Virus record (IMG/VR): IMGVR_UViG_3300010354_000069 | Location: 8,244-72,243 of that record | Length of the DNA: 64,000 nucleotides | Origin: a virus | Strand: one strand, 5' to 3' | Shown: positions 1 to 64,000 of the stretch, piece by piece | Layout: every line of letters begins with the position of its first letter | Position numbering within the stretch: position 1 is the stretch's first letter | Notes under the pieces: generated by a model | Seen by the model: only the letters and a program-made list of their open reading frames with translations | The model's database searches: none | Told to the model about the DNA's origin: nothing | Program-made: the position numbers and the translations under genes

Positions 1-209
1 AGGTTGCGTGCAGCATAGACGTCAACATTGCCGTCGGCGCGATACCGCACGTAAGTGCCAGTTTGTCTGTGCGTGACAGTAACCGTACCGTCGCTATCAA
101 CTTGGTAGAACATGTACTTCAAAGAGCGTACAAAATTGACGAAGTTCTGTACCAGCAGAAACCATTCCGGAACTGCGCTGCGGACTAAAGGTTTTGCGTT
201 ATCCAGCAT
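1..209 (-). CDS. Hypothetical protein (runs off window start); short beta-hairpin pattern like baseplate spike/gp5-type proteins
   Basis: Manual translation from ATG at 209: MLDNAKPLVRSAVPEWFLLVQNFVNFVRSLKYMFYQVDSDGTVTVTHRQTGTYVRYRADGNVDVYAARN, open to the window edge. Confidence 0.6.
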   Translation of the reverse strand, partial: MLDNAKPLVRSAVPEWFLLVQNFVNFVRSLKYMFYQVDSDGTVTVTHRQTGTYVRYRADGNVDVYAARN

Positions 210-215
210 AAAGCG

Positions 216-224
216 AGTATAGCA
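216..224 (-). promoter_or_regulatory. Extended -10 promoter (TGcTATACT), probable leaderless transcript
   Basis: Minus strand reads TGCTATACT-cgcttt-ATG; no SD before the ATG. Confidence 0.45.
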
Positions 225-292
225 CTCTGCACAGATTTTCAAATACTACATACGCACACTGATAAAAGCGCCGCGCCAAGAAAGGTTGGTTT

Positions 293-478
293 TTGTCCGT
301 GAGTGAGCAGCCTGAAAAGCAGCAGTTTGAAGATCGTGCCCTGAAGTGCCGTGACTGCAAAGTTGAGTTCAAGTTTGGAGTAAAGGATCAGGAGTTTTAC
401 CAGAAAATGGGGTTCAAGGAGCCAAAGCGTTGCCGCCCCTGCCGTGAAGCTCTGAAAGCTGTACGCGAAGGCAAGTAA
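293..478 (+). CDS. Zinc-ribbon protein (zf-trcl type)
   Basis: FEDRALKCRDC...FKF...QEFY..MGF.EPKRCRPCR matches the family pattern. Confidence 0.8.
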   Translation: MSVSEQPEKQQFEDRALKCRDCKVEFKFGVKDQEFYQKMGFKEPKRCRPCREALKAVREGK

Positions 479-496
479 CCAATCGAGTAGTCCCCC

Positions 497-525
497 GAGC
501 CGGTGCCCCACAAGGGTGCCGGCTC
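497..525 (+). other. GC-rich intergenic hairpin without a U-tract
   Basis: GAGCCGGTGCCC...GGGTGCCGGCTC. Confidence 0.5.
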
Positions 526-542
526 AAAGCGTTTGGTAGGAT

Positions 543-1805
543 ATGACTGTGAAAGCAGTAGAACTAAAAAACCAAGCTGTCCTTACACTGCTTCGCCGGC
601 AACCCTTCATGTTTCACCTGATCACTCAGCTACGCTATGAAGAGACTGACAGTGTACCTACGGCTGCCGTCGTGTTTGACGGCCTGAATAACGAGAGCTG
701 GTTGAAGGTAAACCCAGACTTTGTAGAAAAGTTGTCTGCTCTCGAGCTTGAGGGCTTGCTGGCCCATGAACTCTTGCACGTGATGCACGAGCACACCCAC
801 TCACCGCACGTCCGTGAATGGGCTTGGAACATTGCAACTGATCTTGCAGTAAACACGGTTTTGCTCAAGCAGGGTTACGTGTTGCCGAGCGGTGGGCTTA
901 CCCCGCAAGGTGTTGCAGACAAACTCGCAGAGGATTCGGGACACCCGGTGGAAACCCCGCCCGAGCTGATGTCGGCTTACTGGTACTATCGCTGGCTTCA
1001 AGAGAATGCCAAGACCAACGAAGATAGCAAGGATAGTTGCGGTGGCGGCAAGTCAGAAACAGACGATACGCGGGACAACCAAGAGCAGGGTAACAATCAG
1101 TCTGGATCTTCACTGCAAGACCAAGCTGACCCACACGGTCACTGGTCTGACAGTGAAGGACAGCAGTCGCCCGAAGCTCGGGAACTTACCAAGCGCATGG
1201 TTGCCCAGCATGTGCAAAAGGCTAGCGAGAGCACTGCAGGTCGTCTTCCCGGTTATCTGGATTCTTTGGTCAATGAACTTTTGCGGGTGTTGGAAGAACC
1301 GTCCATGCGGTGGAACCAAGCCCTCAAGAAGTTCGTGGGTTTTAGAGCTGGCGTAAGTCTGAAGGCTAGCTGTGCCCGTACAAACAAGTACGGACAGATT
1401 CCCAAGATCCTGTTCAAGCCGTCTACCAAGTTCATGGTGTTCATTGATGTATCGGGTTCAGTTGACGACCAGCTGGCAGCAAAGTTCTTCAGTGAACTGG
1501 AAGGCTTGGCAAAGCAAGGCAATGAATTTGACTTGGCACAGTTTTCGATAGATGTCGTACCAATGGGAAGGTTTACCAAAAAACCTTATTACTCTCGCTT
1601 CATGAAAGGCGGCACTGACTTCAGTGCGCCATTCAAATTCATGCTGAAGAACAGGTTGTATAACAAGTACGACGGTGTAATAGTACTTACGGACGGAGAA
1701 GCTCCATGGCCAATGCCGGACGAACTTCTGCTACCATCCCTGTGGGTACTGAGCGCAGAACAGACTACCCCTGCACACATCAACACTATCGTCATCAAGG
1801 ACTGA
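543..1805 (+). CDS. DUF2201-like metallopeptidase plus vWA domain protein
   Basis: LAHELLH (HExxH), WNIATDLAVN, acidic linker, MIDAS DVSGS, GGTDF, LTDGE. Confidence 0.85.
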   Translation: MTVKAVELKNQAVLTLLRRQPFMFHLITQLRYEETDSVPTAAVVFDGLNNESWLKVNPDFVEKLSALELEGLLAHELLHVMHEHTHSPHVREWAWNIATDLAVNTVLLKQGYVLPSGGLTPQGVADKLAEDSGHPVETPPELMSAYWYYRWLQENAKTNEDSKDSCGGGKSETDDTRDNQEQGNNQSGSSLQDQADPHGHWSDSEGQQSPEARELTKRMVAQHVQKASESTAGRLPGYLDSLVNELLRVLEEPSMRWNQALKKFVGFRAGVSLKASCARTNKYGQIPKILFKPSTKFMVFIDVSGSVDDQLAAKFFSELEGLAKQGNEFDLAQFSIDVVPMGRFTKKPYYSRFMKGGTDFSAPFKFMLKNRLYNKYDGVIVLTDGEAPWPMPDELLLPSLWVLSAEQTTPAHINTIVIKD

Positions 1806-1816
1806 CAAATAACACC

Positions 1817-2080
1817 ATGCGGCGCTACACATTTGAATACGAAGTAACCACCGGTATCGATGACAGTTTTTTGTCTGGCGGTACGGTAATTGTAGAAGCA
1901 ACAAACCAAAACAACGCCGAGGTTCTTGGTCGCCGCAGAGTCCAAGAAACGGACAGGTATTGCGACTCGAGCATGGACCCTGTAATCACACTTACTCTGG
2001 AATCGGTAGAGGAAACGATAGATGTCTCAGCAGAGCCCGGCTCGAGTCTGCAAGCAAGCCAAGGAGTTGTATCCTACTGA
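1817..2080 (+). CDS. Hypothetical protein
   Basis: ATG at 1817 in the frame of ORF 1706..2080, filling the gap between the vWA and ATPase genes. Confidence 0.6.
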   Translation: MRRYTFEYEVTTGIDDSFLSGGTVIVEATNQNNAEVLGRRRVQETDRYCDSSMDPVITLTLESVEETIDVSAEPGSSLQASQGVVSY

Positions 2081-3191
2081 TACGCTCCTAAGGACGCTGC
2101 TTTACAGCAGAGCCTGCACCATAAAGAACCTGGATAATCCGGCAATCAACCCGGCCAGTATTGTAGTCAATGTCCAAGGTCACGCCGGCGTCGGCAAGAC
2201 TGCCATGATTCAGCAGTTAGCGCGAGACCTCAGAATTGGTTACGAAATTCTAAATGTCGGCGGCGTCACTGACGTCGCCGAAATCTTTGGTATCAGCCAC
2301 GTGAACCAGCTCACCGGGCGAACCGAAGCTACTCCGCCAGCTTGGTGGCCTCTGGACGAGCACAGCGAAGGTATCATCAACATCGATGACCTGACTCGTG
2401 CGCTTCCCCACGTCATTCAAGCGCTGCAGCAGTTCATCAACACGAGAAAGTTTCACAATCTGGTGCTGCCCAAGGGTTGGACCATTGCGGTCACCACCAA
2501 CCCGGACGACGGCGACTACAACGTGACGTCGGTGGACAACGCCTACGAGACGCGACTGGTCACCCTCGTCTACAACAGACCAGAAGAAGTGTTTCTCGAG
2601 CAACTCGAGAAGCAGGGCGTAGACGACATGGTCGCCAACTTCTGGCAGGTGCACCGTGAGCAACTCCGCATGCCCAGGTTGGAGCAAAAAGCACCGAAGG
2701 CCAACGACCGTACGCGCATGATCTTCAACCACCTGTACCCGTATTTGGCTAACGACCAAGATGCGCTGATTGCTACGGGTTCTGCGCTATTTGGCTACGA
2801 GTGGACTCAGGTGTTTCTGAGCTTTCAGAAGAACGATGACCAGCCGTTGAACCCCGACGAGATTCTGGAAATCTATGTCAATGACAGCAGCCTGAAGCAA
2901 ACCACCGAAAGGTACTTTGCTCAGGGCCGAAACGATTTGCTCAAGGTAAGTACTGAAAGATTGGTCCACCGCATGCGACAGGTCGTTGCTCTTACCAGTA
3001 ACAACTGGAAGAATATCTCTGCATTTCTGACAGATTTGCCACAGGATCTAGGATTTCATATGTATATGTCTTTGGTTCAGACAGGACAGCCGTCAGCTGA
3101 TTTGTTCAGAGCCAAGCTTATGGAATTCCCCGAACTTGCCACAAACTTTGTCAAACTTGCTGAAAGTATTCCAAAGGTAAGAAAGGAATAG
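2022..3191 (+). CDS. MoxR-like AAA+ ATPase
   Basis: Walker A GHAGVGKT, Walker B-like IINIDDLTRA, TTNP; adjacent to the vWA gene. Confidence 0.85.
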   Translation: MSQQSPARVCKQAKELYPTDTLLRTLLYSRACTIKNLDNPAINPASIVVNVQGHAGVGKTAMIQQLARDLRIGYEILNVGGVTDVAEIFGISHVNQLTGRTEATPPAWWPLDEHSEGIINIDDLTRALPHVIQALQQFINTRKFHNLVLPKGWTIAVTTNPDDGDYNVTSVDNAYETRLVTLVYNRPEEVFLEQLEKQGVDDMVANFWQVHREQLRMPRLEQKAPKANDRTRMIFNHLYPYLANDQDALIATGSALFGYEWTQVFLSFQKNDDQPLNPDEILEIYVNDSSLKQTTERYFAQGRNDLLKVSTERLVHRMRQVVALTSNNWKNISAFLTDLPQDLGFHMYMSLVQTGQPSADLFRAKLMEFPELATNFVKLAESIPKVRKE

Positions 3192-3201
3192 GAGACCAGT
3201 C

Positions 3202-3423
3202 GTGTCTGAGTGGAACCGTAATCGTTATGAGATGCAGCCTCATAATTTCAACGAAAAGTTCGGACCAAAGACCGCCGGCCACCCTACAGTAGGGCATCCC
3301 TGTGCCAAGTGCCGAGTACCGCTGGAATCCGGTGACTACACTACGCTGAACCCGGTGGACAACTACTCTGTAGAAGTCCACTGGGACTGCATCAACCCGA
3401 AGATGAAAAAGAAGAAGCAATGA
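3202..3423 (+). CDS. Small Zn-finger-like hypothetical protein
   Basis: CAKC...HWDC; AGGAG SD before GTG. Confidence 0.6.
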   Translation: MSEWNRNRYEMQPHNFNEKFGPKTAGHPTVGHPCAKCRVPLESGDYTTLNPVDNYSVEVHWDCINPKMKKKKQ

Positions 3424-3596
3424 CTCTGTTCGAAGACCTTTGTGAGCAACCAGATCCAATAGGTGTTTTGGCACGGGCTTGCAGTACCCTTGAAGAGCTT
3501 TATGAGCACTTGGACATACTGCTTATCAACGAGCCCAATCATCCACACTACATCGAACTGCTTATGCTCAAGACTGACATCGAGCGGACCTTGTAG
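3420..3596 (+). CDS. Hypothetical protein (58 aa, not in ORF track)
   Basis: ATGA overlap with upstream gene; MTLFEDLCEQPDPIGVLARACSTLEELYEHLDILLINEPNHPHYIELLMLKTDIERTL. Confidence 0.6.
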   Translation: MTLFEDLCEQPDPIGVLARACSTLEELYEHLDILLINEPNHPHYIELLMLKTDIERTL

Positions 3597-3599
3597 CGT

Positions 3600-3861
3600 C
3601 CTCGCGCGCACGCGCGCGGTCCAGCTATTGGTGAACTTCCCCCTAACTACTGCGTCCCCTCTCCCTCCTCTCCCCCAAAGCGGCGTTTCATAGGCAAGTA
3701 GCCATGCAGCGGCCAACCTTGGCGCACTTTACGTGCACGGAACAAGGGTAGAGGGGACGCAGAGCCGGTGCGGCCGCACCGGGGAGGAGTTGGATTTCCA
3801 GCTATTGGAGCCACTTCCACTACTGCGTTCTCTGCGTCCCCACGCCTTAACGCAGCAGCAT
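3600..3861 (-). ncRNA. Putative structured RNA (RNA2) with two imperfect direct repeats and an internal anti-repeat
   Basis: Repeats at 3621-3662 and 3798-3843; inverted copy at 3749-3764; palindrome CCGGTGCGGCCGCACCGG at 3765-3782; downstream of a promoter; no credible ORF. Confidence 0.5.
3621..3843. repeat. Imperfect direct repeat pair CCAGCTATTGG..ACTTCC..ACTACTGCGT..CCCC
   Basis: Copies at 3621-3659 and 3798-3841. Confidence 0.8.
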
Positions 3862-3866
3862 GCATG

Positions 3867-3894
3867 ACAATAGCATGCTCATTGCTCCTGTCAA
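3867..3894 (-). promoter_or_regulatory. sigma70-type promoter for RNA2
   Basis: Minus strand TTGACA-16 nt-TATTGT with an extended -10 TG. Confidence 0.55.
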
Positions 3895-3897
3895 GTC

Positions 3898-4015
3898 AAA
3901 AAAAAAAGAAGCCGGAAGCTCAACCAATGTGGGGACACAGAGCTGGTAGTTATTAGACCACCAGAGCGGGGAGCTTCCGACTTCTCTTGTTGGAACCTTG
4001 TGAGGGCGTCCAACA
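3898..4015 (-). ncRNA. Putative ~115-nt small RNA (RNA1)
   Basis: Own promoter; 5' hairpin; long stem AGAAGUCGGAAGCUC/GAGCUUCCGGCUUCU followed by U10; no ORF. Confidence 0.7.
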
Positions 4016-4020
4016 ACTAA

Positions 4021-4049
4021 ATCCTACACAGTAGCCTAGAGTCTGTCAA
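4021..4049 (-). promoter_or_regulatory. sigma70 promoter for RNA1
   Basis: Minus strand TTGACA-17 nt-TAGGAT, preceded by TGTG. Confidence 0.75.
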
Positions 4050-4120
4050 CGCGTCTCGGTCGGTCATGGTTGCAGGTGGTTGGGAATGTTGCCGCCGTTG
4101 CTTGAAAAGGAGTCCAGCTA

Positions 4121-4438
4121 GTGGGTGGTGAAGAGTTGGGTGAGGCGGTTGGCAAAGTGCTGGACCAACTGGCTTCCGTTCTGGCAGACTATCTGCATGT
4201 TGAAAGCAAGCTTCAGGTGCACGCCCTCACGTGGACACCGGAAGCAACGTCAATTTACATTGACGATCCTCAGTTGGCCGGACACATCACACGTCGAGTC
4301 ACTACCGAACTTGGTGACATTCAGGTAGTTGTGGACCACGCAACCCGCGGCCCCGTATCAGTGGAACTTATCCAATGCCCAATATCGAATACACGCTCGT
4401 CAGCGATAACGACATTGAAGACGTTGTCCAGTACCTGA
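4121..4438 (+). CDS. Hypothetical protein
   Basis: AAGGAG SD before GTG; overlaps the polymerase start. Confidence 0.65.
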   Translation: MGGEELGEAVGKVLDQLASVLADYLHVESKLQVHALTWTPEATSIYIDDPQLAGHITRRVTTELGDIQVVVDHATRGPVSVELIQCPISNTRSSAITTLKTLSST

Positions 4439-6399
4439 GCGGGGAATCGCTGCTGGCGCTGGATACGGAAACGTACAGAACGACCAAACCCTATCCCAGA
4501 GCCTACGACCTGAAGACGGAAAACCGCTTGTGGATTTCCGATCCTTTCATCAACAACATTCGGCTGGTACAGATTCGGTCACGTGACAGCGAAAGCTTCA
4601 TCTTTGACCTGATGGAGCTTTCTGGCGCAAGCACTGAACGGCTTCAGTGGTTGCTGGGGCAAAAGCACATTACTTGGTTGGGGCACAACCTCAAATTCGA
4701 TTGGCGCATGATTGCCGTCAACCTGGAAGTCGAACTTGAGAAGGTTTGGGACACCATGCTGGCAGCGATCACCATCGGCTACGCAATTGGCGACGGTGCC
4801 ATGTGGTCAAGAGGTGTTGGCCTCAAAGATGTCTGTCGCGACTTTCTTGACGTCAAACTGGACAAGACGGAGCAGAACAGTAACTGGGGCGCCAAGGAAC
4901 TGACAGCAAATCAGTACCAGTACGCAGCAAACGACTTGCTTTACCTGTTCAAGCTCTATGACGTACTGATCAAGGCAATCGAAGAAGAGTATGACATGCT
5001 TGGTGGAGTGCAGTTGGAAATGGAGCTGCTTCCGGCAGTAGCAGCAATGGAAATTGCCGGAATCGATTTTGATCTTGATCTGTACTACCGAGTGCAGAAA
5101 GCTGCCAAAGCTTATATTCCCAAGCTGGAAGAAGAGCTTTGCAAGTTTATCGGATGGCCCATGATTGCAGTACCGCCTCTTGAGCGGATAAAGACTGGGC
5201 GTAACTGGAAACCAAACCCAAAAAGCTTTGACGGTGAAGCAAAGAGTCCTCTGGATTCAAACCCTTTCATGCTCAAAGCGTTTCGGGATAAAGGTGTGGA
5301 AGTCGAGAACTTGCAGGGAAAGCACTTGGAAGAGTTGTCGGACAAGTACCCAATCCTGAAAAAGTTCAGTGACTACAAGGATCTTACCAAGCAGCTTGGG
5401 ATAGCCTACGATGCTTGGGTACACCCACTTACGGGCCGTATTCATCCCGAATTCAACCAGTCAGGCGCCGCCACCGGTCGTTTCAGCTGCAATAACCCCA
5501 ACTTGCAGCAGGTTCCAAAAACGGAAATCACGGACCCTCAGACGGGTGACAAACTCTGCTACCGCTACTGCTTCATTGCTCCTGATGGCCAAGAACTGGC
5601 TTCAGCCGACTACTCGGGACAAGAGCTACGCGTCATGGCAGTACTGTCCGGCGATCCCAACCTGATTCACATCCACAAGAACGAACCCGACTACGTCGAG
5701 GATCCAACGGGCAAGCTGGATGAATATGGCAAACCGGCCATGGTGAAGAACATGGGTGCAGATGTCCACGCAATGAGTTGCGAGCTGGTGTATGGTTCAG
5801 CAGGTATTACCAGATGGAATGCAAAGACTACGCCCTACCCGGGACTATCGGGCAAGACGTACAGAGACGTCATCAAGACCGTTGTCTACGGGCTGGCCTA
5901 CGGCAAGACTGCACCTGGTCTGTCAAAAGACATGGGTATCAGCATCGATGAAGCGGAAAACATCATCGAGTCCTTTTTCAGACCCTACCGTGTCCTTCAC
6001 CAGTGGTTGGAAAAGGTCGGCAAAGCTGCCGACGATACGAGATTAAGCCGATACGGTATACCAGAAGCTGGTATTACTCGTTGGCGAATGGTAAACTCGG
6101 ACAGGCACGAAGACAAAGGTGCTTTGAATCGAGCCGGCAAGAACACCCCCATTCAAGGATGCAGCGCACTCATGATGAAGAAAGCTTTGTGCAGCCTGAG
6201 AACGGTTGTACGAGAAGCTGGTGGAACAGTATGCGCTACGATTCACGACGAAGTTCTCGTCAGATATCCTATCGAACTACGGGACCAAGTGATGGCAGCA
6301 ATCGACAAGGGCATGACCGAAGGATCCAACGTATTCCTCCGAAATGTTGTCAACGATAAGTACGGTGTCGGCTGCGCCAAACACTGGTCAAAGGATTAA
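4375..6399 (+). CDS. polA: Family A DNA polymerase with 3'-5' exonuclease domain
   Basis: Exo motifs ALDTET, GHNLKFD, YAAND; ATGRFSCNNPNLQQVP; motif A ADYSGQELR; motif B RDVIKTVVYGLAYG; NTPIQG; motif C IHDE. Confidence 0.95.
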   Translation: MPNIEYTLVSDNDIEDVVQYLSGESLLALDTETYRTTKPYPRAYDLKTENRLWISDPFINNIRLVQIRSRDSESFIFDLMELSGASTERLQWLLGQKHITWLGHNLKFDWRMIAVNLEVELEKVWDTMLAAITIGYAIGDGAMWSRGVGLKDVCRDFLDVKLDKTEQNSNWGAKELTANQYQYAANDLLYLFKLYDVLIKAIEEEYDMLGGVQLEMELLPAVAAMEIAGIDFDLDLYYRVQKAAKAYIPKLEEELCKFIGWPMIAVPPLERIKTGRNWKPNPKSFDGEAKSPLDSNPFMLKAFRDKGVEVENLQGKHLEELSDKYPILKKFSDYKDLTKQLGIAYDAWVHPLTGRIHPEFNQSGAATGRFSCNNPNLQQVPKTEITDPQTGDKLCYRYCFIAPDGQELASADYSGQELRVMAVLSGDPNLIHIHKNEPDYVEDPTGKLDEYGKPAMVKNMGADVHAMSCELVYGSAGITRWNAKTTPYPGLSGKTYRDVIKTVVYGLAYGKTAPGLSKDMGISIDEAENIIESFFRPYRVLHQWLEKVGKAADDTRLSRYGIPEAGITRWRMVNSDRHEDKGALNRAGKNTPIQGCSALMMKKALCSLRTVVREAGGTVCATIHDEVLVRYPIELRDQVMAAIDKGMTEGSNVFLRNVVNDKYGVGCAKHWSKD

Positions 6400-6411
6400 G
6401 GAACAAAACCG

Positions 6412-7524
6412 ATGTACATCAATGTAGCCAGCGCCAGTGCTTTCGGAAAGAAGCTGGCGCTGGCCAACGCTTCGCTGAACGCAAAAGGCGAAACCAATCC
6501 CATCTGCGGAAGCATGATGCTGTCTACCGGTGCTGATGGCTTGGCGGTTACAGTTGCAAACACCAGCTCGCATCAGCTGAAACTGCACGCTCCAGCCCAC
6601 GTCAACATTCCGGGTTCGGTGCTTATTCCTGGCGATCACTTCACCAAAATCATCAACCGGCTTGGGGATCGTAGCGCGTCTTTAAAGGTCGAGAACAACC
6701 AGCTGGTTGCCATCACGTCTGACAACGACGTCTACAAGTTCGACCTGTTCCAAGGCGAAGCTGAAGACTTTCCGGTGGACAGTGACATTCCGCCGGTAGG
6801 TGCCGTAGTGGACGCAGACGGTTTCTCGGAAGCCTTGAAATCCGTACTCACAGCGGCGCTGGACGCCGAGCAGGACATCATCTTCAAGGCCGAGAACAAC
6901 ACGCTGTCCATCTACACCTCGGATTATCTGACTACTAAAAGCCGCACTCAACTGGTAAGTCAGAACTTTCCTTTCAGCTTCAGCGTACCGCGCAGTACTG
7001 TGGCAGCCGGGCGCATTCCTGACTGGTCCGGACCGGTTCAGATTCACGTGCGGTCTGATAAGGTGGTGCTTTCCCAAGGCGAAGAACATCTGATGATTCG
7101 TCGCGTGGGTCAGGCGGGGGACATCCAAACGATTGAAGAAGTACTTGGAGTTCAAGCTATTGGCCGTCTTGTTGTCAGTAGGCAGCAGCTTCAGTCAAAA
7201 GTCCACATCGTGGCCATTGGCAAGCAAACGTGTACGCTACAAGTCAAAGGCAAGAGCGAGAAGAACCTTCTGATTGAAGCGGAAAACGCCGGTGTTGGTG
7301 GGCACAAACAGGTAATTGCCATTCAAGGCAGCATTACTGGTGTGACAAGCAGCGTCAAAGTCGATGTCTCGCTGCTTGAAAAGGCGCTTAAGACTGTAGA
7401 TGGCGATGACTTGCTAGTCGACTATGTAGACTACACGGGAGATGGCAGCAGCATCAGCTTGCGGTTGGCTAATGACGCCAATCCTGAAAAGAAGCAAACG
7501 TTGTTGTTGCCTCTTCAGAGCTAG
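6412..7524 (+). CDS. dnaN: DNA polymerase III beta-clamp-like protein
   Basis: 370 aa; NPICGSMML, PGSVLIPG..F.KII, EDFP; next to the polymerase. Confidence 0.7.
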   Translation: MYINVASASAFGKKLALANASLNAKGETNPICGSMMLSTGADGLAVTVANTSSHQLKLHAPAHVNIPGSVLIPGDHFTKIINRLGDRSASLKVENNQLVAITSDNDVYKFDLFQGEAEDFPVDSDIPPVGAVVDADGFSEALKSVLTAALDAEQDIIFKAENNTLSIYTSDYLTTKSRTQLVSQNFPFSFSVPRSTVAAGRIPDWSGPVQIHVRSDKVVLSQGEEHLMIRRVGQAGDIQTIEEVLGVQAIGRLVVSRQQLQSKVHIVAIGKQTCTLQVKGKSEKNLLIEAENAGVGGHKQVIAIQGSITGVTSSVKVDVSLLEKALKTVDGDDLLVDYVDYTGDGSSISLRLANDANPEKKQTLLLPLQS

Positions 7525-7537
7525 GAGGTAACCGGCT

Positions 7538-8923
7538 GTGTTGCCGGACAACTGGTTGGTAAACCCACGTGTCAGAAAGCTTCGACAGAAGTTTCTGACC
7601 GTACCAAGGACGAGATTCCTTGACCTTGCCGAGCACATGTTCGGTACGGTAGACTTGGATCGACAGCAGCTGGGCGCACTCGTCCAGCTGCTCACCGACT
7701 CGGAACATTGGCCCTCCATCCAGAGGGCCCAAATGACCACCAGCAGTATCGAACAAGCAGAACTTGGCGAAGCACTGCTTGATGCGCCAAAAGATGAGTG
7801 GCTTCCAGAAATATTGCCGCTACTGCTGGAGCTGCAGCCAGGTTCCAGCATGCTGGACTTAGGTTGTCATCAGGGACACGGTGCACAAGTACTGACCGGA
7901 GTCAGTTTCTACGAAGGTCACGACCTGAACGCCAAGCGGGTTCAAGTTGCCAAGCGCCTGTTTCCGGAGCAGCAGTTCCAAGTCACGGATGTAGCCCGGT
8001 GGCTGGCTTACGAACCAAGATCCAGCTATTCGCTGGTTTTGGTCCATCTGCCGGCAGATCACTACACAGTGCATGGACCTTGTCTGGAAACCCAGCGTGG
8101 TCCGGACATCACCTTGGACACCGCAATGCTCGAGTGGGGTGCAAAGTGTTGCACGCGTGGCGGCATTCTGGTGGGGCTGGTCAGCCGCGAAAGCAACTTG
8201 GAGCCTATCAGCCAGTGGTTACGGAACAACGGCACTCCGCTGATGGTTTCTGCTGTAGGAAACACCACGCTTGTTGTCTACAGGCACGGTATTCGCATGC
8301 GCGACTACCCGACTATAGATAATGCGTTTGCCAACTACGAAGAACTTACTGAATTTCTCATGGCCAAAGGATACCTAGCAAGAACACCTGTTTGCGCTGA
8401 TGATCCTCGACCTTTGGAAATCTCTGACTGGGGTATCGAACTCGTAGCACAAAGTACCGAAGAGTTTTCTGGTACAGCAGAGACATTGCTCTATAAGAGC
8501 AAGCATGCTGCCCGCATTCGTTGGCAGAATGACCGAGCTGCGCTCGGCTGGGCTATGCATCAAGCTTTCAAAGCTACGCGCGAAGAGAGCTGGAATAAAA
8601 CCGTTGAACGCTTTAACCAACGTTTGGGCATCAACGACTATCTGCAGTATCGGTCAAACAGTCTTCACGACTTGCTCAACCTATCCCAAGAGTTTGCAGT
8701 AGCGGAAACCCCGGAGTTGAAGGGCCATGCCAGCAAATTGACCAAGCGGTATCACAGGTTACGGACACCGTACCCGGAGCGGGCTACTGTAGAAAATCGC
8801 TACTATAGTTTGGGCCCTGGCGACAAACTACAGCGTAATCAAGAACTCTGGTCGGTGCAGTTTTCGGAACCAGACTTCTCGGGCAAGAACCCGCCAAAGC
8901 TTCATCTCAGTAAGGTCGAATAA
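7538..8923 (+). CDS. Class I SAM-dependent methyltransferase domain protein
   Basis: MLDLGCHQG, GHDLN, CTRGGILV. Confidence 0.65.
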   Translation: MLPDNWLVNPRVRKLRQKFLTVPRTRFLDLAEHMFGTVDLDRQQLGALVQLLTDSEHWPSIQRAQMTTSSIEQAELGEALLDAPKDEWLPEILPLLLELQPGSSMLDLGCHQGHGAQVLTGVSFYEGHDLNAKRVQVAKRLFPEQQFQVTDVARWLAYEPRSSYSLVLVHLPADHYTVHGPCLETQRGPDITLDTAMLEWGAKCCTRGGILVGLVSRESNLEPISQWLRNNGTPLMVSAVGNTTLVVYRHGIRMRDYPTIDNAFANYEELTEFLMAKGYLARTPVCADDPRPLEISDWGIELVAQSTEEFSGTAETLLYKSKHAARIRWQNDRAALGWAMHQAFKATREESWNKTVERFNQRLGINDYLQYRSNSLHDLLNLSQEFAVAETPELKGHASKLTKRYHRLRTPYPERATVENRYYSLGPGDKLQRNQELWSVQFSEPDFSGKNPPKLHLSKVE

Positions 8924-9546
8924 TGGACAGGAACTGCAAAGCCTGCAAGTTGGGGTGTGGAAGGGCTGTGCCTAGTCACGGTCCTTCTACCCCCAAGCTG
9001 TTGGTCATATCTGATTATCCCGGTGCAAAAGAGACCGAGCTGGGTCTGAACATGATGGGGCGCGCGGGGCAGCTACTTCGAGATGCTCTGCAAAACATTG
9101 TAGGGTTGGATCCAGAGCGGGATGTGTACTATGCAAACGTCATCAGATGTGAGCCCACCGACGGTGCCAAGAGCATCGGCAAGGCTGAGATCAATGCCTG
9201 CAAGAAGTTCACTCTTGAAGACATTCGCACGGTCAATCCCGCTGCAATTCTGATTGCCGGTAACTTGGCTTTTCAGACAGTACTGTCTCAGATCTACGCC
9301 ATGGAAAAAGACAGCGAGTCAGGCTTTAGCCTTAGTAAAGCCCACGGTTCGGTCTATGAGTACCTCGGCAAGAAGTACTTGGTTACTTGGAACCCGGCGC
9401 ACGTTGAGCAGTACAAGTTCAAGCAGAGAGTAGGCGGAACTGATCGCCGACCTCTTTACGAGGACTGGTATCCTACTGGGTCAGAGCCTTGGATGTTCAT
9501 ACGGGACATGCAAAAACTGAAGGCTCTACTGGATGCAGAAACGTGA
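8923..9546 (+). CDS. Uracil-DNA glycosylase family 4-like (Fe-S) protein with altered motifs
   Basis: CKACKL, G.AGQLL, NVIRCEP, EINACKKF; SDYPG and TWNPA replace GExPG and HP(A/S). Confidence 0.8.
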   Translation: MDRNCKACKLGCGRAVPSHGPSTPKLLVISDYPGAKETELGLNMMGRAGQLLRDALQNIVGLDPERDVYYANVIRCEPTDGAKSIGKAEINACKKFTLEDIRTVNPAAILIAGNLAFQTVLSQIYAMEKDSESGFSLSKAHGSVYEYLGKKYLVTWNPAHVEQYKFKQRVGGTDRRPLYEDWYPTGSEPWMFIRDMQKLKALLDAET

Positions 9547-9857
9547 AGGGGTATCAAGGGTGGAGTGGGCGGCCCAGAGAGTACAAGACAATCCGGGTCA
9601 GTCAGCTTCCCGAGCACATCTATAAAAAGTGCAAGCAGTACTTAAACGGTCGTAGGTGGACTACTGAAGAAGAAATCAACCGACTGCTTGCCCTAGAGAA
9701 GTTCGAAAGGAACGATCATGTCACAAAGTACCGATCTTCCTCTGGAACTGTTTCCAGAGAAGATTCACCAGCTCCGTACGGAGATGATGCAAGTAGAAAG
9801 GGAACTGAGTCAGCTGAAAGGGATTCGAGCGGAACGCAAGAATACACTGAAGAGTAG
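9543..9857 (+). CDS. Hypothetical protein
   Basis: GTGA overlap with the UDG stop; the 3' part overlaps the next gene by ~140 nt. Confidence 0.4.
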   Translation: MKGYQGWSGRPREYKTIRVSQLPEHIYKKCKQYLNGRRWTTEEEINRLLALEKFERNDHVTKYRSSSGTVSREDSPAPYGDDASRKGTESAERDSSGTQEYTEE

Positions 9858-10176
9858 TGAATGGCAAAGTCTTGGTAGCAACGACAAGATTCGTGACGCT
9901 AACTTCGAGCTGATACTTGTAAAAGACGAAGTCTACAAGACTACTAACCAGGATATAGAAAAGCTGGAGTGGGACTTGAACGAAGCCCAGTTCAACCTTG
10001 AAAAGTATGAAAACCTTTTCTCGGTAAAAAAGTTACGCCTTAGAGAACACATTGCTGGTATGGAGCTACAAGCTGCTACGGGTATCAAACAAGTAACTCC
10101 GGAACCAGCTGAAGTCGGTCTGCCTGCGGTACCCCCGGCGCCCCCACCACTCAAAGCAGGTAAGTTTCCATTCTGA
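9718..10176 (+). CDS. Coiled-coil hypothetical protein
   Basis: Heptad-rich helix with a Pro-rich tail; AAGGA SD. Confidence 0.7.
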   Translation: MSQSTDLPLELFPEKIHQLRTEMMQVERELSQLKGIRAERKNTLKSSEWQSLGSNDKIRDANFELILVKDEVYKTTNQDIEKLEWDLNEAQFNLEKYENLFSVKKLRLREHIAGMELQAATGIKQVTPEPAEVGLPAVPPAPPPLKAGKFPF

Positions 10177-10180
10177 AGGA

Positions 10181-12001
10181 ATGCACATGGAGAAGTTGAT
10201 TCTGACGTCACCTGCCGAGTTGCAGGAAGAAGGATTTGAGGTAGTTCCTGCAGAAACTCTGCTGGACACTCAGTTGTTCAAAGCCGCACGCAGTCGTATC
10301 GAACGAATTATTGACGGTACGCCTGAGCTAGCCCGGCGGGAAAAGCGTGAGTATCAGCTTCGCTATGCTGCCATGGGCTATTGTCGTGATCGTAATCTGT
10401 GGGCACACGAGCAGGGTTTGGGAAAGACCTATGAAACGATCCTGCTGATTCTGCTGAAGTACGGCGAGCAGCTCAAGGGCCGCGGTCACAAACCGCTGCG
10501 TCGGGGCACAATTCAAATTGTCGCCCCTAGGCACACTCTCAAGTTGGCTTGGTTGCAGGAGTTGAAAACCTGTGGCTTGGGTGACATGGTTGATGTCGTC
10601 CTTAACGAGCAAGACGCAGATCGCGCAACAAAGCCTATTTGGCTTCTGTACTTTGACCTGTTCAAACAGCAGAGCAAGCACGGTCAAAACCTCAAGAAAA
10701 AGGGCAAGATGCGCAAGCGCTGGCTCAAGAACAAGGAGACCGAGCTATATTTTCTTGGCCGGCCAATGTGGCGCAAGCTGCGGCAGAAGGCCAAACCGCA
10801 CATGCTGGTACTTGACGAAGTACACAACCTGAGGGAAGGTTCCGAGCGTACGGAAACCATGCTGCGTTACGCACGCGGTATTCGTAACATCTTGGCGCTG
10901 ACAGGCACACCGATTGACGGTTGGGTCAGCCACCTAGCCACGATTCTGGGGTTGGTGTACGGCGACAACTCGCAGGTCTTTCCTTGGTCAAGTACCGCTT
11001 TCACCAAGCGTTTTACCAGAGAACGCGTAGTTGACATGGACTATGCTACCGGTGAAGTCGGCGCCGACGCCAAGAAACGTGCCGCACCCGGCATCAATCC
11101 AGATCAAATTCCGGAATTCAGGCGGGCTACGATTCATCTAATGCACCGATTGATCATTAGAGATCCGGAAGTAACTGGCGTGAAGTTCCCTCCCGTAAAC
11201 TACCACTTGGTCAGCTGTCCCATGGACCCCGACCACATGGAGTATTACTACCGAGCGCAAACCAATGCACTGGTTGACATTCAGAACAACCTCAACGCTA
11301 TGGGCAACAACCGAAATTCGTTTCGCTTGCGGCAGAATGTGCTTGGTAGCATTCAAACCCTGAGACGGGCGGCTAGTTGCCCTTGGTCCATTGAAATGGC
11401 TCCCTACGGTTCTCGAGAAACTGCAAAGATTACTGAGACCGTAAACATATGCAGGCAGATGGCCGAGCAAGGCCGTAAGGTCATTGTCTTCACCAACTTC
11501 ATAGGAACGGGGAAACCCCTTGTAGATGCATTGCGCATCGCCGGACTGGAAGTAACCCGTATCTATGCCGAAGACAAAGCCGAACGACCTGCTCTGCTTA
11601 CGCAGGAAGCTCGGGAAGAGCGTATTGAGGACTTTCTTGAAGATCCTCGGATCAACGTATTGGTGGGGAACCTCACGCTGCTGTCCACTGGCTTGACCAT
11701 GGTGCAAGCATCAGTAATCATCAACCACGACCATGACTGGCGGGCAAATACCTACAGACAGGGTATCTCGCGTGTCGTTCGCCCTGGGCAGGTTCATAGT
11801 CATGTAGATGTGTACGACCTAGTTACCGAACGCTCGGTAGATGTCTACATTCATGCAGCACTCATGCGCAAGCTCGAAGCCACGGCGCAGGTGGTTGACG
11901 GCCAGTTTGTACTGGCAGATGATCCTGACAAGCTTGACGTTGATCCACTGTCCGTAGCCAAAGCCCTGATATCCGGAGATTTTGCAATTGAGTCACGATG
12001 A
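10181..12001 (+). CDS. SNF2-family helicase/translocase
   Basis: HEQGLGKT, LVLDEVH, LTGTP, KVIVFT, STGLTM, QGISRVVRPGQ. Confidence 0.9.
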   Translation: MHMEKLILTSPAELQEEGFEVVPAETLLDTQLFKAARSRIERIIDGTPELARREKREYQLRYAAMGYCRDRNLWAHEQGLGKTYETILLILLKYGEQLKGRGHKPLRRGTIQIVAPRHTLKLAWLQELKTCGLGDMVDVVLNEQDADRATKPIWLLYFDLFKQQSKHGQNLKKKGKMRKRWLKNKETELYFLGRPMWRKLRQKAKPHMLVLDEVHNLREGSERTETMLRYARGIRNILALTGTPIDGWVSHLATILGLVYGDNSQVFPWSSTAFTKRFTRERVVDMDYATGEVGADAKKRAAPGINPDQIPEFRRATIHLMHRLIIRDPEVTGVKFPPVNYHLVSCPMDPDHMEYYYRAQTNALVDIQNNLNAMGNNRNSFRLRQNVLGSIQTLRRAASCPWSIEMAPYGSRETAKITETVNICRQMAEQGRKVIVFTNFIGTGKPLVDALRIAGLEVTRIYAEDKAERPALLTQEAREERIEDFLEDPRINVLVGNLTLLSTGLTMVQASVIINHDHDWRANTYRQGISRVVRPGQVHSHVDVYDLVTERSVDVYIHAALMRKLEATAQVVDGQFVLADDPDKLDVDPLSVAKALISGDFAIESR

Positions 12002-12272
12002 ATACGATGAGCTAAGCTACAACACCGACTTTTCTCTGGATGAGCAAGAAGCCGAAGAGCGAAGCATTTCAGCAAAGCTACAGGACGAAGCAGATCTTGA
12101 TGAAGAGTTTGCAGACGCGCTAGCCAGAAGTATCCTCAAGGACATCCTGATCAAGTTCCGTCCGGACTTGTTCAGCACGTTCTCCGTCTGCCTAGTCTGC
12201 AACTGCTACTGGAACGGCACCCCTGATATCTGCGGCAACTGCGGCAAACGCCCGCAGCCCGCTATGCCCTGA
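11982..12272 (+). CDS. Acidic hypothetical protein with C-terminal zinc ribbon
   Basis: CLVC...CGNC. Confidence 0.55.
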   Translation: MQLSHDEYDELSYNTDFSLDEQEAEERSISAKLQDEADLDEEFADALARSILKDILIKFRPDLFSTFSVCLVCNCYWNGTPDICGNCGKRPQPAMP

Positions 12273-12276
12273 GACC

Positions 12277-13365
12277 ATGACATCAACACTAGCCCTTGAA
12301 AGCCGACCAGTCAGCTGGTCAACTCTGGTTGGACAAGACATTCCTCGCAAGGTCTTGTCCAACTCCATCATCAGCAATGACATTAAACCCGGCTACTTGT
12401 TTAAGGGGGCAAGCGGCTGCGGCAAAACGTCAGCAGCCTTGCTGTTTGCAAAACGGCTGAATTGCCTGCAGCCAGATGGCGCGGACCCCTGCAACGCGTG
12501 TACTTCGTGTGCGAGCATCGACAAAAACCTGAGTCATGACGTGAAGTACGTAGACGGAGCTGCCGACCGCTCAGTGATGTTTGTTAGAGATGTGCTTAGA
12601 CCATTCCTGACAACGACACCAATCGGCGGCAAGCACAGAATCGCTATAATCGATGAGGCGCACTTGTACAAGCAGGATTCCATCAGTGCATTTCTGACAC
12701 TGCTGGAACAACTGCCAAAAATGGCACCAAAATCATTGGTAATTCTCTGCACTACCGAAGGTGACCAGATTCCCGTTGCGATTCAAAACCGCTGTCTCTC
12801 ACTGAACTTTGCTCCCATCAGCACAGAGACCTTGGTTGATGCCATGCACAAGTTTACCGGTGAAGACAAAGCGGCACTAAAGGAACTGGCGGCTGCCTCT
12901 TGTGGCAGCTTTAGGACCATGTGGTCTTTCATGGAAGTCTGGGAACATACCGGTGAACCCTTGACCGAAGATCTTGTTATGCGAATGCTTGGTGGAATTA
13001 CCAAGTCAGAGCGTAACAACCTTTGGCGTTTGCTGAAAAACCGAAGGCTAGACCAAATACTCAGTCTGTGGCAAGCCTGGATGAAGCGAGGAGTAAATCC
13101 TACGGTTCTTGGTGCTTATATGTTGAAGGACCTTATTCACATGGCAGCAGCAGCGCCTGAAGCTGCAAACTGGTCTACAGCAATAGGAGCACTGAGTGCT
13201 GTACAAGTAAGTGGCACAGAATCCGCGTGGTTGCCCGCACTATACACATTATGCGGGCTGCCACTGGACTGCGAGAATGCCCAAAGGGTTGCACCAGAGG
13301 AACGGCAGCCCGTTTCACAAAGTACTGACAAGTTGCTGACCCGCTTGGCCTTCTTTGGTGCTTGA
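12277..13365 (+). CDS. dnaX: DNA polymerase III gamma/tau-like clamp-loader ATPase
   Basis: RP..W..LVGQ, YLFKGASGCGKT, LNC..PCNAC.SC, IIDEAH, LCTTE, IQNRC. Confidence 0.9.
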   Translation: MTSTLALESRPVSWSTLVGQDIPRKVLSNSIISNDIKPGYLFKGASGCGKTSAALLFAKRLNCLQPDGADPCNACTSCASIDKNLSHDVKYVDGAADRSVMFVRDVLRPFLTTTPIGGKHRIAIIDEAHLYKQDSISAFLTLLEQLPKMAPKSLVILCTTEGDQIPVAIQNRCLSLNFAPISTETLVDAMHKFTGEDKAALKELAAASCGSFRTMWSFMEVWEHTGEPLTEDLVMRMLGGITKSERNNLWRLLKNRRLDQILSLWQAWMKRGVNPTVLGAYMLKDLIHMAAAAPEAANWSTAIGALSAVQVSGTESAWLPALYTLCGLPLDCENAQRVAPEERQPVSQSTDKLLTRLAFFGA

Positions 13366-13406
13366 CACTCCCATCATTCAGAAGGATGATGGGAGTGCTT
13401 TTCTTT
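13366..13406 (+). terminator. Intrinsic terminator-like hairpin, overlapping a TTGACA at 13362
   Basis: CACTCCCATCATTC-AGAA-GGATGATGGGAGTG then CTTTTCTTT. Confidence 0.65.
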
Positions 13407-13416
13407 GGAGGCTACC

Positions 13417-13611
13417 GTGGCACAGCTACAGACAATTCTGACCAACTGGAAGAATGCCGCAACCCCGGTTTCGATTGTTCTTGCAGGTAATGTCGGCGTT
13501 TATGGAACTATCACGGATGACGGCGTTGGGCAGGATAGCATCGTGGTAAATCACGCTAATGCAGATACCGTCATTCCAAAGGCAGCAATTGCTTACCTAG
13601 CTAAGCGCTGA
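13417..13611 (+). CDS. Hfq/Sm-fold-like small protein
   Basis: LQTIL...PVSIVL....VYGTI...VIPKAAI aligns by eye with Hfq LQDPFL...PVSIYL..GIKLQGQI...MVYKHAI; GGAGG SD before GTG. Confidence 0.55.
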   Translation: MAQLQTILTNWKNAATPVSIVLAGNVGVYGTITDDGVGQDSIVVNHANADTVIPKAAIAYLAKR

Positions 13612-13838
13612 TGTCTCAGGGCTTCAACTTTCAGCGGCGCAAGCGTACCGCCGTCAGTTGTAGAAAGTGCGGTGAACACGTATGGATTTTTATCACAGAC
13701 TCGGAACTGTATAGAGACCGGTTCAGGCAGTGCGCCACCTGTGGAAAGATCTATCGAATGGACATGACGCCGTTAGACTTGAACTATGCTTGGCGGGACG
13801 GCATACCAATGCCGTTTGAAGTGAGGGAAGACCAGTGA
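13611..13838 (+). CDS. Zinc-ribbon protein
   Basis: CRKCG...CATCG. Confidence 0.65.
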   Translation: MSQGFNFQRRKRTAVSCRKCGEHVWIFITDSELYRDRFRQCATCGKIYRMDMTPLDLNYAWRDGIPMPFEVREDQ

Positions 13839-14167
13839 CTGTAGTAACCAATGAACTGATGGCTGCCTATGCAAATGAGCTGGTCATCGACCTTGAGCGT
13901 ATTTCGCGCTACAGGTTTGCTGCCTATTTGGTTTCGCCCCTGCGCACTACAGTTGCAGCTCACTTCGTTCGTCTTTATCAGCAAGAAAAGATCGAGTTCG
14001 AGCAAGCGCTCAACTACGTCGACATCCTTGAAGGCGAAACATCCTCTATTTCCATTCAACTGCGTCTGCCCAACCGCGCCGCAGTTACTAGCATCATTGC
14101 AAGCGCACTGATCAAGAGCGGATTCCGCCAAGCTGAAAGCGGCGACACGCTTGTGCTCGTTCTATGA
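13835..14167 (+). CDS. Hypothetical protein
   Basis: GTGA-coupled ORF within the operon. Confidence 0.65.
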   Translation: MTVVTNELMAAYANELVIDLERISRYRFAAYLVSPLRTTVAAHFVRLYQQEKIEFEQALNYVDILEGETSSISIQLRLPNRAAVTSIIASALIKSGFRQAESGDTLVLVL

Positions 14168-14280
14168 AGATTGACGAGGACCACGTTGAAGTAAGTATTA
14201 CTGAAGAAGTAGTACTCGTTCTATTTGGTCTTTTACTTGCAAGTACTCTTGTACTATACTTGACAGTATATGGGGCTTGA
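14164..14280 (+). CDS. Small membrane peptide (38 aa, not in ORF track)
   Basis: ATGA overlap; MKIDEDHVEVSITEEVVLVLFGLLLASTLVLYLTVYGA. Confidence 0.5.
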   Translation: MKIDEDHVEVSITEEVVLVLFGLLLASTLVLYLTVYGA

Positions 14281-14992
14281 CCTTAGTAACTGGCGGCAAT
14301 ACCTAGGTGTGCTGCACGTGGGCACATTGTGGAATATTCAGCGCCGTGGTGCTGGTGGCAGCTCTAAGTACCCTGGAAACTTCGTTCCTGAAATTCCGCG
14401 CAACCTCATGCTGCGCTTTACAGAGGAACAAGACACGGTAGTAGATCTGTTTGCCGGATCGGAAACCACGGCTGATGTCTGTGCCGAGTTGAACAGGCAC
14501 TACGAAGGATGCGACCTACGGCCGTATAGTCCTCGTACAGCGCAAGGCGATGCCAGATCTTGGCAGCCTCAGCAGAAAGCACAGCTTGTAATTCTGCATC
14601 CGCCATACGCCAATATCATCAACTACAACGATAAGCTGCAACCCAACAGCATGGATTTGTCATTGGAGCCGGAAGACTTTCTTGACGCGTTTAGCCATGT
14701 TGTCTACAACGCAGTCAGCATGACTAAACCCGGTGGTTACATTGCCCTTGTCATGGGAGACCTGTACAAAAGCGGCGAGTACTACCCACTTGGTTTCAAG
14801 TCCATGGAATTGCTACGACTACACCCAGAACTACTGTTGAAGGGTACGGTCGTAAAAAACTTTGGTGACGAAGTAAAGAACAAAGGTCGCTTCAAAAACC
14901 TTTGGTTCTACCGAGCGCTAAAAAACCGCTTGTTCGTTCTCGAGCACGAATACGTGTTCGTATTCAAGAAGAAAGACTACAAACGCAAGTGA
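14270..14992 (+). CDS. DNA amino-methyltransferase (N4C/N6A)
   Basis: YPGNFVPEI, VVDLFAGSET, LHPPY, KPGGY, HEYVFVFKK. Confidence 0.85.
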   Translation: MGLDLSNWRQYLGVLHVGTLWNIQRRGAGGSSKYPGNFVPEIPRNLMLRFTEEQDTVVDLFAGSETTADVCAELNRHYEGCDLRPYSPRTAQGDARSWQPQQKAQLVILHPPYANIINYNDKLQPNSMDLSLEPEDFLDAFSHVVYNAVSMTKPGGYIALVMGDLYKSGEYYPLGFKSMELLRLHPELLLKGTVVKNFGDEVKNKGRFKNLWFYRALKNRLFVLEHEYVFVFKKKDYKRK

Positions 14993-15801
14993 CCCAAATG
15001 CTTCACGGTAATCGTGAGCTGATGGTTGCAAGCACGGGCGGCGCAAAGCTGCTGGTTATGTCAGACGGTGAAATTCCGGAAACGGAGTTCATCGGCCTGT
15101 GGCATCGACGCAAGCTAAAACCCGAACCTATTGCAATCCTCAACCCACCCACCAAACCCTCCAAGGATTTCAAACCTGTTGCTGGTCATTTCCTGCTGTT
15201 TGATCAGGAACACAAACCGTACAAGGACGGCCTTACCAAGGAATGGTCAGCTTGGGCTCGCTCTAACAAAGTAGTTGTAACTACACTGCGAGAAGTACGC
15301 CCTGAACTGATCTATCAGTCTTTGATCGGCGGCGTTTTTGACATCACGTTCAGCGAAGAAGCAGCTGAATGGTACGTCCGCGTAGTAGGCACCAGCCTGA
15401 TGCGGCAGCAGTGCGAAATGGACAAGCTGCAAATGTGCGGTATTGACCAAGTTGACCTTGAAACTGCAGTGCGCGTTATCGGCGGTGCCGAAGACGTCAA
15501 AGCCGAGCGCATTCTCAAAGCACTGGGTACGGCAAAAGCCTGTGCGCTGGTGCTGGATGTGACGGCAAACAACGCCTACAGGTTGTTTACCTACTTAGAG
15601 ATTCCTCTGCGCAACCGCAAGAGTCCATGGCTGATCGCCTTGCTGGCCTTGCGGCGCGCAATGGAAATCAAGACTCTGGATTCGCAAAGTGCGCTGCAAC
15701 TGTTTGTACAGTACTGCTACCAAGCAAAGCGCAAAGGAGATGACTTAGGCCCTATGACAGACATACTGCGAATCGCCCGCTTGGATACTAGCCGTGGATA
15801 A
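14989..15801 (+). CDS. DNA polymerase III delta (HolA)-like clamp-loader subunit
   Basis: FSEEAAEWYVRVVGTSLMRQQCEMDKL...VDLETAVRVI resembles the delta lid domain; start uncertain (GTG 14989 or ATG 14998). Confidence 0.55.
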   Translation: MTQMLHGNRELMVASTGGAKLLVMSDGEIPETEFIGLWHRRKLKPEPIAILNPPTKPSKDFKPVAGHFLLFDQEHKPYKDGLTKEWSAWARSNKVVVTTLREVRPELIYQSLIGGVFDITFSEEAAEWYVRVVGTSLMRQQCEMDKLQMCGIDQVDLETAVRVIGGAEDVKAERILKALGTAKACALVLDVTANNAYRLFTYLEIPLRNRKSPWLIALLALRRAMEIKTLDSQSALQLFVQYCYQAKRKGDDLGPMTDILRIARLDTSRG

Positions 15802-16273
15802 TATTGAACTTGACCTTGAAGGTGGGATTATCACCTTTCACGGTACGTACAAGCCTACTGCAGGACCACTGCCAACCCTGACTTACACTTTGCGTGGGCT
15901 TTGGTTGCACGAAGAGATGCCAATCAGCATTGTCTTTGAAGCAACCAAAGTACCCACTCATGGGGGTGAGTTGATTTTCCACAAGTACGAGGGGGCATCC
16001 GTTGTACATCCCGGTCAAGCCAAGTACCGCTACTTTACGGTTGCTGGACTGGCGGGTATGATACTCTCACCGGAACACCTCAAACAAGCAGGTAACATCG
16101 ACATGTTCTGGTACTTGGCTCCCGGCGCCAACCAACGGTTGGTAGCGGAAAAGTATCCGAACCACCCCTGGGTAGACGTTTCCGACGTCTTGAACAACTA
16201 CCCACCCATGACGCTGGTACTCGCGTCTCCTGACCCCCTACCCGATGATTCACAAGGAGTCTCCACCCCGTGA
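15794..16273 (+). CDS. Hypothetical protein
   Basis: Coupled ORF. Confidence 0.7.
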   Translation: MDNIELDLEGGIITFHGTYKPTAGPLPTLTYTLRGLWLHEEMPISIVFEATKVPTHGGELIFHKYEGASVVHPGQAKYRYFTVAGLAGMILSPEHLKQAGNIDMFWYLAPGANQRLVAEKYPNHPWVDVSDVLNNYPPMTLVLASPDPLPDDSQGVSTP

Positions 16274-17232
16274 GCAATGAAAACGCTCTCACGACCAATG
16301 GCGGTAACGTACCGCTCGACGTTGTAACCAGCAAGAGGGTTGACCTCAGCCGCATTTACGCACAGATGCAGGCCATGGAAGCCGCCAGCCGCGGCGGTGG
16401 CGGCGGTGGCGGCGGTCAGTACAGCATGGTCGGCAAGACCAAAATCGAAGTCAACAAGAACGGCTCGTTCCTGTTTACCGACCCCTTCAGCGGCCGTAGC
16501 GTGGGGCACAAGAACATCACCATCGTCCCGGTCGAAGTAAAGTTCCAGCTGCAGCGCTGGCTTGCCGACGGTGAAGAGATTCCCGGCATTAACCCGGATA
16601 ATATCAAGGGACCACTTTGCCGCACTGCCAGCTTTACGGATCCAGTCGAAAAGACTACGAACACCGAAGGTTGGTTCCCGTTTCCGGCAATGTCACCTTT
16701 CCACGCGACGAAGATGCTACCGGACATCAGCGGCACCAACGGTCCCGACGGCCAGTCCGGCGAGACCAAGTGCTCCACCTGCCAGTACGCCCGCCAAGGC
16801 GTCAAAGGCGAGGAAGCTCGGTGCAAGCCCACCGGCATGCTGGAGTGCGTGGTGTTCAAGGTTGGTGACGACTGGCTGGTCGACGCCGAGGGCAACCCGC
16901 AGCCTATCTACGGTGTGGTCAAGCTGTCGCAGGTCAACATCATCTCCTTCAGTGAGTATCTTGATCAGCTGAAGAAGGTGCACAAGGTGAACCTGCCGCA
17001 GATTGCCATTTGCATGATGGAGTCCAACAAGGTCAGCCAGGGTGGTAGGACTTACGCTCGCGTGAACTTCCACCCCGTTGGCCGTGTCACGGAAGAGATT
17101 ACGGCTATGGTTGACAAGGCCATCGAGAAGACCGAGGCCATTCTCAACGAAGCTCGCAACAAGGAAGACGACAACGACGGCGCAATCGTCGAAGCCTCTG
17201 CCTCGTCGCGGAAGTCCGGCAACCCCTTCTAA
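16270..17232 (+). CDS. Putative ssDNA-binding/annealing protein
   Basis: Cys cluster (LCRT, CSTC, RCK), acidic tail ending NPF, high-expression codon bias, replication context; function inferred. Confidence 0.5.
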   Translation: MSNENALTTNGGNVPLDVVTSKRVDLSRIYAQMQAMEAASRGGGGGGGGQYSMVGKTKIEVNKNGSFLFTDPFSGRSVGHKNITIVPVEVKFQLQRWLADGEEIPGINPDNIKGPLCRTASFTDPVEKTTNTEGWFPFPAMSPFHATKMLPDISGTNGPDGQSGETKCSTCQYARQGVKGEEARCKPTGMLECVVFKVGDDWLVDAEGNPQPIYGVVKLSQVNIISFSEYLDQLKKVHKVNLPQIAICMMESNKVSQGGRTYARVNFHPVGRVTEEITAMVDKAIEKTEAILNEARNKEDDNDGAIVEASASSRKSGNPF

Positions 17233-17243
17233 GGAGATCAGGA

Positions 17244-17269
17244 CAGGGCAGGTAGCAATACCTGCCCTG
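17244..17269 (+). other. GCAA-tetraloop hairpin without a U-tract
   Basis: CAGGGCAGGTA-GCAA-TACCTGCCCTG. Confidence 0.6.
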
Positions 17270-17283
17270 CTTGCTACAACACC

Positions 17284-17913
17284 ATGAACATCGTCTACTT
17301 CGATCACGAAACGTCTGGTCTCAGCCCTCTTGAAGGAGCTGAGCCCATCGAAATCGCCGCTATCATGTTGGACCCGGATCTAACTGAGATCAGCCGATTT
17401 GGTCCCCGCCTCATGCGCTGCAACAAGCCCGAGCTAGCCAACCACAAGGCCATTGCTGTCAGTGGACACACGCTGGACGAGATTCAAGCGATTGGCGAAG
17501 ACCCCGCGCTAGTGTACGTCGAGTTCGTGACTTGGGTAATCGAGAACAGTAATGGTGCCAAAGTGTTGCCGGCGGGACACAATGTTCAGTTTGACATCCA
17601 GTTCCTTCGCTGGGCTTTCAAGGAGTACCTGCCTGATCTGGATTACGAAAAGGTCTTTGACTACCACAGCATCTGCACGTTCGTAGTCAGTTACTTCAAG
17701 AAGGTAATTTGCGAGCGCACCACCAAATCGGACGGTAGCAAGCTGAAGTGCAATCTTACAGCACTTGGCAAGTACTACCGTCTTGAGCATGACGCACACC
17801 AAGCCATGGGCGACGTTGAAGTCGGCGTGCAATTGATGCGTATCCTCAAAGATGAAATGCTCGGTTTGTCTGGCGTTCAGGTTGCTGGCAGCTTGCCTTC
17901 CAACTCAATGTAA
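17284..17913 (+). CDS. DEDDh 3'-5' exonuclease (DnaQ/epsilon-like)
   Basis: FDHETSGL, GHNVQFD, AHQAMGD. Confidence 0.9.
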   Translation: MNIVYFDHETSGLSPLEGAEPIEIAAIMLDPDLTEISRFGPRLMRCNKPELANHKAIAVSGHTLDEIQAIGEDPALVYVEFVTWVIENSNGAKVLPAGHNVQFDIQFLRWAFKEYLPDLDYEKVFDYHSICTFVVSYFKKVICERTTKSDGSKLKCNLTALGKYYRLEHDAHQAMGDVEVGVQLMRILKDEMLGLSGVQVAGSLPSNSM

Positions 17914-17925
17914 TGAGGTACCTAC

Positions 17926-19443
17926 ATGTATACGGTCCGTTACGACGGGCACGTAGCCGAGATTGTTCCTAAGCTTCCGGATATTATTGCGGAAGCTCTC
18001 AGCAACAAGCTTTGCTATGAACCCAAAGGGGCGGAGTTTTCGCCCAATCACAAGTCTCGTCGTTGGCGTATGGTCAACGGCAAACGGGTCTTCAACAATC
18101 GCGCCACCTGGGACGGCAAAATTCGCTTGTTCAAGAAGGGTCAGCGCAACAATAGCTTTCCCAGCGGTCTGCTGGTCGAAGCGTTGACTACACTTGGCCC
18201 TCTCAAGCTGAACATGAACGTCGTAATGCAGCAACTGACCGCACCCGCGGCACAGACTCTGGACGGTCGTCAAATCACGCTAAAGGGCAAAAGTTTTGCA
18301 ATTCAACTGCGCGACTACCAAAAGGAAGTAGTAGACGCTTTGATCAACGCCCCGTTCGGCCGCGCTATGGCTGAGTCACCTACGGGATCTGGCAAAAGTG
18401 TAATCATTGGGGAGCTCTGCACAAAGTTTCCGGCCATGCACACTCTGATCACTGTGCCTAGCAAAAGCCTGATGTACCAGACCTCAAGCGATCTGGAAGC
18501 CATGCTGGGTGAACCTGTTGGTCGTTATGGCGACGGCATTTTTGAGCTTCACCGTGTGACCGTAGCCATCATCGACAGTTTGCGCGAAGGGGCAGATACC
18601 CCCAAAGCCAAGAGCTGGCTTGAAAGCATCGGTTTGTGGATCATTGATGAAAGCCATATGTCCGCTGCTGACAGCTATTTGCACGTGTCAGGCTTTCTAC
18701 CCAACACTGAGCGTCGCTTCGGAGTTTCGGCAACAATCTACCGCGAAGACGGTGCCGAGATGGTGTTTCACGGATTGGTAGGCCCGCTTGCTATCAAGAT
18801 AGATCCAATGCGCTTGATTGATGCTGGTTATTTGGCACGACCAAATATTGAGATGCACATCATCGATCACGACACACAGTCGAGTAGCAGGACCAAGCCA
18901 AAGTACGACACCGTATACAAGAATCAGGTAGTCAACAACAGTGACCGTAACGACCTGATCTTTGCCCAAGCCCAGCGTTGTCTGGAAGAGAATCTGACTC
19001 CGTGTCTGATTCTTATCAAAGACTTGGAACACGGACAGACACTACAAGACATGATTTCCCACTTGGGTCCTACAGCTTATCTGCAGGGACAGGATTCGCA
19101 AACCACGCGGGAAACGGTTGTTCACCAGTTTCAGTCCGGGACCATTCCGTTCTTGGTTGCCAGCACCATCTTTGACGTTGGTGTGGACCTTCCGGAAGTT
19201 CGCTCCGTCATTCTTGCCGGTGCGGGCAAATCAGCTGCGCGTGCAATTCAGCGGGTAGGGCGTGGTCTTCGCAAGACCAGTCAGAAGAGTGAAGTACTCG
19301 TCGTTGACTTCGAAGATCGAGAAGCACATTTTCTGCTGATGCACAGCAATGAGCGTATGTGGTGGTATCGTGAGTATTACCCCGGCTGTGTCACTCGCGT
19401 ACGCAATGGCGTACCGCTAAGGGATCTTGGCCTAGGTTTCTGA
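17926..19443 (+). CDS. Superfamily II helicase (UvsW/RadD-like)
   Basis: LRDYQ, SPTGSGKS, IIDESH, SAT, GVDLP, QRVGRGLR. Confidence 0.9.
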   Translation: MYTVRYDGHVAEIVPKLPDIIAEALSNKLCYEPKGAEFSPNHKSRRWRMVNGKRVFNNRATWDGKIRLFKKGQRNNSFPSGLLVEALTTLGPLKLNMNVVMQQLTAPAAQTLDGRQITLKGKSFAIQLRDYQKEVVDALINAPFGRAMAESPTGSGKSVIIGELCTKFPAMHTLITVPSKSLMYQTSSDLEAMLGEPVGRYGDGIFELHRVTVAIIDSLREGADTPKAKSWLESIGLWIIDESHMSAADSYLHVSGFLPNTERRFGVSATIYREDGAEMVFHGLVGPLAIKIDPMRLIDAGYLARPNIEMHIIDHDTQSSSRTKPKYDTVYKNQVVNNSDRNDLIFAQAQRCLEENLTPCLILIKDLEHGQTLQDMISHLGPTAYLQGQDSQTTRETVVHQFQSGTIPFLVASTIFDVGVDLPEVRSVILAGAGKSAARAIQRVGRGLRKTSQKSEVLVVDFEDREAHFLLMHSNERMWWYREYYPGCVTRVRNGVPLRDLGLGF

Positions 19444-19452
19444 GGTAGAGAC

Positions 19453-20700
19453 ATGGAAAGCGTATGGAAAGACCTGCGCGATGAAATTGAGTCCAGCATC
19501 AGCATCGGTATGCTGGCCAAAACGAACCGTACGCGAATTCCTTGCCCTTTCCACAATAGCGTTGCACCAGACATGCAAATCCTGCACCACGAGAACAAGT
19601 GGCGGTGTTGGGGCAAGTGCTCGTCTACGCATCCTGGAAAGCGCAGTATCTTTGATTGGGTGATGCTGGAACAAGGAGTAGACTTTGGTGCTGCTTTCAA
19701 AATTCTTGCTGAAGAAGCTGGAATCTCAGTAGCACCGAACAAAGAGCGCACCAAGATTCTGTCAGAGGTGCAGGACTTTTACTACGAGGAGCTACAAACC
19801 AACGACAAGGCAAAGGCATACCTTACACGAAGGGGCTTTGGTGACCAGCTGATCTTTCAGCGACGTCTGGGGTTTGCCAGCTCTGACTCCATGCCCCCAG
19901 TAAGTATTCGTGATCTGGACCGAGTGGGTTTAATGGTCCCGGGAATGTATGGCCCATACCTGCATTTTCAGGACCGTCTGGTCTACCCGGTCTACGACAT
20001 GAAGTACAACCTGGTTCAGATGCAAGGTAGGCTTATTGCACCGGCGCGCAACGAGAGTACACCCAAGTACAAGGCTCTGCCTGAAGACAAGGTGGAGTTG
20101 CGCGGTCGCAGCATTTACCAGTGTCTTGCCGGGGAAGAGCTACTCAAGCGCACGGACATCAAAGACATCATTCTTTGTGAAGGGTGGCCTGACAGGGAAA
20201 CCTTATTTGCTTGGGGTTTCAACAGCGTATCCCTATTTGGCAACAAAGGTATTAGCAGGCACGCGCACAAATTCAAGAATGTGGAGCGTATTCACGTAAT
20301 TCTTGATCCTGATGAGGCCAGCCAAAGCCATGTCTTGAACGAGCTTTACACATTGCAGTGTCGCCTCCCTGAAGTTGATATTCGCAATGTGAAGTTGGAT
20401 ACCGATGGCATGGACCTGAATGACTGGGCCGTTTCCGGCAGAGTAGGCCAACCATTGGGACGCTTTGGCAATACGGACAAGATCGAACAGCTGCAGATAA
20501 TGCTGAACAACAGCAAACCGTTGCTGGAAGATCTTGTCGATACTTGGGCAAGTAACAGGAGTTACTGGCAGATGCTGCTGTCCGCCATCAGCTGTAGCCC
20601 TGACAGCGAACGATATGTTGCGCAGTTTGCCACAGCGGTAAATGAAAGCACGCATACTGTAAAGTTTGCCATGAACATGGTCGCGGGAGACAATCAATGA
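19453..20700 (+). CDS. dnaG: DnaG-like primase
   Basis: CPFH..WRCWGKC zinc finger, YL..RG, FQDRLVYP, PKY, TOPRIM CEG..D and DLND. Confidence 0.9.
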   Translation: MESVWKDLRDEIESSISIGMLAKTNRTRIPCPFHNSVAPDMQILHHENKWRCWGKCSSTHPGKRSIFDWVMLEQGVDFGAAFKILAEEAGISVAPNKERTKILSEVQDFYYEELQTNDKAKAYLTRRGFGDQLIFQRRLGFASSDSMPPVSIRDLDRVGLMVPGMYGPYLHFQDRLVYPVYDMKYNLVQMQGRLIAPARNESTPKYKALPEDKVELRGRSIYQCLAGEELLKRTDIKDIILCEGWPDRETLFAWGFNSVSLFGNKGISRHAHKFKNVERIHVILDPDEASQSHVLNELYTLQCRLPEVDIRNVKLDTDGMDLNDWAVSGRVGQPLGRFGNTDKIEQLQIMLNNSKPLLEDLVDTWASNRSYWQMLLSAISCSPDSERYVAQFATAVNESTHTVKFAMNMVAGDNQ

Positions 20701-20966
20701 TCATTCGCCCTGGACAAGGTCCTGCACCAGACCCCTTTCGGGCGACGGTGGACCCTCTCAACGGTACTACTCGAATTGAACATGACTCTGGAGTGGAAGT
20801 CATGATCACGTCAAAAGGTACTGTCCACCTGCGGGATGGTCAGGGTGTGGTAATACAGACCAAACCCGGAGCAATCTTGGAGATTGCAGCCAAGGAATTG
20901 CATTTCTATACTGAAGAACAGCCAAAGTTCTTCAAGGTAGAAACAGTGAAACAGAATGAGCAGTAA
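20697..20966 (+). CDS. Hypothetical protein
   Basis: ATGA-coupled ORF, beta-rich. Confidence 0.65.
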   Translation: MIIRPGQGPAPDPFRATVDPLNGTTRIEHDSGVEVMITSKGTVHLRDGQGVVIQTKPGAILEIAAKELHFYTEEQPKFFKVETVKQNEQ

Positions 20967-21612
20967 CTACAAGACCAATGCCAAGCTCTTGGGAGCGGGT
21001 GCACTGGTTAGTGCAGTAGTAGTAGCGGTCACGCTGTTGTATGCAAAAAGTTGCGGGCACGAACAAGCTTTTGTGCCTGTGGCAACACCGCAACCACGGG
21101 TAACCACTACTTCAACTGCTACTGCTAGTACGGCAGTTGCACAGACCGTCACCGTACGAATAAAAAGACCAAAGAAGGTTATCGCTAAAAGCAGTGCTGA
21201 TACCAAACCGGAGCCCGCGGAGGGGCTATCAGAAGAAGAGATAGTGGTAGAGGTGACGCAGCACGCCACTGCTTCGGCAATGGCTGCTGCCACCTCTTCT
21301 GTTACGCAAGAGCCCGAGGAGACCTCAGTAGCTTCAGGAAGACAAGACAGTGACCTGACCGATGCCAGTCGATGGGGCTTTGGAGCAGGTTTGGTACAGG
21401 GCACCGTGTTTGTTGACTATCAGCTGATCAGACAGCGCATATTGAACCAAGAACTTTCTCTGGATGTTCAAGCAAACCACGTACAGGCCGGCGCTGGTCT
21501 GGCAATTACAGTGACCGGCCCAGTGTTCGTGGAAACTGGTTTGAGTTTCCCATACACAAGTACGGCGCAACCTGTTCCCTATTTGGGAGCAGGTCTTCGG
21601 CTGAGGTTTTGA
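20956..21612 (+). CDS. Membrane protein: N-terminal TM, Ser/Thr/Ala linker, C-terminal amphipathic beta strands ending in Phe
   Basis: LLGAGALVSAVVVAVTLLY; C-terminus YLGAGLRLRF. Confidence 0.65.
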   Translation: MSSNYKTNAKLLGAGALVSAVVVAVTLLYAKSCGHEQAFVPVATPQPRVTTTSTATASTAVAQTVTVRIKRPKKVIAKSSADTKPEPAEGLSEEEIVVEVTQHATASAMAAATSSVTQEPEETSVASGRQDSDLTDASRWGFGAGLVQGTVFVDYQLIRQRILNQELSLDVQANHVQAGAGLAITVTGPVFVETGLSFPYTSTAQPVPYLGAGLRLRF

Positions 21613-21803
21613 TTGTGACAGAAAACGAGTACTGGCAACCTGCCAGACGCGGTGAGGTAGCGTGTACTCACGGTGTAGGACACCCACTACCAAGGCAACG
21701 CGATCCAGTACACGGCTGTGACGGTTGTTGCAGCCGTGAAGATTTTCCGGGACGAAGAGATGAGCAACCCACCAAAAACAAAGAAACTGATAGGTCTGGA
21801 TGA
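21609..21803 (+). CDS. Small Cys/His-rich protein
   Basis: CTHGVGHP...HGCDGCC; start codon uncertain. Confidence 0.5.
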   Translation: MIVTENEYWQPARRGEVACTHGVGHPLPRQRDPVHGCDGCCSREDFPGRRDEQPTKNKETDRSG

Positions 21804-22518
21804 AGTAGGTTGGGGTGCCGTAGCGGGTCCGATGGTAATCTGTGCTACCTACGTTCCTACTGAGCATTGGGACCTTCTTCGGTCTTGGGGCTTTCGAGAC
21901 ACAAAAAGACTTGGCAGCAAGCTGAAGTTTACAAACCACAAGCGTCTGCGCGTGTCCGATCACATAGGCGAAGCCTTGGCACACCGCCTGGACGACACGG
22001 AAGAAAGCCTGGCAAGCTGGTGCATTGTGCCGGTTGACCCAATTACCATTGATTTGCTAACACCAGCCGTTGCCAAGAACCGCGCGTACAGACGAGCAGT
22101 AATGATGATGCTGGCTGCAAATGGTTGGGGCATGGATGAAGTTGAAGTCTTGGTTGACGGCAAGTTTCCTGCAAAGTTACTGCCTAAAGAAATAGAGCAG
22201 GACACTATCCCTACGGCCGATGCGCTAGTACTGCCCGCAGCGGTAGCCAGCGTGCTAGCCAAAGCTTATCGAGACCCGTACATGCGCAAGCTCGGCACAC
22301 TGTACCCCGCGTTTGGTTTTGACAAGAACAAAGGCTACCCCACCAAGGAACACATGGATATCTTGCTCAGGCATGGTCCAATCAAGGGAATTCACCGAAC
22401 CCACTACCTCAAGAAATGGCTGATGAACTACTATGCTCGTACAGCCCCTAGCAAGAAACCCCCACTACCCCGTTGGCTGCACGAGTCCGGATTTCTGTCC
22501 GAAGGCTATGGCGCCTGA
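21760..22518 (+). CDS. rnhB: Ribonuclease HII
   Basis: GLDEVGWGAVAGPMV, RDTK.L, VDG, ASVLAK..RD, KGYPT.EH, IHR. Confidence 0.92.
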   Translation: MSNPPKTKKLIGLDEVGWGAVAGPMVICATYVPTEHWDLLRSWGFRDTKRLGSKLKFTNHKRLRVSDHIGEALAHRLDDTEESLASWCIVPVDPITIDLLTPAVAKNRAYRRAVMMMLAANGWGMDEVEVLVDGKFPAKLLPKEIEQDTIPTADALVLPAAVASVLAKAYRDPYMRKLGTLYPAFGFDKNKGYPTKEHMDILLRHGPIKGIHRTHYLKKWLMNYYARTAPSKKPPLPRWLHESGFLSEGYGA

Positions 22519-22527
22519 TCATAAGGA

Positions 22528-24528
22528 TTGATACGCATGACGCTACAGGAAGGCTTTGGTATTGGGGCTTTCAAGAACAAGCCGACCCAAGTAACGCTGG
22601 CTGACGGATTTGCCGGCATTGCAACCAACATCCCCTCATTTCTCAACGATCAGCAGCGTGCTGTTGTAGAGTCTTCGATTGATGGAGTGAAACTGGTAAT
22701 TGCCGGTGCCGGCACTGGCAAAACTACCGGCTGTATTCTTGCGCGAGCCGATTACCTGTATGCCAAGCGTCCGGGCAAGATCGCGATTCTGGCTTTCAAC
22801 AAAAGCGTGCAGCTTGAGCTTGAAGACAAGGTACAGACTGCGCTATCACCTATTGCCGCTGCCAACACAAGTGTCTTTACCAACCACAGCATTGCTTACC
22901 GGCTAGTCATGAAGAATCTTGGTGTTCTGAAACTTCCAGCCAAGACCGAAGTCGTGGACAAAGACTGGAAGATGATTGCTTGGCTAAAAGAGCAGCGCAC
23001 GGCAGAAATGGGCAAGAGTCCGAGTGAGCGACTGCCTGGATTCGAGCCAGCATTTCTCAAGTTCACCGACCCGCAGATGCGCGCCTTGCTCATGTGCGAA
23101 GAGTTGAGCAGTGCTAGAGGGTTGCCGTCGGGTTTGGCCAAGAACGAGTTTCGTGTACTGCGAGACACCACTACCGAATACGTGGATGGTTTTCTTCGCT
23201 GGGCAAGACTCAATCGCTGTCTCTACGGCAAACTGATGTTTCGCGACCTACTGCCATTGGCGGCAAGGTTGCCCATCGAGGCTTACGAAAGCTTTGGGTT
23301 CAAGCACGTACTGGTAGATGAAGCACAGGACTTGAACACCGACCAACACGAAGTAGTTGGTAAATTTGCCGAAGTGGTGGAAAGCCTGCTGCTCGTAGGT
23401 GACCCTTCCCAGTGCATCTACAAGTTCAACGGCTCACGACCGGACATGTTCACTGGTATTGCAACCAGGTACAAGAACGTTGAGACGTTTCATCTCAGCA
23501 TCAACTACCGCTCAAATGAACCAATCCTCAACATGGCAAACAGTCTTCTGGAAAACCAGCTGCGTAGTCCGATCAGACTGCAGCCAAGTACCAGCAAGCC
23601 TGGAACTCCAGTAGTCAATCTCTCAGATCCCAAGAGCCTGGTACCTTGGATTCGTTCAGCATTGAACAGCGGCACCAAGCCGTCAGAAATTGCTGTACTG
23701 TACCGAGTGAACGCCCACTCACTAAAAGTAGAAATAGCTCTGACGCAGGCAGGTATTCCCTACCAGTCTCGCTCAGGTTCATTTTTTGAGCACCAAGCCG
23801 TGCAGGACATCTTTGCCTATCTACGCTTCCTTCACCCAGCGTCTCAGCGGGAGCAGGAGGATTGGGAAACGATTGTCAGTCACGCCAAGTACTTGGGGCA
23901 GAAGACAGCCGATGCCGCTTGGGCAGAGTCCAAAGGCAAGCCTCTGTCGTTGCGGCTGCCCCCAAGCTCTATCAAGACACGTGGGCAGAAAGAGGCGTGG
24001 CACCAGCTGGTCCACAATTGCGAAGTCATCTGTGACTCCATGCTGGGCAGTAGAAACAACCCCAGCGTCGATATCGACAACCTCGTCACCCGTTACGTGA
24101 AACCTGCGTGGGAAGACCGTTGGGCAGACGACCCAGAAAGACTGGGCGAAGCGGAAATGATTGCTGGCGCGCTCATTGAGTGGGCAGCCGGTTACAAAGA
24201 CATTCCTGAACTACTCAAGTTTGCCAAGGAAATGTCCGTGCAGGACCCTCACGGTGTAGTGCTCAGTACAGTGCACAAAGCCAAAGGTCTTGAGTGGCCA
24301 GTGGTCGCACTGTGGAACCTTGGTGATGGCACCTTTCCCTTGTCGCACAGTCGTGTCGACTACGAGGAAGAAATGTGCATTCTCTACGTGGCAGTAACTC
24401 GAGCCAAAACCAACCTAGTCTTGGTCAAGTCCGAGAACACCAGCCACAACAGCAGCCTGCTGCACAGATTGTCCGAAGAGCAAAGCAAGCAGTTCCAAGA
24501 ATTGCTTGACTTGTTTGATGGATTCTGA
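22528..24528 (+). CDS. UvrD/Rep-family helicase
   Basis: AGAGTGKT, VDEAQD, VGDPSQCIY, NYRS, TVHKAKGLEW, YVAVTRA. Confidence 0.93.
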   Translation: MIRMTLQEGFGIGAFKNKPTQVTLADGFAGIATNIPSFLNDQQRAVVESSIDGVKLVIAGAGTGKTTGCILARADYLYAKRPGKIAILAFNKSVQLELEDKVQTALSPIAAANTSVFTNHSIAYRLVMKNLGVLKLPAKTEVVDKDWKMIAWLKEQRTAEMGKSPSERLPGFEPAFLKFTDPQMRALLMCEELSSARGLPSGLAKNEFRVLRDTTTEYVDGFLRWARLNRCLYGKLMFRDLLPLAARLPIEAYESFGFKHVLVDEAQDLNTDQHEVVGKFAEVVESLLLVGDPSQCIYKFNGSRPDMFTGIATRYKNVETFHLSINYRSNEPILNMANSLLENQLRSPIRLQPSTSKPGTPVVNLSDPKSLVPWIRSALNSGTKPSEIAVLYRVNAHSLKVEIALTQAGIPYQSRSGSFFEHQAVQDIFAYLRFLHPASQREQEDWETIVSHAKYLGQKTADAAWAESKGKPLSLRLPPSSIKTRGQKEAWHQLVHNCEVICDSMLGSRNNPSVDIDNLVTRYVKPAWEDRWADDPERLGEAEMIAGALIEWAAGYKDIPELLKFAKEMSVQDPHGVVLSTVHKAKGLEWPVVALWNLGDGTFPLSHSRVDYEEEMCILYVAVTRAKTNLVLVKSENTSHNSSLLHRLSEEQSKQFQELLDLFDGF

Positions 24529-24550
24529 CGAGCAGGGGTAAACAATCAGA

Positions 24551-24573
24551 GGGCGGGTCGCAGAGACCCGCCC
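24551..24573 (+). other. GC-rich hairpin without a U-tract
   Basis: GGGCGGGTC-GCAGA-GACCCGCCC. Confidence 0.5.
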
Positions 24574-24586
24574 CAAGGAGTTTGTC

Positions 24587-24970
24587 ATGCAAATCAATCC
24601 GGATGCACGCGTGCATGCTATTATGCTCTCCTACATGAAAAGCTCCGACGGGCTAAACAGTGTAGAGGCTCTGAAGCAAATTGATGCTCAGACCGTGCCA
24701 GTGTTGATGGATACTCTGGGAATCCTACCAGTGACCAGACAGACAATGGACAGGTTCATAGAGTTCATGGAAGCACTTGACAGAGAGTTGGCAAACCAAG
24801 GACTTGCTGAATTCAAGGACCACCCTAGACTTAAAGCTGCGGTTGCATACTTCAAGGAAACCAACCCAGCGGAAGTCACTTGGCGGGGCGAGGCAAATCA
24901 AGAGTCACCCTTGGATTTGTACGCAACAGTGCGCAGAGATATTTGGAACTCCCTTTCAGGAAAGGAATAA
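24587..24970 (+). CDS. Hypothetical protein
   Basis: AAGGAG SD before ATG. Confidence 0.7.
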   Translation: MQINPDARVHAIMLSYMKSSDGLNSVEALKQIDAQTVPVLMDTLGILPVTRQTMDRFIEFMEALDRELANQGLAEFKDHPRLKAAVAYFKETNPAEVTWRGEANQESPLDLYATVRRDIWNSLSGKE

Positions 24971-24972
24971 TC

Positions 24973-27495
24973 ATGCAGACCTTACCGGGTCACATTGCTG
25001 AACTTGCAGCCACTTTGCCGGCTCTGTCCGCAAACGCTACCACAGTGCTTCAGAAGCGCTACCTTGACCGTGACGAGCGGGGCAACCCGCACGAGACCGT
25101 GGACGGCTTGTTCTGGCGCGTAGCCAGCACTCTTGCTGCCGTCGATGCTAAGTACGGCAACGAAGACGAGCAGCACGTCAGTGCTGAAGAGTTCTTCAGT
25201 ATGATGCGGGGCAGCGAGTTTCTCCCGAACAGCCCGACCTTGGCAAATGCGGGTACTCGAACCGGACAGCTCTCTGCTTGCTTCGTTCTGCCAGTTGCTG
25301 ACGCACTTAGCAACGGTGTAAACGGTATCTACGATACCCTGCGTGAAGCGCAGTTGATCTTTCAGACCGGCGGCGGCGTTGGCTACAGCTTCAGCCGCTT
25401 GCGCGGTAAGGGCAAGATTGTAGAAACCACACGCGGGTTCAGCTCCGGACCTGTTAGCTTCATGGACGTCTACAACACGTCTTGCGGCTCGATTGCGCAA
25501 GGCGGAATTCGTCGCGGTGCGCAGATGGGCATCCTTCGCGTCGATCATCCGGATATCATGGAGTTCATTCGGTACAAGGAAGACTTGACCAAGCTGACCA
25601 ACTTCAACGTGTCAGTTGCTGTAACCGAAGAGTTTCTCAAAGCGCTGAAGAACAGTGAGCAGTATCAACTGGTTGATCCCAACAGCGGACCTACCGGTGA
25701 GTTTCTTGAAGCCCGTGAAGTCTGGAATGAAATTATTCAGCGTGCTTGGTCTACTGGTGAGCCTGGCCTGTTCTTCATTGATCGGGCTAATGCTGAGCAC
25801 CCTACTCCAAAGCTCGGCGCCTATGAAGCTACAAACCCATGCGGTGAACAGCCTCTGGCACCCTACGAGTCTTGCAACTTGGGATCTCTCACTCTGGATA
25901 CCTTCGTAGAAAACGGCAAGCTTGACTGGAAGCGGCTCGAAAGAGCCACCCACCGGGCTATTCACCTGATGGACAACGTGGTTGATGCCAACGCCTACGT
26001 TCCCGCTCGTGGTGAAAACCCCGGTGTTCCCAAGATTCGGGAAATCACGCTTCAGACGCGTAAGCTCGGTCTTGGTGTCATGGGTTTGGCTCGTATGCTG
26101 TTCAAGCTGGGCCTTGGCTACGACACGGAAGAAGGCCGTGACGTAGCTGCGCGTGTCTACGCGTTTATCGATGCTCACAGCAAGATTGCTTCCTGCAACC
26201 TGGCTGCCAAGCGCGGTGCTTTCCCGTACTTCCAGGCAAACAAAGCAGAGGCAGAAACGTTCTTCAAGCGTTACTGGACCAAGCGAGCAGAAACCGCGAG
26301 ATACGAGGGCTGGGAAGACATTGCCAGTCTTTACGAGAAGGCTGTGCAGCTGATGCAAACGCACGGTGTTCGCAACAGCACGACAACCACCGTAGCGCCT
26401 ACCGGCACGCTATCTATTCTGCACGATACCTCTGGCGGCTGTGAGCCGGAGTTTGCGCTCGTAATCAGTCGTTGGCAAGCCGATACCGAAATGTTCGAGG
26501 CAAACCCCGTGTTTGCTGCAGAGCTGAAAAGCGCGGGCCTCACCTCAGAAGAAGTGGAAGCTGTCTACAAGGCACTCGGTGGAAGTCGTGGATCCCTTCA
26601 GGAGGCTCTTGCCAAGGGCAAGCTAGACAGTCTCATGGAACCCGCACTAAGCGTTCTCAAGCGGCTCAGTAATACGTACGCCGTTGCCGGTGACATTGCT
26701 CCACGGGATCACGTGCTTATGCAGGCAGCCCTGCAGAAGCACTGTGACAGCGCAATCAGCAAGACCATCAACTTCCCCAACGAAGCTACCGTTGAGGAAG
26801 TCGAGGCCGCTTACTGGCTGGCAATCGAAGCCGGCTGCAAGGGCATCACGGTGTATCGTGACGGCTCGCGTATGTTCCAGCCACTGACTGCAGGGGACAA
26901 GAAAACCGAGAAGAAAGATAAGCAGGCTACAAAAGAGGTAGAAACTCTAGTTAGCCAGCCCAGACCTCGTCCGGACACCCTTATCGGTTTGACAAAGATG
27001 CAGCACACCGGCGACGGCAAACTGTACGTCACCATGAACTATGACGAGGAAGGCTTGCGTGAAGTATTTCCTGTGGTAGGACGTTCCGGTGGCACGATCT
27101 TCTCGCTGACCGAGGCCATTGGCAGGTTGATTAGCTTGGCTCTGCAGTACCACGTACCCGTTAGGGAAATCGTACACAAGCTGATCGGCATCCGCTCGGC
27201 TAATGTCTTTGGTATTGGACCCAAGCAGGTACTTAGCATTCCTGATGCGATTGGCAAGGTCATGAACCAGAGTCAGAACGGGAGTCTCAAATCCGAGATT
27301 ACCAGTATCGAGCAGTACATTCCGGAAGCAGTGACAGCGCTGACGGAGACTTCGCAAGAAGTATCCTCTAGGTTGCAGGCTTTGGAGCACGGCGAAAGTC
27401 CTGAGTGCCCTAACTGCGGGGCACCCATGAAGTTCGGCGAAGGTTGCCGCGGCGGTAGCTGTACTAATCTTGAGTGCGGCTACGCAAAGTGCTGA
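24973..27495 (+). CDS. nrdJ: Class II (B12-dependent) ribonucleotide reductase with C-terminal TSCPD/zinc-ribbon region
   Basis: PNSPTL, LSACFV, RRGAQM, TNPCGEQ, APTGT, SKTINFP, YRDGSR, SIPDAI, CPNC...CGYAKC; no beta-subunit gene adjacent. Confidence 0.92.
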   Translation: MQTLPGHIAELAATLPALSANATTVLQKRYLDRDERGNPHETVDGLFWRVASTLAAVDAKYGNEDEQHVSAEEFFSMMRGSEFLPNSPTLANAGTRTGQLSACFVLPVADALSNGVNGIYDTLREAQLIFQTGGGVGYSFSRLRGKGKIVETTRGFSSGPVSFMDVYNTSCGSIAQGGIRRGAQMGILRVDHPDIMEFIRYKEDLTKLTNFNVSVAVTEEFLKALKNSEQYQLVDPNSGPTGEFLEAREVWNEIIQRAWSTGEPGLFFIDRANAEHPTPKLGAYEATNPCGEQPLAPYESCNLGSLTLDTFVENGKLDWKRLERATHRAIHLMDNVVDANAYVPARGENPGVPKIREITLQTRKLGLGVMGLARMLFKLGLGYDTEEGRDVAARVYAFIDAHSKIASCNLAAKRGAFPYFQANKAEAETFFKRYWTKRAETARYEGWEDIASLYEKAVQLMQTHGVRNSTTTTVAPTGTLSILHDTSGGCEPEFALVISRWQADTEMFEANPVFAAELKSAGLTSEEVEAVYKALGGSRGSLQEALAKGKLDSLMEPALSVLKRLSNTYAVAGDIAPRDHVLMQAALQKHCDSAISKTINFPNEATVEEVEAAYWLAIEAGCKGITVYRDGSRMFQPLTAGDKKTEKKDKQATKEVETLVSQPRPRPDTLIGLTKMQHTGDGKLYVTMNYDEEGLREVFPVVGRSGGTIFSLTEAIGRLISLALQYHVPVREIVHKLIGIRSANVFGIGPKQVLSIPDAIGKVMNQSQNGSLKSEITSIEQYIPEAVTALTETSQEVSSRLQALEHGESPECPNCGAPMKFGEGCRGGSCTNLECGYAKC

Positions 27496-27504
27496 GGTAG
27501 AAAC

Positions 27505-27540
27505 GGGGGAGTCCGGCAAATGCCGGACTCCCCTTTTTTA
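27505..27540 (+). terminator. Intrinsic terminator
   Basis: GGGGAGTCCGGC-AAAT-GCCGGACTCCCC followed by a T run. Confidence 0.9.
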
Positions 27541-27610
27541 TTGCGTCACGCCGTAGTACGTACAGCCAACTTGGGGTACACTCAAAGCACCGAAAGGATG
27601 AGTGTAGCCC

Positions 27611-28063
27611 GTGGAACCCGTTTACATCTTTACCGTCGAACAATTCAAGGAAGAGCTTGAGGAAAAACTCAAGAACGTAACACACGTAGCGGTCATGCCC
27701 GCGCGTAGTGAAATCTATGGTGTGGGTGAAGGGCTGTCTTTTGACGGTTTTACCATGCCTATCGTCGGTCTTACACTTAACACTGTTGCAGGGCTGAATG
27801 GCATGATTTCCCACATGCTCAGGCAAAGTGACAATCAGTTTGAACCGTACTGCGCAGATGAAAAGTTCATTGAAGCAGCACAGAAGCGTCTTGACGCAGA
27901 GCGGGCAGCGCTAGAAAATCGTCAAGCAGCTGAGCAAGCTAGAAATGCTGAGCTTGCTTCAATTGCCAGCAAGCTAGCTTCCCCATACATTGATGCGGGA
28001 CACCAGCTTGAGAGCGCGCTCCCCCTGATTCTGGAGGCCATCGAACAACATGAAAATCGCTGA
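27611..28063 (+). CDS. Hypothetical protein
   Basis: ORF with operon-like codon usage. Confidence 0.65.
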   Translation: MEPVYIFTVEQFKEELEEKLKNVTHVAVMPARSEIYGVGEGLSFDGFTMPIVGLTLNTVAGLNGMISHMLRQSDNQFEPYCADEKFIEAAQKRLDAERAALENRQAAEQARNAELASIASKLASPYIDAGHQLESALPLILEAIEQHENR

Positions 28064-28448
28064 TTCCGAAATGAAAATTGACGGACCGGATGAGATTATG
28101 GTCATGAGCATGGAACGCTTTTTGCAGACCGTGAAGCTTCAGTTCGGAAACATGCCGTTTGTTGCACTGAACGTAACTCGTAGCTGTACTAGCGACGACG
28201 AAGTTCGCGATCATGGCCCGCGTGGTCTTGTAGCAATGGTTGCTGTGGGGTTTGAACCTGAGTACACCGACATGTTTCCCGCTGTCATGACAGCCGTCAC
28301 AAATGAAGGCAACATGCGTGTAGTCACTGACGAAGAAGCTGTAGCTGCCTTGCTGAGGGATAACCTCACAGTGGAAGAAGAAGAAGAAGAACCCACAAGC
28401 AAAACCGTTACGGTAGCCAAAAACGAAGAGAGTGCACTGGAGTTCTAA
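28050..28448 (+). CDS. Acidic hypothetical protein
   Basis: Coupled ORF. Confidence 0.65.
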   Translation: MKIADSEMKIDGPDEIMVMSMERFLQTVKLQFGNMPFVALNVTRSCTSDDEVRDHGPRGLVAMVAVGFEPEYTDMFPAVMTAVTNEGNMRVVTDEEAVAALLRDNLTVEEEEEEPTSKTVTVAKNEESALEF

Positions 28449-28456
28449 GACAAAAT

Positions 28457-28492
28457 AAAGAGCGGGTACCCTCGGGTGCCCGCTTTTGCTTT
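28457..28492 (+). terminator. Intrinsic terminator
   Basis: AGAGCGGGTACC-CTCG-GGTGCCCGCTTTTGCTTT. Confidence 0.7.
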
Positions 28493-28530
28493 TATTGACG
28501 CTATCGGCTTTATATGGCAATTATGGAGCA

Positions 28531-29226
28531 ATGGCACACAAGACTCCCTCCGGTAAGACCAGCGGTGCATGGCGCGACCTAGAACGTCGTGTTGAAGCGC
28601 TCTTTCGTGCTGCCGGATTCACGAGTGCCAAACGAATCACCCGTGCTAGCGACTTTGGTGAAGAACGCCCTGACGTAGACGTTCCGGAAATCAAAGGTCT
28701 AGCCGTTGATACAAAGTACAGAAACGGTGGATTTTCCCACCACAGCTTGTTCCTTACCGAAGTAGACAAGTACGTTGGCGTAAAACGAATGGGCGAAGAC
28801 CAAGCGTATGACTGGTCCATAATGCCCACCCGCGCCGGGGGTTCCAAAGACATTCTTGTCACGCTGCGCTTGGACAAGTTCCTTGAAGTTCTGGCACAGG
28901 CCTTCCTTCGCAAAGGACATCAATCAAACGGAGGTTGGTCGTGTCCGCGTTGTCCAGGAAGTCTGTCAAAGGTGGGTGAGCTACTTGGATTGCATCAGTA
29001 CACTTGCCAGACCTGTAGTCTGGTACTACTATCACAGGAGGAAGCGATCGAAGTAGAACAACCAGAGCCGGTAAGGAAGAAACGCACTCGAGAGCAAGTG
29101 GTCAAAGACCAGAGTTCCGATTCGTTCCAACCACTCCCAGGACAGATGAAACTTCGCGACTTGATCGCTCAAAAGACAGCCCCATCCTCAGGGCGAAAGA
29201 AACGCTTACCAAAGGGTACCAAATGA
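28531..29226 (+). CDS. Holliday junction resolvase-like PD-(D/E)xK nuclease with zinc ribbon
   Basis: ERRV..LF..AGF, PDV, AVDTKYR, CPRC..CQTC; GGAG SD before ATG 28531. Confidence 0.65.
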   Translation: MAHKTPSGKTSGAWRDLERRVEALFRAAGFTSAKRITRASDFGEERPDVDVPEIKGLAVDTKYRNGGFSHHSLFLTEVDKYVGVKRMGEDQAYDWSIMPTRAGGSKDILVTLRLDKFLEVLAQAFLRKGHQSNGGWSCPRCPGSLSKVGELLGLHQYTCQTCSLVLLSQEEAIEVEQPEPVRKKRTREQVVKDQSSDSFQPLPGQMKLRDLIAQKTAPSSGRKKRLPKGTK

Positions 29227-30296
29227 ATCTGAACGAAATCGAAACCACGTCGCACTCGCGGCTGGGCGTTTTCGAGAAGTGCGGAAAGATGTACGAGTTT
29301 CAGTACATCAAAAAGGAAGCGGTCTTCGAAAACGCGGATCACTTCATTATCGGTGAAATCTGCCACGGTACTCTTGAAGACTACTATAACGATGTCTACA
29401 AGACGGTAGATGAAGCCTTGGCTAATCGTTGGCAGGCGTGGCTAGCGGAGCGCAATTTGATTCCTCTACTTGGTGAGTTGCAGGATTATGCAAGGGATGT
29501 ACAGCATCTGTACCGACGGGCCAGCGCAAGTTATACCGGCAAGGACAAAATCCGCAAGCGGGACGGTAGCGTGGCGGACAATCCGCAACTTACCACTGAC
29601 TGGAAGCGCTCGGTAGAGGAGCTGCAGCTGGGTGATCGTGCACACAATATTGACCTAGCCGGAGTCACCACACTCGGCCCTTCGCACGCTTCTGTGTCGT
29701 TGAGCAACTGCTACAGCGAGACATTGGAAATCATGCGAGACTACCGTGAACCCTCTGCTCTGCAGTCTGTTGATTGGTTGGAGTTTCCTATTAGCCACCG
29801 CGTGAGGGAAAACAACGAGGTCAAAGACCTCTGGAACCCTGTGAAGCTGCCTCGCACCGGCGTCTACCTCAACGGCTACATAGACTTGGTAGGTCGTATG
29901 CGCGAAGAGCACGGCGGTGGTGTTGTTCTGCTGGATCACAAAACCACTCAAGGTGGACCACCCAGCGACCTTGAGGTCAGTCATCATGAGCAGCTACTCA
30001 AGTATGCTTGGGCTTGGCATCAACTTACGGGTGAGTGGCCCACGCATATTGGTGTAAACCATCTTCGTAGTAAGTCAGCGGTAATTGTTTCACTTGACCC
30101 AGAAGAAGCACTTGCAGCAATCGATCGCACGGAACAGCTGATCGAAGCTCAGCGGTTGGGTAACTACATCAAGAAAGATCCGTTTGCCTACGGATCTCCG
30201 TGCATCCGTATGCGAGACCACCAAGTAGAGCGACATTGTCCGTATCTGGCGAAGTGCCACCCCAGTGTGGCAAAGAAACTGGGCTTGGAAGTCTAA
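29223..30296 (+). CDS. PD-(D/E)xK exonuclease (Cas4/RecB-like)
   Basis: SHSRL..FEKC, G..CH..LE, LEF, GYIDLV, LDHKT, QLLKY, C-terminal Cys cluster. Confidence 0.85.
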   Translation: MNLNEIETTSHSRLGVFEKCGKMYEFQYIKKEAVFENADHFIIGEICHGTLEDYYNDVYKTVDEALANRWQAWLAERNLIPLLGELQDYARDVQHLYRRASASYTGKDKIRKRDGSVADNPQLTTDWKRSVEELQLGDRAHNIDLAGVTTLGPSHASVSLSNCYSETLEIMRDYREPSALQSVDWLEFPISHRVRENNEVKDLWNPVKLPRTGVYLNGYIDLVGRMREEHGGGVVLLDHKTTQGGPPSDLEVSHHEQLLKYAWAWHQLTGEWPTHIGVNHLRSKSAVIVSLDPEEALAAIDRTEQLIEAQRLGNYIKKDPFAYGSPCIRMRDHQVERHCPYLAKCHPSVAKKLGLEV

Positions 30297-30303
30297 CAGC
30301 CCA

Positions 30304-30332
30304 TTGACCACCCACCACGCTGCTTATAGAAT
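30304..30332 (+). promoter_or_regulatory. sigma70 promoter upstream of HU
   Basis: TTGACC-17 nt-TAGAAT. Confidence 0.75.
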
Positions 30333-30367
30333 AAGAGCGTGTACTAAACACAGGAGAAACTCGAAAC

Positions 30368-30658
30368 ATGAACGGTTCCGATCTTGTACTTGAAGTCCGT
30401 AAGAACATGCCTTCACTTACAGCGGCTGAGGCTGCTGGTGCGGTTGATGCCGTATTTGATGCTATCCGCAAGGAACTGCTATCCGGCGGTAACGTGGTAA
30501 TTCGCGGCTTCGGTCGTTTTGGTTCCAAGGTTGTTGATGCTCGTGAATATCGCAACCCGCTTAACGGTGCCAAGATTCTCAAGCCGGCCCGGCGTCGCCC
30601 TGACTTTGACTTTGCAAAGTCTCTGCAGGACGAAGTCTCTGCAACGCCTCTGAATTAA
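30368..30658 (+). CDS. hup: HU/IHF-family DNA-binding protein
   Basis: V.IRGFG.F, ARE.RNP..G. Confidence 0.92.
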   Translation: MNGSDLVLEVRKNMPSLTAAEAAGAVDAVFDAIRKELLSGGNVVIRGFGRFGSKVVDAREYRNPLNGAKILKPARRRPDFDFAKSLQDEVSATPLN

Positions 30659-30666
30659 GCTGCTAA

Positions 30667-30981
30667 ATGCCAAAGCCACACCCAATTCGGGACAAGTTCC
30701 TGAAGTACTTGCGCTCAGACATGGCTCACGACAAGCCATGGGTAGACGCTTCGGGTGTGTACACTTCCAATGAAGTGCGAGATGCGGTGAAGCGAATTTC
30801 CAAAACGGATCCTCTGCTTCACCGCATCATCGACTACTACATTCGCACCCGCATGCCTCGCATGAGAATTGCTGAGGCGGTTCACTACGATAGCAGCACT
30901 GTAAAGCGCAAACTCGACGACGCGGTCGATATCGTACTGCAACAACTCAAGCTGGGTGTCACCGGTGAACAAGAAGCCTAG
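30667..30981 (+). CDS. HTH (sigma region 4/LuxR-like) protein
   Basis: RIAEAVHYDSSTVKRKL. Confidence 0.6.
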   Translation: MPKPHPIRDKFLKYLRSDMAHDKPWVDASGVYTSNEVRDAVKRISKTDPLLHRIIDYYIRTRMPRMRIAEAVHYDSSTVKRKLDDAVDIVLQQLKLGVTGEQEA

Positions 30982-31564
30982 AAGACTGCGGGTAAAAGGA
31001 TTCTTCAAGAATCGCCGCAACCGGCTGCCAAAATCTGACGGCCACACCATCGCTGCAGCGCTGAACGAGCTGGAAATGCCGGATCGCGTACCAACAGGCT
31101 TGGTGGAAAAACTTGGGCTGGGTCCCGAAATCGTGCGCATGCGCAAGTCAGGCCTTACCTACCAAGAAATTGCTACACAGCTGTCGCTGGACGTAAACCA
31201 CGTGAGCAACTTTGCCGCCCGCTACAGAAACATGACTGAAGCTCAGCGGGTAGACGTGCATAAACGCTCGGTCTTCGATGTAGCGCAACGACTGCAAGAA
31301 GTTTTTGAAGACGTCACCGAGGTGCTGTCTCGTGTACGCAGCAACAACGCCGACCTTGAAATCAAAGCAGCAGACAAACTGCTGAAGTGTCTGGCCATGG
31401 CAGGGGATCTCATGGAAAAGGTGCAGATCTACGAAGAGAACAAGCGTTTTCGAGAGATCGTGCTGGACCTCTTGGATCAAGAAGCACCGGGTATCAAAGC
31501 AAAAGCATTGCGCAGGTTAGCGGAGTACAAGTCGGAGCATCTCTCGCTGCTGAGGCCCCTGTAG
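30956..31564 (+). CDS. HTH-domain protein
   Basis: MRKSGLTYQEIATQLSLDVNHVS followed by a helical region. Confidence 0.6.
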   Translation: MSPVNKKPRRLRVKGFFKNRRNRLPKSDGHTIAAALNELEMPDRVPTGLVEKLGLGPEIVRMRKSGLTYQEIATQLSLDVNHVSNFAARYRNMTEAQRVDVHKRSVFDVAQRLQEVFEDVTEVLSRVRSNNADLEIKAADKLLKCLAMAGDLMEKVQIYEENKRFREIVLDLLDQEAPGIKAKALRRLAEYKSEHLSLLRPL

Positions 31565-31821
31565 TGCGGGGTAGAGTAGACCGGCTGATTGCACTGTCTA
31601 GGTTTGTAGCAGCAGCACTTCTAGACTACCGCACTCGAATGGCTTGGACAAAAACCGCATTGAGTGTGCCTGGTATACCCGAATCGTATCGCAAAAACAT
31701 TGTAAAAGTACTGGACATGCAGCTACTTAAACTTCAAGAAGTACTGCAAGAAATGGCCAAACACGTAGACGCCGAATCCGAAGAGCTTGAAGAGCAACTG
31801 GGTTTGACAAAGAAGGATTGA
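31564..31821 (+). CDS. Hypothetical protein
   Basis: 3' part of ORF 31387..31821; GTG at 31564 is the likely start. Confidence 0.5.
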   Translation: MRGRVDRLIALSRFVAAALLDYRTRMAWTKTALSVPGIPESYRKNIVKVLDMQLLKLQEVLQEMAKHVDAESEELEEQLGLTKKD

Positions 31822-32313
31822 ATGCAGTTTTACGTCAGCGCTTTAGGACCTATAGACACAGGCCGCCCGCTTCACGCCGACGCCGGCAAAACCTTCAACC
31901 ACGTAGGCATTCCTATCTGGTTTACTAGGGGTAGTTTGCACCGTGCTGTACACGTTCTAAATGGACCCTACCACGAACCTACTGGACTTTTCGTGGTGCA
32001 ACCTAACGAAGTGCTGGTGTACTTTGAGGTAAAGCAGCCCCCAGCAGGTTCTTTGCAAGAGCAGACCATGGGACTGCGCCCGGTTACCTACGCAATTCTT
32101 AGTGTCGACCGCAACTTCGTGCATAGCAACAGTTTGCTGTATCAATCAGTAGATCCTGATGCAGACTTTGAAAAAGACGACGATATCGCCGTCTGGTTTG
32201 GAATGACCTTTCCGGCAACTATAGTAGGTAGATTCAGAAAGCCAACGGATACTTTTCAGCCTCCTAAAGAAACTCGTGGCCACATGTTGAAGGACTCCAA
32301 CCTCTACAACTAG
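31822..32313 (+). CDS. Hypothetical protein, last gene of the + arm
   Basis: AAGGA SD; stop overlaps the giant gene stop. Confidence 0.7.
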   Translation: MQFYVSALGPIDTGRPLHADAGKTFNHVGIPIWFTRGSLHRAVHVLNGPYHEPTGLFVVQPNEVLVYFEVKQPPAGSLQEQTMGLRPVTYAILSVDRNFVHSNSLLYQSVDPDADFEKDDDIAVWFGMTFPATIVGRFRKPTDTFQPPKETRGHMLKDSNLYN

Positions 32314-35300
32314 TTGGCTCGCTTTCGAGCAGCACTAGGAATATCTCTACTACCGCTGCGACCCTGTCTGTGATAGTCACGGTCCAGCGTGTCATCCTTG
32401 CCCTTCTTGCCAGCATGCTCTTGATGGATGACCACCTTCTTGCCCTGTGGGTCAACCTCTACCTTAGAAGTACGGCGCTGAGAGTGGTCTTTAGTGCTAC
32501 CCGTCGGCACATCCTTTGCCCCGCTCTTGACACCACCGTGATTAGCCTTGGTATCGACAACAACAGTTGCATTCTTTGACTTGGCGGGGGCTTCTTTACC
32601 ATAGAACACGTTTTGAATGAACTCATCAACGTTTTCAATAACGTCATCGAGCACGTTACGTTCATACTTGTCGGATACCACCGCTTCGACTTCGATTGAA
32701 CCGCTTGAAGAAACGGTACCAGGTAGCGCTTGTTTGCTTGTGCTTGAAACACGTGCAAGCTCTTTAGTGCTACGAACGCTTAGTTCAGCAGCGGATTTTC
32801 CAACACGATACTTGGCGTCAATATGAGCATCAACAGATTTTACAAGGTGCTCGTTAATTTTTCCGTAAGCCCAAATATTTGCAAGAACAATACCAATACC
32901 TGCAAAGGTTCCTGCGATAGCTCCAGGAAGAGCACCAACACCCCCAGCTAGTGTACCGGCGGCAGCGCCTGTCAAAGCCGTCTTTACAACGAAACCAGCA
33001 GCGGCACTAGCCAAGCCAAGAATGCCTATAGTGCTAAGACCGGCCACACCGTGCCCCAAAGCACGCTCTCTAGCAACTCTGTCAGTACCCGCCTCCCTGT
33101 ATTCAACAAAGGTCTTGGATGACTCTACGACCACCATCAAAGGCAACGCAGCTTTGCTAGCTACTGCGGCAAGTTTCGGTGCCCACGTTGTAGCACCAAA
33201 TCGCTTTGTAACAAGAGGAACCATGCGTCCGTAGCCTTCAAGTGCTGCTTGTACAGCAAACAATCCAGTGCTTGCCTTAAAGAAGACTTCCTGCTCAAAA
33301 GGCATTTCGTACCCTTGTTTATGCAGCTTTGCCTTTTGGTCTTCAAAATCCATCCAACTTTTTACAGACATGGCAAGCATGAATAGAGGATTGCCAAGCT
33401 GTTGGCTGAACTCATAACTCTTCATGATCGATGTGTTGGCTAGCCGTTGTTGGTAGATATCTCTGCGGATTCGAGCCTCTGCCTGTTCTTGGCGCGCCAT
33501 AGGACGCTCTCTGGAAGTCTTGTCCAACCTTGAACGAATCTCTTCCTTGCGCTCCACTGTACGTTGAATTCGCTCTTCAGCCTCCTGCAACCGCTCAAGA
33601 GGTTTGCCGGCAGTACCCAAGCGTGCCCAAATATCTTGCTTCAATTGTTTTTGACGGTTTATTTCTTCCTCACGCTCAATCAGGGTTTGCAAAGGACGCT
33701 CACCCCGTGTTGCCTCCGTACGGCTACGAACTTCTTCGCGTCTAGCTTCTGCTACCGACTCGACTGCTCTGCGCTGCTTACGGGCGGCAATGAGCTCGCG
33801 CTGCCTATTTGCCAGAGTTTCTTGGTCAAGGCTATTCAAGCTGCGAGGCGTGGGGTTCTTGCGGAAGTCCCTGACAGCCCTACCCAGAACTAAGCGGCTT
33901 TCTTCATCCGCGGGTACGAAAGTACGCTTGGTGTAGCTAAAAGCTTGTGGAGTCTTTACTGGCTCGTCCGTCACGCTACGCTGAGCGCTCACAACGGGAT
34001 TGATGCTTGAAGCAGCAATGTCTTTTGATAGACGTGCTACTACTGCAACAAGCGATCTACCAGCTTTCAAGTATCTGTGTACGGCTTTTTCAACCAACTC
34101 GTCTGGATTTACAACGATTAGCTGGTCTACGTTACGCTCAACAGCACGCCAGCCTCTACCCAGTAACATAGAATAGCCGGCATAACCAAGACTGGCAATT
34201 GTGCGTGCAAACAATCTGTCAGTAAAGAGGTAAATGTCCCTAGCACCTGTAGATGCAGCCCTGTAAGCAGCTTCTCTAGCTACGATGTATGTCCTACCGT
34301 CACGTTCAATAGTGGTATTGCCAAGGTGCTTAAGAGCGTCACCGTTATCAAACATGCTAGGCTTGTTATACTTGTCGACAAGCAATTCAGCCGCTATGCC
34401 CGCAAATAGCTCTCTAATACCTGTGGACATGAGCTCATGAATAGTAAAAGAAGTAATACCTGGTTTTTCTGATCTACGTCGTACTTCCTCAAGAGTACGC
34501 TCTGCGTTAGAGCGCAGTTCTAGGTAGGTCTGCTCTGCAAGTTTTCCGTTAGGGTCTTGAACACCCATTTCCCTGTACATGGACTTGATGATTTCTCGCC
34601 ACTCCTGCTCATAAACTTCAGGAGCTGCCCTGAAATCCATGATTCTTGCGCCTGGCTTAAAACCGAAAGTCTGAACGTAGTGTGCGCTGCTGTAGTGCCC
34701 CCAACCGCTAGGTTTAATTCCTCGAACACCAGAGTAATCTGTGGCATCGTTTCTGGAAGGTGTCACGTAGAACCCGGCCCCTTCGGCCCAAGTGCCAGAT
34801 ACGTCCAACTCTGGAATTCCGTAAGGACGATAGTCCTGACCGTGGTAGTAAGCCCTGCTTGTAAGCCTGTCGGATATAGCTTGCTTTTCCGCAGTAAAAT
34901 CAACTACACCAGAGCGGGTTGTGTGTGCATCGCGCGCAAGTGTTGAAGTTTCTGGCGCCGCTGTACGAAGCTCCATGTCAAGTAGTTCGTGCGGTAGCAG
35001 ATTTGAAGCACTTTCAGTCTTTGGCAAAGACCTCCACTCGTATTTGGCCCTCTGTTCAGCCGCTCGAGTATCTGCCCGCATTTTCAGCATCAGCCTTAGC
35101 ATGCGAGCTTCTTTTTGAGCAAACCTGATGAGACTGCTGATAGCTCCAGGTTGACTGCTTGCTCTTTGCAACCGGTCTCTGTACGTCTGGTAAGCAAGAC
35201 GGCCAAGAACCGGTGCGGTTGCAAGTAGACTAGTGGCCAGAGTAGCAAAGTGCTCGGGCGTAATCAGAGTGCCAAAACCACTGGAAGCTTCTGCGGGCAT

Positions 35301-38300
35301 TGTAGCGGCTGCAACCAAACCCAAGCCAGTAAAAGCAATGGACATTAGTCGTCCGGAGCGCCCGCCAAGAATGCCTTTACGCTCTGCCGCTCGTTTAGCC
35401 AAACGGCTTACACGGTCTGCGGTACTAGCAGCAACGTGTGAGTAAGGCTCTATATTCCTTGAATACTCGGCGGGTATTACTTCTGGTAGGCTGGTCTCAG
35501 AAATATTGAGAACCTTCGCTATCTTAGTTTTATAGATGTTTATAAGCTCTACAGCTTTGTCCATCTCAACAGAATCTTGTTTAGGAGCAAATTCTTGAAC
35601 TAACCGCTTGGTATAAAAGTCAAGTCGTAAATCCATATCTCTGGTAATGTTACCAGCTGCATGCTTGCGTAGAATAGCATTTTTAATAAGGTCAACGCGC
35701 CTGTCTGTAAAGTATATCTGTTCGTCAGTAAGTCCAGCTGCATCCCTGAGGAAGTTGTACATAGTACGCTGTTCTGGATAAGCAGAGAAAACACTAGTAG
35801 TAGAGTTTACGTTAATACGCAACCTGCGGATAAGCTCTGGCATTACATTTATTGCTCTAGTTTCTACAGCAGCTTCTTCAAGGGCTAGTTCAGGCGCCGT
35901 AGCGTAATGCCCTTTTATATCGTAATCAAAGCCGAATCTAGCTAGAGCGCGCCTACGCGGGCTGTACTCGTGATGCACTTCGTGAGAAAGGATATGAAGA
36001 GTCGTTAACAAGCGTTCCAAAGACTTTTCTCTATATTCAAATGAAGCTACGCCAAGTTTATTTCTACTCTGACGTGCGATATCTAGTAGATACGGAGTAT
36101 ACTTATTTCTAACATTGATGTAAGCCATCATACCGCGCGGAGTGTGCATACCATCCCAGCTAAAAGGCATATTGGTCACTCCAATATCATTCAGCAGAAT
36201 AACAGGAAGGGGTAGGATTCCTCTTCTTTGTTCTCTAGGTAAAGTACTTCTAACAGCCTTTGCAGTTTCGTACAAAGCAAATTGCATAGCAGTAAGTTGT
36301 TTTGCAGTATCAACAAAGTGTCTTAGGCTTGCAACCGATCTTGCACTTATAGTTTTCAAAAAATCTATTGTTTGTCTAGGTTTCAACACAAGGCTCGCAG
36401 TAAGCGCAGTAGCGGTAGCCCCAAAAACACCAGCTGCAGCAAATTTCAGGTAAGGTACTAAAGTGTTAATCAGACTAGGGTAATGCGTAGTAATTTTACT
36501 AAGGTCGGGCTCCACCACAGTTTCAATCCTGAAGTGGGTTGCCGCTTCTGCAGGCATTCCAGCGGCTAGTGCAAGGCCTACACCAAGTAACCCTAGTGCC
36601 AAAGGCTTGGCACCACGCTTGAGGCTTTGACGAGCCTTCTCAAGAAGCTTTGGTTGTAGAGCTTTGAGTGTGCTGCGAACGTAAGTGAAACCTCTTGCTA
36701 CACTGACAGAAGATTTGTCTATGGTAGTAGTAAACAAATGGTGCGGTTTACGAGCAGAAGCAATAATGTCAGAAGAAGCTCTGTACCTGAGTAGCTGTAC
36801 TGTGTATTCACTTAAATTTGCTAAGTTCAAAGCCCCCAACCGCTTTATACGTTTACCTGGAACAACAGCATAAACAGTTGTTTCTCTCGCTTCTTTGGAG
36901 TCCATTAATACAAGCTGACCATTTTCGTTGAAAATGGTATTACGTACTCCCGCGTATCCTTGGCTTACAATACTGTCTCTAAGAGCTGTATGAACTGCAA
37001 CCTCAGAGTTGAAGTTTGGTGGTAGACCTTCAGCAGCAGTAAAACGAGATGTCATAAACTCTACTGCGCTCTTATAAAAGTATTCTACATTGTGTTTGTT
37101 GTCGGGAGTATCAAGAGCGTTAAGCAGACGCAGGAGCTCCGCATTGAACTTACTGCTAGTTTTTTCACTATCATTTACGTGAAGCAGCATAGTCTCAAAA
37201 GTGTGCTGCAACATTGTGCGTACTTCAGTCTTGTACACTTCAGCAGGCTGAGCAAAGTCTATAAACTGTGCAGTAGGGTTTAGCCTTACTTTTTGAACGA
37301 TACCAAACTGCTTTTTGGCCTTTGTTACAAGGGCTCGTACAGTCTTGCCTGCTGAGTTTACAGTAAGACCCGCGTAGTCAAGGGCTTGGCCAACCGTTTC
37401 AGCCATGTAGTAACCACGGCCGCCCCACCAAGAGCCGTGTAAAGAGGCTTCAGGAATACCAGAAGGTGCATGAGTTTGACCGTGGTAGTACGTACGGTTG
37501 GTAATCTGCCTTGAGATATCTTTCTTCAAAGTGGTGAAATCCAAAGCGGTGCGCGTAGGCTCGGCCTCGGAAGCGGGAACAACACTGGACAGAGGTTGAT
37601 TCTTATTGTTACCCCCAAAAAGCTTCTTGACTCCTTCCCAGCCAAGAATTCCGGCTGCAGAGAAACCAAGCTGACTCATCAGCAAAGCGTTGTCTGCGAG
37701 CGATGTGACGTGATGCCCAAACGGTAGCGTAGCTGCTTCAGCGGGCATTCCAGCGGCTAGAGCCAGACCTGTTCCTACCAGCAGGCCGAAGATACCGGAA
37801 GTGCGCTGCCCCCGCTCCCGCCTAGCTTTCTCTAGCTCAGCATCAATAACCGTCACCATAGAACTATCGTTTAAAATTTCGAAAGAAGGTAAGTCACGTC
37901 GTGCAATAGAGCTCAAAGACCTGTGTAGCCTATCAAGAGCTTTTAAACTTTGTTTATAGCTGCCTACAGGACGTCTAATGCTAAATCTGCTGCTATAGGA
38001 AGAAGGTACAAACACGTTTACAGCGTAGTTATTGATAACCTTTCTTATTCTTGTAGCTTGGCTCCGGTTAAGGCGAAACTTCTCTGCAATTTTTTCACTT
38101 AGTAGTTTTACACGATCCTCTTCGACATACAAAGTATCGCTTGTAATATCTGTAAGTGAAAGCAAGGCCCTTGTAAACATTCTTTGAAACTTATAGGTAG
38201 CGACTAAAGGAGCGGTACTTACAGTATGTCCAGTTAGCCTTCCTACAAATTCCCTAAGATGCTCTACGCTACCAATCTCAACAGTAGCTTCTTCTAAGGC

Positions 38301-41300
38301 ATATAGCATAAGCTTGTTTTGTTTACTACCGTAATAGTAAGCTTTTACTATACTTGGTGCGTGCACTAGAGCACCTAGTAAACCAGCACGCTTAATGGCA
38401 GACCTTACCTTTTTCATGTAATAGTCTTTAGCAACAGACGGATTATACTGAGTAGCTATAGTATTGCTAGCGCTATGTCTCAACTCGTGCAGTAGAGTTG
38501 AATAGCTATCACTTTCAGAAGCGGATAAAACTTTAGGTTGCTTATTAAAAGATCTTTCTAAGTCTTTTATGGCTTTATGCGATAAAACTATAAATCCACG
38601 ATCCCTGCGTGGGTATCTGGTGTAATAAGCACCAGAAGCGCTACCAAGCCTTGTATAATGTAGCCTTTGCGCTTCTTCGGGCGTTAAAAGATATTGAGCA
38701 CCGGATGTAGCAGCACCAGGAAACATTTGAGCAAGTGTAGTCTTAGCTTTTCTTAGTAAGTTCTGTCTGTCTATAAAGTTTGGATCACTAGAAAGCGCTA
38801 TTAGTTCTTTGTTATACGCATTTTCTAGAGCTTGCGGGCCAGAAAGCTTTCTGTTAGCAACAACCCTTAGTCTACGGTCTACTAAAAACAGTAAACCTGC
38901 ACCTAGCGTTCCAGCCACCATCGTAGCAAAAACGGACAAACCACCCCCAGAAGCTGCGTGGTGTGCAATCCGCGTAGCGGCTTCTGCAGGTGCGCCCAGC
39001 AGTGCGATGCTACCCAGCGTAATTGCGGGAAGAATACTGCGCTTTGCAAGCTTTAAAGCAGTGCTCTTGACCTTGTAGTACAGATGACTGAGCTTTGGCA
39101 GAATACCTGGCGGGAGCGGTAGCTTTCCGGTTTTCTTGCCATAAACATTGGGATTGAGTCCACCGGTAAAAGAGGGCGGCGTCAAGTTTCCGGTGCTTGG
39201 GTTTAGCGGACTTGTACGTGAAGAAGTAAGCTCGCCCGTACCTCGAGAACCCGCTTGGCTACCACCCAATTCGCCAGAGTCACCAGTACCGCCGCTCAGT
39301 CCATCAGAGCCGGTACCTCCCTGCCCAAAAGGCAGAGACTGCTGACCGTTGCGCCCGGAGGGTGCGGTACCTCTAGGGCTTGGAGTATTGACCAAGAAAA
39401 AGATATTTTCCAAAGTACGGTTTACTAGGTCTTGTGTAGTTTTCTCAACGTCGATGTTGACTTCTTGGCTGGAACCCTTACGGCCAATTGTGACTCGGTC
39501 TCCAATCTTGTTAGTTTTTGCCAAGAGGCCACGACCGCGTCTACGGCCAGGTTTAACGTTACGCGGAGCTTGTACAGGACCCCCTGAACCAAACTTCACG
39601 ATATCCGTAAACATCTGTACGAGCTCTTCAGTCACCTGATTGACAATGGCCGTGCGGTCAACACCTTCCTTCAGGCCCGTACCTTCAATGAGGGCTTCTG
39701 CCAGGAACTGCAGTTGGTCGGTAGCACTGCCTTGGTGAGAAGCCAAACGAGCGAGTAAATTTGCCCTACGCTCTCCGTAATTGATACGCTTCCTGCCTGT
39801 GTCAGGGTCTTGGTCAAAACGACGATTGATGTGTTCAGCAACCTTTGCCAAGTGTTGCATTGCAGCAACACCTTGCTGCAGCCTACCTTCAGCCAAACCT
39901 GTGCGATCTTCACCAAAACCAAACGGCAGGCGTAAGAAATTCAACTGGGAAGCGCCACGCATGACCCTTGCGCGCATGTTAAGTGCAGCACTGCGAAGTA
40001 TAGATGCCTTTACAAGAGTTTCTACAGATGGAGCTGCGGATGTAAAAGTTTTACCGTCTTTTGTATGCCTATGCTTGGCAAAATCAAGAATTCCGCCGCT
40101 TTCCTTATCAAGTAGAAAAGTACTAGAAAGTAGATGCTCCAGCGCCTGTATAACGGAGTTGTTGATCTTGTTTAGGTCAGTGCCAATGTCTTTTGTACGC
40201 TCCTCCTCAATAAGACTGATCTGTTCAGTAACTTCGTGTAGACGAGCAGTATCCTCTGGGGTAAAGTTCTCAGTGTCTTTTTCAAGCTTACGCTCAAGCT
40301 TTTTCCTGATAAGCTCAAGTGTGCGTAGTATTTCTTTTCTTCCCGTAGTTTCGTCATAGGTACGAATATTATCGTAGGCTTCTATGAATTCAGGAGAAAC
40401 AAGAACGGCAGTAGTGGGATTTTTAGCTCCTGTCGCAACTACACCAACAACAGATAGCGGTGAAATAGTTCTATCCGCCGTTTCCGCAGCAAGAGTATGC
40501 CCGGCCAAATGTAATGAAACAGACCCTGCTGAATCTTCAAGAAGTATCCTTGAAGCTACTGAATCAGGCCCAGCTGCAAGCTTTTCAAGAGTGCTGTTAA
40601 AACTTTTGACAAGACTATCAACACCTTTAACTGCATCGTGATCTTCAGGCTTGGGTACATCAAGCACTGAAGAGGGCTTTCTCACTTTTTTCCAGATACG
40701 CCAAACCATAAAGGCTGTAAATGCACCGCTAATCAATCCAGAAATTGTACCGTAGGTAGTATCGTTATCATCATCTTCATCGTACCTATGCTTGCCGTCC
40801 TCATTGGCGTTCTTGTTTATATCTTGATAGTTACGCTTTTCATTACGCTCACCGGTGTCAGTGTACGCGTTTGGATTCAAAGTAATCCTTAATGGTTCAG
40901 TAGAGCCAGGTAGAAGCGCACCACGCCTTGTAAACTCTTGGTTGTACAGGGTCTCGGCAGACTTTGCTATGTTTTCTGCAAAACCAAAGGATTTCCACAT
41001 TTTGGTGTAGGCGCCGGGCAAGCTATGCGCAGCATCCTTGTTCTTGCTGAGATACTCTTCAATTTGAGCCGCAGTAGGAACTTGAGTACTGCCCGTAGGC
41101 GTGGCAGTAGGCGTGTGCATAGGGTCAAGTACAGTACCTCCAGCACGTACTTCATAGTGTACGTGCGGGCCAGTCGAATGTCCGGTGCTACCTTGAATAC
41201 CGATGCGCTGCCCGCGCACCAGAATGTCTCCTACGCTTACGCCGACTTCGTTGGCCGCATCATCTGCCAAGTGCCCGTACAGGATATCAACTGGCTTACC

Positions 41301-44300
41301 CTTGACTTTTAGTTCGGTCCGGACGATTACTACGTTGCCGTAACCACCCTTGACGCCCTTTTCAATAACTCGACCACCCACGAAAGCTACTACAGGAACA
41401 TTAGTAGAGCCAGTCTTGGTGTCGTAGAACTGTATGTCTACACCTTGGTGCAGGTGTGTTCCACGGTCTCTTAGATAAGGGCTGGTGACGTTGTAGCTAA
41501 TGCCGCGCTCCGTTGCCACAGGAAAACCGGTAAGGCTAGGAGTAGAGCGCAGAATAGCGGTGTGCAGCAGCTCAGCGCGCTGTTTTCTAGTAGGTGCGTA
41601 CCCCAGAAAGTGACTAACTTGGTTGTAGGTTTCAGGATCGTCATAGGGCAGGTATTGCCCTCCTCTTGCCATTTGAGTTCTAACGCGCTGTGCAACATCC
41701 CTTGCTTCTGCCTTTGGCATCTTCAAGTTCTTGCTGATGTAAGCAGCAAGATCCGTTGTATTCTCGATGCCCTTGAGAGAGCCAAAGTGCTCGTTGATGT
41801 ACTTGTAGTACTCTACCTGTTTGATGTAGCGCTGTGTTTCCAGCGGGAGTTTGCCACCAGGCCTCAAAGAACGCATGAAGCCAGTAACACCAGCGTTGTA
41901 CGCAGCGGCTACCTCAAGATCCGTAGGAGCGCGACCTAGCTTTTTGACTAGCTCACGACGGAACTGAGCGAGAATATTGGCACCGGTGACAATACTGGTG
42001 CGGGGGTCAAAGAGGTTGAGCTTGCCCGTTGGGTCATGAGCTTCCGGAACAATTTGCATCAAGCCCCTGGCATTCTTGGGGGAAACCATGCGCTCGTTGT
42101 AGTCACCGCCGGTTTCAGCCTGCATGATAGACCTGATAAAGCTCTCGGCCTCACCAGAGCGTTTGCTGGCTTCCGTGATAAAAGCCGAGTACTTCTCAGG
42201 AACCGGGCCAGCACTGCCTGTGCGTACTGGTCCACCGGTTACTTCTGCAAGAGTAGACAGAATAGTACGTCTGCCAGGAACCGCACCTTCAGCTCTTTCG
42301 GCAGCACTTGTTCTGCTGCGAACTTCAAATCCACTCCAACCACCGGTGAACATGTAGTTGTACATGGCGTTAGCACCACCCAGTACAGCCGTTTCATACA
42401 TCAGAGCGCGGCGGTGCAGTTCACCCATGATAATCTGATCTACTGACGGTACGGGCGCAAACTTGAAAGCCCTCTTGGCAGACACATTCCCGCCACCGGT
42501 TCTGGGCCTAGCCATGTACATGGAGGCAAAAGACATGTTCAAGAGATTGTCGTTGGAACTAGACATCAGTCCGGTGTTTGAAAAAGACTGAAGTACTTCA
42601 GGCGCAACTACGGTAAGTAGTGACGCGCCAATACCACGCTTTGTAAAACGGACCTGTTCGGCAATTTCTAGCTTGGCCGCGGTAGACATCCAAGCGCGCT
42701 CGGAAGCAACACCGTAGAAGATGGGAGAGTACGAACGCCACAGTGCGTGCCTGGCAGAAAAGCTTGTCTCTCCGGCATCGCCTGACTCCAGAAGTCCAGC
42801 TTTAATTTGGGTGTTTACAAAGGTATCTGCCCAGTAGTTAAGCAAACCAGCAGCAAATTTTAGTGGCTTGTCAGAAACCTTCTTGTATTCCTTGTTCAGG
42901 GTCATGGACAGCAGGTAATCTGCCGACTGATTCAAGTAACCGGCTGCACCGACGTTAAACGTTCTAAATATCGCGGATACGCCGGTATTCAACTGTTTCA
43001 GGGCATCTACCTTATCAGCGTGTTCCTGCACCCAGCCAATACTGTCGATAAGACCGCCAATAAAGAACTTGTTTACACGGTCACCCCAGTTAAGTTCTTT
43101 ACCCTCTTTCTCTTTTGTTAGTGCTTCTTCGTACTGAGACTTACCTACTGCACTGCTTAGTGAGAATGATGCCCAGCCTACAAGGCCACCAACAAGTAGA
43201 CCCGCAAAGCCTGCAACCCGACCACCTTTTGCTGCCCCAAGCGCTATTGCTCCTGCAGCAGCTAACTCTGAGGTTTTCTTGGTTGCGAGCAGTGTACCGC
43301 CAAGAACAAAGGTTTTCCAAAGTTCAGAAGCACCTTCCTCACGAAACGTTTGTCTGGCCTCTCTAGAAATTGTTGGATCCGCAGCAATTGCAATGTTTGA
43401 TACTGCACCGTAGGCACCGGAGAGGAGCATCGGCCTTACAATAGCTTTGTCAGCAATCTTCATGATTCCAGAAATACCGCCTAATGCAAACGCACCAAGT
43501 CCAATACCATACAAGCCAAATGTCACGGAATTTTCATAAGATTCAGTTGTATCAAGTAGACTCTTGCTAAGAAGCGCCAAAGACGCTAGAAGAGCTGTTG
43601 CTCTAAATCCGTAACCCAGACCAGTCATAAAGCTGGAGAATCTTGTAATCCTAGTTGCGCTTTGAATGTTCTTCGACGCAATCCGCTCTTCCTGGGCGGT
43701 GCTAGCGGTGTGGTGGCTTGGATCTGCTGTGCCTATGGAGCCAGCACGAACCTCGTGTATACCGACGGCTGGAGGAGGTGGGGGAGGTGTACCACCAAGT
43801 TGCGGTTCGGGGACGTGAGCACCAACCGAACGAAGTTTCCAGAACGTGAAAGTCTTTCTGATGCTGCCAACAAACGTAGAAGCTCTCAAACCCGCGCGGT
43901 TCAAGAAGCCAGGCATATCTACAGGTTTAAGGCCCATGACGTCGTCAAAGTCACGGAACACGCCAAAAACAGTACGCTCAAATAGGTTTATTTCCTTAGC
44001 AAAGTCACCACCCGCAGTTAGTCTTGTACGAATGCCCTGCAGTTCGTTCATGGCGGTGAGGTAGCGCTTACCTGGAGACCACCCAGGCGGTGGTGCTGGT
44101 GAACCAGGGCCGTGCCCGGCAAAAGATTCCAGAATAATTTCAAGGCGCCTGATAGTTCCCAGCGTTCTGGTTACATCCTTGGTTTCTGCAAGCGCTTTGA
44201 TATCGCCATAAGTTTCAATGACAGCTCTAGCAATTTGTTGGTAGCCCAGAGCACGGGCTCGACCCGAAATGACACTACCTCTTGGCAATATTCCCTCGCC

Positions 44301-47300
44301 AAATGGCTCGCCGTTTGCCGCGCCAAGCATCGAGAAGCCCCCACCCGGTCTGGGCATCCTCAGTACCGAAGCGTCGGAAGGGTTATACTCAAGAGTAAGG
44401 GGATCCAACACCTTGCCCGCTGACGTCACCTCTACAGCGCGCATCAAGCGACGGATGTCAAAACCCTTAAGGGGATCGTCTGCCTTAAGATTCTTCGTTA
44501 CGTTGTAAGCCGCGCGCAAGGCAGGATCCCTACTAATAGTCAGCAAGGTCCTAGCGGCTGCAATCCCGTGGCCGGCAAACATTGCAGCTGTACCCAAAGC
44601 AAAACCAAGCCAGATGGCACCAATTCGAGTCTGCTGGTTACTGTTGACTTCGCTGTTGGAAAAGTTTAGCAAGAACTCTTCAGGACTACTGTTTCTACTT
44701 AACGGACGAAGAATTTTCTTGTTCATGCCAAAAGGCAATGTATCAAAAGTATCAGAATCATCTTCCATCTCTGTGATAGGCATTCCAGCTGCCTGCTGTG
44801 CAGCCTTGTGCCCCTCTATGTAAGCCATGATGCCCCTGTAAGTAGGAGACTGCTCCAAGGTGGCTAAGAATTCTTGATCAATGCCATCAGGCAATTTAAA
44901 CAGTTCCACCTCTTTGGCTTTTTCATAAAACCTGTTTGCGTACCCAGCGTATTCCTTGGCTAAAGCAGCAACATCGTAGGAATCGTACGGTTTCATTCCA
45001 GGTGCTGTACGAAGCGGGTTGACGATCAGTGGTCTAACGCCCTGAACCAAGTTGTTCTGAGTATCGTAGCGACCCATAGCATAGTGCGTGTAGTAAGCCT
45101 GTTTTGATAGGCGAGAGTATCCGCCTACATATGCTTTTTCACCACCCAAGTAGTCGTTCATCTCTGCTGGCCAAGCTACAAGTGCCGTTCGCGCAAGAGC
45201 CTGACGGTTGCGGAGTGCCAGTTTAAGACCCGGCGACAGGTTGTATACCGGCGACTCCGACGAGAACATGCGCCCCATGAACGCCGGCTTACGAGCAGGA
45301 GCAAATCCTGTCAGCATAGTGTAATCGCCGTAGGTTGCCATCGCCAGCGAGGTCCCGCCGAGTACTTTGTTCTGGGGATTCTGCGGGCGCACGGCTGCAA
45401 TCTTGTTTGACGCAACAGTAAACAGATTACCGAAGCCCATCGAGAAGCGACCTTTGATTCGTGTAAAGCCGGTGGTATCCTCATCGCGCTCGGTTTGCTG
45501 GGCTGCGGCATAACCATGCTGCATGGCCACGATTTCAGGCCCTTGAATAACACTCTCGCTGCTGAAAGCCGAAAGTACCTTTCGTATGCTCCAGTTGATT
45601 CGCTGTGCCAAGCCCTTCGGTGTGACAGGGAATTTGCCAACAATAGGGTTCATTTCTATGGCAAATGAATCGGTTGGTCTTGAGATAATGATTGGCTGTA
45701 CATCACTTATCTTGCGCTCGCCGCTATTGGCATTTACAAGAACACGAAACCCACTTTCCATAAACTTGTTGAAAGTGCTGGTAACAGCGCCTAACGGAGT
45801 ATTCGGATCGTTGTAATCAATCTTGTACCGGTTTATCTGAGATTGTATGTAAGAACCCGGCGTACCCTCATAGTTACGCTGGTGCAGATTGTAAACAATA
45901 CGTCCAGCCTCAAACACCATCAATGACAAACCAATAGTAGCCAAAGATTGACCTGCGCGTACTGGAGCCATGAAACCACTAGAGAACGACCCACCTAAAA
46001 CCTTTGACGCGGTACCGGTAAGAACACCCACGGGTGCAGTCACGGGTAGAGTAACCACCCGCATGAGCGCTCGCATGGCTACACCGGGTCCCCTGAGCAG
46101 AGTACCAACAACGCGGCGAGCGCTAATTCCGCTAGCACCGCTAGTAGTCTCTGAAGTAAGTATGTTGCCAATATTTGTTAGCGGATCAAGAGAAACTCTT
46201 GTATCCTGACCATACTTCAGGTACCCGGTTACGCGCTCGAACAGCGAGGAAGCGGGAGGCTTAACTCCAGTCAATAAAAGCTCTCGAGCCTGGTAGTGTT
46301 TCTTGGCAGCTAGGTTAGCCAGTGCAAACGTCGTTCCTACTGCAAGTGCAGTAAGGGTTGGCCCAGCAATAGCGGCAGCACCTACATTGAGCTGTGCCAC
46401 TGCTTCCACAAGTGTCGATGGCTTGTAGCCTAAGGACATGATGTTCAGAGCAATTTTGGAAGCAAAGCTTGAAGCGCTATTTTCTTTATTACTTACTGCG
46501 TCGTACAGCAAACGATCAAAGTAGTTGTTGGATTCCTTTACGCCCCTTAGCCAGTACTCTAGCTGCTTGTAGCCGCGCTTTTCCATTCGATAGAAAGGCA
46601 TCGACATAGTGCCAGATCCTTGAAGGGGCAGCGGTGTGATGAAGGATATAGCGTAACTGGTGCGACCGCCCTGTGTAGCTGCGCTAAGGAAAAGTGCCGG
46701 ACCACCCATCCAGCCTATACGCAGGCCGTCAATAGACATCTGATTGATTTCAGACTTGTAGGCAGTAACCGAGAAGTTACGGAAAATGTCTAATGTCTTT
46801 TGAATTGTGCCTTGTACAGCCCCAGGATCACCGGTTATTTGCCCTCTAAAACCTTCGTTGTCCAATTGGCGCATGCGGTCACTAGCCGTCATTGCTGCTG
46901 CTTGCTGTTGCGTGACTACCTTCCAGCTGAAATTGTCTCTGTCAGCCTGAATCATCTTGACGGTGTTGCGGTACAAGGCAGTCGGCGTATTGGCAATGAA
47001 CTCGGTTACAGACTTCAGCGCCCCGCGAACGCTATTGAATTGCCTGAAACCCTGCGAGTACATGAAGGTAAGAGCACCAACTTCCTCCTGGGTGCCATCA
47101 GCTTTGGTAACAACAACGTTTCTAGGAACATTGAACATCTTGTTGGCTTGTCTGAAGCTGGTAAAACCTCGTCCAGACAACAGCTCTGTCAGACCTCCCG
47201 CAACGCTGCCACCGACAATACCGGCAAGGAAGGTACCAAAACCTCTACCACGGGTTACTGCCATACCAGCGCCAAAACCCAGCAGCGACGCAATCTTCGC

Positions 47301-49910
47301 GGAAGTGCCCTGATGCTGGAAGACTTGCATTGGGTAGCCAATACCCAAAGAGAAGTATCCTAGAGCTGAGCTTGTGACTTCACCCAGGCTCTGAGGCAAG
47401 AGATAGCTAGGAGTGAGATAGGAGACCTCTCTTTTGTAAGTCTTTCCTTCATTGATTACACGCTCTGCTGCAATCTGGTCACTAAGAAGAAGAGGCTTAC
47501 TAGCTAGCATGTCGCCAATAAAACCACTTATGACCGTAGTAGCCGCAAAAGCTCGTACAGCATTGCGGATGCCAACACGCTCGGGACTTACAGTACTGTA
47601 GCCGTAAGCACTTGCCCTAGCATTTGCAAAATACTGGTTGGCCTTTCTGAAGGAGTTAGCAGCCTGACGAAACCTGCCAGAAACCAAATGTTTTACAGCA
47701 AGAGTATTCTCGACTTGTCCTGCTCTGACGTACACATCATCGTGTACTGTAATGTCTTCCACAAACAGATTCATTAGCGGGATCTTGGAGCTTAGCTTCG
47801 AGTACGCTTGTGTTACTTTACTCAAGCTCATTCGGGCTGTAAGTTCTACGGCATCCGGTTTAGCCATTCGCGCCGCTCTGAGGGAAGGCTCGTCAAGAGC
47901 TTCCATTACAGCGTTGTAGTATGGTCTAGCCTCCTTGAGCCCGGTAAGGCTTTCGACCATAGGATAAACCGTGTGCTGGAAAGTAAACCTGGCGACGGAC
48001 ATGGAAAGCTGTTTGAGCTTGCCAAAAGCCGACATTGTCCCGCTTACACCGCTCGCATACAGCTTGTATCCCACACTGTTTGAAGTAGCGGCATTTGCCA
48101 TTACCTTTGCCTGATACTGACGCGCGCTTGAGACAATGTAGTCTTCAGCACTTGCACTAATCGAGTGCAGAAAGTGCGTCGAGTAGTACAGCATAAGAAA
48201 CGAGCCCAAATTGCTGCCGGCATCAACCAAGTAACGGGCCATCTCTGCGTAGGGCTCGGTTTTCATGCTGGGAGCTTGAGGGCTGTAACCACCTGAATAG
48301 AGGAATGATTCCAACCCGGTCATGTAGCGGTGGTGGTCTAAGTAACGACCGGCATTCACGATGGCGCTACCAAGAAGCCCGCGATTACCGCGCTGCTCGA
48401 CCATATAGCTGGCCTCGGCGCCGTAAACTTTACCCACGTAAGCTTTGAGCATGTAGCCCGCTGTAGGAGCTTGCATCAGGTAGTCAAGAGCCCGCACCTC
48501 AAGAGGCATGGTGCTGTAGTCCATGCGTTCACCTGTAGAACGCTCATAGTTGCTTGCGTACAAGTGCGACAGAATGCCACCGCGGTCGCGCTTAGGTGAG
48601 TAAGTAACTCGCCCGCCATACCCAATGACGTCGTAATCAGTGTTACGCCGAGTCTTGACCATGTCCCCGTAAAACTGACTGGTCGCCATGTACATGGCAA
48701 AGTGCATGAAATTTGCGTCGTACAGAACACGTGGGTCAATCGTGTATTGCCAGCGCTGACCGGCGCCCGGTTTGGGCATATCCGCTGCTCTGGGCATCAG
48801 CGCGTCAACCATGAAGTCGTAACGCCTAGAACTGGGTGGCCTGACGCCGCGCACCGCTTTGGACCGATCAGGTCTTGCTGCGAACTTCTTGAACTCGCCG
48901 TCTTTAGCAATTAGCTCGTGCACGTACTCGGCGTAGCCAGCATCCTCAAGCTTGGTTGAAATCATCGTGGAGTAGCCCCTAGGGTTACCCATACTCATGC
49001 TTTTGGAAGCTCGGGCATCGCCAAGAAAACTGACGGCGTTCTTGCCGTGACCGACAGCCATCTGATTACGGTGAGAAGGGTTTCTGGTAATTGCCACTTC
49101 CAACGAGGGATACTTTTTGGAAGCTTCTGTAAGCTGTTCTATGACGCGGGCTTGGGTATTGATGTCGCTGTCGGCTGTACCACCTATGAGTACGTGCGTG
49201 CGAGCACCCAAACGGCTTCTGTTGATGATCCTGTTGACGACACCCTCGTCGCTCAGTGTCGTGTAGGTAAGCGAGATGTCCTCAGTAGTTTCCAGTTGAC
49301 GGTAGATCTCGTTGAAGTAAGTTGAGCGGTCACCCGCAGAGATGACCTTGAAGTGCTTGGTAGAAACCAGCGGCAGAGCCCTTTGCTCGCTTAGAGCTCT
49401 CTCATTCGCATAACCCGGAATTCCTGCACGAGTAGCAAGAAATTTCCACTCGCGGATCATTTCTTTGTTGTCCGTCAAGTAGTACTCGTTCTGCTGCAGT
49501 TGTCTGCCCGTTCCAAATAACTTGGATCCTTTTAGGCGGCTGCTGGCTTTTTCACCCATGCCGCTGGCTGTCATGTTAGCCGTGCCGCCGTAAACCCACT
49601 CGTGCCCCTGCTGGTCTACAAGGATACCTTGCTTGTAGTGGGTAAAGTCCTCGTTGGCTTTCATGTCCAACTCGATAACTTGCCCAGGGTACCTGCGTAC
49701 GGCCTCTGCAGTATTTGCAGAGTTGCTGGAACGACCCCTAGGAGCTACGTATAGTTTGCGCTCACCAGGTCCGCTGAGAAAGCTCTGCAACGTCTTGGAA
49801 TCAGGATCTACGTCAAACGAAGTTCGTACGAACGAACGAGCAGTAGCAGCAAGCCTGCTGTGGCTTTGCTGGTTTTCCTGCCCGTAGTGCAGTAACGAGC
49901 TGCGATCCAA
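32310..49910 (-). CDS. Giant (5866 aa) multidomain virion/polyvalent protein: PLD, TM-rich region, lytic transglycosylase, M23 peptidase, 2x zincin, 2x ART-like
   Basis: HYK....VD...GTAN; IMQAET..GLMQ..AAYNAG..ETQRY; HQGVD..YGHL..STGPHVHYEV; HELRH and HEVHH; two YYHGQ..G.G(Y/F)Y motifs; TTG start with AAGGA SD. Confidence 0.9.
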   Translation of the reverse strand: MDRSSLLHYGQENQQSHSRLAATARSFVRTSFDVDPDSKTLQSFLSGPGERKLYVAPRGRSSNSANTAEAVRRYPGQVIELDMKANEDFTHYKQGILVDQQGHEWVYGGTANMTASGMGEKASSRLKGSKLFGTGRQLQQNEYYLTDNKEMIREWKFLATRAGIPGYANERALSEQRALPLVSTKHFKVISAGDRSTYFNEIYRQLETTEDISLTYTTLSDEGVVNRIINRSRLGARTHVLIGGTADSDINTQARVIEQLTEASKKYPSLEVAITRNPSHRNQMAVGHGKNAVSFLGDARASKSMSMGNPRGYSTMISTKLEDAGYAEYVHELIAKDGEFKKFAARPDRSKAVRGVRPPSSRRYDFMVDALMPRAADMPKPGAGQRWQYTIDPRVLYDANFMHFAMYMATSQFYGDMVKTRRNTDYDVIGYGGRVTYSPKRDRGGILSHLYASNYERSTGERMDYSTMPLEVRALDYLMQAPTAGYMLKAYVGKVYGAEASYMVEQRGNRGLLGSAIVNAGRYLDHHRYMTGLESFLYSGGYSPQAPSMKTEPYAEMARYLVDAGSNLGSFLMLYYSTHFLHSISASAEDYIVSSARQYQAKVMANAATSNSVGYKLYASGVSGTMSAFGKLKQLSMSVARFTFQHTVYPMVESLTGLKEARPYYNAVMEALDEPSLRAARMAKPDAVELTARMSLSKVTQAYSKLSSKIPLMNLFVEDITVHDDVYVRAGQVENTLAVKHLVSGRFRQAANSFRKANQYFANARASAYGYSTVSPERVGIRNAVRAFAATTVISGFIGDMLASKPLLLSDQIAAERVINEGKTYKREVSYLTPSYLLPQSLGEVTSSALGYFSLGIGYPMQVFQHQGTSAKIASLLGFGAGMAVTRGRGFGTFLAGIVGGSVAGGLTELLSGRGFTSFRQANKMFNVPRNVVVTKADGTQEEVGALTFMYSQGFRQFNSVRGALKSVTEFIANTPTALYRNTVKMIQADRDNFSWKVVTQQQAAAMTASDRMRQLDNEGFRGQITGDPGAVQGTIQKTLDIFRNFSVTAYKSEINQMSIDGLRIGWMGGPALFLSAATQGGRTSYAISFITPLPLQGSGTMSMPFYRMEKRGYKQLEYWLRGVKESNNYFDRLLYDAVSNKENSASSFASKIALNIMSLGYKPSTLVEAVAQLNVGAAAIAGPTLTALAVGTTFALANLAAKKHYQARELLLTGVKPPASSLFERVTGYLKYGQDTRVSLDPLTNIGNILTSETTSGASGISARRVVGTLLRGPGVAMRALMRVVTLPVTAPVGVLTGTASKVLGGSFSSGFMAPVRAGQSLATIGLSLMVFEAGRIVYNLHQRNYEGTPGSYIQSQINRYKIDYNDPNTPLGAVTSTFNKFMESGFRVLVNANSGERKISDVQPIIISRPTDSFAIEMNPIVGKFPVTPKGLAQRINWSIRKVLSAFSSESVIQGPEIVAMQHGYAAAQQTERDEDTTGFTRIKGRFSMGFGNLFTVASNKIAAVRPQNPQNKVLGGTSLAMATYGDYTMLTGFAPARKPAFMGRMFSSESPVYNLSPGLKLALRNRQALARTALVAWPAEMNDYLGGEKAYVGGYSRLSKQAYYTHYAMGRYDTQNNLVQGVRPLIVNPLRTAPGMKPYDSYDVAALAKEYAGYANRFYEKAKEVELFKLPDGIDQEFLATLEQSPTYRGIMAYIEGHKAAQQAAGMPITEMEDDSDTFDTLPFGMNKKILRPLSRNSSPEEFLLNFSNSEVNSNQQTRIGAIWLGFALGTAAMFAGHGIAAARTLLTISRDPALRAAYNVTKNLKADDPLKGFDIRRLMRAVEVTSAGKVLDPLTLEYNPSDASVLRMPRPGGGFSMLGAANGEPFGEGILPRGSVISGRARALGYQQIARAVIETYGDIKALAETKDVTRTLGTIRRLEIILESFAGHGPGSPAPPPGWSPGKRYLTAMNELQGIRTRLTAGGDFAKEINLFERTVFGVFRDFDDVMGLKPVDMPGFLNRAGLRASTFVGSIRKTFTFWKLRSVGAHVPEPQLGGTPPPPPPAVGIHEVRAGSIGTADPSHHTASTAQEERIASKNIQSATRITRFSSFMTGLGYGFRATALLASLALLSKSLLDTTESYENSVTFGLYGIGLGAFALGGISGIMKIADKAIVRPMLLSGAYGAVSNIAIAADPTISREARQTFREEGASELWKTFVLGGTLLATKKTSELAAAGAIALGAAKGGRVAGFAGLLVGGLVGWASFSLSSAVGKSQYEEALTKEKEGKELNWGDRVNKFFIGGLIDSIGWVQEHADKVDALKQLNTGVSAIFRTFNVGAAGYLNQSADYLLSMTLNKEYKKVSDKPLKFAAGLLNYWADTFVNTQIKAGLLESGDAGETSFSARHALWRSYSPIFYGVASERAWMSTAAKLEIAEQVRFTKRGIGASLLTVVAPEVLQSFSNTGLMSSSNDNLLNMSFASMYMARPRTGGGNVSAKRAFKFAPVPSVDQIIMGELHRRALMYETAVLGGANAMYNYMFTGGWSGFEVRSRTSAAERAEGAVPGRRTILSTLAEVTGGPVRTGSAGPVPEKYSAFITEASKRSGEAESFIRSIMQAETGGDYNERMVSPKNARGLMQIVPEAHDPTGKLNLFDPRTSIVTGANILAQFRRELVKKLGRAPTDLEVAAAYNAGVTGFMRSLRPGGKLPLETQRYIKQVEYYKYINEHFGSLKGIENTTDLAAYISKNLKMPKAEARDVAQRVRTQMARGGQYLPYDDPETYNQVSHFLGYAPTRKQRAELLHTAILRSTPSLTGFPVATERGISYNVTSPYLRDRGTHLHQGVDIQFYDTKTGSTNVPVVAFVGGRVIEKGVKGGYGNVVIVRTELKVKGKPVDILYGHLADDAANEVGVSVGDILVRGQRIGIQGSTGHSTGPHVHYEVRAGGTVLDPMHTPTATPTGSTQVPTAAQIEEYLSKNKDAAHSLPGAYTKMWKSFGFAENIAKSAETLYNQEFTRRGALLPGSTEPLRITLNPNAYTDTGERNEKRNYQDINKNANEDGKHRYDEDDDNDTTYGTISGLISGAFTAFMVWRIWKKVRKPSSVLDVPKPEDHDAVKGVDSLVKSFNSTLEKLAAGPDSVASRILLEDSAGSVSLHLAGHTLAAETADRTISPLSVVGVVATGAKNPTTAVLVSPEFIEAYDNIRTYDETTGRKEILRTLELIRKKLERKLEKDTENFTPEDTARLHEVTEQISLIEEERTKDIGTDLNKINNSVIQALEHLLSSTFLLDKESGGILDFAKHRHTKDGKTFTSAAPSVETLVKASILRSAALNMRARVMRGASQLNFLRLPFGFGEDRTGLAEGRLQQGVAAMQHLAKVAEHINRRFDQDPDTGRKRINYGERRANLLARLASHQGSATDQLQFLAEALIEGTGLKEGVDRTAIVNQVTEELVQMFTDIVKFGSGGPVQAPRNVKPGRRRGRGLLAKTNKIGDRVTIGRKGSSQEVNIDVEKTTQDLVNRTLENIFFLVNTPSPRGTAPSGRNGQQSLPFGQGGTGSDGLSGGTGDSGELGGSQAGSRGTGELTSSRTSPLNPSTGNLTPPSFTGGLNPNVYGKKTGKLPLPPGILPKLSHLYYKVKSTALKLAKRSILPAITLGSIALLGAPAEAATRIAHHAASGGGLSVFATMVAGTLGAGLLFLVDRRLRVVANRKLSGPQALENAYNKELIALSSDPNFIDRQNLLRKAKTTLAQMFPGAATSGAQYLLTPEEAQRLHYTRLGSASGAYYTRYPRRDRGFIVLSHKAIKDLERSFNKQPKVLSASESDSYSTLLHELRHSASNTIATQYNPSVAKDYYMKKVRSAIKRAGLLGALVHAPSIVKAYYYGSKQNKLMLYALEEATVEIGSVEHLREFVGRLTGHTVSTAPLVATYKFQRMFTRALLSLTDITSDTLYVEEDRVKLLSEKIAEKFRLNRSQATRIRKVINNYAVNVFVPSSYSSRFSIRRPVGSYKQSLKALDRLHRSLSSIARRDLPSFEILNDSSMVTVIDAELEKARRERGQRTSGIFGLLVGTGLALAAGMPAEAATLPFGHHVTSLADNALLMSQLGFSAAGILGWEGVKKLFGGNNKNQPLSSVVPASEAEPTRTALDFTTLKKDISRQITNRTYYHGQTHAPSGIPEASLHGSWWGGRGYYMAETVGQALDYAGLTVNSAGKTVRALVTKAKKQFGIVQKVRLNPTAQFIDFAQPAEVYKTEVRTMLQHTFETMLLHVNDSEKTSSKFNAELLRLLNALDTPDNKHNVEYFYKSAVEFMTSRFTAAEGLPPNFNSEVAVHTALRDSIVSQGYAGVRNTIFNENGQLVLMDSKEARETTVYAVVPGKRIKRLGALNLANLSEYTVQLLRYRASSDIIASARKPHHLFTTTIDKSSVSVARGFTYVRSTLKALQPKLLEKARQSLKRGAKPLALGLLGVGLALAAGMPAEAATHFRIETVVEPDLSKITTHYPSLINTLVPYLKFAAAGVFGATATALTASLVLKPRQTIDFLKTISARSVASLRHFVDTAKQLTAMQFALYETAKAVRSTLPREQRRGILPLPVILLNDIGVTNMPFSWDGMHTPRGMMAYINVRNKYTPYLLDIARQSRNKLGVASFEYREKSLERLLTTLHILSHEVHHEYSPRRRALARFGFDYDIKGHYATAPELALEEAAVETRAINVMPELIRRLRINVNSTTSVFSAYPEQRTMYNFLRDAAGLTDEQIYFTDRRVDLIKNAILRKHAAGNITRDMDLRLDFYTKRLVQEFAPKQDSVEMDKAVELINIYKTKIAKVLNISETSLPEVIPAEYSRNIEPYSHVAASTADRVSRLAKRAAERKGILGGRSGRLMSIAFTGLGLVAAATMPAEASSGFGTLITPEHFATLATSLLATAPVLGRLAYQTYRDRLQRASSQPGAISSLIRFAQKEARMLRLMLKMRADTRAAEQRAKYEWRSLPKTESASNLLPHELLDMELRTAAPETSTLARDAHTTRSGVVDFTAEKQAISDRLTSRAYYHGQDYRPYGIPELDVSGTWAEGAGFYVTPSRNDATDYSGVRGIKPSGWGHYSSAHYVQTFGFKPGARIMDFRAAPEVYEQEWREIIKSMYREMGVQDPNGKLAEQTYLELRSNAERTLEEVRRRSEKPGITSFTIHELMSTGIRELFAGIAAELLVDKYNKPSMFDNGDALKHLGNTTIERDGRTYIVAREAAYRAASTGARDIYLFTDRLFARTIASLGYAGYSMLLGRGWRAVERNVDQLIVVNPDELVEKAVHRYLKAGRSLVAVVARLSKDIAASSINPVVSAQRSVTDEPVKTPQAFSYTKRTFVPADEESRLVLGRAVRDFRKNPTPRSLNSLDQETLANRQRELIAARKQRRAVESVAEARREEVRSRTEATRGERPLQTLIEREEEINRQKQLKQDIWARLGTAGKPLERLQEAEERIQRTVERKEEIRSRLDKTSRERPMARQEQAEARIRRDIYQQRLANTSIMKSYEFSQQLGNPLFMLAMSVKSWMDFEDQKAKLHKQGYEMPFEQEVFFKASTGLFAVQAALEGYGRMVPLVTKRFGATTWAPKLAAVASKAALPLMVVVESSKTFVEYREAGTDRVARERALGHGVAGLSTIGILGLASAAAGFVVKTALTGAAAGTLAGGVGALPGAIAGTFAGIGIVLANIWAYGKINEHLVKSVDAHIDAKYRVGKSAAELSVRSTKELARVSSTSKQALPGTVSSSGSIEVEAVVSDKYERNVLDDVIENVDEFIQNVFYGKEAPAKSKNATVVVDTKANHGGVKSGAKDVPTGSTKDHSQRRTSKVEVDPQGKKVVIHQEHAGKKGKDDTLDRDYHRQGRSGSRDIPSAARKRAN
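35283..39050 (-). repeat. Four dispersed signal-peptide-like cassettes (PAEA|A/S) within the giant gene
   Basis: Pro codons start at 38990, 37745, 36554 and 35297; GGCATTCCAGCGGCTAG identical at 37744-37760 and 36553-36569. Confidence 0.85.
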
Positions 49911-51890
49911 CTACCAGTCCTTCTGCGTAATCCTTGTATTACGCATTGAACCAGTGTCGGTGTTGCTACTTCTGCGCGGATCAACCAGTTTTGCACGATC
50001 TGCTAGCTGACGCTCCTCAGCAAAGAGATCGTTGATAGCGCGTGCGGTGTGAATCTGTCCGGAAGTCCTGATATTGTTGGAGCCGGTTTCAAAATAGCGG
50101 AACCTACGCTCATCCTGAGAAATTCTGTAGACAACGCAAGCCAAGCAGTCTGACAGATCTTTCGAGCCCTTTGGTTTGGGGTGGTCGATACGACGCCCAT
50201 TCATCAATTTGATTTCAGACAGTTCCTTGTGGAGCTTGGCTGCAGCAGGACTTTGGTCAGGTGGTGGAATGCGTACGCGGTCCTGATCAATCCACTCGCG
50301 CAGTACTTGGTATATCTTGCGCTGCTCGGTCTGGCTAAAGCTGGACTTCCACAGCTCGGTCGAAATGCCGGCAGAGTAGATACGCTGAATCATCATTGCA
50401 CTATTCCAATGGTCGAAAGTCAGCTTCTTCAGGTGGATGGACTTGGATAACTTGATAATCTCGTCGCAGACGTTTTCGTAGTCTACCAGGTAGATGTCGC
50501 CTCGACCCTTATCCACCGGACGCCACTCCAGCACAGCATTTACCTGTACGATCACGTTGCCCGTCAGCGGGTCTACGACAGGATGTGCCGAGAGAAAACC
50601 AAAGCTGTCGTGCTTGAGACCAGGATCGCAGTGACCAAAGCTGAACATCGCACCTTTAACGACTTCCTGTGGAGCAATGACTTCAATAGACGAAAACTTT
50701 CGCGGGCCGTCTGGTCCTTGCTGTACCGAGATCTTTGGAATGTAGTCGACCTGCAACGGGTACTTCGAAGCGCGAGCCAGTGCGTGCTTGTGGAAGAAAT
50801 TCTCTTCCGACCCAGGTCGTACGCCCGCGTAGTCTCGCATTGCCTCAACACCGCGAGTCAGGTATTCGGCCTTGATGCTGGGATGTTCCTCCTTGAGCAG
50901 AGCAAACTCCGGGTTCATATCCCAAGTTGCCAACCTGAATGCCAGAATGTGACTAGCTTCACCCTCAGCGTTGATGAACAGTCTATCCGTCAGGTCGCCC
51001 TCGCACCAAGCAGAGCTGATGACAATCTTTTTTGAGCCGAAGCGGGACAGCGTCAGGGTACCCTTGCCGACGTTGGCATAGAGATCGACGCCAGATTGAC
51101 CAGAGCCGCCTTCAATACCAAAGCGGTTAGCCTCGTCCATCGCAAAGATCATCAACGTACGACCGACCAATCCCGAGCTGTTGCTATGACCGGCCCAGAT
51201 CGTGATGTTCTTGGAAGGGTACTGAATATCCAGCGTGTTGATGATCAGCTTGCCTTGCTGCCGCAAGCCCTGAAAGTAAGGTGCCTGCTCAAGTCGGCCC
51301 TTGATGTTGGCAAACAGAGTATCCTTGGACTGCACTTCAGTTGTAGCAAGAACCAGCAAGTGAATGGGTGATCCGGCCATCAGACCAAATTCCTTGGCGG
51401 GATCCGGGTGCTGAATCAACTTGAAGTACTCGTAAGCACAGACAACGGAGATGATTGCGGTCTTCGAGCTTCTCATCCCCGCCTCAAGGCTGAGTTCTTG
51501 GTAGTGCTGGCCCTCAACCCAAGTGGTCTTGCCCTCGATGGCCCAGTTTTGCAGAATCTCGCGCTCGTCCCAGTAGTCAGTAGCCTTCTTGCCGTACTTG
51601 GCGAGCTTGCCCTGAACCTCTTCCGGCCGTCCTTTGAACAGCGAACCCCACGTACCACGCTCCAGCGGTAGTTGGTAGAGTGCTTTAAGAATGGCTCGCT
51701 GGCTAGGCCACAGTTCAATCTCAAGGATATCCGTCGCAAACTCGACAATATCCATCTCGAGCTTGGCCCGCTGCATCCCTTCGGAGATCAGCTCCGAGAG
51801 CAGCAGGTCGCTGGCGTTTACTGGTTTGCGGTTGCCTGGTGGCACTTGATTAATCCGTAAGAACGCCTCTGTACTGGAACTTGGCAGCAC
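49911..51890 (-). CDS. terL: Terminase large subunit
   Basis: AGMRSSKT, FAMDEA, ISS, HCDPG...DS, TFDHWNS, RIDHP..GSKDLSD; exact start uncertain. Confidence 0.88.
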   Translation of the reverse strand: MLPSSSTEAFLRINQVPPGNRKPVNASDLLLSELISEGMQRAKLEMDIVEFATDILEIELWPSQRAILKALYQLPLERGTWGSLFKGRPEEVQGKLAKYGKKATDYWDEREILQNWAIEGKTTWVEGQHYQELSLEAGMRSSKTAIISVVCAYEYFKLIQHPDPAKEFGLMAGSPIHLLVLATTEVQSKDTLFANIKGRLEQAPYFQGLRQQGKLIINTLDIQYPSKNITIWAGHSNSSGLVGRTLMIFAMDEANRFGIEGGSGQSGVDLYANVGKGTLTLSRFGSKKIVISSAWCEGDLTDRLFINAEGEASHILAFRLATWDMNPEFALLKEEHPSIKAEYLTRGVEAMRDYAGVRPGSEENFFHKHALARASKYPLQVDYIPKISVQQGPDGPRKFSSIEVIAPQEVVKGAMFSFGHCDPGLKHDSFGFLSAHPVVDPLTGNVIVQVNAVLEWRPVDKGRGDIYLVDYENVCDEIIKLSKSIHLKKLTFDHWNSAMMIQRIYSAGISTELWKSSFSQTEQRKIYQVLREWIDQDRVRIPPPDQSPAAAKLHKELSEIKLMNGRRIDHPKPKGSKDLSDCLACVVYRISQDERRFRYFETGSNNIRTSGQIHTARAINDLFAEERQLADRAKLVDPRRSSNTDTGSMRNTRITQKDW

Positions 51891-52422
51891 CAGACTTCAG
51901 GGCGTTGTACTTGACTTCAAGGAGCGCCTTGAATTCCTTCCAGTAGATCTTGATGTCCTGCTTTTCACTGCGGCCAACCTCAATGTCTACGTGGTAGTGG
52001 TCGGTAACCGCTTCAAGCGGCAGCTTGTGCCAAGCAACAAACTCGGCAACAAACTGGGCAGCAACTTCCAACTGGGCCTTTGTAATAGGTGCCTCGCCAA
52101 GATTGCTGGGCACGGCATTACGCATGCCGCAGAGACTTATCCCTACAGTGCCCGTGTTGGCTTTGAACGCATGACGGCCCTTCTCGGTAAGCTTCAGCAG
52201 TTTGACTACGTGCGCTTTGTCCTTGAGTTTATCGTAGGGAACGCAGTAGTGATAAACGTCGTGTACCATACGGTAGGAACCACCGGTCCAGTGCATGATG
52301 ATACGCTTTATCTTGCCTAGCTTCATGCTGCGCTGATCATTTTCTACCTCAAGCACAACGTTCAGGCCATCTACATCGTGGTTGCCGTCACTGTGCTCGT
52401 CGGAAAGGTCAATGTAACCCAT
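51850..52422 (-). CDS. N-acetylmuramoyl-L-alanine amidase (endolysin)
   Basis: IIMHWTGG, YHY, HAFKANTGTVGISLCG, T.AQLE, DH; start placed at MGYID. Confidence 0.85.
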   Translation of the reverse strand: MGYIDLSDEHSDGNHDVDGLNVVLEVENDQRSMKLGKIKRIIMHWTGGSYRMVHDVYHYCVPYDKLKDKAHVVKLLKLTEKGRHAFKANTGTVGISLCGMRNAVPSNLGEAPITKAQLEVAAQFVAEFVAWHKLPLEAVTDHYHVDIEVGRSEKQDIKIYWKEFKALLEVKYNALKSGAAKFQYRGVLTD

Positions 52423-52423
52423 T

Positions 52424-52885
52424 TCAGATGTCTCCCGTAACTGCAGGATGCAGTACAACTACCAAGTAGAGTGTTGGAAGTAGTGTATCAGAGCTGTACC
52501 CGATATAAAAGAAGTCGCCGTGCTTGAGCTGCTGTAGCCACAAATTATCGTAGATGTGCGCGCCAAAGGTCATAGGGCGCAGATGCGGTACTGTGAGGTC
52601 GTCGTCAGGGTTGTCCACAAAATCTACCGAGACCGTGTAAACGGGCGTGAAGGTCTTGTCGTAGACCGTGTAGCCTTCAATATCAACGTTGTTCAGTCTT
52701 ACGTAAAAATTAGCGGGTTCTACTATAACCACACTGTGCGGGTGCGTGATCATCTTTTCAATCAGTTCAGGCTCAAGTGCAGCAAGACTCCTGATGCCCT
52801 GTGGAGCTTTGCGTATGATTGGATTCAGGACGTCTAGAAGCTCAGGATCGTGTAGGTATACTTGAGTAATACCATTAATTTTCAT
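52424..52885 (-). CDS. Hypothetical protein
   Basis: Coupled ORF. Confidence 0.7.
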   Translation of the reverse strand: MKINGITQVYLHDPELLDVLNPIIRKAPQGIRSLAALEPELIEKMITHPHSVVIVEPANFYVRLNNVDIEGYTVYDKTFTPVYTVSVDFVDNPDDDLTVPHLRPMTFGAHIYDNLWLQQLKHGDFFYIGYSSDTLLPTLYLVVVLHPAVTGDI

Positions 52886-55002
52886 GGTAATCCGTTTATT
52901 TTATTCTGTATAGCGGTAACTTTGTCGTGCAAACTCCCTACCATGGGCATAGCGCTAGGTATGCGTTTCTGATCTATGATAGCTTTAGAGCTCTCTACTT
53001 GGGTCTTTTTTTGGTAGAATAAATCAGAAATCCGTTCTGCTTCTTTTACCGAGTCCCTGTACATATTCAGAGCTGTGCCGAGGTCTATTATTGTTTGAGT
53101 TTTTTTGCGTGAATCCTCTACAGAGAGAGGTGCAGTGTTAGCTTTCCAAGTTGCTTCTAGACTATTCACTCTCTTTTCTAACACATTAAGATTTCTCATT
53201 ATAGTAACGTACTTTCCTTTGAACGTATCACCTAACCTATAAAGGTCTTCTAGGGATTGATCTAGTAGAGGTGCAAAAGGCTCATTGTTGGTTCCTGGCT
53301 CAACGCCTTCTATTCTTGCTGCTAGGTTCCTAAGCATACGATCAAGATTATTAACATCATTCACTTGCTTAATTACATTTATACCTCGCTGATCTACTAC
53401 ACCGCTAAATACATCTTTGTCGTTAGTATTAGCTTCAGGAAGTCTACCAGGATTTCTGTATATTGCATCGACTTCGTCAAGGCTACGATCAAAAGATCTT
53501 TCAGCCACCTTTTTACGCTCAGCAAGCGCATTATATACTTCGGTAGTCGGTTTGGACTTACTAAACCGGGCAGTTCTAATATCTTTTTCCAAGGGTTCAA
53601 CCAGTCTCTTAAATTCGTCGTACACCCTAGCGTAAGCATCCCGACCCGCTTTAATTTTTTGAGCTAAAGCATTAGCAGCAGTAGACTCAACTTCCCCGCC
53701 GCCTTGCTTTTTATTGTCGTCAGCAGGAGCGATAGCAGGAGCGGTAGAAGCAGCCGCTGCTGCAGAAGAATCGAGGCGAGGTCCACTTTGGGCAGCCGCT
53801 TCTGCTCTATTGATATTATCTTGAGCTTTAGCTTTAGCTTTAATGTTACGCCTAGAATTAGGCCCGGTGCTACCCTTTCTTTTTCTCTTGACTTCAGTGG
53901 AGCCTACAATCATGCCCTGAATCTTGTACCAAGTACGATCATCTCTCTGGTAGAGACGTTCAAACCCGACAACAATCAGGTCGTACTTGATCGTGACAAT
54001 TCCGGTGTTCAGAACAAATCGCAGGGGAACGCCGCGGCGAATCTGCATTTCAAACGCACGTGAGATTGCCCAAGCTCCAAGATTGCCCATTCCGTAGGTT
54101 GGCGAGCCGCCCCTGTCTTTTGGATCCGTGCTCAAACCGTATTGATAGCCTAAGTAACCGCGAGCATTTACCTGGTTTGCCTGAGGGCTGTTAGGAAGGT
54201 AGAAAGGGTCTGGTGAAAGCTCTGAGTAAACCTGACTTTCGCCAGGTTTCAACCCTGTCCTAGAAAGTAACTGCTGTTCCTCGTCTGTAAGCTTCCGGCT
54301 ATTCCCGCTTTGTATCTGGTCGGTCGTAGGGCCAACAAAGTGTTTGTGCGCGTCAAACTGGACCTTATGGTCAAACCCAAGAAACGCCCCTACAAACTCA
54401 AGCATTTGTCCCTGAATGCCTAGAGACTGGTAGAGGGGAACGCTACCTGGAATCAGCATGGTAGAAAAGTTCTGAATGTGTCTGACAGTAATGCCCGGGC
54501 CTGCTCCCGGGGCAATCGTACCGGTTGCGCCGTGTACTGAAGCCACGGTAGACATGGCTGGTGGAACCTCAAACTCAAGCGGGCCTAGTAGTACTCGCGT
54601 GAATCCGGGGTACCCTTGGTTGGTTACTGCCTCAGCCGTCCTTCTGGAGTTAATACCAGTACCGTTATCATATTCTTCTGCCGCTTCATTAGCGGTGTCT
54701 GCCCCTTTGGGTTTTGACAAAAGACTCATTACACCGCCCAAACCCCAAACAGCGCCGGCTGTTGCAGTCTGCTGTAAAACGTCCTGCCACTTGCTAGGAT
54801 CGTTTGCTATTTGGGTTATCCACGAGCTCGTCATGGTGCCCGGCAAAGAGTCAAAAATAGCGGCAGTAGTGGGATTAGAGTGGGCCAAAGCTCCTATTCC
54901 CGCATTTGCAGCACCAGCTTTGCTTTCAAAGTCGGCGAGGTTGAGTTTTGCCCCGCCGACCTCAAGCTTTCCGCTTGTGATGTCCTGCCACCACTCAGCC
55001 AT
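52882..55002 (-). CDS. Putative tail/baseplate protein with GpU-like domain and helical C-terminal extension
   Basis: LLGPLEF...IPGSVPLYQSLG....LEFVGAF resembles P2 GpU-type proteins by eye. Confidence 0.5.
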   Translation of the reverse strand: MAEWWQDITSGKLEVGGAKLNLADFESKAGAANAGIGALAHSNPTTAAIFDSLPGTMTSSWITQIANDPSKWQDVLQQTATAGAVWGLGGVMSLLSKPKGADTANEAAEEYDNGTGINSRRTAEAVTNQGYPGFTRVLLGPLEFEVPPAMSTVASVHGATGTIAPGAGPGITVRHIQNFSTMLIPGSVPLYQSLGIQGQMLEFVGAFLGFDHKVQFDAHKHFVGPTTDQIQSGNSRKLTDEEQQLLSRTGLKPGESQVYSELSPDPFYLPNSPQANQVNARGYLGYQYGLSTDPKDRGGSPTYGMGNLGAWAISRAFEMQIRRGVPLRFVLNTGIVTIKYDLIVVGFERLYQRDDRTWYKIQGMIVGSTEVKRKRKGSTGPNSRRNIKAKAKAQDNINRAEAAAQSGPRLDSSAAAAASTAPAIAPADDNKKQGGGEVESTAANALAQKIKAGRDAYARVYDEFKRLVEPLEKDIRTARFSKSKPTTEVYNALAERKKVAERSFDRSLDEVDAIYRNPGRLPEANTNDKDVFSGVVDQRGINVIKQVNDVNNLDRMLRNLAARIEGVEPGTNNEPFAPLLDQSLEDLYRLGDTFKGKYVTIMRNLNVLEKRVNSLEATWKANTAPLSVEDSRKKTQTIIDLGTALNMYRDSVKEAERISDLFYQKKTQVESSKAIIDQKRIPSAMPMVGSLHDKVTAIQNKINGLP

Positions 55003-55005
55003 GGT

Positions 55006-55410
55006 TTACTTACCGCTATACAACTGGGCAACTGCCGCCAGCAGGCCAAGTAATACAGACAATAGCGTGCCATAGGTAACCAGCGTGTTGTGCTGTAGCT
55101 CCTTTGCGGTAGCCAACTGGCGCTCCACCGCGGTGTCCTCAATTTTCTTGACGCTGGCTTCAATCAGCTCAAGGCGACGGTTCTGTACTTCCAGAATATG
55201 CTGGACTTCGCCACGTGAGATGTTGCCCTCGTTCAGCCTCTTGAGGTCACGCAAGTCGTTATGAATAGCGTCAATCTTGGCCAGTAGAGTGGCAATCTCA
55301 CGCGAGTTGATGCCCGTCTGCACGGCCATGTCATCCAGCCTGCGGGATAGTTCGCCTATACGCCTCTCAAGTTCGTCAGCGCGCAACTCAAAACCTTCAT
55401 TCATCCCCAA
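55006..55410 (-). CDS. Coiled-coil protein with C-terminal TM (XhlA/holin-associated-like)
   Basis: Heptads followed by TLLSVLLGLLAAVAQL. Confidence 0.65.
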   Translation of the reverse strand: MGMNEGFELRADELERRIGELSRRLDDMAVQTGINSREIATLLAKIDAIHNDLRDLKRLNEGNISRGEVQHILEVQNRRLELIEASVKKIEDTAVERQLATAKELQHNTLVTYGTLLSVLLGLLAAVAQLYSGK

Positions 55411-55413
55411 CTC

Positions 55414-55752
55414 CTACGCTTGGTGCAAGCTATCGATCACGCGAATCTTGAACTGCCCGGCAGTCTGGGGTTTGTTAGCTACGCCAAAGTAGACGACAAT
55501 CTCTGCTTCGTACTCACCGGGTGTATCGGTATCACCGGGCTGCCACTCATAAACAGCTTTGCCCGTAGCAGCATCAGTTACGGTAAGTTCAGCTCCGCTG
55601 ATCTTGTTCTGGGTAGGATCACCTGCGTCAAGCCCCATATAAAGCTTTACGGAAGCAACACCAGTAAGATCCAACGGAATGTTCTGTCGATCGGCCAGCT
55701 CTACTTCTAGGTTAGGAAGCAAGTCGCCTTGGTACATGGTAATGGTTTGCAT
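55414..55752 (-). CDS. BppU-like baseplate upper protein domain
   Basis: MYQGD, PLDLTG, DAATGKAVYEW...DTDTPG.YEAE. Confidence 0.75.
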   Translation of the reverse strand: MQTITMYQGDLLPNLEVELADRQNIPLDLTGVASVKLYMGLDAGDPTQNKISGAELTVTDAATGKAVYEWQPGDTDTPGEYEAEIVVYFGVANKPQTAGQFKIRVIDSLHQA

Positions 55753-55904
55753 CAGAGTCCACCAAAGGATCCGGGCCGTACACTAACCCTAAGCTTTAGA
55801 CAGCGGCCCAAAGACACTACCAGCTTAAGGGGAGCAACGGGCACGATTTCGCTGGTAACTACGCCATTGGAAGCCAAGGCTTCCCAATCAAAACCGAACG
55901 GCAT
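55752..55904 (-). CDS. Hypothetical protein (50 aa, not in ORF track)
   Basis: MPFGFDWEALASNGVV...GSFGGL, stop/start-coupled at both ends. Confidence 0.55.
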   Translation of the reverse strand: MPFGFDWEALASNGVVTSEIVPVAPLKLVVSLGRCLKLRVSVRPGSFGGL

Positions 55905-56437
55905 TACTCAAGCGGGCCTCCATAGCGGAACTGGCCGGGTCTCCTGATTACTGGAATCGTTGTATCCGAGTATGGTGCAGACCAGTCTGCATCCTCTGGG
56001 CGTTTGCGAATAATGCGTAGACTATTCGGCGTTGTCTGGTCTGCCAACTTGATGGTGTTCTCTTCGTACATGGCTTTGATGGCATCCATCAAATCGAGCA
56101 GGACCGTGGTAATGCCGCCCATACCGCCATCAATAGCAGGCAGAATTGCCATTTCTTCCACTGCTGTACGTAATCTGTCTGAGCCGCTGGCCTCAGGATC
56201 CTGCCCGGTGTCCCACAGCACGTAGCCAACAAACTCTTCCGTGAGCTTGATCTTCACACTGTATATGCCAGTGGCCGTATCTGCTGCCACAACTTCCGTT
56301 ACACCCGCAACGGATCTGGCTCGAAAGACCGTATGGTTGTTGTTGAAAAGCGTGTAACCGACAGTAGTCAAGCCAGCACGCGAAGCCAAGAAATTAACCG
56401 TACAGGCTACTTCTTGGTTCACGAATCCTTGAATCAT
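55904..56437 (-). CDS. Hypothetical structural protein
   Basis: Ig-like beta pattern (TGIYSV, GYVLWDTG). Confidence 0.65.
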   Translation of the reverse strand: MIQGFVNQEVACTVNFLASRAGLTTVGYTLFNNNHTVFRARSVAGVTEVVAADTATGIYSVKIKLTEEFVGYVLWDTGQDPEASGSDRLRTAVEEMAILPAIDGGMGGITTVLLDLMDAIKAMYEENTIKLADQTTPNSLRIIRKRPEDADWSAPYSDTTIPVIRRPGQFRYGGPLE

Positions 56438-56457
56438 CTATGCGACACCAGTCGGTG

Positions 56458-56778
56458 CTAGACCTGTCTTGCCCCGTCTACTACGTGAATCGCCTGCGCT
56501 ACTAACTTGTTCGCGTAGTCATCAAGCATTCGTGCCATACCGTCAATGAGAGCCTTGTTCTTGAGCAGCATTTTTACAATAACAGGAATACCCGGTAGTT
56601 CGTCAATTGTTTGCTCAATAAGCCCACTAATTGCAGCAATGGTATTTTGCTCCGCAACTTCAGCTTCCTGCTGGCACTTGGCGCAGTCTTCCAGTCTACG
56701 AAGCACTACTTCCGAGGCAGCGCTAACAGCTGCTTGCAAAAACAACAGAAGGATCTTGTTCACGGGCTGCTCCTTCAT
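56458..56778 (-). CDS. Hypothetical protein
   Basis: ORF in the late operon. Confidence 0.6.
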   Translation of the reverse strand: MKEQPVNKILLLFLQAAVSAASEVVLRRLEDCAKCQQEAEVAEQNTIAAISGLIEQTIDELPGIPVIVKMLLKNKALIDGMARMLDDYANKLVAQAIHVVDGARQV

Positions 56779-56784
56779 GAAGGT

Positions 56785-56810
56785 GCGGGGTAGGGTTGCC
56801 CCTACCCCGC
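56785..56810 (-). other. GCAA-tetraloop hairpin after the fibre gene
   Basis: GCGGGGTAGGG-GCAA-CCCTACCCCGC; no U-tract. Confidence 0.6.
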
Positions 56811-56829
56811 GTTTCTACCGGTTCGGGAT

Positions 56830-58923
56830 TTACGCCTGGTACTTCAGTTCAACGGTCTGACCCGCACGGAGTGCGAAGTTCAGATCGACACCGGCGCCAG
56901 CAGCCTGGAGGGTCCAGACGCCACCAGCAGCCGCAGGCCACTGGGACATGCCGTCGATGGTGACGAACAGCGCGTCGGCCGAGGGGATGGCGGGGTGACC
57001 GGCATCCTTAGCCACTGCCTCTTCGCTGCCGGTGGCAACGAAGCGACGTACACGCCACTGAACTGCTTCGATGGTGTCGAGACGGGCATCGAGAGCGTTG
57101 TCGGCTGCGATGCGGGCAGTCTCTTCAGCATCGATGTTGCCCTGTAGAACGGTGTCAGCAGCAGCGCGGGCTAGCTCTTCTGCATCGATTTCAGCCTGAA
57201 GGCCAGCTTCGGCTGTCTCAGCGCGGAGCTGCTCGGCGTCGACATCAGCCGCGCGGTCAATGATCTCCTGAGCAAGATCATCAACTACGGACTTGATCTG
57301 AACATCGAGCTCTACCAGAGCTGCCTTGACGTCAGTCTTGGCGTTCAGGTAGTTGGTGCCGGTGAAGGTGAGACCAGCGGTTGCTACAACACCTAGGTTG
57401 TCGGCAATCTGCTTGACGCGAGCGTCAAGTACCTTGTCGGCATCCATCAGGCTGACAGCGGAACCGAGGTAGTTGGTGGTTGCATCAGCAACGTATGCAC
57501 CACCGCTGCCCAGACCAGCACCGGCCTGAGTAGCATCCAGCTCGTTGGAAAGAGCAGTGTCCGAAGCGCTGCGCGCATCGTACTCGCTCTTGAGCTGGGT
57601 ATCGAGGGCTACGATTGCTGCACGGAGCGTGCCCGAAGCGGCAACGTAGTTTGCGCCGGTGAACGCGGCGAGGGTTCCGTCGGCCTGGAAACCAGCAGCG
57701 GCTTCAACTGCATCCAGTTCAGCCTGGATTGCAGCGTCAGCAGCAGCGCGGGCGACCTCTTCAGCGTCGATTTCGCCCTGTAGAGCAGTATCCGCAGCAG
57801 CGCGGGCGAGCTCTTCAGCGTCGATTTCGCCCTGTAGAGCGGTGTCCGCGGCAGCGCGGGCGAGCTCTTCAGCGTCGATTTCAGCCTGAAGGCCAGCTTC
57901 GGCTGTCTCGGCGCGGAGCTGCTCAGCGTTAACATCGGCCGCACGGTCGATGATCTCCTGAGCTAGGTCATCCGCAACCTGCTTGAGAGCTGCATCCAGC
58001 TTGGAGTCAGCGTCAGCAAGGCTTACAGCCGAGTTGATGTAGTTGGCAGCGCCCTCTACGATGTAAGCGCCGCTGGCGTTCAGACCAGCGCCGGTCTGGG
58101 TGGCATCAAGCTCAGCCTGAATGTTGCCGGAACCAGACTGAAGTGCGGCGTCGAGGGCAACCAAAGCTGCCTTGACGTCGGTGATCATGTTCAGGTGATT
58201 GGTGCCGGTGAAGGACAGGGGATTGCTGCCCGAACCATCCAGCGAAACGCCGAGGGCCTTACGGACGGCGTCGATGTTGTTCGACTCGGTGATATCGACA
58301 GCCTTGGGGTTGGCGATGATCACACGACCGGGATCGCGAAGGAGGTCGGAACCACCAGCAACCCACTGCTTGATGTACAGGAATGCCATGGAGCCTACGG
58401 GGATGGTGGCATCCGCCTCATCTACCGTGCCGGGCTTGATTACGAAGTGTACGCGGTAGCTGGTCATGGGCATGGGCATGGTCTGGACAGTCTTTTCCAG
58501 ACGGCCGAAGATCTCGTTGCCGTTAGCATCGACTACGGGATCATTGTTGGCCTTGCGGACAACAACCAGGTTCTCGGTGTCAGCCATGTAGCCAACGCTA
58601 CGTACGACTGCACCCAGATTCGACCACACGCGGGTAGCGCTGTCGTAGGAAGGAGCTTCCTCGGACTTCGCTGCGGGCATGTAGGGCTCGACGTTCATGT
58701 TCTGCGAAAGAGCCATTGCGGCCGACCCGAGCTGGGGGTAGATCGCGCGGAGCTGAGTGTCGAGCAGGTTGCTGATGAAGGCGTCGCTTACACGGTCAAG
58801 AGCTACGCTCTTGCTCGCCAGCTTTCCCCCCTGAACTTCGTTGTCCTTGATCAGTACGTTAGTGATCGAAGCATCGTGAACTGATAGATCTGCAAAAATC
58901 TTCTGCAGTGCCATAGTATTCAC
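56830..58923 (-). CDS. Fibre-like structural protein with coiled-coil repeats
   Basis: LQ(G/A)EIDAEELARAAADT repeats; strong SD AAGGAGG; high-expression codon bias. Confidence 0.8.
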   Translation of the reverse strand: MNTMALQKIFADLSVHDASITNVLIKDNEVQGGKLASKSVALDRVSDAFISNLLDTQLRAIYPQLGSAAMALSQNMNVEPYMPAAKSEEAPSYDSATRVWSNLGAVVRSVGYMADTENLVVVRKANNDPVVDANGNEIFGRLEKTVQTMPMPMTSYRVHFVIKPGTVDEADATIPVGSMAFLYIKQWVAGGSDLLRDPGRVIIANPKAVDITESNNIDAVRKALGVSLDGSGSNPLSFTGTNHLNMITDVKAALVALDAALQSGSGNIQAELDATQTGAGLNASGAYIVEGAANYINSAVSLADADSKLDAALKQVADDLAQEIIDRAADVNAEQLRAETAEAGLQAEIDAEELARAAADTALQGEIDAEELARAAADTALQGEIDAEEVARAAADAAIQAELDAVEAAAGFQADGTLAAFTGANYVAASGTLRAAIVALDTQLKSEYDARSASDTALSNELDATQAGAGLGSGGAYVADATTNYLGSAVSLMDADKVLDARVKQIADNLGVVATAGLTFTGTNYLNAKTDVKAALVELDVQIKSVVDDLAQEIIDRAADVDAEQLRAETAEAGLQAEIDAEELARAAADTVLQGNIDAEETARIAADNALDARLDTIEAVQWRVRRFVATGSEEAVAKDAGHPAIPSADALFVTIDGMSQWPAAAGGVWTLQAAGAGVDLNFALRAGQTVELKYQA
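57720..57890. repeat. 54-bp (18-aa) tandem repeats
   Basis: GCAGCGCGGGCGA.CTCTTCAGCGTCGATTTC three times. Confidence 0.85.
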
Positions 58924-59017
58924 CCTCCTTAGGATGATTAGTTACCCACAGAAACGCGTTGCAGTTTCAGGTCCGGAACCAAAGCGTAGACTAGGTTTCA
59001 GCCGACAAACTGCGCGG

Positions 59018-59440
59018 TTATTTGTACCACTCTAGGTTCAGTTCCATCAGGCCTGAACGATAGCGGTTCCATAATTCGGGATTCTCGGGAAGTACAACAA
59101 TAATGGAAGTCCCTGAAGAAGTGAGAAGCACGGCTTCCCCTAATCTCTGCTGTATTCCAGTTATGTATACATTTAGATGCTCATAGAGCCGATAATCTAG
59201 GACAATACCGCTAGGTCCATTTCCCAGAGGAACAGAAAAGCCATATAGGTTCTCAGAAATTTCCGTTGCTGTGTCAACCATGTCTGAAGTTATGCGCGCA
59301 GTAAAGCTGTACCAGCGCTTGGCTTCAAGAACCTCGACTCTAGTTTTTAGAGAAGCAATTTCTTGCTCTAACTCAGCGTGAGTCTTTGTGCCGATTCCCT
59401 CAAGTTCATCATGATGTTCAATGGTAAAGATCGCGGACAA
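59018..59440 (-). CDS. Hypothetical structural protein
   Basis: H..L.GIG..TH..LE motif seen in fibre-associated proteins. Confidence 0.6.
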   Translation of the reverse strand: MSAIFTIEHHDELEGIGTKTHAELEQEIASLKTRVEVLEAKRWYSFTARITSDMVDTATEISENLYGFSVPLGNGPSGIVLDYRLYEHLNVYITGIQQRLGEAVLLTSSGTSIIVVLPENPELWNRYRSGLMELNLEWYK

Positions 59441-59452
59441 AGTTTAGAGCTC

Positions 59453-62400
59453 CTAGTTTACCGCGATAGGCCTGCCGTTGGGTTGGTACAACCCTACGAT
59501 TAGCGGAGGATCGGCGGGGTTGTCACTGTCCGAAGAAACCCTAGTGCGGCTGTCCAAACGATTCCGCTGTGCTACTAGCAGCATGCGCGTACCCTGGTAG
59601 GACACGTAGGCCATGAGCACACTGCGGTGCATCAAGGCAGCAGACAGAGGCGGTCCCTCCACTTCAAAGCCAGCCTCAAGCAGATCACCCAACACGAACT
59701 TGCGGCCTGCAAACAAGGGCAAGTCACCCAGCTTGTTGATTACAATCGGTACATTTCCCAAGAAAGGACGCACCGCTGTATTGCCGGACAAGGCAATGTT
59801 GCTGCTAGTCAGGTTGGGATCGCGAACAAAGGGCAACTCAGTAAAAGTGCCGTTATCGTCAGCACCGCCAGTGCCCTTGGTGTGAACTAACAATTTGGGC
59901 TCGGCCAACAACTCCAGTTCTGCCTCTATGGGTACAGTCGAAATCAAGGCGGGGATTGAGGCGAGGTAGTAAGTCGCGATGTCCAGCGACTGATCCAGCT
60001 CATACTCTAGCTGCAGCGCCACTTCCACCAGTCCGGTCTTCTGCGAGGTAAACGTCAGATTCACGCCACCGGATACCTGCGCAACCGTTACCCCGCCGGT
60101 GGCTTCTGCTACGCCGTCCACAAACACGCTGGAGCAGGCGGTGCTGGCAATACGCCCTAGCGAAGTGCCGCCTAACGGAATGAACACGGTAGCTGCGGCC
60201 GCTGCTGGCTTTGCAGCAACCACGGTACGAAATAGCTTGGTGATACCGTTGGCCTTTGGGTCGGTGATGCAAGCTGGCGCTTCCAGCGCTACATCGACGT
60301 AGACGTTCTCGCCTGAAGCCACAGGCGACCCAGAAAGAGTAAAACTGTAACGACCGTCGCCCTGTACTGTTGCACCGATGTCGTGCACCACAGTCACAGC
60401 GTTGTTCAGAGTCACCACGGCCCCGGCAATACCGGCAATAGTCTTGAGCTCAGCACCAATATAGATACTGGCGCCAACGCGCATGCCCGTAGTGCTCGAG
60501 ACGGTAATACTGGATTGGCCCACGGTTGCAGGAACCGTCAACGTAGTGCTGAAGCTGTTGCGGTACACATTGCTCAAGGTAAGGTTGGTTTCACTGCCGC
60601 CTACCAGACTGTAGACGGCAAGCGGTACAGCAATCCGTACGCCCTGGACAAGCGTAGGCAGGGTAAAGCTGGTCGTACCGTCAGATACCAAACGAATTCG
60701 CCCCTTGACCCCGTAGGCGCCCACAGAGGGATTTACAACCGTCAGGGTAGTGTTGGCTTCAAGGGCACTACCAACCTCGCTTGCAGCGAGCGTGTGCGTG
60801 GCCTCAGCAGAGCTGACGAAACCCATGAACGGGTAGCCTGTGTGCTCGAACTTGAGCGGTGTCTCATAGATTTCCGAAAAACCGCAACCAGCAGGAAAGT
60901 CCACGTTGAACTCGACTTTGACGTCGCCGTTGGATGGGACCTGTGAAAGAGCAATCTGCAAATCGTACAATCCGGAACGAGTCACTTGCCCACCAGCAGA
61001 AGTACCCAACAAACTTCCGGTCACTCCATCCAGAATAACAACATTAGTCAAGGGCAAAGTAGCGTCAATATTGGCAAGCTCCGCCGTGCGTGCGATGACG
61101 AAGTCATCACCATCGGTCACCTCAATTACCGGCAGCAAACGCTTGTCAGCCTTGATGTCAATATAGTTGAGGGTCAGCTGAGCAGAGGTCCCTAGCGTGT
61201 AAACGTATACGTCTAGGTTCTGCCAGAAAAACGGGCTATCAAAATGCCCGGTGATTTCTTGTGGAGTTTCTGTCTGCTGCGTAAGGTAGGGACTGGTGAT
61301 AGCAAACAGCGGTTCAGCGCCGGCTACCTCAACGTCTGCGTTCTGCGGCCAGAACTCGAATACGAGAACAGCATCTTCACGAGAAAGTTCGGGACGGGGC
61401 GTGTAACCAACGCGCACCGTGAAGTTGCGGCTATTGAAACCGGAAATGCTGGTCTTGATACCGAACTTATCCTCCGGTGTGCTGGCAGGGCGGGCAAGAT
61501 TCTGGCCCTTGGGGACGGCCGCCGAAAGTGCACCTTGAGTAGCCAAATTGCTGCTGATAGGGCTGTAAAACTTTTGCCAACCTGTTGCAACGCCTGTGCC
61601 GGCAATCGAGGCAAAGTGCGAGTTGCGGAGCATGTTGATCGACGTGTTTACACGTTTGGTAACAGGAATGTCGCCAAAGTAACCGCGCATGCCACCGTTA
61701 CCCAAGTGACCATTTACCTTGCGCAAAGTGCCGTTGCTGGTAAGGCGGTTGGTCAGCTGATCGTAGATGGTGCGCTCAAACTCTTGCGGCACAGCATTGG
61801 CAAACTGCACAGTGTGGCGTAAGTCAATGATCTGCGTACTATCAACAACGTTGTGCCAAAGACCATCCGGGCGGCTGGAAACGCCCCCGGCAGACCAACC
61901 CGGCACGTCAGCACCGTTAGGGTTAGTGTCCTTGTCGTAAGCTGCCTTATTGATACGTTTTACCCGTGCCACAGGCAGCGCATAGACTAGGTAGTACGGG
62001 TTACCGTCCAATCCGGTGTCGGACGAAGAATCAAATGTAGGTGCTGGCACAGCCGCTGTGTAGAGTCCTGGATCTTTCAATGCAACATCAGTAATCGGGT
62101 TGAGCTTGACAAACGGCACATTGGCTAGCAGGCCAAGGTCTGCCAGTGGCTTTACCTTAGGATCATCAATTCCCCCCGGGTAGGCGGCAAAGTCTACATC
62201 CTCAACAATTCGCCAACGGTGGCTTATGGTGCGTCCGCCGCTGGTCAAGCCGGGAAACCATAGCTCCAGAAAAATCAGATCGTCGCGGTAACCACCGGCA
62301 GGACCATCGGTAAGAACAAACGGCACGCGCTCGTTCGTAGCCAGCTTGACGCGGTAGCCGCGCGCGAGCACTTCGACTTCACCACCGAGCGCGTCAAGAA

Positions 62401-62626
62401 ACACCTTGTTGAACTCGCCCTGAGCGGGGTTGCCACCTATCAGATTGCCCATGCGAAGGAAGCCGGTCGGGTACATTTCCCGCACAAGCTTTGCGGTTTC
62501 GTCCGCCAGAATGCTGTTGTAAATGACGGGGACGCCAGCGATGTTACCCTTGCTGTCCCGAACGGGAATCTCCCCGGGGTTGTTTCCGGTGGCAATGTAA
62601 CTAGCTGGAATTCGCAGTGAAGACAT
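59453..62626 (-). CDS. Large tail/baseplate structural protein with a CBM-like domain
   Basis: R.DLIFLELW, VYALPVARV.R.N, RPDGL..IIDLRH, NMLRNSHF..GW. Confidence 0.7.
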   Translation of the reverse strand: MSSLRIPASYIATGNNPGEIPVRDSKGNIAGVPVIYNSILADETAKLVREMYPTGFLRMGNLIGGNPAQGEFNKVFLDALGGEVEVLARGYRVKLATNERVPFVLTDGPAGGYRDDLIFLELWFPGLTSGGRTISHRWRIVEDVDFAAYPGGIDDPKVKPLADLGLLANVPFVKLNPITDVALKDPGLYTAAVPAPTFDSSSDTGLDGNPYYLVYALPVARVKRINKAAYDKDTNPNGADVPGWSAGGVSSRPDGLWHNVVDSTQIIDLRHTVQFANAVPQEFERTIYDQLTNRLTSNGTLRKVNGHLGNGGMRGYFGDIPVTKRVNTSINMLRNSHFASIAGTGVATGWQKFYSPISSNLATQGALSAAVPKGQNLARPASTPEDKFGIKTSISGFNSRNFTVRVGYTPRPELSREDAVLVFEFWPQNADVEVAGAEPLFAITSPYLTQQTETPQEITGHFDSPFFWQNLDVYVYTLGTSAQLTLNYIDIKADKRLLPVIEVTDGDDFVIARTAELANIDATLPLTNVVILDGVTGSLLGTSAGGQVTRSGLYDLQIALSQVPSNGDVKVEFNVDFPAGCGFSEIYETPLKFEHTGYPFMGFVSSAEATHTLAASEVGSALEANTTLTVVNPSVGAYGVKGRIRLVSDGTTSFTLPTLVQGVRIAVPLAVYSLVGGSETNLTLSNVYRNSFSTTLTVPATVGQSSITVSSTTGMRVGASIYIGAELKTIAGIAGAVVTLNNAVTVVHDIGATVQGDGRYSFTLSGSPVASGENVYVDVALEAPACITDPKANGITKLFRTVVAAKPAAAAATVFIPLGGTSLGRIASTACSSVFVDGVAEATGGVTVAQVSGGVNLTFTSQKTGLVEVALQLEYELDQSLDIATYYLASIPALISTVPIEAELELLAEPKLLVHTKGTGGADDNGTFTELPFVRDPNLTSSNIALSGNTAVRPFLGNVPIVINKLGDLPLFAGRKFVLGDLLEAGFEVEGPPLSAALMHRSVLMAYVSYQGTRMLLVAQRNRLDSRTRVSSDSDNPADPPLIVGLYQPNGRPIAVN

Positions 62627-62627
62627 C

Positions 62628-63041
62628 TTATTCCGTTTCGACGTAGGAATTCTTGGGCTGCACCGTATCCAGATTAGCTTGCCACGTGCGCAAACGCAAG
62701 AACTCTATGGCTTCATCCAAGAGTTTATTGTTCTTTCCTTCAATGATTCCAATTGCCTTGACGTTTTGAAGAAAGCTGATGACCTCTTTTATACCGACGG
62801 CAAGCATGATCATCTCTTCAAGCATTTGAGCGCTATCAAAAGAAATAGCTAGCCCGTGAAGAGCAACAAAAACAAGCGTGTAGTTGATCAGCTTTAGAAA
62901 AGCTATGGGAAACAGACTCCAAGAGAACGTTCCGCGCTTTACTTCTCTAATGACACCAGTCAGCCAATCACCAAGCACGATTAGTACAACAAAGATGTAA
63001 GACTTGACTGCAAAAAAGGCTACAAGGTCTTCAAGAAGCAT
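62628..63041 (-). CDS. Phage holin family protein
   Basis: Three TMs, DWLTG, E.IS.L.N...IG. Confidence 0.75.
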   Translation of the reverse strand: MLLEDLVAFFAVKSYIFVVLIVLGDWLTGVIREVKRGTFSWSLFPIAFLKLINYTLVFVALHGLAISFDSAQMLEEMIMLAVGIKEVISFLQNVKAIGIIEGKNNKLLDEAIEFLRLRTWQANLDTVQPKNSYVETE

Positions 63042-63107
63042 AGCAATGCACCCGTAAGCAGTATACCCAGTACGCGAGCAGCGACCTGTAGTTTGTTGAA
63101 CTCTAGG

Positions 63108-63656
63108 TCAGATCGATACATGGTCTAGGTCACCAAGGTTCACTAGACCGATTGCAGACGTAAAGTCTTCAGGGATGATTTCAGATGCAAACATCAGCGG
63201 GAATGCGTGTACGCCGGCGTGCTCAAGGAACTTGGCAACAAAGCTCGAGCAGATGAACGAGTCTTCTGGCCACTCAAGAACACGACGAACACCCAGCTTG
63301 CGCAGGATGTAGATCCACAGGTAGCTCATCCACCCGTAGGTGGTCTTGCCGATGCGCCCGCGAGCCCAAGCAAGACCTTTCTTTAGTTCCCACTCGGGTG
63401 TCATCGGGCGGAGTACGGCGCACTTGAATGGGTACTTGCCCCCAAGGGCTACACCAGTGTTGGTATAGGCCGTAAGCTCACCTGACCCCTCCCAGACAGC
63501 TACGTGGACGTAGGTTGAGCGGCGGCCTATTACAAGTGCCTGAGCCAACTCGATACCTAGAAACGCCAGAAAGTCTTCATCGACGTAATAAGCAAGTACG
63601 TCGCCTGGCTCCAAGTCTTCTAGAGTAAGCACAGTGCTTAGACCCCATCTAACCAA
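63108..63656 (-). CDS. Permuted papain-like NlpC/P60 (YiiX-like) enzyme
   Basis: LEPGDVL, YVHVAV (His) before FICSSFVA (Cys), IG..Y, PEDF. Confidence 0.8.
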   Translation of the reverse strand: MVRWGLSTVLTLEDLEPGDVLAYYVDEDFLAFLGIELAQALVIGRRSTYVHVAVWEGSGELTAYTNTGVALGGKYPFKCAVLRPMTPEWELKKGLAWARGRIGKTTYGWMSYLWIYILRKLGVRRVLEWPEDSFICSSFVAKFLEHAGVHAFPLMFASEIIPEDFTSAIGLVNLGDLDHVSI

Positions 63657-64000
63657 GCAGCGCGCTTTTCTATTGGAGCGTGCTGACGTTTAAGCATGTT
63701 GTGGCTTCTGTAGGGGCTCATCGCCGAGTGTGTTGTTACATCTGTAGAGGGGCTAGTGCCGGTCCAGTTAAGTTGGTACCCTTTATACGTGATTATGCGA
63801 TTTCTCCTAAGCCCCGTAAAAGAATCACTAAAATCATATACTGTTGAAGCGCTATCCGGAACTTCAAGATACACCATGCCTTGTCCTGTAATAAGGAATT
63901 CCCATCTACTCGCATCACACGTTGCGTCTGTTCTTGTAAGTTCTACGGCACCTATATAGGGTGCGCTAACGGTAGGACCTGTTGAAGGAATAGGGTCTAC
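63638..64000 (-). CDS. Hypothetical protein, 5' end outside the window
   Basis: Frame of ORF 63638..63877 is open to position 64000. Confidence 0.55.
   Translation of the reverse strand, partial: VDPIPSTGPTVSAPYIGAVELTRTDATCDASRWEFLITGQGMVYLEVPDSASTVYDFSDSFTGLRRNRIITYKGYQLNWTGTSPSTDVTTHSAMSPYRSHNMLKRQHAPIEKRAAWLDGV

Follow-up and report, generated by a model that had tools for sequence, protein, structure and literature searches.

Two putative tandem RNA genes beside polA

The window, the whole 64-kb stretch of DNA that was analysed, derives from an uncultivated freshwater jumbo phage. Within its plus-strand replication module, two tandem minus-strand units, RNA1 and RNA2, occupy intergenic sequence (Table 1), and their recurrence in relatives suggests that they are probably small non-coding RNA genes conserved across a lineage of uncultivated jumbo phages. 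All RNA starts and ends given here are predictions from sequence; a search for RNA sequencing runs containing the stretch returned none. The polA gene lies at 4375-6399 and an RNase HII gene at 21718-22518; Pfam confirmed both, in agreement with an earlier sequence-only reading that had set the locus near polA in a phage with an RNase H of type HII. A plus-strand 58-aa gene, taken to be real on account of its synonymous third-position changes, is convergent with RNA2, which runs into its 3' end. A tRNA/tmRNA search returned none within the 64-kb window or the 72-kb record.

The same module was recovered from L016, a metagenome relative with 79.4% identity overall, from two further strains represented by contigs (X2 and X3), and from G001, a distant complete 205-kb phage whose polA is 53% identical. 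The polA relatives P0002-P0012 show 48-62% identity. L016 and L096/G001 were found by alignment query, and a related-locus search with the single polA protein gave no match. The independent lineages compared are three only: the window, L016 and G001. The module sits between a MoxR-type ATPase gene and polA in the window as well as in G001, but in G001 it is inverted as a whole relative to the flanking genes, and this opposite orientation indicates that the module works independently of its neighbours. The G001 module also heads a 32-tRNA array, co-oriented with it and lying directly upstream of it, and thereby resembles part of a stable-RNA gene island.

Table 1. Features of the two-RNA module, with positions in the window; RNA features are predicted.
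Feature	Position	Strand	Remarks
Module, two tandem RNA genes	3597-4049	-	within plus-strand replication module
P1, sigma-70-type, TTGACA-17-TAGGAT, for RNA1	4021..4049	-	10/12 consensus matches
RNA1, ~115 nt	3899..4014	-	5' end from -10 hexamer, 3' end from U-run (predicted)
RNA1 intrinsic terminator	3898..3991	-	inverted repeat I1; arms 3991-3971 and 3921-3901, then U10 at 3907-3898
RNA1 seed (anti-1), CUCUGUGUCCCCAC	3929..3942	-	14 contiguous pairs with element-1 at 3843-3830
P2, sigma-70-type, TTGACA-16-TATTGT, TG upstream, for RNA2	3867..3894	-	promoter scan
RNA2, ~265 nt	3597..3861	-	5' end predicted; 3' end taken just past GC hairpin
4-codon ORF (MLLR), AUG CUG CUG CGU UAA	3847..3861	-	judged non-functional
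RNA2 5' hairpin, 11-bp stem and 19-nt loop	3819..3859	-	helix 1: 4/11 pairs changed on both sides
Element-1, GUGGGGACGCAGAG, in 5' hairpin loop	3830..3843	-	target of RNA1 and of internal anti-element
Three-way junction domain	3786..3818	-	invariant, window vs L016
18-nt palindrome CCGGTGCGGCCGCACCGG, hairpin H2	3765..3782	-	stem (helix 6) shortened yet kept in L016 and G001
Anti-element (anti-2), CUCUGCGUCCCCUCUACC	3747..3764	-	inverted repeats I5 and I2; prefix folding
Variable central domain inside anti-2:element-2 helix	3666..3746	-	stems covary (helices 9-11)
Purine run 3676-3656 (21 nt), ending in element-2 (GGGGACGCAG, 3659-3650)	3650..3676	-	
3' hairpin, GGAAGU in loop	3622..3649	-	helix 12: 2 pairs changed on both sides in G001
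GC hairpin ending RNA2	3603..3618	-	helix 13; 6 nt from stop codon of convergent plus-strand gene
Copies of GGGGACGCAG	3650-3659; 3753-3762; 3832-3841	-; + (complement on minus strand); -	

Each unit is preceded by a predicted promoter. P1 and P2 are two of only 4 sites scoring at least 10/12 in the 72-kb record, and a promoter scan of 1.6 kb returned 4 sites against 0.8 expected. Both P1 hexamers are identical in L016, where the spacer differs and is 1 nt longer; the P1 changes listed for X2, X3 and X4 (4029, 4036 and 4038) all fall in the spacer, and G001 has TTGACA-18-TAGGAT at the equivalent module position. The counterpart of P2 is TTGACA-16-TATGTT, with a diverged spacer, in L016 and TTGACG-18-TAGGGT in G001, in which a further promoter, P3', stands immediately after RNA2'.

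RNA1 is predicted to form a 5' hairpin followed by a long terminator stem around an inner hairpin and a free C-rich stretch, with a minimum free energy (MFE) of -52 kcal/mol (z = -6.7) that was equalled by 0/200 shuffles. The window and L016 share a consensus of 25 pairs, 5 of which are changed on both sides, and the covariation extends to the terminator stem (C-G to G-C, columns 37/112); in X2, the change of A3990 to G in the terminator retains a G.U pair. The architecture of RNA1 in G001 differs from that in the window, and its terminator has a weak U-tract. The RNA1 covariance model R1, run on G001, did not detect RNA1', which was located by sequence reading.

For RNA2, the minus strand folds with an MFE of -132.9 kcal/mol (z = -5.2) and the plus strand of the same region with -115.4 (z = -4.1). 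G.U pairs account for the advantage of 17.5 kcal/mol, and these predicted pairs are consistent only with a minus-strand RNA. The parts named in the sequence-only reading were located where it had placed them: the second minus-strand promoter (returned by the scanner as P2, together with P1), the palindrome, the purine run, the GC hairpin, the MLLR ORF and the complement CUCUGCGUCCCCUCU (3764-3750, minus strand). No U-tract follows the GC hairpin at 3603-3618 on either strand.

Three coding or target assignments for this region were discarded. The reading of RNA2 as mRNA for a 72-aa minus-strand ORF (3865-3647) fails because the ORF stops in L016 after 29 shared residues, because a 1-nt deletion at 3863 in X2 and X3 hits its start codon (3865-3863), and because the substitutions compensate stems and are not of the third-position type. 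The 4-codon leader is present at 3861-3847 as had been described, but conservation is lacking: X3 and X4 no longer have its stop codon (3847 T>G, plus strand), and L016 has MPLR-stop. It was rejected as a functional part, since it lacks a Shine-Dalgarno sequence and the same bases form the covarying 5' stem. A pairing of CCAAUAGCUGGAC in RNA2 with the start region of a 105-aa ORF (4112-4124, 1 mismatch) was also set aside, the site being unconserved in L016, X2 and X3.

Conservation and covariation of RNA2

Conservation of RNA2 between the window and L016 is uneven. The 5' domain (3861-3777) is identical at 77/85 positions and the 3' block (3659-3594) at 66/66, and the centre (3776-3660) retains 61/114 identities with 5 gap columns. 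Compensation between these two sequences affects 7/73 pairs. A covariance model built from the window and L016 found the G001 RNA2 at full length (30.4 bits, E = 8e-8). Across the three sequences, 97.5% of cells are paired and 22/73 pairs are changed on both sides, counts that are biased towards structure since the G001 alignment was fitted to the model; 0/500 three-sequence shuffles reached the real pairing, and slid controls were 38-49% paired. At the level of individual parts, G3856.U3822 in the 5' hairpin becomes A-U in X3, the GGAAGU of the 3' hairpin is retained in G001, and the G-tracts of element-2 are retained in both L016 and G001 despite sequence divergence.

Among GenBank phages, blastn with the locus and with the G001 module gave no match, and tblastn with polA and the ATPase gave only relatives of at most 30% identity. 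In IMG/VR, a scan with a 15-mer yielded 14 loci, which were taken as chance matches; a scan with the block motif yielded one match only, in unrelated AT-rich coding sequence; and a scan with the 3'-domain motif yielded G001 only. GTDB genomes scanned with the block motif gave 0 matches. With Rfam 15, 0 families reached the gathering score over the whole 64-kb window, and at E values up to 10 the region 3000-4600 gave only chance-level miRNA and snoRNA matches.

Predicted pairing of RNA1 with RNA2 and predicted folding path

The decamer GGGGACGCAG has exactly 3 copies in the 64-kb window, all within 192 bp, against an expected count of 0.08, and 0/100 shuffles reach 3. RNA1 contains a further, fourth copy, at 3931-3940 (plus strand), which has one mismatch. 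Window-wide, one-mismatch copies number 7 against 3.9 expected, a count that is not significant (13/100 shuffles reach 7); it is the clustering of the copies, not the one-mismatch count, that stands out. The sequence-only reading had described an element occurring twice with its complement in between, and the copies and the complement were found at those positions. The internal anti-element of RNA2 is a paralogue of the RNA1 stretch.

Comparison of the three lineages shows that the predicted exposed, C-rich stretch of RNA1 is complementary to the G-rich element-1 in the predicted 5' hairpin loop of RNA2. The calculated duplex of the free stretch has -30.3 kcal/mol with element-1 vs -24.2 with the downstream copy (element-2), so that the upstream copy is the better match, as had been claimed. 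The intermolecular pairs were counted by an anchored script; the full-length duplexfold and cofold calculations for RNA1 and RNA2 either ignored intramolecular structure or forbade kissing interactions. The RNA1:element-1 pairing comprises 13-14 contiguous pairs in 3/3 lineages, with compensatory changes. All three sequences pair at offsets -1 to +11. In the window, L016 and G001, respectively, offset +6 is G.U, G.U and A-U, offset +7 is C-G, G.U and G-C, and offset +8 is A-U, G-C and G-C. In each of the three lineages, 0/300 shuffled RNA1 seeds matched this pairing. The complementarity between the two RNAs extends over 14 nt in the window and over 21 nt with one bulge in G001.

Specificity was assessed genome-wide by duplex energy. 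When both strands of the whole G001 genome are considered, RNA1' has its best non-self target in the RNA2' loop (-45.8 vs -36.4 kcal/mol for the next). Over the 72-kb record, element-1 is not uniquely best for the RNA1 stretch, with -30.1 vs -31.4 at two other places. Among the close strains, the change of U3939 to C in the RNA1 stretch of X3 would break one pair unless any of 33 unlisted differences compensates, and the change of 3845 G to A in X2, which is uncompensated, breaks a mini-hairpin in the loop.

Within RNA2, the anti-element can pair either with element-1 (12 bp) or with element-2 (16 nt, 1 mismatch). Prefix folding gave the same order of structures in the window, L016 and G001, namely the 5' hairpin, then element-1:anti-element, then anti-element:element-2. 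At 140 nt, the transient element-1:anti-element fold is favoured by 8.4, 7.7 and 14.5 kcal/mol in the window, L016 and G001, respectively; at full length, the final anti-element:element-2 fold is favoured by 20.1, 12.4 and 11.9 kcal/mol in the same order. For the element-1:anti-element pairing, in which C3834-G3760 becomes G-C in X2 and X3, shuffles did as well in 1/300, 1/300 and 16/300 cases in the three lineages. The predicted anti-element:element-2 helix rests on the MFE folds and the model-fitted alignment, its complementarity being no better than shuffled: 123/300, 39/300 and 253/300 shuffles of the C/U-rich segment against the purine run did as well.

The sequence-only reading had proposed that one anti-element competes between the two copies and that RNA1, by occupying the upstream copy, shifts pairing downstream. 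Both proposals are backed by covariation in the relatives and by prefix folding in three lineages, the latter being a prediction. The calculated equilibrium fold of RNA2 is identical with and without RNA1, and any effect of RNA1 must therefore be kinetic.

The folding calculations suggest the following course. In nascent RNA2, the anti-element would pair first with element-1, opening the 5' hairpin; some 80-100 nt later, element-2 would emerge and take over the anti-element, and the 5' hairpin would re-form. Binding of RNA1 to element-1 would remove the transient fold, leaving the anti-element free to capture the element-2 tract as soon as the polymerase releases it. RNA2 would be the effector, and the regulated quantity would be the time for which its G-rich 3' segment is single-stranded or, alternatively, the single-stranded time of its C-rich anti-element. 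We accordingly favour, with a probability of roughly 0.6, the model-based reading in which RNA1 would act in trans as an antagonist and determine the path along which RNA2 folds during transcription.

Candidate outputs and comparison with known RNA systems

An output of RNA2 as a trans-acting or protein-binding riboregulator is a tentative proposal, ranked first of the three outputs considered. One RNA of the pair would act on host or phage mRNAs or on a protein, and the other would be its sponge or antagonist; the C-rich stretch of RNA1 might act on G-rich ribosome-binding sites or the invariant loops of RNA2 might bind a protein, with the internal switch gating the opening of the sponge sites. 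RNA1 is built like a classical sRNA: its promoter is strong, one stretch is exposed and the terminator ends in a U-tail. The RNA1 target occurs in RNA2 as two decoy copies, and both sRNAs and anti-sRNA sponges have been described in phages (PMC12197685). Phages of 79% identity show no change in the loops or in the entire 3' domain, which points to an external partner that is itself conserved, and the G001 module adjoins the tRNA array, among stable RNA genes. Weighing on the other side, no target beyond RNA2 stands out in the 72-kb record or G001, the others being gapped duplexes as in shuffles, and the flanks of the RNA1 stretch change jointly with RNA2, a pattern one would not expect of a seed that has to match many targets.

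As an output, an R-loop or primer for replicating the phage DNA is rather unlikely, and so is the wider proposal of an RNA-primed or RNA-activated replication origin under RNA control, which the sequence-only reading had raised as its second option in the form of a ColE1-like R-loop primer. Without RNA1, element-1 would hold the anti-element and the nascent G-rich tract would re-anneal to its C-rich template as a persistent hybrid, to be processed by phage RNase HII or host RNase H and extended by phage PolA; with RNA1, the freed anti-element would capture the G-tract, preventing the hybrid. The module would then be an RNA-only origin or origin activator in which RNA2 is a pre-primer with a nascent G-tract R-loop, an assignment we regard as doubtful, and it is just as doubtful that RNA1 would be a same-strand, trans-encoded antagonist setting initiation frequency and replicon specificity. 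The switch shares the three-segment, time-window logic of ColE1 RNA II (PMC11012335), and the element-2 G-tracts are kept in 3/3 lineages though the sequence differs. In the window and G001 the module lies in the replication gene block and, like an origin, it can be inverted. Genes for PolA, RNase HII, a clamp, a clamp loader and helicases are present in the phage, and the RNA1/RNA2 recognition bases co-vary between close strains in the manner of replicon-specific incompatibility determinants (PMC3035462). Yet cumulative GC skew does not turn at the locus, either in the 72-kb record or in complete G001 (minimum at ~143 kb), no AT-rich unwinding element or iterons are seen in the sequence, and the phage has its own DnaG-type primase. 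The position of the G001 module beside a tRNA array looks like that of a stable-RNA island, and in every case the G-tract is buried in the stable final fold of RNA2.

Control of read-through or processing is an improbable output. In a leader, attenuator or antisense arrangement, which the sequence-only reading had offered as one of two options in the form of an antisense-controlled attenuator, the switch would decide whether transcription from P2 stops or runs on, by intrinsic termination or by Rho with the free C-rich anti-element as its loading site; read-through would cause antisense interference with the convergent plus-strand operon of the window, or would reach the tRNA array in G001. 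The four segments (RNA1 stretch, element-1, anti-element and element-2) have the topology of classical attenuators and of seqA/seqC in P4 CI RNA (PMC4825925), and around the anti-element C is frequent and G scarce. The G001 module directly precedes 32 tRNA genes of the same orientation, with no recognisable promoter in the short gap after the last hairpin; against this, G001 has promoter P3' right after RNA2'. Among the conformers there is no compact hairpin with a U-tract behind it, and scanning RNA2 on the minus strand returned no terminator. The anti-element:element-2 helix has an interior of 81-90 nt, and the sequence after it, UAGUUAGGGGG, is not a U-tract. Nothing co-oriented lies downstream in the window, L016, X2 or X3. 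Since the module is kept in either orientation, no downstream gene can be needed for its function. The long helix without a U-tract, the lack of a co-oriented downstream gene in the window and the inversion in G001 together make the attenuator unlikely.

It is very improbable indeed that the module is a DNA-level element in which the repeats are sites for a phage DNA-binding protein (operators or iterons) and the RNA folds are incidental. The sites in question would be four copies of GGGGAC(G/A)CAG in alternating orientation and two copies of CCAGCTATTGG 177 bp apart, and the clustering of the repeats, their alternating orientation and the 100% conservation of the flanking blocks would fit. 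However, changes between lineages preserve base-pair complementarity and not the site sequence, the G.U pairs fit a minus-strand RNA only, CCAGCTATTGG is absent from the G001 module, and the repeats lie in transcription units bounded by promoters and a terminator.

Textbooks describe RNA-controlled refolding of nascent RNA in the small plasmids ColE1 and pT181 and in a few temperate elements such as P4 and P1. To our knowledge, no case is on record from large lytic-type phages or with an antagonist that has its own promoter on the same strand, and our literature searches and Rfam scans gave no such description. Phages with polymerases of only 53% identity share the predicted design, with recognition bases that change together, which would place it among the better-supported candidate RNA switches in an uncultivated virus. 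As a compact 0.5-kb cassette with host-type promoters, it is directly clonable and testable. A riboregulator would constitute a new two-RNA architecture (regulator, self-gated target and decoy) in phage-host RNA biology. If the output were replication, the module would offer a first handle on starting and limiting DNA synthesis in a jumbo-phage lineage; a true origin would mean that ColE1-like control had arisen independently three times, in ColE1, in the MRB plasmids and here. It would have no precedent in a phage, nor any with a paralogue of an internal primer segment, in place of an antisense RNA, as inhibitor.

Large lytic phages can start replication from promoter-derived R-loops, and T4 carries the stable RNAs C and D, of unknown function, beside its tRNA genes. 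The G001 module heads a tRNA array much as the T4 stable RNAs adjoin the tRNA cluster. T4 origins have an AT-rich unwinding element and no antagonist RNA, and we know of no homology between the T4 RNAs or origins and the module.

The c4 RNA of P1/P7 and the CI RNA of satellite phage P4, with its seqA/seqC, are phage immunity RNAs. P4 CI RNA is a same-strand small RNA that pairs with two repeated sites in transcripts of its own locus and controls replication functions (PMC4825925). The RNA1 stretch is likewise complementary to two repeated sites on the same strand, element-1 and element-2. P4 CI is cut from its target transcript; RNA1 has its own predicted promoter and terminator, and may in addition be subject to read-through and processing. 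P4 premature termination precedes co-oriented replication genes, whereas the next gene in the window and L016 is convergent. In G001, co-oriented tRNA genes do follow the module, but behind a further promoter. CI-type families gave no Rfam match. In the MRB plasmids, a convergent Rep-less origin is run by two RNAs, the small RNA being a loop-loop (kissing) inhibitor and a specificity determinant (PMC3035462); the MRB RNAs come from opposite strands, and no sequence relationship to the module was seen.

In ColE1, an inhibitor RNA of ~110 nt binds loops in the 5' part of a longer transcript within a limited time window and redirects downstream pairing (PMC11012335). The module resembles it in three respects: a small RNA would pair through an exposed loop with the 5' part of a long transcript (13-14 pairs, three lineages), the alternative folds of that transcript are predicted to be decided during transcription in 3/3 lineages, and the predicted folding in these lineages has three-segment competition and a kinetic character. 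On a persistent RNA-DNA hybrid at an origin, RNase H cleavage and Pol I extension, the conserved G-tracts and the genes for PolA and RNase HII bear only circumstantially, and GC skew is uninformative. The ColE1 inhibitor, however, is an opposite-strand antisense RNA, whereas RNA1 is tandem, on the same strand, with 13-21 nt of complementarity; there is no sequence or structure homology and no Rfam family matched, and the carrier is a phage of ~200 kb and not a small plasmid. A Rom-like role of the neighbouring 58-aa protein finds no support: its structure model is confident (pLDDT 87, four helices) but gave no PDB match at E of at most 0.001.

The IsrK RNA of the Gifsy-1 prophage is a short terminated RNA that acts in trans on a longer RNA of the same locus; it binds one strand of a helix, and the freed partner forms a different hairpin (PMC4825925). 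IsrK targets its own read-through mRNA, with translation of a downstream ORF as the outcome, whereas RNA2 is without a conserved ORF. By analogy, the logic of RNA1 and RNA2 would be that of ColE1 RNA I/RNA II and of IsrK, with both RNAs made from the same strand.

Predicted RNA genes within the replication block

The window covers bases 8244-72243 of a 72,243-bp IMG/VR virus record with an estimated completeness of 35%, and its replication block occupies the plus strand at bases 543-32313. The MoxR-type ATPase gene is followed by two small ORFs, the RNA locus, a 105-aa ORF and PolA; from PolA onward lie genes for beta-clamp, UDG, SNF2 helicase, clamp loader and exonuclease, and further genes encode an additional helicase, a DnaG-type primase, RNase HII, a UvrD-type helicase and ribonucleotide reductase. 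No close cultured phage was found, the best tblastn identity of polA being 27%. Two related loci were retrieved with an alignment of polA homologues: L016, a metagenome contig of 5.3 kb that is collinear with, and 79.4% identical to, window 1686-7022, and L096, from the complete 205,180-bp phage record G001, which has terminal repeats and a 53% identical polA. The gene pair heading the block is also present in G001 (76.4-79.3 kb). Strains X2 and X3 came from contigs of four DNA runs placed on the locus, and their comparisons cover listed differences only, 33 further differences lying outside the list.

Features of the RNA locus and its surroundings
Feature	Position	Strand	Remarks
DUF2201 metallopeptidase/VWA-like protein and MoxR-type AAA_5 ATPase pair	543-3191	+	head of replication block
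58-aa gene	3420-3596	+	adjoins RNA2
P2, TTGACA-16-TATTGT	3894-3867	-	promoter scan
P1, TTGACA-17-TAGGAT	4049-4021	-	promoter scan
105-aa ORF	4121-4438	+	conserved; GTG start behind AAGGAG
Third small promoter-terminator unit, G001	L131:3687-3935 (L131, region of G001)		between RNA1'/RNA2' module and tRNA array

The locus, intergenic at 3597-4120, is predicted from sequence to consist of RNA genes on the minus strand. All sequence features listed by the sequence-only reading were recovered at the positions it gave. Within 64 kb, exactly three copies of the motif GGGGACGCAG exist, clustered in 192 bp (expected count 0.08; three copies reached by 0/100 shuffles), and RNA1 holds a fourth copy with one mismatch. 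Only four sites scoring at least 10/12 exist in the whole 72-kb record, and P1 and P2 are two of them. In L016, both P1 hexamers and the P2 -35 hexamer are identical, the P2 -10 hexamer reads TATGTT and both spacers have diverged; the listed promoter changes in strains X2, X3 and X4 all fall in spacers.

RNA1 folds with z = -6.7, and covariation with L016 is seen in its long terminator stem and its inner hairpin (5/25 pairs changed on both sides). Owing to its many G.U pairs, the minus-strand RNA2 fold (z = -5.2) beats the plus-strand fold by 17.5 kcal/mol. Identity with L016 is 66/66 in the RNA2 3' domain (3659-3594), 77/85 in the 5' domain (3861-3777) and 61/114 in the centre, where the stems are nonetheless kept. 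X2 carries a 7-nt insertion at 3597, right after the 58-aa gene stop codon and just outside the GC hairpin, delimiting the invariant 3' block of RNA2 on its outer side. Minus-strand ORFs at the locus were rejected as coding, being not conserved.

The 58-aa gene is judged real because its differences from a relative are mostly synonymous third-position changes; its product has a confident four-helix model (pLDDT 87), for which neither a significant PDB match nor a family was found. The last 64 nt of the 105-aa ORF overlap the polA start in another frame, and the ORF matched neither Pfam nor PHROG. Just 5' of it, a 60-nt block upstream of P1 (4039-4100) has zero listed changes in X2/X3 and is largely kept in L016; no sigma-70-type plus-strand promoter was recognisable there, and it may be a phage-specific promoter, the polA-operon 5' UTR or a P1 upstream element. 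Elsewhere, a single minus-strand open reading frame of 5,866 codons (32310-49910), for a putative giant phage protein, lies directly upstream of a terminase-like gene (49911-51890). The plus-strand segment 14278-15801, a gap in the ORF calls of a crude caller, reads as coding and is conserved at the DNA level with G001 110,595-110,888; its L-H-P-P-Y-A-N we take, by eye, to resemble the DNA methyltransferase PPY motif.

Predicted pairing of RNA1 with RNA2 and predicted folding path

RNA1 is predicted to bind RNA2 through element-1, the G-rich copy occupying the 19-nt loop of the predicted RNA2 5' hairpin. Counted after anchoring on the invariant GGGGAC/GUCCCC cores, element-1 offsets -1 to +11 pair with the RNA1 stretch in 3/3 lineages. 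Three offsets vary among window, L016 and G001: +6 (G.U, G.U, A-U), +7 (C-G, G.U, G-C) and +8 (A-U, G-C, G-C). Shuffled-seed controls were as good in 0/300 cases in each lineage. In G001, RNA1':RNA2' complementarity spans 21 nt with one bulge (-45.5 kcal/mol), the best non-self site genome-wide by 9 kcal/mol; in the window's record, by a loose energy measure, element-1 is not uniquely best for RNA1 (-30.1 versus -31.4 kcal/mol at two other sites). Among the listed differences, the changes at 3845 in X2 and 3939 in X3 lack compensation.

Folding of growing prefixes gave an identical order of folds in the window, L016 and G001. The 5' hairpin persists until about 100-115 nt; between about 118 nt and 170-195 nt it is supplanted by a 13-14-pair helix of element-1 and the C-rich anti-element; after synthesis of element-2, the anti-element takes this second copy as its partner and the 5' hairpin re-forms. 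The transient fold is favoured at 140 nt by 8.4, 7.7 and 14.5 kcal/mol, and the final fold at full length by 20.1, 12.4 and 11.9 kcal/mol, in the window, L016 and G001, respectively. The transient-helix pair C3834-G3760 is G-C in both X2 and X3. With element-1 blocked to mimic bound RNA1, the anti-element stays unpaired in the prefix of 170 nt. The match between anti-element and element-2 does not exceed what a C/U-rich segment gives against the purine run after shuffling (equally good shuffles: 123/300, 39/300 and 253/300, in the same order). Our main reading, with a probability of roughly 0.6, is an RNA-level mechanism in which RNA1 bound to element-1 would set the co-transcriptional folding path of RNA2.

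Built from the window and L016, a covariance model for RNA2 matched G001 over its full length (L131:3416-3680; 30.4 bits, E = 8e-8). The G001 module comprises, in order, TTGACA-18-TAGGAT, an RNA1-like unit with terminator, TTGACG-18-TAGGGT, the RNA2 homologue and a third promoter. Across the three sequences, in an alignment fitted to the model and thus biased in favour of structure, 97.5% of cells are paired and 22/73 pairs changed on both sides, a covariation reached by 0/500 shuffles; slid controls were 38-49% paired. As in the window, the module has the MoxR-type ATPase (78.3-79.3 kb) on one side and polA (93.75 kb) on the other; it is on their strand, inverted relative to the window, and directly upstream of a 32-gene tRNA array (L131:3958-7783; G001 83,958-87,783, +). 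G001 has 35 tRNA genes in total and the window's 72-kb record 0.

Possible outputs and known systems

Several possible outputs of the predicted RNA-level switch were weighed. An antisense-controlled attenuator, one of two proposals of the sequence-only reading, is unlikely because a compact terminator is absent, the window has no co-oriented downstream gene and the module is retained in either orientation; we regard read-through control as improbable, and an element acting at the DNA level as more improbable still by a wide step. The other proposal, a ColE1-like R-loop primer or origin, fits the conserved G-tracts, the location of the module and the logic of ColE1 (PMC11012335) and of the MRB plasmids (PMC3035462). 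Against it, GC skew gives no signal at the locus, the phage encodes its own primase and the G001 module resembles part of a stable-RNA island, and we consider this output doubtful. We consider a trans-acting pair of regulator and sponge no less likely than an origin, and favour such a riboregulator only tentatively.

The module matches no Rfam family, and no comparable module was found in the literature searched, including the 2025 phage sRNA review PMC12197685, its supplementary table apart. Among the systems closest in logic are ColE1 RNA I/RNA II with the MRB plasmids and P4 CI RNA with seqA/seqC together with IsrK (PMC4825925); the module differs in lacking the antisense arrangement that defines ColE1 and the downstream co-oriented genes that define P4. 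We rate it as an already known kind of RNA-RNA control, in variant form, carried by a new RNA family.

Follow-up and report, generated by a model that had tools for sequence, protein, structure and literature searches.

What does a large phage encode in a 525-nt gap (3597-4120) between a plus-strand 58-aa ORF (3420-3596) and a 105-aa ORF (4121-4438) that sits ahead of its DNA polymerase gene? A sequence-only reading of this locus had proposed a standalone small RNA of ~115 nt on the minus strand, which would act in trans as an antisense regulator of a neighbouring repeated RNA. The present analysis takes up that proposal and adds what was absent from it, namely a promoter (P2, 3894-3867) for the neighbouring RNA (RNA2), a copy of the antisense element within RNA2 (A, 3747-3764), the hairpin form of the target R1, and the finding that RNA2 has no conserved ORF.

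The window, i.e. the whole 64,000-nt stretch analysed, comprises bases 8244-72243 of a 72-kb viral record with a completeness estimate of 35%. Plus-strand genes fill bases 543-32313 and include those for a DUF2201/VWA protein and an AAA ATPase, as well as a replication block with a family-A DNA polymerase (polA), a sliding clamp, UDG, SNF2 and other helicases, a clamp loader, a primase and ribonucleotide reductase. Both small ORFs beside the gap (58 and 105 aa) are conserved at the protein level in the relative L081 (see below), and the plus strand is therefore the coding strand around the gap. Searches of Pfam and PHROG returned no family for the flanking small proteins of 73, 58 and 105 aa. 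Of the small genes flanking the module, the 73-aa ORF (3202-3423, plus strand) is conserved best (86.5% nucleotide identity to L081), and its L081 homologue carries a CxxC and later an HWEC motif. Elsewhere in the window, the DUF2201 metallopeptidase-like/VWA protein (543-1805, plus strand) matched phrog_1314, 'HNH endonuclease', with an E value of 1e-46, a label that looks doubtful when set against the Pfam result, and a single open frame of 5866 aa occupies 32310-49910 on the minus strand. No tRNA genes were found in the window and the 8.2 kb preceding it, which together make up the 72 kb known of this phage, and no integrase or repressor was noticed on casual, non-systematic inspection of the same 72 kb.

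A polA protein search yielded metagenome relatives at 91-35% identity, two of which were compared as DNA. These phages occur at freshwater sites. The first relative, L081, is a metagenome contig of 5.3 kb that runs collinear with 1686-7022 of the window at 79% nucleotide identity. G001 is a complete viral genome of 205,180 nt with terminal repeats and 62.8% G+C, whose polA is 53% identical to that of the window.

The predicted small RNA gene and RNA2

The minus strand of the gap carries, in this order, promoter P1, the small RNA, promoter P2 and RNA2, with the ends of both RNAs placed from promoters, terminator and conservation. P1 (4049-4021) has the TTGACA-17-TAGGAT arrangement that the sequence-only reading had reported and scores 10/12; its hexamers are invariant in the window, L081 and G001, and its spacer diverges. 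Four sites in the 64-kb window are promoter-like at 10/12, and two of these are the tandem minus-strand pair P1 and P2, which both come close to the sigma-70 consensus. The other two lie on the plus strand at 13362-13390 and 30304-30332, the former opening a 900-nt stretch (13365-14270) without an ORF of at least 130 aa.

The small RNA (~115 nt; 3898-4012, minus strand) is predicted to form a 5' hairpin and a long terminator stem around an inner hairpin (3943-3964) and the antisense element S (CUCUGUGUCCCCAC; 3929-3942), followed by a U10 run (3898-3907). This T10/A10 run is the sole homopolymer of at least 8 nt in the 64-kb window. Folding bore out the 5' hairpin and the U10-closed stem described earlier: the 115-nt minus strand reached -47.5 kcal/mol (z -5.9; 0/200 shuffles as good), compared with -41.1 kcal/mol (z -2.9) for the plus strand of the same region. 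The folds beat shuffles in all three phages, with z-scores of -5.9, -6.8 and -5.8 in the window, L081 and G001, respectively. Between the window and L081, 65% of the small RNA columns are identical, and despite the 35% sequence change the L081 fold reached -51.5 kcal/mol. Double-sided changes affect 5 of 25 predicted pairs in this comparison, and in L081 the terminator stem remains paired even though one C-G pair has become G-C and 3 bp have been inserted on both sides. The inner hairpin shows two double-sided stem changes around an invariant loop region, GUCUAAUAACU (3948-3958), an 11-nt motif that occurs once and has no partner anywhere in the window. This hairpin is missing from the small RNA of G001, which is likewise terminated and folds at -59.3 kcal/mol, so that the architecture of the small RNA differs between the two lineages.

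P2 (3867-3894, minus strand) begins 4 nt past the U10 run and reads TTGACA-16-TATTGT with an upstream TG; in the three-way alignment of window, L081 and G001, CTTGAC and CATGnTA are invariant. It is followed by RNA2, a predicted non-coding RNA of ~265 nt (3597-3860, minus strand), whose 5' end was set by P2 and whose 3' end by a conserved GC-rich motif. RNA2 folds at -132.9 kcal/mol (z -5.2), compared with -115.4 kcal/mol (z -4.1) for the plus strand, and both sides changed in 7 of its 73 predicted pairs between the window and L081. Its 5' hairpin (3819-3859, three double-sided changes) has a GGGG apical loop and presents R1 (GUGGGGACGCAGAG; 3830-3843), ~20 nt from the 5' end of RNA2. The 4-bp inner stem of R1 covaries with G001 included (CG/CG/UA and GC/CG/CG). 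A second G-rich target, R2 (GGGAGAGGGGACGCAG, then UAGUUA; 3644-3665, with the G-rich site itself at 3650-3665), lies near the 3' end, and between R1 and R2 lies element A (CUCUGCGUCCCCUCUACC; 3747-3764), an internal S-like copy complementary to both. Four GGGGAC-type motifs fall within 300 nt, in both orientations. With one mismatch allowed, the motif GGGGACGCAG occurs seven times in the window; four occurrences are within the gap, and the other three compare with 3.9 expected by chance. A third CCAGCTAGTGG copy, over the start of the 105-aa ORF (4112-4124), was dropped as it is absent from L081.

A coding role of RNA2 was considered and rejected because a 2-nt indel in L081 interrupts its sole ORF, a 72-aa frame (3647-3865), and short frames are not conserved; those past R1 differ between the window and G001 when compared by eye. 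No conserved toxin ORF of the type I or type III toxin-antitoxin kind was found downstream of or overlapping the RNAs, nor any regulated gene downstream of RNA2 that is conserved across the window and G001. In the window, RNA2 runs into the 3' end of a convergent plus-strand gene, with no co-oriented gene after it.

Within the gap, the alignment of window and L081 is a mosaic. Two blocks are invariant, one of 44 consecutive columns (3777-3820) that holds GGAAGU..CCAAUAGCUGGA, and one of 66 consecutive columns (3594-3659) that holds the second GGAAGU..CCAAUAGCUGGA copy together with the GC-rich motif (3600-3619), of which GCGnGCGCGCGAnGA is kept in G001. The blocks are in direct orientation, both are more conserved than the flanking genes, and the second ends at the stop codon of the 58-aa ORF. 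The remainder of the gap is ~60-65% identical (small RNA 65%, RNA2 middle 63%). Blocks of 44 and 66 nt are conserved far beyond the needs of RNA-RNA pairing and are unexplained by a two-RNA model. They fit no RNA-RNA model and suggest a bound factor, for which they are a likely site.

Relatives and relocation of the module

The G001 copy was located by a scan for promoter-like sites and ORF-free gaps and then by reading the sequence. It lies on the plus strand at L187:3210-3700, with its parts in the same order: a TTGACA-18-TAGGAT promoter, the terminated small RNA, a TTGACG-18-TAGGGT promoter with upstream TG, and an RNA2 of ~270 nt in which the GGGG-loop hairpin is equally far from the start and which also has a G-rich R2 and the GC-rich motif GCGnGCGCGCGAnGA. 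The fold of this RNA2 does not rise above shuffles (z -1.4; 19/200 shuffles fold as well). A covariance model of the small RNA, built from two sequences, recovered the window's own copy only and missed that of G001, whose homology thus rests on anatomy and short conserved motifs. A combined R1 and R2 pattern had G001 as its sole match.

The module is inverted between genes in the window and co-oriented upstream of 32 tRNA genes in G001. These form an array on one strand (L187:3958-7783) between the module and the polA region. Directly behind the module, G001 has a third promoter-like site, TTGACA-18-TACTGT, on the plus strand (L187:3687-3945, ~83687-83945), followed by ~210 nt that end in a hairpin (GCCCGGCA..UGCCGGGC) plus UUCUUCUU right before the first tRNA; this stretch is possibly a further small RNA or a short-ORF transcript.

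Other searches gave coverage or no match. At ~90% likeness, the DNA run X2 (in a 41-kb contig) covers 3331-4173 and X5 covers 3761-4173; these data concern coverage only. In both runs the stretch matching 4173-4409 has the same length and is too diverged to align at 80% likeness, as is 3260-3331 in X2 alone. These stretches are fast-evolving parts of the 105-aa and 73-aa ORFs, and the gap between them is conserved enough to align. The only RNA run found, X6, contained a fraction of 0.09 of the sampled words over 2000-8000; nothing from it aligned to 3000-5000, which speaks neither for nor against expression. A blastn search of phage records for the module gave no match, and neither did a scan of viral contigs with the polA protein alone or a scan with P0006. 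The pattern GGAAGT..CCAATAGCTGGA had one unrelated viral match and 17 genome matches, and by blastn against all collected loci only L081 was homologous; the three matches of GTCTAATAACT..GTCCCCA were all unrelated. No description of the module was found in the main text of papers by full-text search.

Predicted pairing between the small RNA and RNA2

The complementarity from which the antisense proposal started, 14 bp with one G-U, was confirmed between S (3929-3942) and R1 (3830-3843) in the window. The homologous S x R1 helix was the top contiguous helix between small RNA and RNA2 in each of the three phages, with lengths of 14, 14 and 13 bp and starts at RNA2 positions 20, 22 and 21 in the window, L081 and G001, respectively. 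In the window, 1 of 300 shuffled small RNAs gave an equal or better helix; the S x R1 helix was matched by 3 per 300 in L081 and by 5 per 300 in G001. The contiguous-helix statistic was used for this comparison, and full-length RNAduplex gave long duplexes no better than shuffles.

In the three full sequences, counted from the unchanging core GUCCCC:GGGGAC, the helix has 13 positions in common, and every one of them is paired in each phage. Variation is confined to four (window, L081, G001): position -1 is UG, UG and UA; position -2 is GC, UG and CG; position -3 is UA, CG and CG; and position -6 is CG, CG and UG. On the opposite strand, each wobble pair would turn into an A-C mismatch, so that what is constrained is the RNA of this strand and not duplex DNA. 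The covariation in related phages that had been named as a check is present, and these compensatory changes support the proposed trans pairing with the repeated neighbour. The S x R1 match, kept by paired mutations in three phages, points to what would be a conserved two-RNA device. In G001 the predicted duplex extends to ~22 bp and spans the entire R1 hairpin. S itself can adopt a small hairpin that mirrors R1, with a CCCC(A) loop, a mirrored geometry typical of antisense pairs that start by loop-loop contact.

S can also pair with R2. In the window, this involves 10 bp and a colinear UAACUAC:GUAGUUA helix over a 6-nt bulge, in L081 7 plus 9 bp, and in G001 7-9 bp. The sequence-only reading had further proposed that the segments UAACUAC, CCAGCU and AUUGGU..GAGCUUCC pair with other parts of the repeats in permuted order. 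All are present and somewhat enriched: six Watson-Crick helices of at least 6 bp were counted between small RNA and repeats, compared with a shuffle mean of 2.0 (7/500 shuffles reach 6), a count that is inflated because the two repeats share motifs. Most are not conserved, CCAGCU and AUUGGU being absent from L081, and GAGCUUCC falls inside the terminator stem. The permuted, multi-segment pairing is not supported: only UAACUAC:GUAGUUA persists in L081, and it is colinear with S x R2.

Element A matches R1 over 12 bp and R2 over 16 nt at 94% in the window. The duplex energies of A x R1 and A x R2 are -33.2 and -45.5 kcal/mol in the window and -30.8 and -36.2 kcal/mol in L081. In L081, A changes in step with R1, and S and A share the same derived bases. 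The counterpart of A in G001 is a mere C-rich stretch and no S-like copy. In this phage another segment of the small RNA, AACUGGCGU, finds matches of 9 and 8 bp in the two repeat blocks, which hints at a second, lineage-specific contact.

Mechanism, known systems and alternative explanations

The anatomy of the module, its conservation, its covariation and its strand are established in silico, and on balance we favour, with some confidence, the reading that a group of large phages carries it as a self-contained module of two RNAs, of which the small one acts on RNA2. Both RNAs would then be made and bind each other, and binding would switch the state of RNA2. A host-type promoter, P1, would drive the ~115-nt small RNA, which would end at its intrinsic terminator, and a second host-type promoter directly behind it, P2, would drive the ~265-nt non-coding RNA2. 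S, as a CCCC-loop hairpin, would pair in trans with R1, the GGGG-loop hairpin ~20 nt from the RNA2 5' end; contact would probably start loop to loop and extend to 13-22 bp. S might also pair with R2 near the RNA2 3' end. Because A would pair in cis on RNA2 (window, L081), best with R2, the small RNA would compete with this intramolecular alternative and may re-fold or destabilise RNA2. Our best guess is that the switch would set the fate of RNA2: an end at the conserved GC-rich motif on the one hand, extension or processing on the other. A self-contained unit is the simplest reading because the internal order of the module is kept while its place and orientation change, which also weakens cis-antisense and operon-leader roles.

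The closest logic, by analogy, is that of the P4 CI RNA, and the module also resembles P1 C4 and IsrK. The immunity RNA of satellite phage P4 (CI RNA, with seqA, seqB and seqC) directs one antisense element against an upstream and a downstream site of an untranslated transcript, and it is cut from the leader by processing (PMC4825925). One antisense element facing two flanking sites was found in the window and L081 but not in G001. The likeness to P4, already drawn in the sequence-only reading, proved apt and closer than was seen there, because in these two phages RNA2 itself carries an S-like element, A, flanked by R1 and R2, and S is a second copy of it. Unlike the P4 RNA, however, the small RNA has its own predicted promoter and intrinsic terminator in place of processing. 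In P4, pairing terminates transcription ahead of replication genes, whereas no co-oriented gene follows RNA2 in the window, and a promoter and tRNA genes follow it in G001. The two systems share no sequence or model similarity.

With C4 of phages P1 and P7, the module shares a phage small RNA whose short exposed elements face duplicated sites in a neighbouring transcript. C4 antisense RNA is an Rfam family, and its targets cover the ribosome-binding site of the gene ahead of the antirepressor; here, in contrast, there is no Rfam match at the thresholds used and no conserved ORF or ribosome-binding site. In ColE1 RNA I/RNA II and in plasmid kissing-loop pairs, the antisense RNA comes from the opposite strand of its target. 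The likeness to these lies in complementary stem-loops that allow a loop-loop start and an extended duplex, and in a target with alternative folds, but here the genes for the small RNA and RNA2 follow one another on one strand and do not overlap. The small RNA differs from lambda OOP in that it lies wholly inside the gap and overlaps no neighbouring gene, and in that the G001 module is co-oriented with its neighbours. In the Gifsy-1 prophage, a short terminated RNA, IsrK, shifts a longer transcript of the same locus between alternative structures in trans (PMC4825925). The short and long forms of IsrK share one promoter and their switch opens a ribosome-binding site, whereas the present module has two promoters and no ORF. 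Finally, small structured transcripts of obscure role, some with their own start sites, have been mapped in virulent and jumbo Pseudomonas phages such as phiKZ and PAK_P3 (PMC10914365). Those candidates come from transcript mapping and are described there without partner or mechanism; the present small RNA, by contrast, is a sequence-based prediction whose partner has covariation behind it.

The earlier reading could not assign the small RNA to a known family, and Rfam agreed, with no match at gathering thresholds in the 64-kb window. At E values up to 10, the region 3400-4300 gave five weak matches (miRNA, snoRNA and Atu_C7 models), far below gathering scores, and a search of the G001 module gave tRNAs and weak unrelated matches, none over the module itself. 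Four features set the module apart from its nearest analogues: the small RNA has a predicted promoter and terminator to itself, its partner is non-coding, no gene lies downstream, and no model matches.

Instead, the two RNAs could be subunits of an RNA complex, structural or catalytic, or of an RNA-protein particle, which we regard as improbable. S x R1, S x R2 and A with R1 or R2 would then be assembly contacts, possibly between several molecules, and the invariant blocks would be protein-binding or tertiary-contact sites. Such a complex would account for blocks of 44 and 66 nt that exceed antisense needs, and two G-rich sites with one C-rich site on RNA2 (window, L081) would allow chains or rings. 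The G001 module, moreover, abuts the 32-tRNA array, and phage RNAs of the large ornate kind, GOLLD and ROOL for example, tend to neighbour tRNA arrays. However, no Rfam family was found even at permissive thresholds, the G001 RNA2 fold is unremarkable, and a small RNA whose architecture varies by lineage fits a simple antisense element better than a fixed assembly. We give less credence to an RNA-primed replication origin under antisense control of the ColE1 RNA II/RNA I kind. RNA2, which has G-rich runs at R1 and R2, would stay hybridised to the template, the small RNA would block priming by changing the fold of RNA2, and the directly repeated invariant blocks would be initiator-binding sites; inversion of the module would be tolerated. 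Its place suits this idea, directly upstream of the polA, clamp, helicase and primase block in the window and ~10 kb upstream of polA in G001. Yet the cumulative GC skew of G001, a weak indicator in phages, has no turning point at 83 kb and its minimum at ~140-145 kb, no initiator gene was found, the two RNA genes, unlike those of ColE1, do not overlap, and the G-U wobbles speak for constraint on RNA-RNA helices and not at the DNA level.

The same wobbles bear on the very improbable case that no functional RNA is made and that the locus consists of protein-binding or cruciform repeats in DNA, their covariation reflecting concerted evolution. The copies differ exactly where RNA tolerates G-U (UG and GU pairs), promoter hexamers and the terminator with its U-run have been kept, folding is better on one of the two strands, and stems unrelated to the repeat also covary. 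In favour of DNA-level repeats are the clustered GGGGAC-type motifs in both orientations, invariant blocks that suggest protein recognition, and the derived bases shared by S and A in L081, as gene conversion could give. It is hardly credible that both RNAs act mainly as cis-antisense RNAs against a read-through plus-strand operon mRNA, lambda OOP-like, and so uncouple the upstream genes from the polymerase genes. In the window the RNAs do oppose all flanking genes, and no plus-strand terminator is evident in the gap; but this cannot be the conserved role because the G001 module is co-oriented with its flanking genes and tRNAs, and cis action would not select for S x R1 covariation.

Taken together, a two-RNA module with the small RNA acting on RNA2 remains our preferred reading. 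There is nonetheless a real chance that the module is further removed from phage antisense-RNA control than a variant of it. It is unlikely that it is a conserved heteromeric RNA device, either a multi-RNA particle or a gate of RNA-primed DNA replication, rather than regulator and target. To such a particle, RNA2 would bring two G-rich docking hairpins plus, in the window and L081, the internal C-rich copy; it would associate with the small RNA, perhaps also with other RNA2 molecules, and a phage or host factor would be bound by the blocks of 44 and 66 nt. If true, a particle or replication gate of this kind would be a new class of phage RNA machine.

The module has persisted through a divergence that leaves the polymerases 53% identical, a change in G+C from 51% to 63%, relocation and inversion, and this speaks for an important role that does not depend on its neighbours. 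In temperate elements, P1 and P4 among them, immunity is set by antisense control, with short exposed elements directed at duplicated sites. On the preferred reading, the same antisense logic would now be found in large phages with a full set of replication genes. To our knowledge, the non-coding RNAs of large phages are almost wholly uncharacterised, and the module offers among them a concrete candidate RNA-RNA pair that is testable with loop and compensatory mutants.

Follow-up and report, generated by a model that had tools for sequence, protein, structure and literature searches.

Why does a giant phage protein carry four signal-peptide-like elements in its interior, and what becomes of the protein at these sites? 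The question arises in a 64,000-nucleotide window (positions 8,244 to 72,243 of IMG/VR record IMGVR_UViG_3300010354_000069; coordinates below are window positions). An earlier sequence-only reading of this window proposed that host signal peptidase I (SPase I) cuts the protein into membrane-anchored enzymes. The region was analyzed computationally with respect to this proposal.

The giant protein and its wall hydrolases

The giant ORF lies directly downstream of the gene for the terminase large subunit, on the same strand. The gene-caller version (P0002) has 5784 residues. Its start was taken as Met83 of the giant ORF, so that the residue numbers of the sequence-only reading are those counted from the TTG codon. 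The features outside the repeated region are:

49911-51890, minus strand: terminase large subunit (PHROG 17415, E 3.5e-18)
32310-49910, minus strand: giant ORF P0001, 5866 aa, TTG start
41883-42179, minus strand: SLT lytic transglycosylase domain, aa 2578-2676 (Pfam PF01464)
41121-41453, minus strand: peptidase M23 domain, aa 2820-2930 (Pfam PF01551)
40680-40751, minus strand: single membrane helix, aa 3054-3070, then RIWKKVRK (aa 3054-3077 together)
39081-39323, minus strand: Gly/Ser/Pro-rich low-complexity linker ahead of cassette 1, about aa 3530-3610, read from the translation
33561-34040, minus strand: charged Arg/Glu-rich stretch, about aa 5291-5450, helical by inspection of the sequence
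32856-33182, minus strand: C-terminal Gly/Ala-rich membrane-helix cluster, aa 5577-5685, from hydrophobic segments

The terminase large subunit is 32.8% identical to that of the Microcystis phage Ma-LMM01 (tblastn, E 7e-70). No prohead protease or capsid gene was recognised on the 72-kb contig. The first ca 2500 residues of the giant protein fall in no recognised family. They are followed by the SLT domain (E 4.4e-12, 46 bits for a cutoff of 21.3), which contains ETGG, GLMQI and AYNAG stretches, and by the M23 domain (E 1.1e-16, 61 bits for a cutoff of 28.7), in which both the HxxxD (as HQGVD) and HVH motifs are present. PHROG matches of the M23 region include tape-measure, lytic-tail and minor-head families. 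Both domains are located upstream of the four repeated units. The membrane segment that had been noticed at about 40680-40755, ending in WKKVRK, is confirmed at 40680-40751. It is flanked by 6 D/E on its N side and 5 K/R on its C side, and the predicted orientation is therefore N-outside, C-inside.

Beyond the repeated units, the Arg/Glu-rich stretch contains two similar ER-rich segments. The C-terminal cluster, past which lies a Lys-rich tail, matches DUF6861 at aa 5633-5674 (Pfam PF21724, E 1.6e-06, 28.2 bits for a cutoff of 28). On our best reading, this is a phage protein of the polyvalent kind. As described in a portion of PMC5512222, metallopeptidase and ADP-ribosyltransferase (ART) domains of such proteins are often interleaved with lysozyme or transglycosylase domains. 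The words "transmembrane" and "signal peptide" have no occurrence in the full text of that paper.

Four paralogous PAEA cassettes

The tetrapeptide PAEA occurs exactly four times in the giant protein, at aa 3641, 4056, 4453 and 4872 (window 38979-38990, 37734-37745, 36543-36554 and 35286-35297), with spacings of 415, 397 and 419 residues. The sequence-only reading had described four such cassettes, and its positions, spacings and flanking peptides were all reproduced exactly. From composition, 0.158 copies are predicted, and none of 2000 shuffles contained at least four (maximum 2). The cassettes are:

38847-39080, minus strand: cassette 1, aa 3611-3688, PAEA 3641-3644; n-region KVK..KLAKR, 15-residue loop with HH, helix 2 at 3660-3676, then DRRLR..R
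37602-37847, minus strand: cassette 2, aa 4022-4103, PAEA 4056-4059; LEKARRERGQR, helix 1, 15-residue loop with HH, weak helix 2 at 4075-4091, then EGVKK
36339-36650, minus strand: cassette 3, aa 4421-4524, PAEA 4453-4456; LEKARQSLKRGAK, helix 1, loop of about 36 residues, helix 2 at 4493-4509, then KPR
35157-35393, minus strand: cassette 4, aa 4840-4918, PAEA 4872-4875; KRAAERKGILGGRSGR, helix 1, 11-residue loop, weak helix 2 at 4887-4903, then R..RDRLQR

All four are composed of 5-6 K/R, a hydrophobic stretch of 16-19 residues (helix 1), PAEA, a loop, helix 2 and 3-5 K/R. In cassettes 1 to 4, the 15 residues preceding helix 1 contain 5, 5, 6 and 5 K/R, the 15 residues past helix 1 contain 1, 0, 1 and 0, and the 15 residues past helix 2 contain 5, 3, 4 and 4. 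Thus, each has the positive-inside charge pattern. The loop, announced as short, is so in cassettes 1, 2 and 4 (11-15 residues) but not in cassette 3. A second hydrophobic helix ending in K/R is seen after all four loops, as claimed, but it is only marginal in two of them: in crude 17-residue sums, helix 2 scores 3.67 and 5.04 in cassettes 2 and 4, which are barely hydrophobic, as compared with 0.03 and 1.84 in cassettes 1 and 3. Small-xxx-small patterns (GLLVG, GLALAAG, GAGLL) were read by eye in both cassette helices, and Glu and His are found at the loop tips.

The proposed n, h and c regions with A-x-A are present in all four copies and obey the -3/-1 rule of SPase I, with Ala at -3 and -1, the helix breaker Pro at -4 and Ala or Ser at +1. 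The last basic residue is 20-23 residues from the cut site. Around this point, P(-4) and E(-2) occur in all four copies, Met is found at -5 in three of them, and [AS][TS] at +1/+2. According to a passage of PMC9360617, side chains at -2, -4 and -5 of SPase I substrates are solvent-exposed and unconstrained. SPase I thus does not need the constancy of P(-4) and E(-2), and part of the conservation requires another explanation.

A search of all six reading frames across the 72,243-base contig revealed no further cassette of this type. With a relaxed pattern, P-[AS]-x-A past a hydrophobic run, the contig-wide scan returned six matches, the four cassettes and two sites lacking their context. To score specificity, a hydrophobic segment was required to have three or more K/R upstream, to carry A-x-A at its C-terminal end and to be followed by no more than one K/R. 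The first helices of all four cassettes pass. Among other hydrophobic segments, 1/14 passes in this protein, 0/12 in gp120 of Ma-LMM01 and 0/26 in the giant protein of My-WqHQDG, that is 1/52 over this protein and the two other giant cyanophage proteins.

The cassettes are paralogous. Of 20 residues compared between cassettes 2 and 3, 16 are identical, and different codons are used for 10 of these. The PAEA codons themselves vary between copies (CCT/CCC, GCA/GCT, GCC/GCA/GCG/GCT). At the DNA level, the cassette cores are the top-ranked direct repeat family of the region, with an identity of only 64-83%. Because the amino-acid motif is kept while codons differ, purifying selection on the motif and not recent copying accounts for the similarity. 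Ahead of the cassettes, no start codon is accompanied by a Shine-Dalgarno-like motif, showing that the cassettes are internal elements rather than the beginnings of separate genes.

The alternating modules

Each cassette is followed by a module, in the order A-B-A-B along the protein:

37848-38846, minus strand: module 1, type A (zincin-like), HELRH 3808-3812 and ALEEATVE 3871-3878
36651-37601, minus strand: module 2, type B (ART-like), YYHGQ 4141-4145, GYYM 4166-4169, ALDYAG 4176-4181 and VRLNP about 4208-4212
35394-36338, minus strand: module 3, type A (zincin-like), HEVHH 4643-4647 and ALEEAAVE 4676-4683
34041-35156, minus strand: module 4, type B (ART-like), YYHGQ 5021-5025, GFYV 5046-5049 and ATDYSG 5056-5061

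Modules 2 and 4 are homologous (28% identity over 270 residues, BLASTP E 2e-20), and modules 1 and 3 show weak similarity (E 5e-4). HExxH and ALEEAxVE are common to both type A modules, and YYHG...G[YF]Y...A.DY to both type B modules. With hhalign, the type B pattern YYHG..G[YF]Y..DY falls on the YHG..G[ILF][FY]..[DE][YF] block of six ART-PolyVal regions (E 0.0068, probability 5.6%). In the ESM Atlas, ART-PolyVal is the second-nearest cluster (score 0.84), a lead from a language model. When aligned by eye, the strand-5 Asp position of ART-PolyVal is occupied by Ala in module 2. The modules have no match in Pfam, NCBIfam or PDB, homolog searches with the module region returned none anywhere, and the two AlphaFold models were unusable (pLDDT 33.8 and 38.2).

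These motifs weakly suggest that modules 1 and 3 are zincin-like and modules 2 and 4 ADP-ribosyltransferase-like, and the modules may well be enzymes. The claim of one enzyme domain per cassette agrees with the motifs, the weak profile match and the language-model lead, but no family model stands behind any of the four.

Membrane topology and fate of the PAEA sites

The coat protein precursor of phage M13, procoat, is a leader-peptidase substrate. Submitted to the same computation, it has 3 K/R, a distance of 15 residues between the final basic residue and the cut, S-F-A at the site, a 20-residue loop, helix 2 and 4 K/R. Its layout (basic residues, helix 1, small-residue site, loop, helix 2, basic residues) is like that of the cassettes, whereas the distance between the final basic residue and the site is longer in the latter (20-23). 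The procoat hairpin is closer to the cassettes than the flaviviruses first invoked as precedent. Parts of the review PMC9360617 cite the procoat and leader-peptidase literature.

Since exported A-x-A sites fit the requirements of SPase I, we tentatively favor the view that the four cassettes are procoat-type hairpins holding cytoplasmic modules and that the host enzyme cuts after PAEA, while giving it somewhat less than an even chance. The C-terminal half, in which the cassettes lie, starts past the ca 2500-residue region, the periplasm-acting SLT and M23 domains and the predicted out-to-in anchor helix. The hairpins would insert into the cytoplasmic membrane of the host from its inner side, their loops reaching the periplasm, and would tether alternating zincin-like (1, 3) and ART-like (2, 4) modules to its cytoplasmic face. 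Insertion could take place during translation in the producing cell or, post-translationally, once the protein has been ejected; procoat is capable of post-translational insertion. Cleavage would release units of ca 400 residues, each doubly anchored by helix 2 at its N-terminus and by helix 1 of the next cassette at its C-terminus. The topology put forward from the sequence is self-consistent: positive-inside charges would place SLT and M23 outside, aa 3054-3070 out-to-in, the modules inside and the PAEA loops outside. It is also consistent with SLT and M23 having to act on the wall and preceding the out-to-in helix.

Some observations go against this model. If the marginal helix 2 of cassettes 2 and 4 did not insert, the topology would break. 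First helices with a 20-23-residue span to the site may be uncleaved anchors. A protein packaged in the virion and ejected from outside would first have to reach the cytoplasmic side to insert in this way.

The hairpins could also serve as uncleaved membrane staples, with the same anatomy and topology. The C-terminal half would remain one chain that crosses the membrane eight times, with all four modules kept at the inner face and perhaps surrounding the site of DNA entry. The whole hairpin evidence (charge pattern, procoat layout, specificity) applies equally here. PAEA would be a helix-terminating acidic hairpin tip helping loop translocation; in procoat, an acidic loop is moved across the energised membrane. 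A span of 20-23 residues suffices for an anchor, the small-xxx-small patterns in both helices fit tight helix pairing, and the invariant Pro and Glu, unneeded by SPase I according to the cited passage of PMC9360617, suit a turn and acidic-loop translocation. However, a turn alone needs no Ala at -3 and -1, yet all four copies have both despite codon drift. Moreover, an exported, Pro-preceded A-x-A after a signal-like helix is an SPase I target, from which loss of the motif would have been the easier escape. We consider uncleaved hairpins possible but doubtful.

That P(-4), E(-2) and, in most copies, M(-5) do not vary would suit a more sequence-specific protease at least equally well. Such a protease, either the zincin-like modules 1 and 3 themselves or a prohead protease, might cut at PAEA before or during packaging or after ejection, the helices serving for packaging or membrane contact. 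The four invariant residues, with Met at -5 and [AS][TS] at +1/+2, exceed SPase I needs, and two HExxH modules alternate with the others. The T4 and phiKZ protease motifs are L/I-x-E and S/A/G-x-E, respectively, and P-A-E mismatches both. The contig offers no recognisable prohead protease or capsid gene for comparison, the strict alternation of basic, hydrophobic, basic-poor loop, hydrophobic and basic segments is left unexplained, and the predicted sites are periplasmic whereas the zincin-like modules would be cytoplasmic. Autoprocessing has been envisaged for polyvalent proteins, whose metallopeptidases are proposed to release neighbouring domains in the portion of Iyer et al. (PMC5512222) concerned with them. 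Nevertheless, a phage protease seems unlikely. It is quite unlikely that, once ejected, the hairpins enter the target membrane from its periplasmic face as devices for translocation or pore formation, with cytoplasmic loop tips, like hairpins of the diphtheria-toxin T domain or membrane regions of some type VI effectors, and carry the modules across or form a DNA channel. Wall-degrading SLT and M23 domains are typical of phage proteins that are ejected or associated with the tail, and the PHROG families matched by the M23 region, the gene position after the terminase gene and the Glu and His of the loop tips point the same way. However, 3-6 K/R per flank would lie outside and the basic-poor loop inside, the reverse of the positive-inside rule in all four cassettes, and NAD-dependent and zinc-protease-like modules would stay periplasmic unless extra steps are assumed. 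Finally, the cassettes could be functionless fossils, left over from the N-terminal signal peptides of secreted or membrane proteins whose formerly separate genes have been fused into one ORF. Each resembles an ordinary N-terminal signal peptide ahead of its module, and the module types alternate as after duplication of a two-gene unit. This is very improbable: no cassette retains a ribosome-binding motif and start codon, and modules have diverged down to 24-28% identity while the cassette 2/3 core is still 16/20 with 10 synonymous differences, which argues for continuing selection on the cassettes.

Cleavage by host SPase I therefore stays our tentative preference. From the original interpretation, the cassettes, the SPase I rules and the predicted topology are retained; the enzyme identity of the modules depends on motifs and weak matches, and the excess conservation of P(-4) and E(-2) departs from it. 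In the literature searches, no case of a phage polyprotein being processed by the signal peptidase of its host was found, in line with the sequence-only reading, which knew of none. If the model is true, host signal peptidase may split a giant phage protein into membrane-tethered pieces.

The giant gene and its setting

The giant open reading frame (ORF) spans window positions 32310-49910 on the minus strand. It comprises 5866 codons from a TTG start, and the sequence-only reading numbered its residues from this TTG. The gene-caller version is 5784 residues long, presumably counted from Met83. The ORF starts one base past the stop of the terminase large-subunit gene, for which a PHROG match gave E 3.5e-18. 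This terminase shares 32.8% identity with that of Microcystis phage Ma-LMM01. The plus strand of the window carries genes for DNA polymerase, clamp loader, helicases, primase and ribonucleotide reductase. Other landmarks are:

51850-52458, minus strand: Amidase_2 endolysin-like gene, just upstream of the terminase gene and overlapping the start of the terminase ORF
62628-63041, minus strand: Phage_holin_4_1 gene, about 10 kb further upstream than the Amidase_2 gene
543-1805, plus strand: HNH endonuclease-family ORF of 420 aa (PHROG 1314, E 1e-46), where the replication gene block begins

Three large ORFs of 706, 697 and 1057 aa lie between the Amidase_2 and holin genes. The 697- and 1057-aa ORFs gave no family match, and the 706-aa ORF matched nothing but a PHROG without assigned function (phrog_37225, E 8e-07). 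CheckV estimates the record, a linear viral contig 72,243 bases long, to be 35% complete. It thus probably represents only part of a larger phage genome, and probably that of a distant relative of Ma-LMM01-like cyanophages. No prohead protease or capsid gene was recognised on the 72,243-base contig.

Two wall hydrolase domains are found in the giant protein. The SLT domain (aa 2578-2676; PF01464, 46 bits against a cutoff of 21.3) contains ETGG, GLMQI and AYNAG motifs. The peptidase M23 domain (aa 2820-2930; PF01551, 61.3 bits against a cutoff of 28.7) contains HQGVD and HVH, and PHROG matches of this region include a tape measure, a lytic tail protein and a minor head protein. Downstream of M23, a single helix (aa 3054-3070) is preceded by six acidic and followed by five basic residues. 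A linker rich in Gly, Ser and Pro comes after this helix. The four PAEA cassettes follow, each with an enzyme-like module behind it (modules 1-4). Past module 4, an Arg/Glu-rich stretch leads to a Gly/Ala-rich helix cluster and then to a Lys-rich tail of about 180 residues:

33561-34040 (aa 5291-5450), minus strand: Arg/Glu-rich, helical-looking segment between module 4 and the C-terminal helices
32856-33182 (aa 5577-5685), minus strand: C-terminal Gly/Ala-rich cluster with 2-3 membrane helices; DUF6861 match at the borderline (28.2 bits, cutoff 28)

The Arg/Glu-rich segment holds two similar stretches, REEVRSRTEATRGERP and KEEIRSRLDKTSRERP. At the other end of the protein, the N-terminal 2500 residues (window 42411-49910) contain about ten Gly/Ala-rich hydrophobic segments, and no family, PHROG or phage-record match was obtained for them. 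Aa 1-2500 may serve as a channel, in a tape-measure-like role or in packaging.

Giant genes are also found near the terminase in its nearest relatives, one or two small genes downstream:

22480-31176 of the Ma-LMM01 locus (L011): gp120, a giant protein of 2898 aa downstream of the terminase
22926-35381 of the My-WqHQDG locus (L012; Microcoleus phage): giant protein of 4151 aa downstream of the terminase

These two proteins are mutual homologues (E 7e-26 for the best segment). They resemble the giant protein described here in their position relative to the terminase and in their richness in Gly/Ala hydrophobic segments. Homology to either was rejected, as BLASTP, phmmer and HMMs of their shared segments gave nothing. 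HExxH and YHG motifs were scanned for in the My-WqHQDG protein only, and are absent from it. Between these two and the giant protein described here, gene position is conserved and sequence, as far as such comparisons tell, is not.

Searches with aa 3600-5300 and aa 1-2550 among 5.8 billion clustered proteins found only the protein itself among candidates of similar length, and aa 3615-4813 had no phmmer match among 1.84 billion representatives. In 50,697 phage records, tblastn found nothing for aa 3001-5866 or aa 1-2500, and for aa 1-3000 nothing beyond M23 and SLT matches. No matches came from blastn of the cassette-region DNA, from related-locus searches of IMG/VR viral and JGI metagenome contigs, or from a terminase-based search for related loci in viral contigs. 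A degenerate DNA pattern for GMPAEAAT hit two loci in IMG/VR, both without hydrophobic context or open frame and attributed to chance. Within the databases searched, the module region and the N-terminal 2500 residues appear to be orphan sequence.

Anatomy and conservation of the PAEA cassettes

The sequence-only reading had described four PAEA cassettes in the giant protein, and these are confirmed. The giant protein has PAEA at aa 3641, 4056, 4453 and 4872 and nowhere else, and the peptides on either side match those claimed. Composition predicts 0.158 copies, and at least four copies were reached in 0 of 2000 shuffles. No comparable cassette was found in any of the six frames of the rest of the 72,243-base contig.

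Each cassette consists of a basic stretch, a first helix, PAEA, a loop, a second helix and a basic flank. In cassettes 1-4, the 15 residues upstream of helix 1 contain 5, 5, 6 and 5 Lys/Arg, the 15 residues after helix 1 contain 1, 0, 1 and 0, and 5, 3, 4 and 4 are found past helix 2. In the same order, loop lengths are 15, 15, about 36 and 11 residues, with K/R and D/E counts of (1,0), (0,1), (3,3) and (0,1), and the Glu of PAEA precedes each loop. Helix 2 is marginally hydrophobic in cassettes 2 and 4; hydrophobicity values are rough, being crude sums without position terms on a scale after Hessa et al. 2005. We scored a signal-like combination defined as a basic n-region, A-x-A at the helix end and few basic residues after it. 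This combination is present in all four cassettes versus 1 of 52 other hydrophobic segments (14 from the giant protein, 12 from Ma-LMM01 gp120 and 26 from the My-WqHQDG giant protein). The latter two proteins account for none (0/38).

Aligned, the four cassette regions are about 20% identical overall, and the invariant positions are a Gly, P-A-E-A and one downstream His. As DNA, the cassette cores rank first among the direct repeat families of the region, yet they are only 64-83% identical. Around the motif, cassettes 2 and 3 have 16 of 20 residues in common, 10 of which differ in codon, and the Pro and Ala codons of PAEA vary across all copies. The codon differences and the modest DNA identity argue that cassette similarity is kept at the protein level, not by recent copying. 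Recent gene conversion as the source of the likeness is ruled out by the codon differences.

Several other kinds of element were considered. Internal translation starts were rejected because a start codon with a Shine-Dalgarno-like ribosome-binding motif precedes none of the four cassettes; cassette 1 lacks any start-like codon. The missing starts argue that the cassettes are internal elements of one polypeptide. Direct reading also rejected a Tat signal, no twin-Arg adjoining the h-region of the cassettes, and a lipobox, the cassettes having no Cys. A sorting signal of the PEP-CTERM/sortase type would have its motif right beside a C-terminal membrane helix and basic cluster at the end of the protein. 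PAEA does not fit this, being internal, past a helix, and 11-36 residues from helix 2.

Two types of enzyme-like module

By pairwise BLASTP, modules 2 and 4 are homologous, with 28% identity over 270 aa (E 2e-20). Modules 1 and 3 are weakly similar (24% over 142 aa, E 5e-4). From these similarities, the module order reads as A-B-A-B.

The type A modules (1 and 3) contain HELRH or HEVHH and, 58 or 28 residues on, a conserved ALEEAxVE. The ALEEA motif was also recovered as a DNA repeat (D2). The layout is that of the zincin pattern with a downstream Glu ligand, which suggests a zincin-like identity. In zincin-like metallopeptidases of polyvalent proteins, HExxH lies in one helix and the Glu in the next. 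In the ESM Atlas, the nearest family-named clusters of module 3 are zincin-like (M78, 0.89; NleC, 0.79), scores that serve as leads only.

The type B modules (2 and 4) share the succession YYHGQ, G[YF]Y[MV], A.DY[AS]G and V..[LF].[NK]P. The second-nearest ESM Atlas cluster of module 2 is named "ADP-ribosyltransferase in polyvalent proteins" (score 0.84, again a lead only). In the ART-PolyVal active site, as given in sections of PMC5512222, a His lies in strand 1, a Tyr in strand 2 and an Asp in strand 5. For the ADP-ribosyltransferase (ART) comparison we used a prototype named in Iyer et al. 2017, the N4-like virion RNA polymerase of Roseovarius Plymouth podovirus 1 (RPP1), whose ART region was aligned with five further phage examples. 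Pfam assigns aa 1023-1096 of the RPP1 protein to ART-PolyVal and aa 1252-1387 to a zincin; the YHG..GLFFT..ARDYA block of this protein resembles the type B modules. With hhalign, type B matched the six ART-PolyVal members over the YHG..G-aromatic..DY block, with E 0.0068 but a probability of only 5.6%. The His and Tyr motifs are aligned, and the strand-5 Asp falls outside the alignment. By eye, its position reads G-D-A in module 4 and G-Y-A in module 2. The assignment of type B as ART-like is suggestive, not established.

Neither module type is supported by a Pfam, NCBIfam or PDB sequence match. Pfam and NCBIfam models run at permissive thresholds on six pieces gave nothing credible save DUF6861, and a PDB sequence search with the modules gave no match. 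ART-PolyVal (PF18760) did not match the modules in Pfam at an E limit of 10, a setting at which the HMMER filters drop most matches above about 0.1; the identical search found ART-PolyVal in the RPP1 protein (E 9.8e-09). With the RPP1 ART and zincin regions as BLASTP queries, aa 3600-5300 yielded no match better than E 0.2, and a protein search with the RPP1 ART region as query gave no matches. AlphaFold2 models of modules, built from two-sequence alignments with the paralog as only partner, had pLDDT of 33.8 and 38.2, too low to be usable. In the crAss-like phage cr130_1 (locus L010), an annotated CDS of 2074 aa has, under table 11, an in-frame stop at about position 790 of the locus. This stop sits just past an ART-PolyVal-like region and fits stop-codon reassignment in cr130_1.

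Giant multi-domain proteins of phages and conjugative elements that join unrelated effector domains have been described as polyvalent proteins (Iyer, Burroughs, Anand, de Souza and Aravind 2017, PMC5512222). Several unrelated effector domains are likewise joined here, namely SLT and M23, plus two module types in two copies each. According to sections of PMC5512222, transglycosylase/lysozyme, zincin-like metallopeptidase and H-Y-type ART domains are common in polyvalent proteins, and metallopeptidases are often interspersed. Unlike in these proteins, the modules here fall below every Pfam model. No RNA polymerase module was found in the giant protein. The words "transmembrane" and "signal peptide" have no occurrence in the full text of PMC5512222, supplement aside, so hairpin-delimited modules appear to lie outside the polyvalent theme as its text describes it.

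Topology and possible maturation by host signal peptidase

The C-terminal half of the giant protein appears self-consistent under the positive-inside rule. The wall hydrolases would lie outside, the helix at aa 3054-3070 would run from out to in, and the four modules would lie inside. Each module would be preceded by a hairpin whose loop, starting right after PAEA, lies outside. The charge pattern thus places the PAEA site, putatively, on the periplasmic face.

The nearest likeness is with the procoat of M13 (Ff), the product of gene VIII. Procoat inserts as a hairpin with both ends cytoplasmic and is then cut by the host leader peptidase. Its basic n-region is followed by a signal helix with a small-x-small end, then by a short loop and a second helix with a basic C-flank. 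The script used for the cassettes gave 3 K/R for procoat, 15 residues to the site, S-F-A followed by A-E, an acidic loop of 20 residues, a second helix and 4 K/R. The cassettes share the basic n-region, the signal-like helix, the short loop without net positive charge, the second helix and the basic C-flank. Procoat differs in being a 73-aa protein with an N-terminal signal, whereas here four units, each with a module of about 320-370 aa behind it, lie inside a chain of 5866 aa. Procoat and the cassettes are not homologous in sequence. The first helices of the cassettes are also longer: the PAEA site lies 20-23 residues past the last basic residue, versus 15 in procoat. This is at the long end for a signal h-region, which should fall short of a stable anchor.

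We propose that the four procoat-like hairpins would insert in the cytoplasmic membrane, possibly post-translationally after delivery to a new cell, and that the host type I signal peptidase (SPase I; leader peptidase, LepB) would cut at PAEA. The cuts would release alternating metalloprotease-like and ADP-ribosyltransferase-like units, with both ends anchored to the inner face of the membrane. The substrate rule, in sections of PMC9360617, is a small uncharged residue at -3 and -1, no Pro at +1 and a helix breaker at -4 to -6. In each of the four cassettes, positions -3 and -1 are Ala, position -4 is Pro and position +1 is Ala or Ser. The n-region is positively charged in each, as in SPase I signals. 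SPase I signals are N-terminal in the precursor, whereas the cassettes lie 3600-4900 residues into the ORF. The sequence-only reading, in which host LepB cuts the giant protein at the four PAEA sites into membrane-tethered enzymes of about 400 aa, holds up in its anatomy, its topology logic and its fit to SPase I rules, while cleavage and the identities of the enzymes are to be taken as putative. The same sections of PMC9360617 describe the side chains at -2, -4 and -5 as solvent-exposed, with almost any residue found there. The invariance of Pro, Glu and, mostly, Met in the cassettes is therefore beyond what SPase I explains. Behind it may lie the demands of forming the hairpin and exporting the loop, or a protease of greater specificity.

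As the SPase I rules for residues -4 to +1 are followed in four of four cassettes, cleavage after PAEA is taken as the single most likely outcome, although at somewhat less than even probability. The fuller picture, of a tailed-phage polyvalent effector polyprotein matured by host SPase I into membrane-anchored enzymes by way of four hairpins, is more tentative still. That the hairpins stay uncleaved, as staples, is somewhat less probable again in our judgement; the first helices, counted from the last basic residue, are long enough for uncleaved anchors. Sections of PMC5512222 propose autoprocessing of polyvalent proteins by their own metallopeptidases, and a phage or self protease cutting at PAEA would agree with this idea. 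Such a protease leaves the charge pattern unexplained, however, and we consider it improbable. The same pattern contradicts insertion of the hairpins from outside with inverted topology, to which we give slightly less credence again. Least probable are fossil signals, which conflict with the evidence of selection on the cassettes.

SPase I cleavage, if it occurs, has an analogue in flavivirus-type polyproteins, which host signal peptidase matures at internal signal sequences. There too, internal signal-like helices set a zig-zag topology and the cut falls on the non-cytoplasmic side. The likeness is an analogy only: flaviviruses are RNA viruses whose whole proteome is a polyprotein cut by a eukaryotic ER enzyme, whereas the giant protein would be one accessory protein of a DNA phage, cut by an enzyme of the bacterial plasma membrane. 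Ejection and tape-measure proteins such as T7 gp16 and T5 Pb2, with wall hydrolase domains and hydrophobic segments, also resemble it, being large, encoded in the virion gene cluster, equipped with SLT and/or M23 and with membrane-inserting segments. We know of no signal-like hairpin arrays between enzyme modules in them. Virion association of the giant protein would be putative. No phage polyprotein matured by host signal peptidase was found in a literature search of titles and abstract openings, largely open-access.

The giant protein is best filed as a polyvalent-type protein whose effector modules would be delimited by procoat-like hairpins. The complete support is one orphan sequence from an incomplete viral contig, which limits the significance of the system. 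Polyvalent proteins are presumed to arrive together with the DNA and to be processed into separate effectors afterwards. If hairpins both placed the modules at the membrane and left the cutting to an essential host enzyme, this would add a new route of maturation for a phage protein. Such a scheme, if true, would give bacterial viruses a counterpart to the processing of flavivirus polyproteins, and a novel means of partitioning effectors, whether injected or late. Short and portable as they are, the cassettes make the system directly testable. Even uncut, hairpin-delimited and membrane-tethered ART-like and zincin-like modules would be outside the described polyvalent-protein theme, and would point to host targets at the inner membrane.
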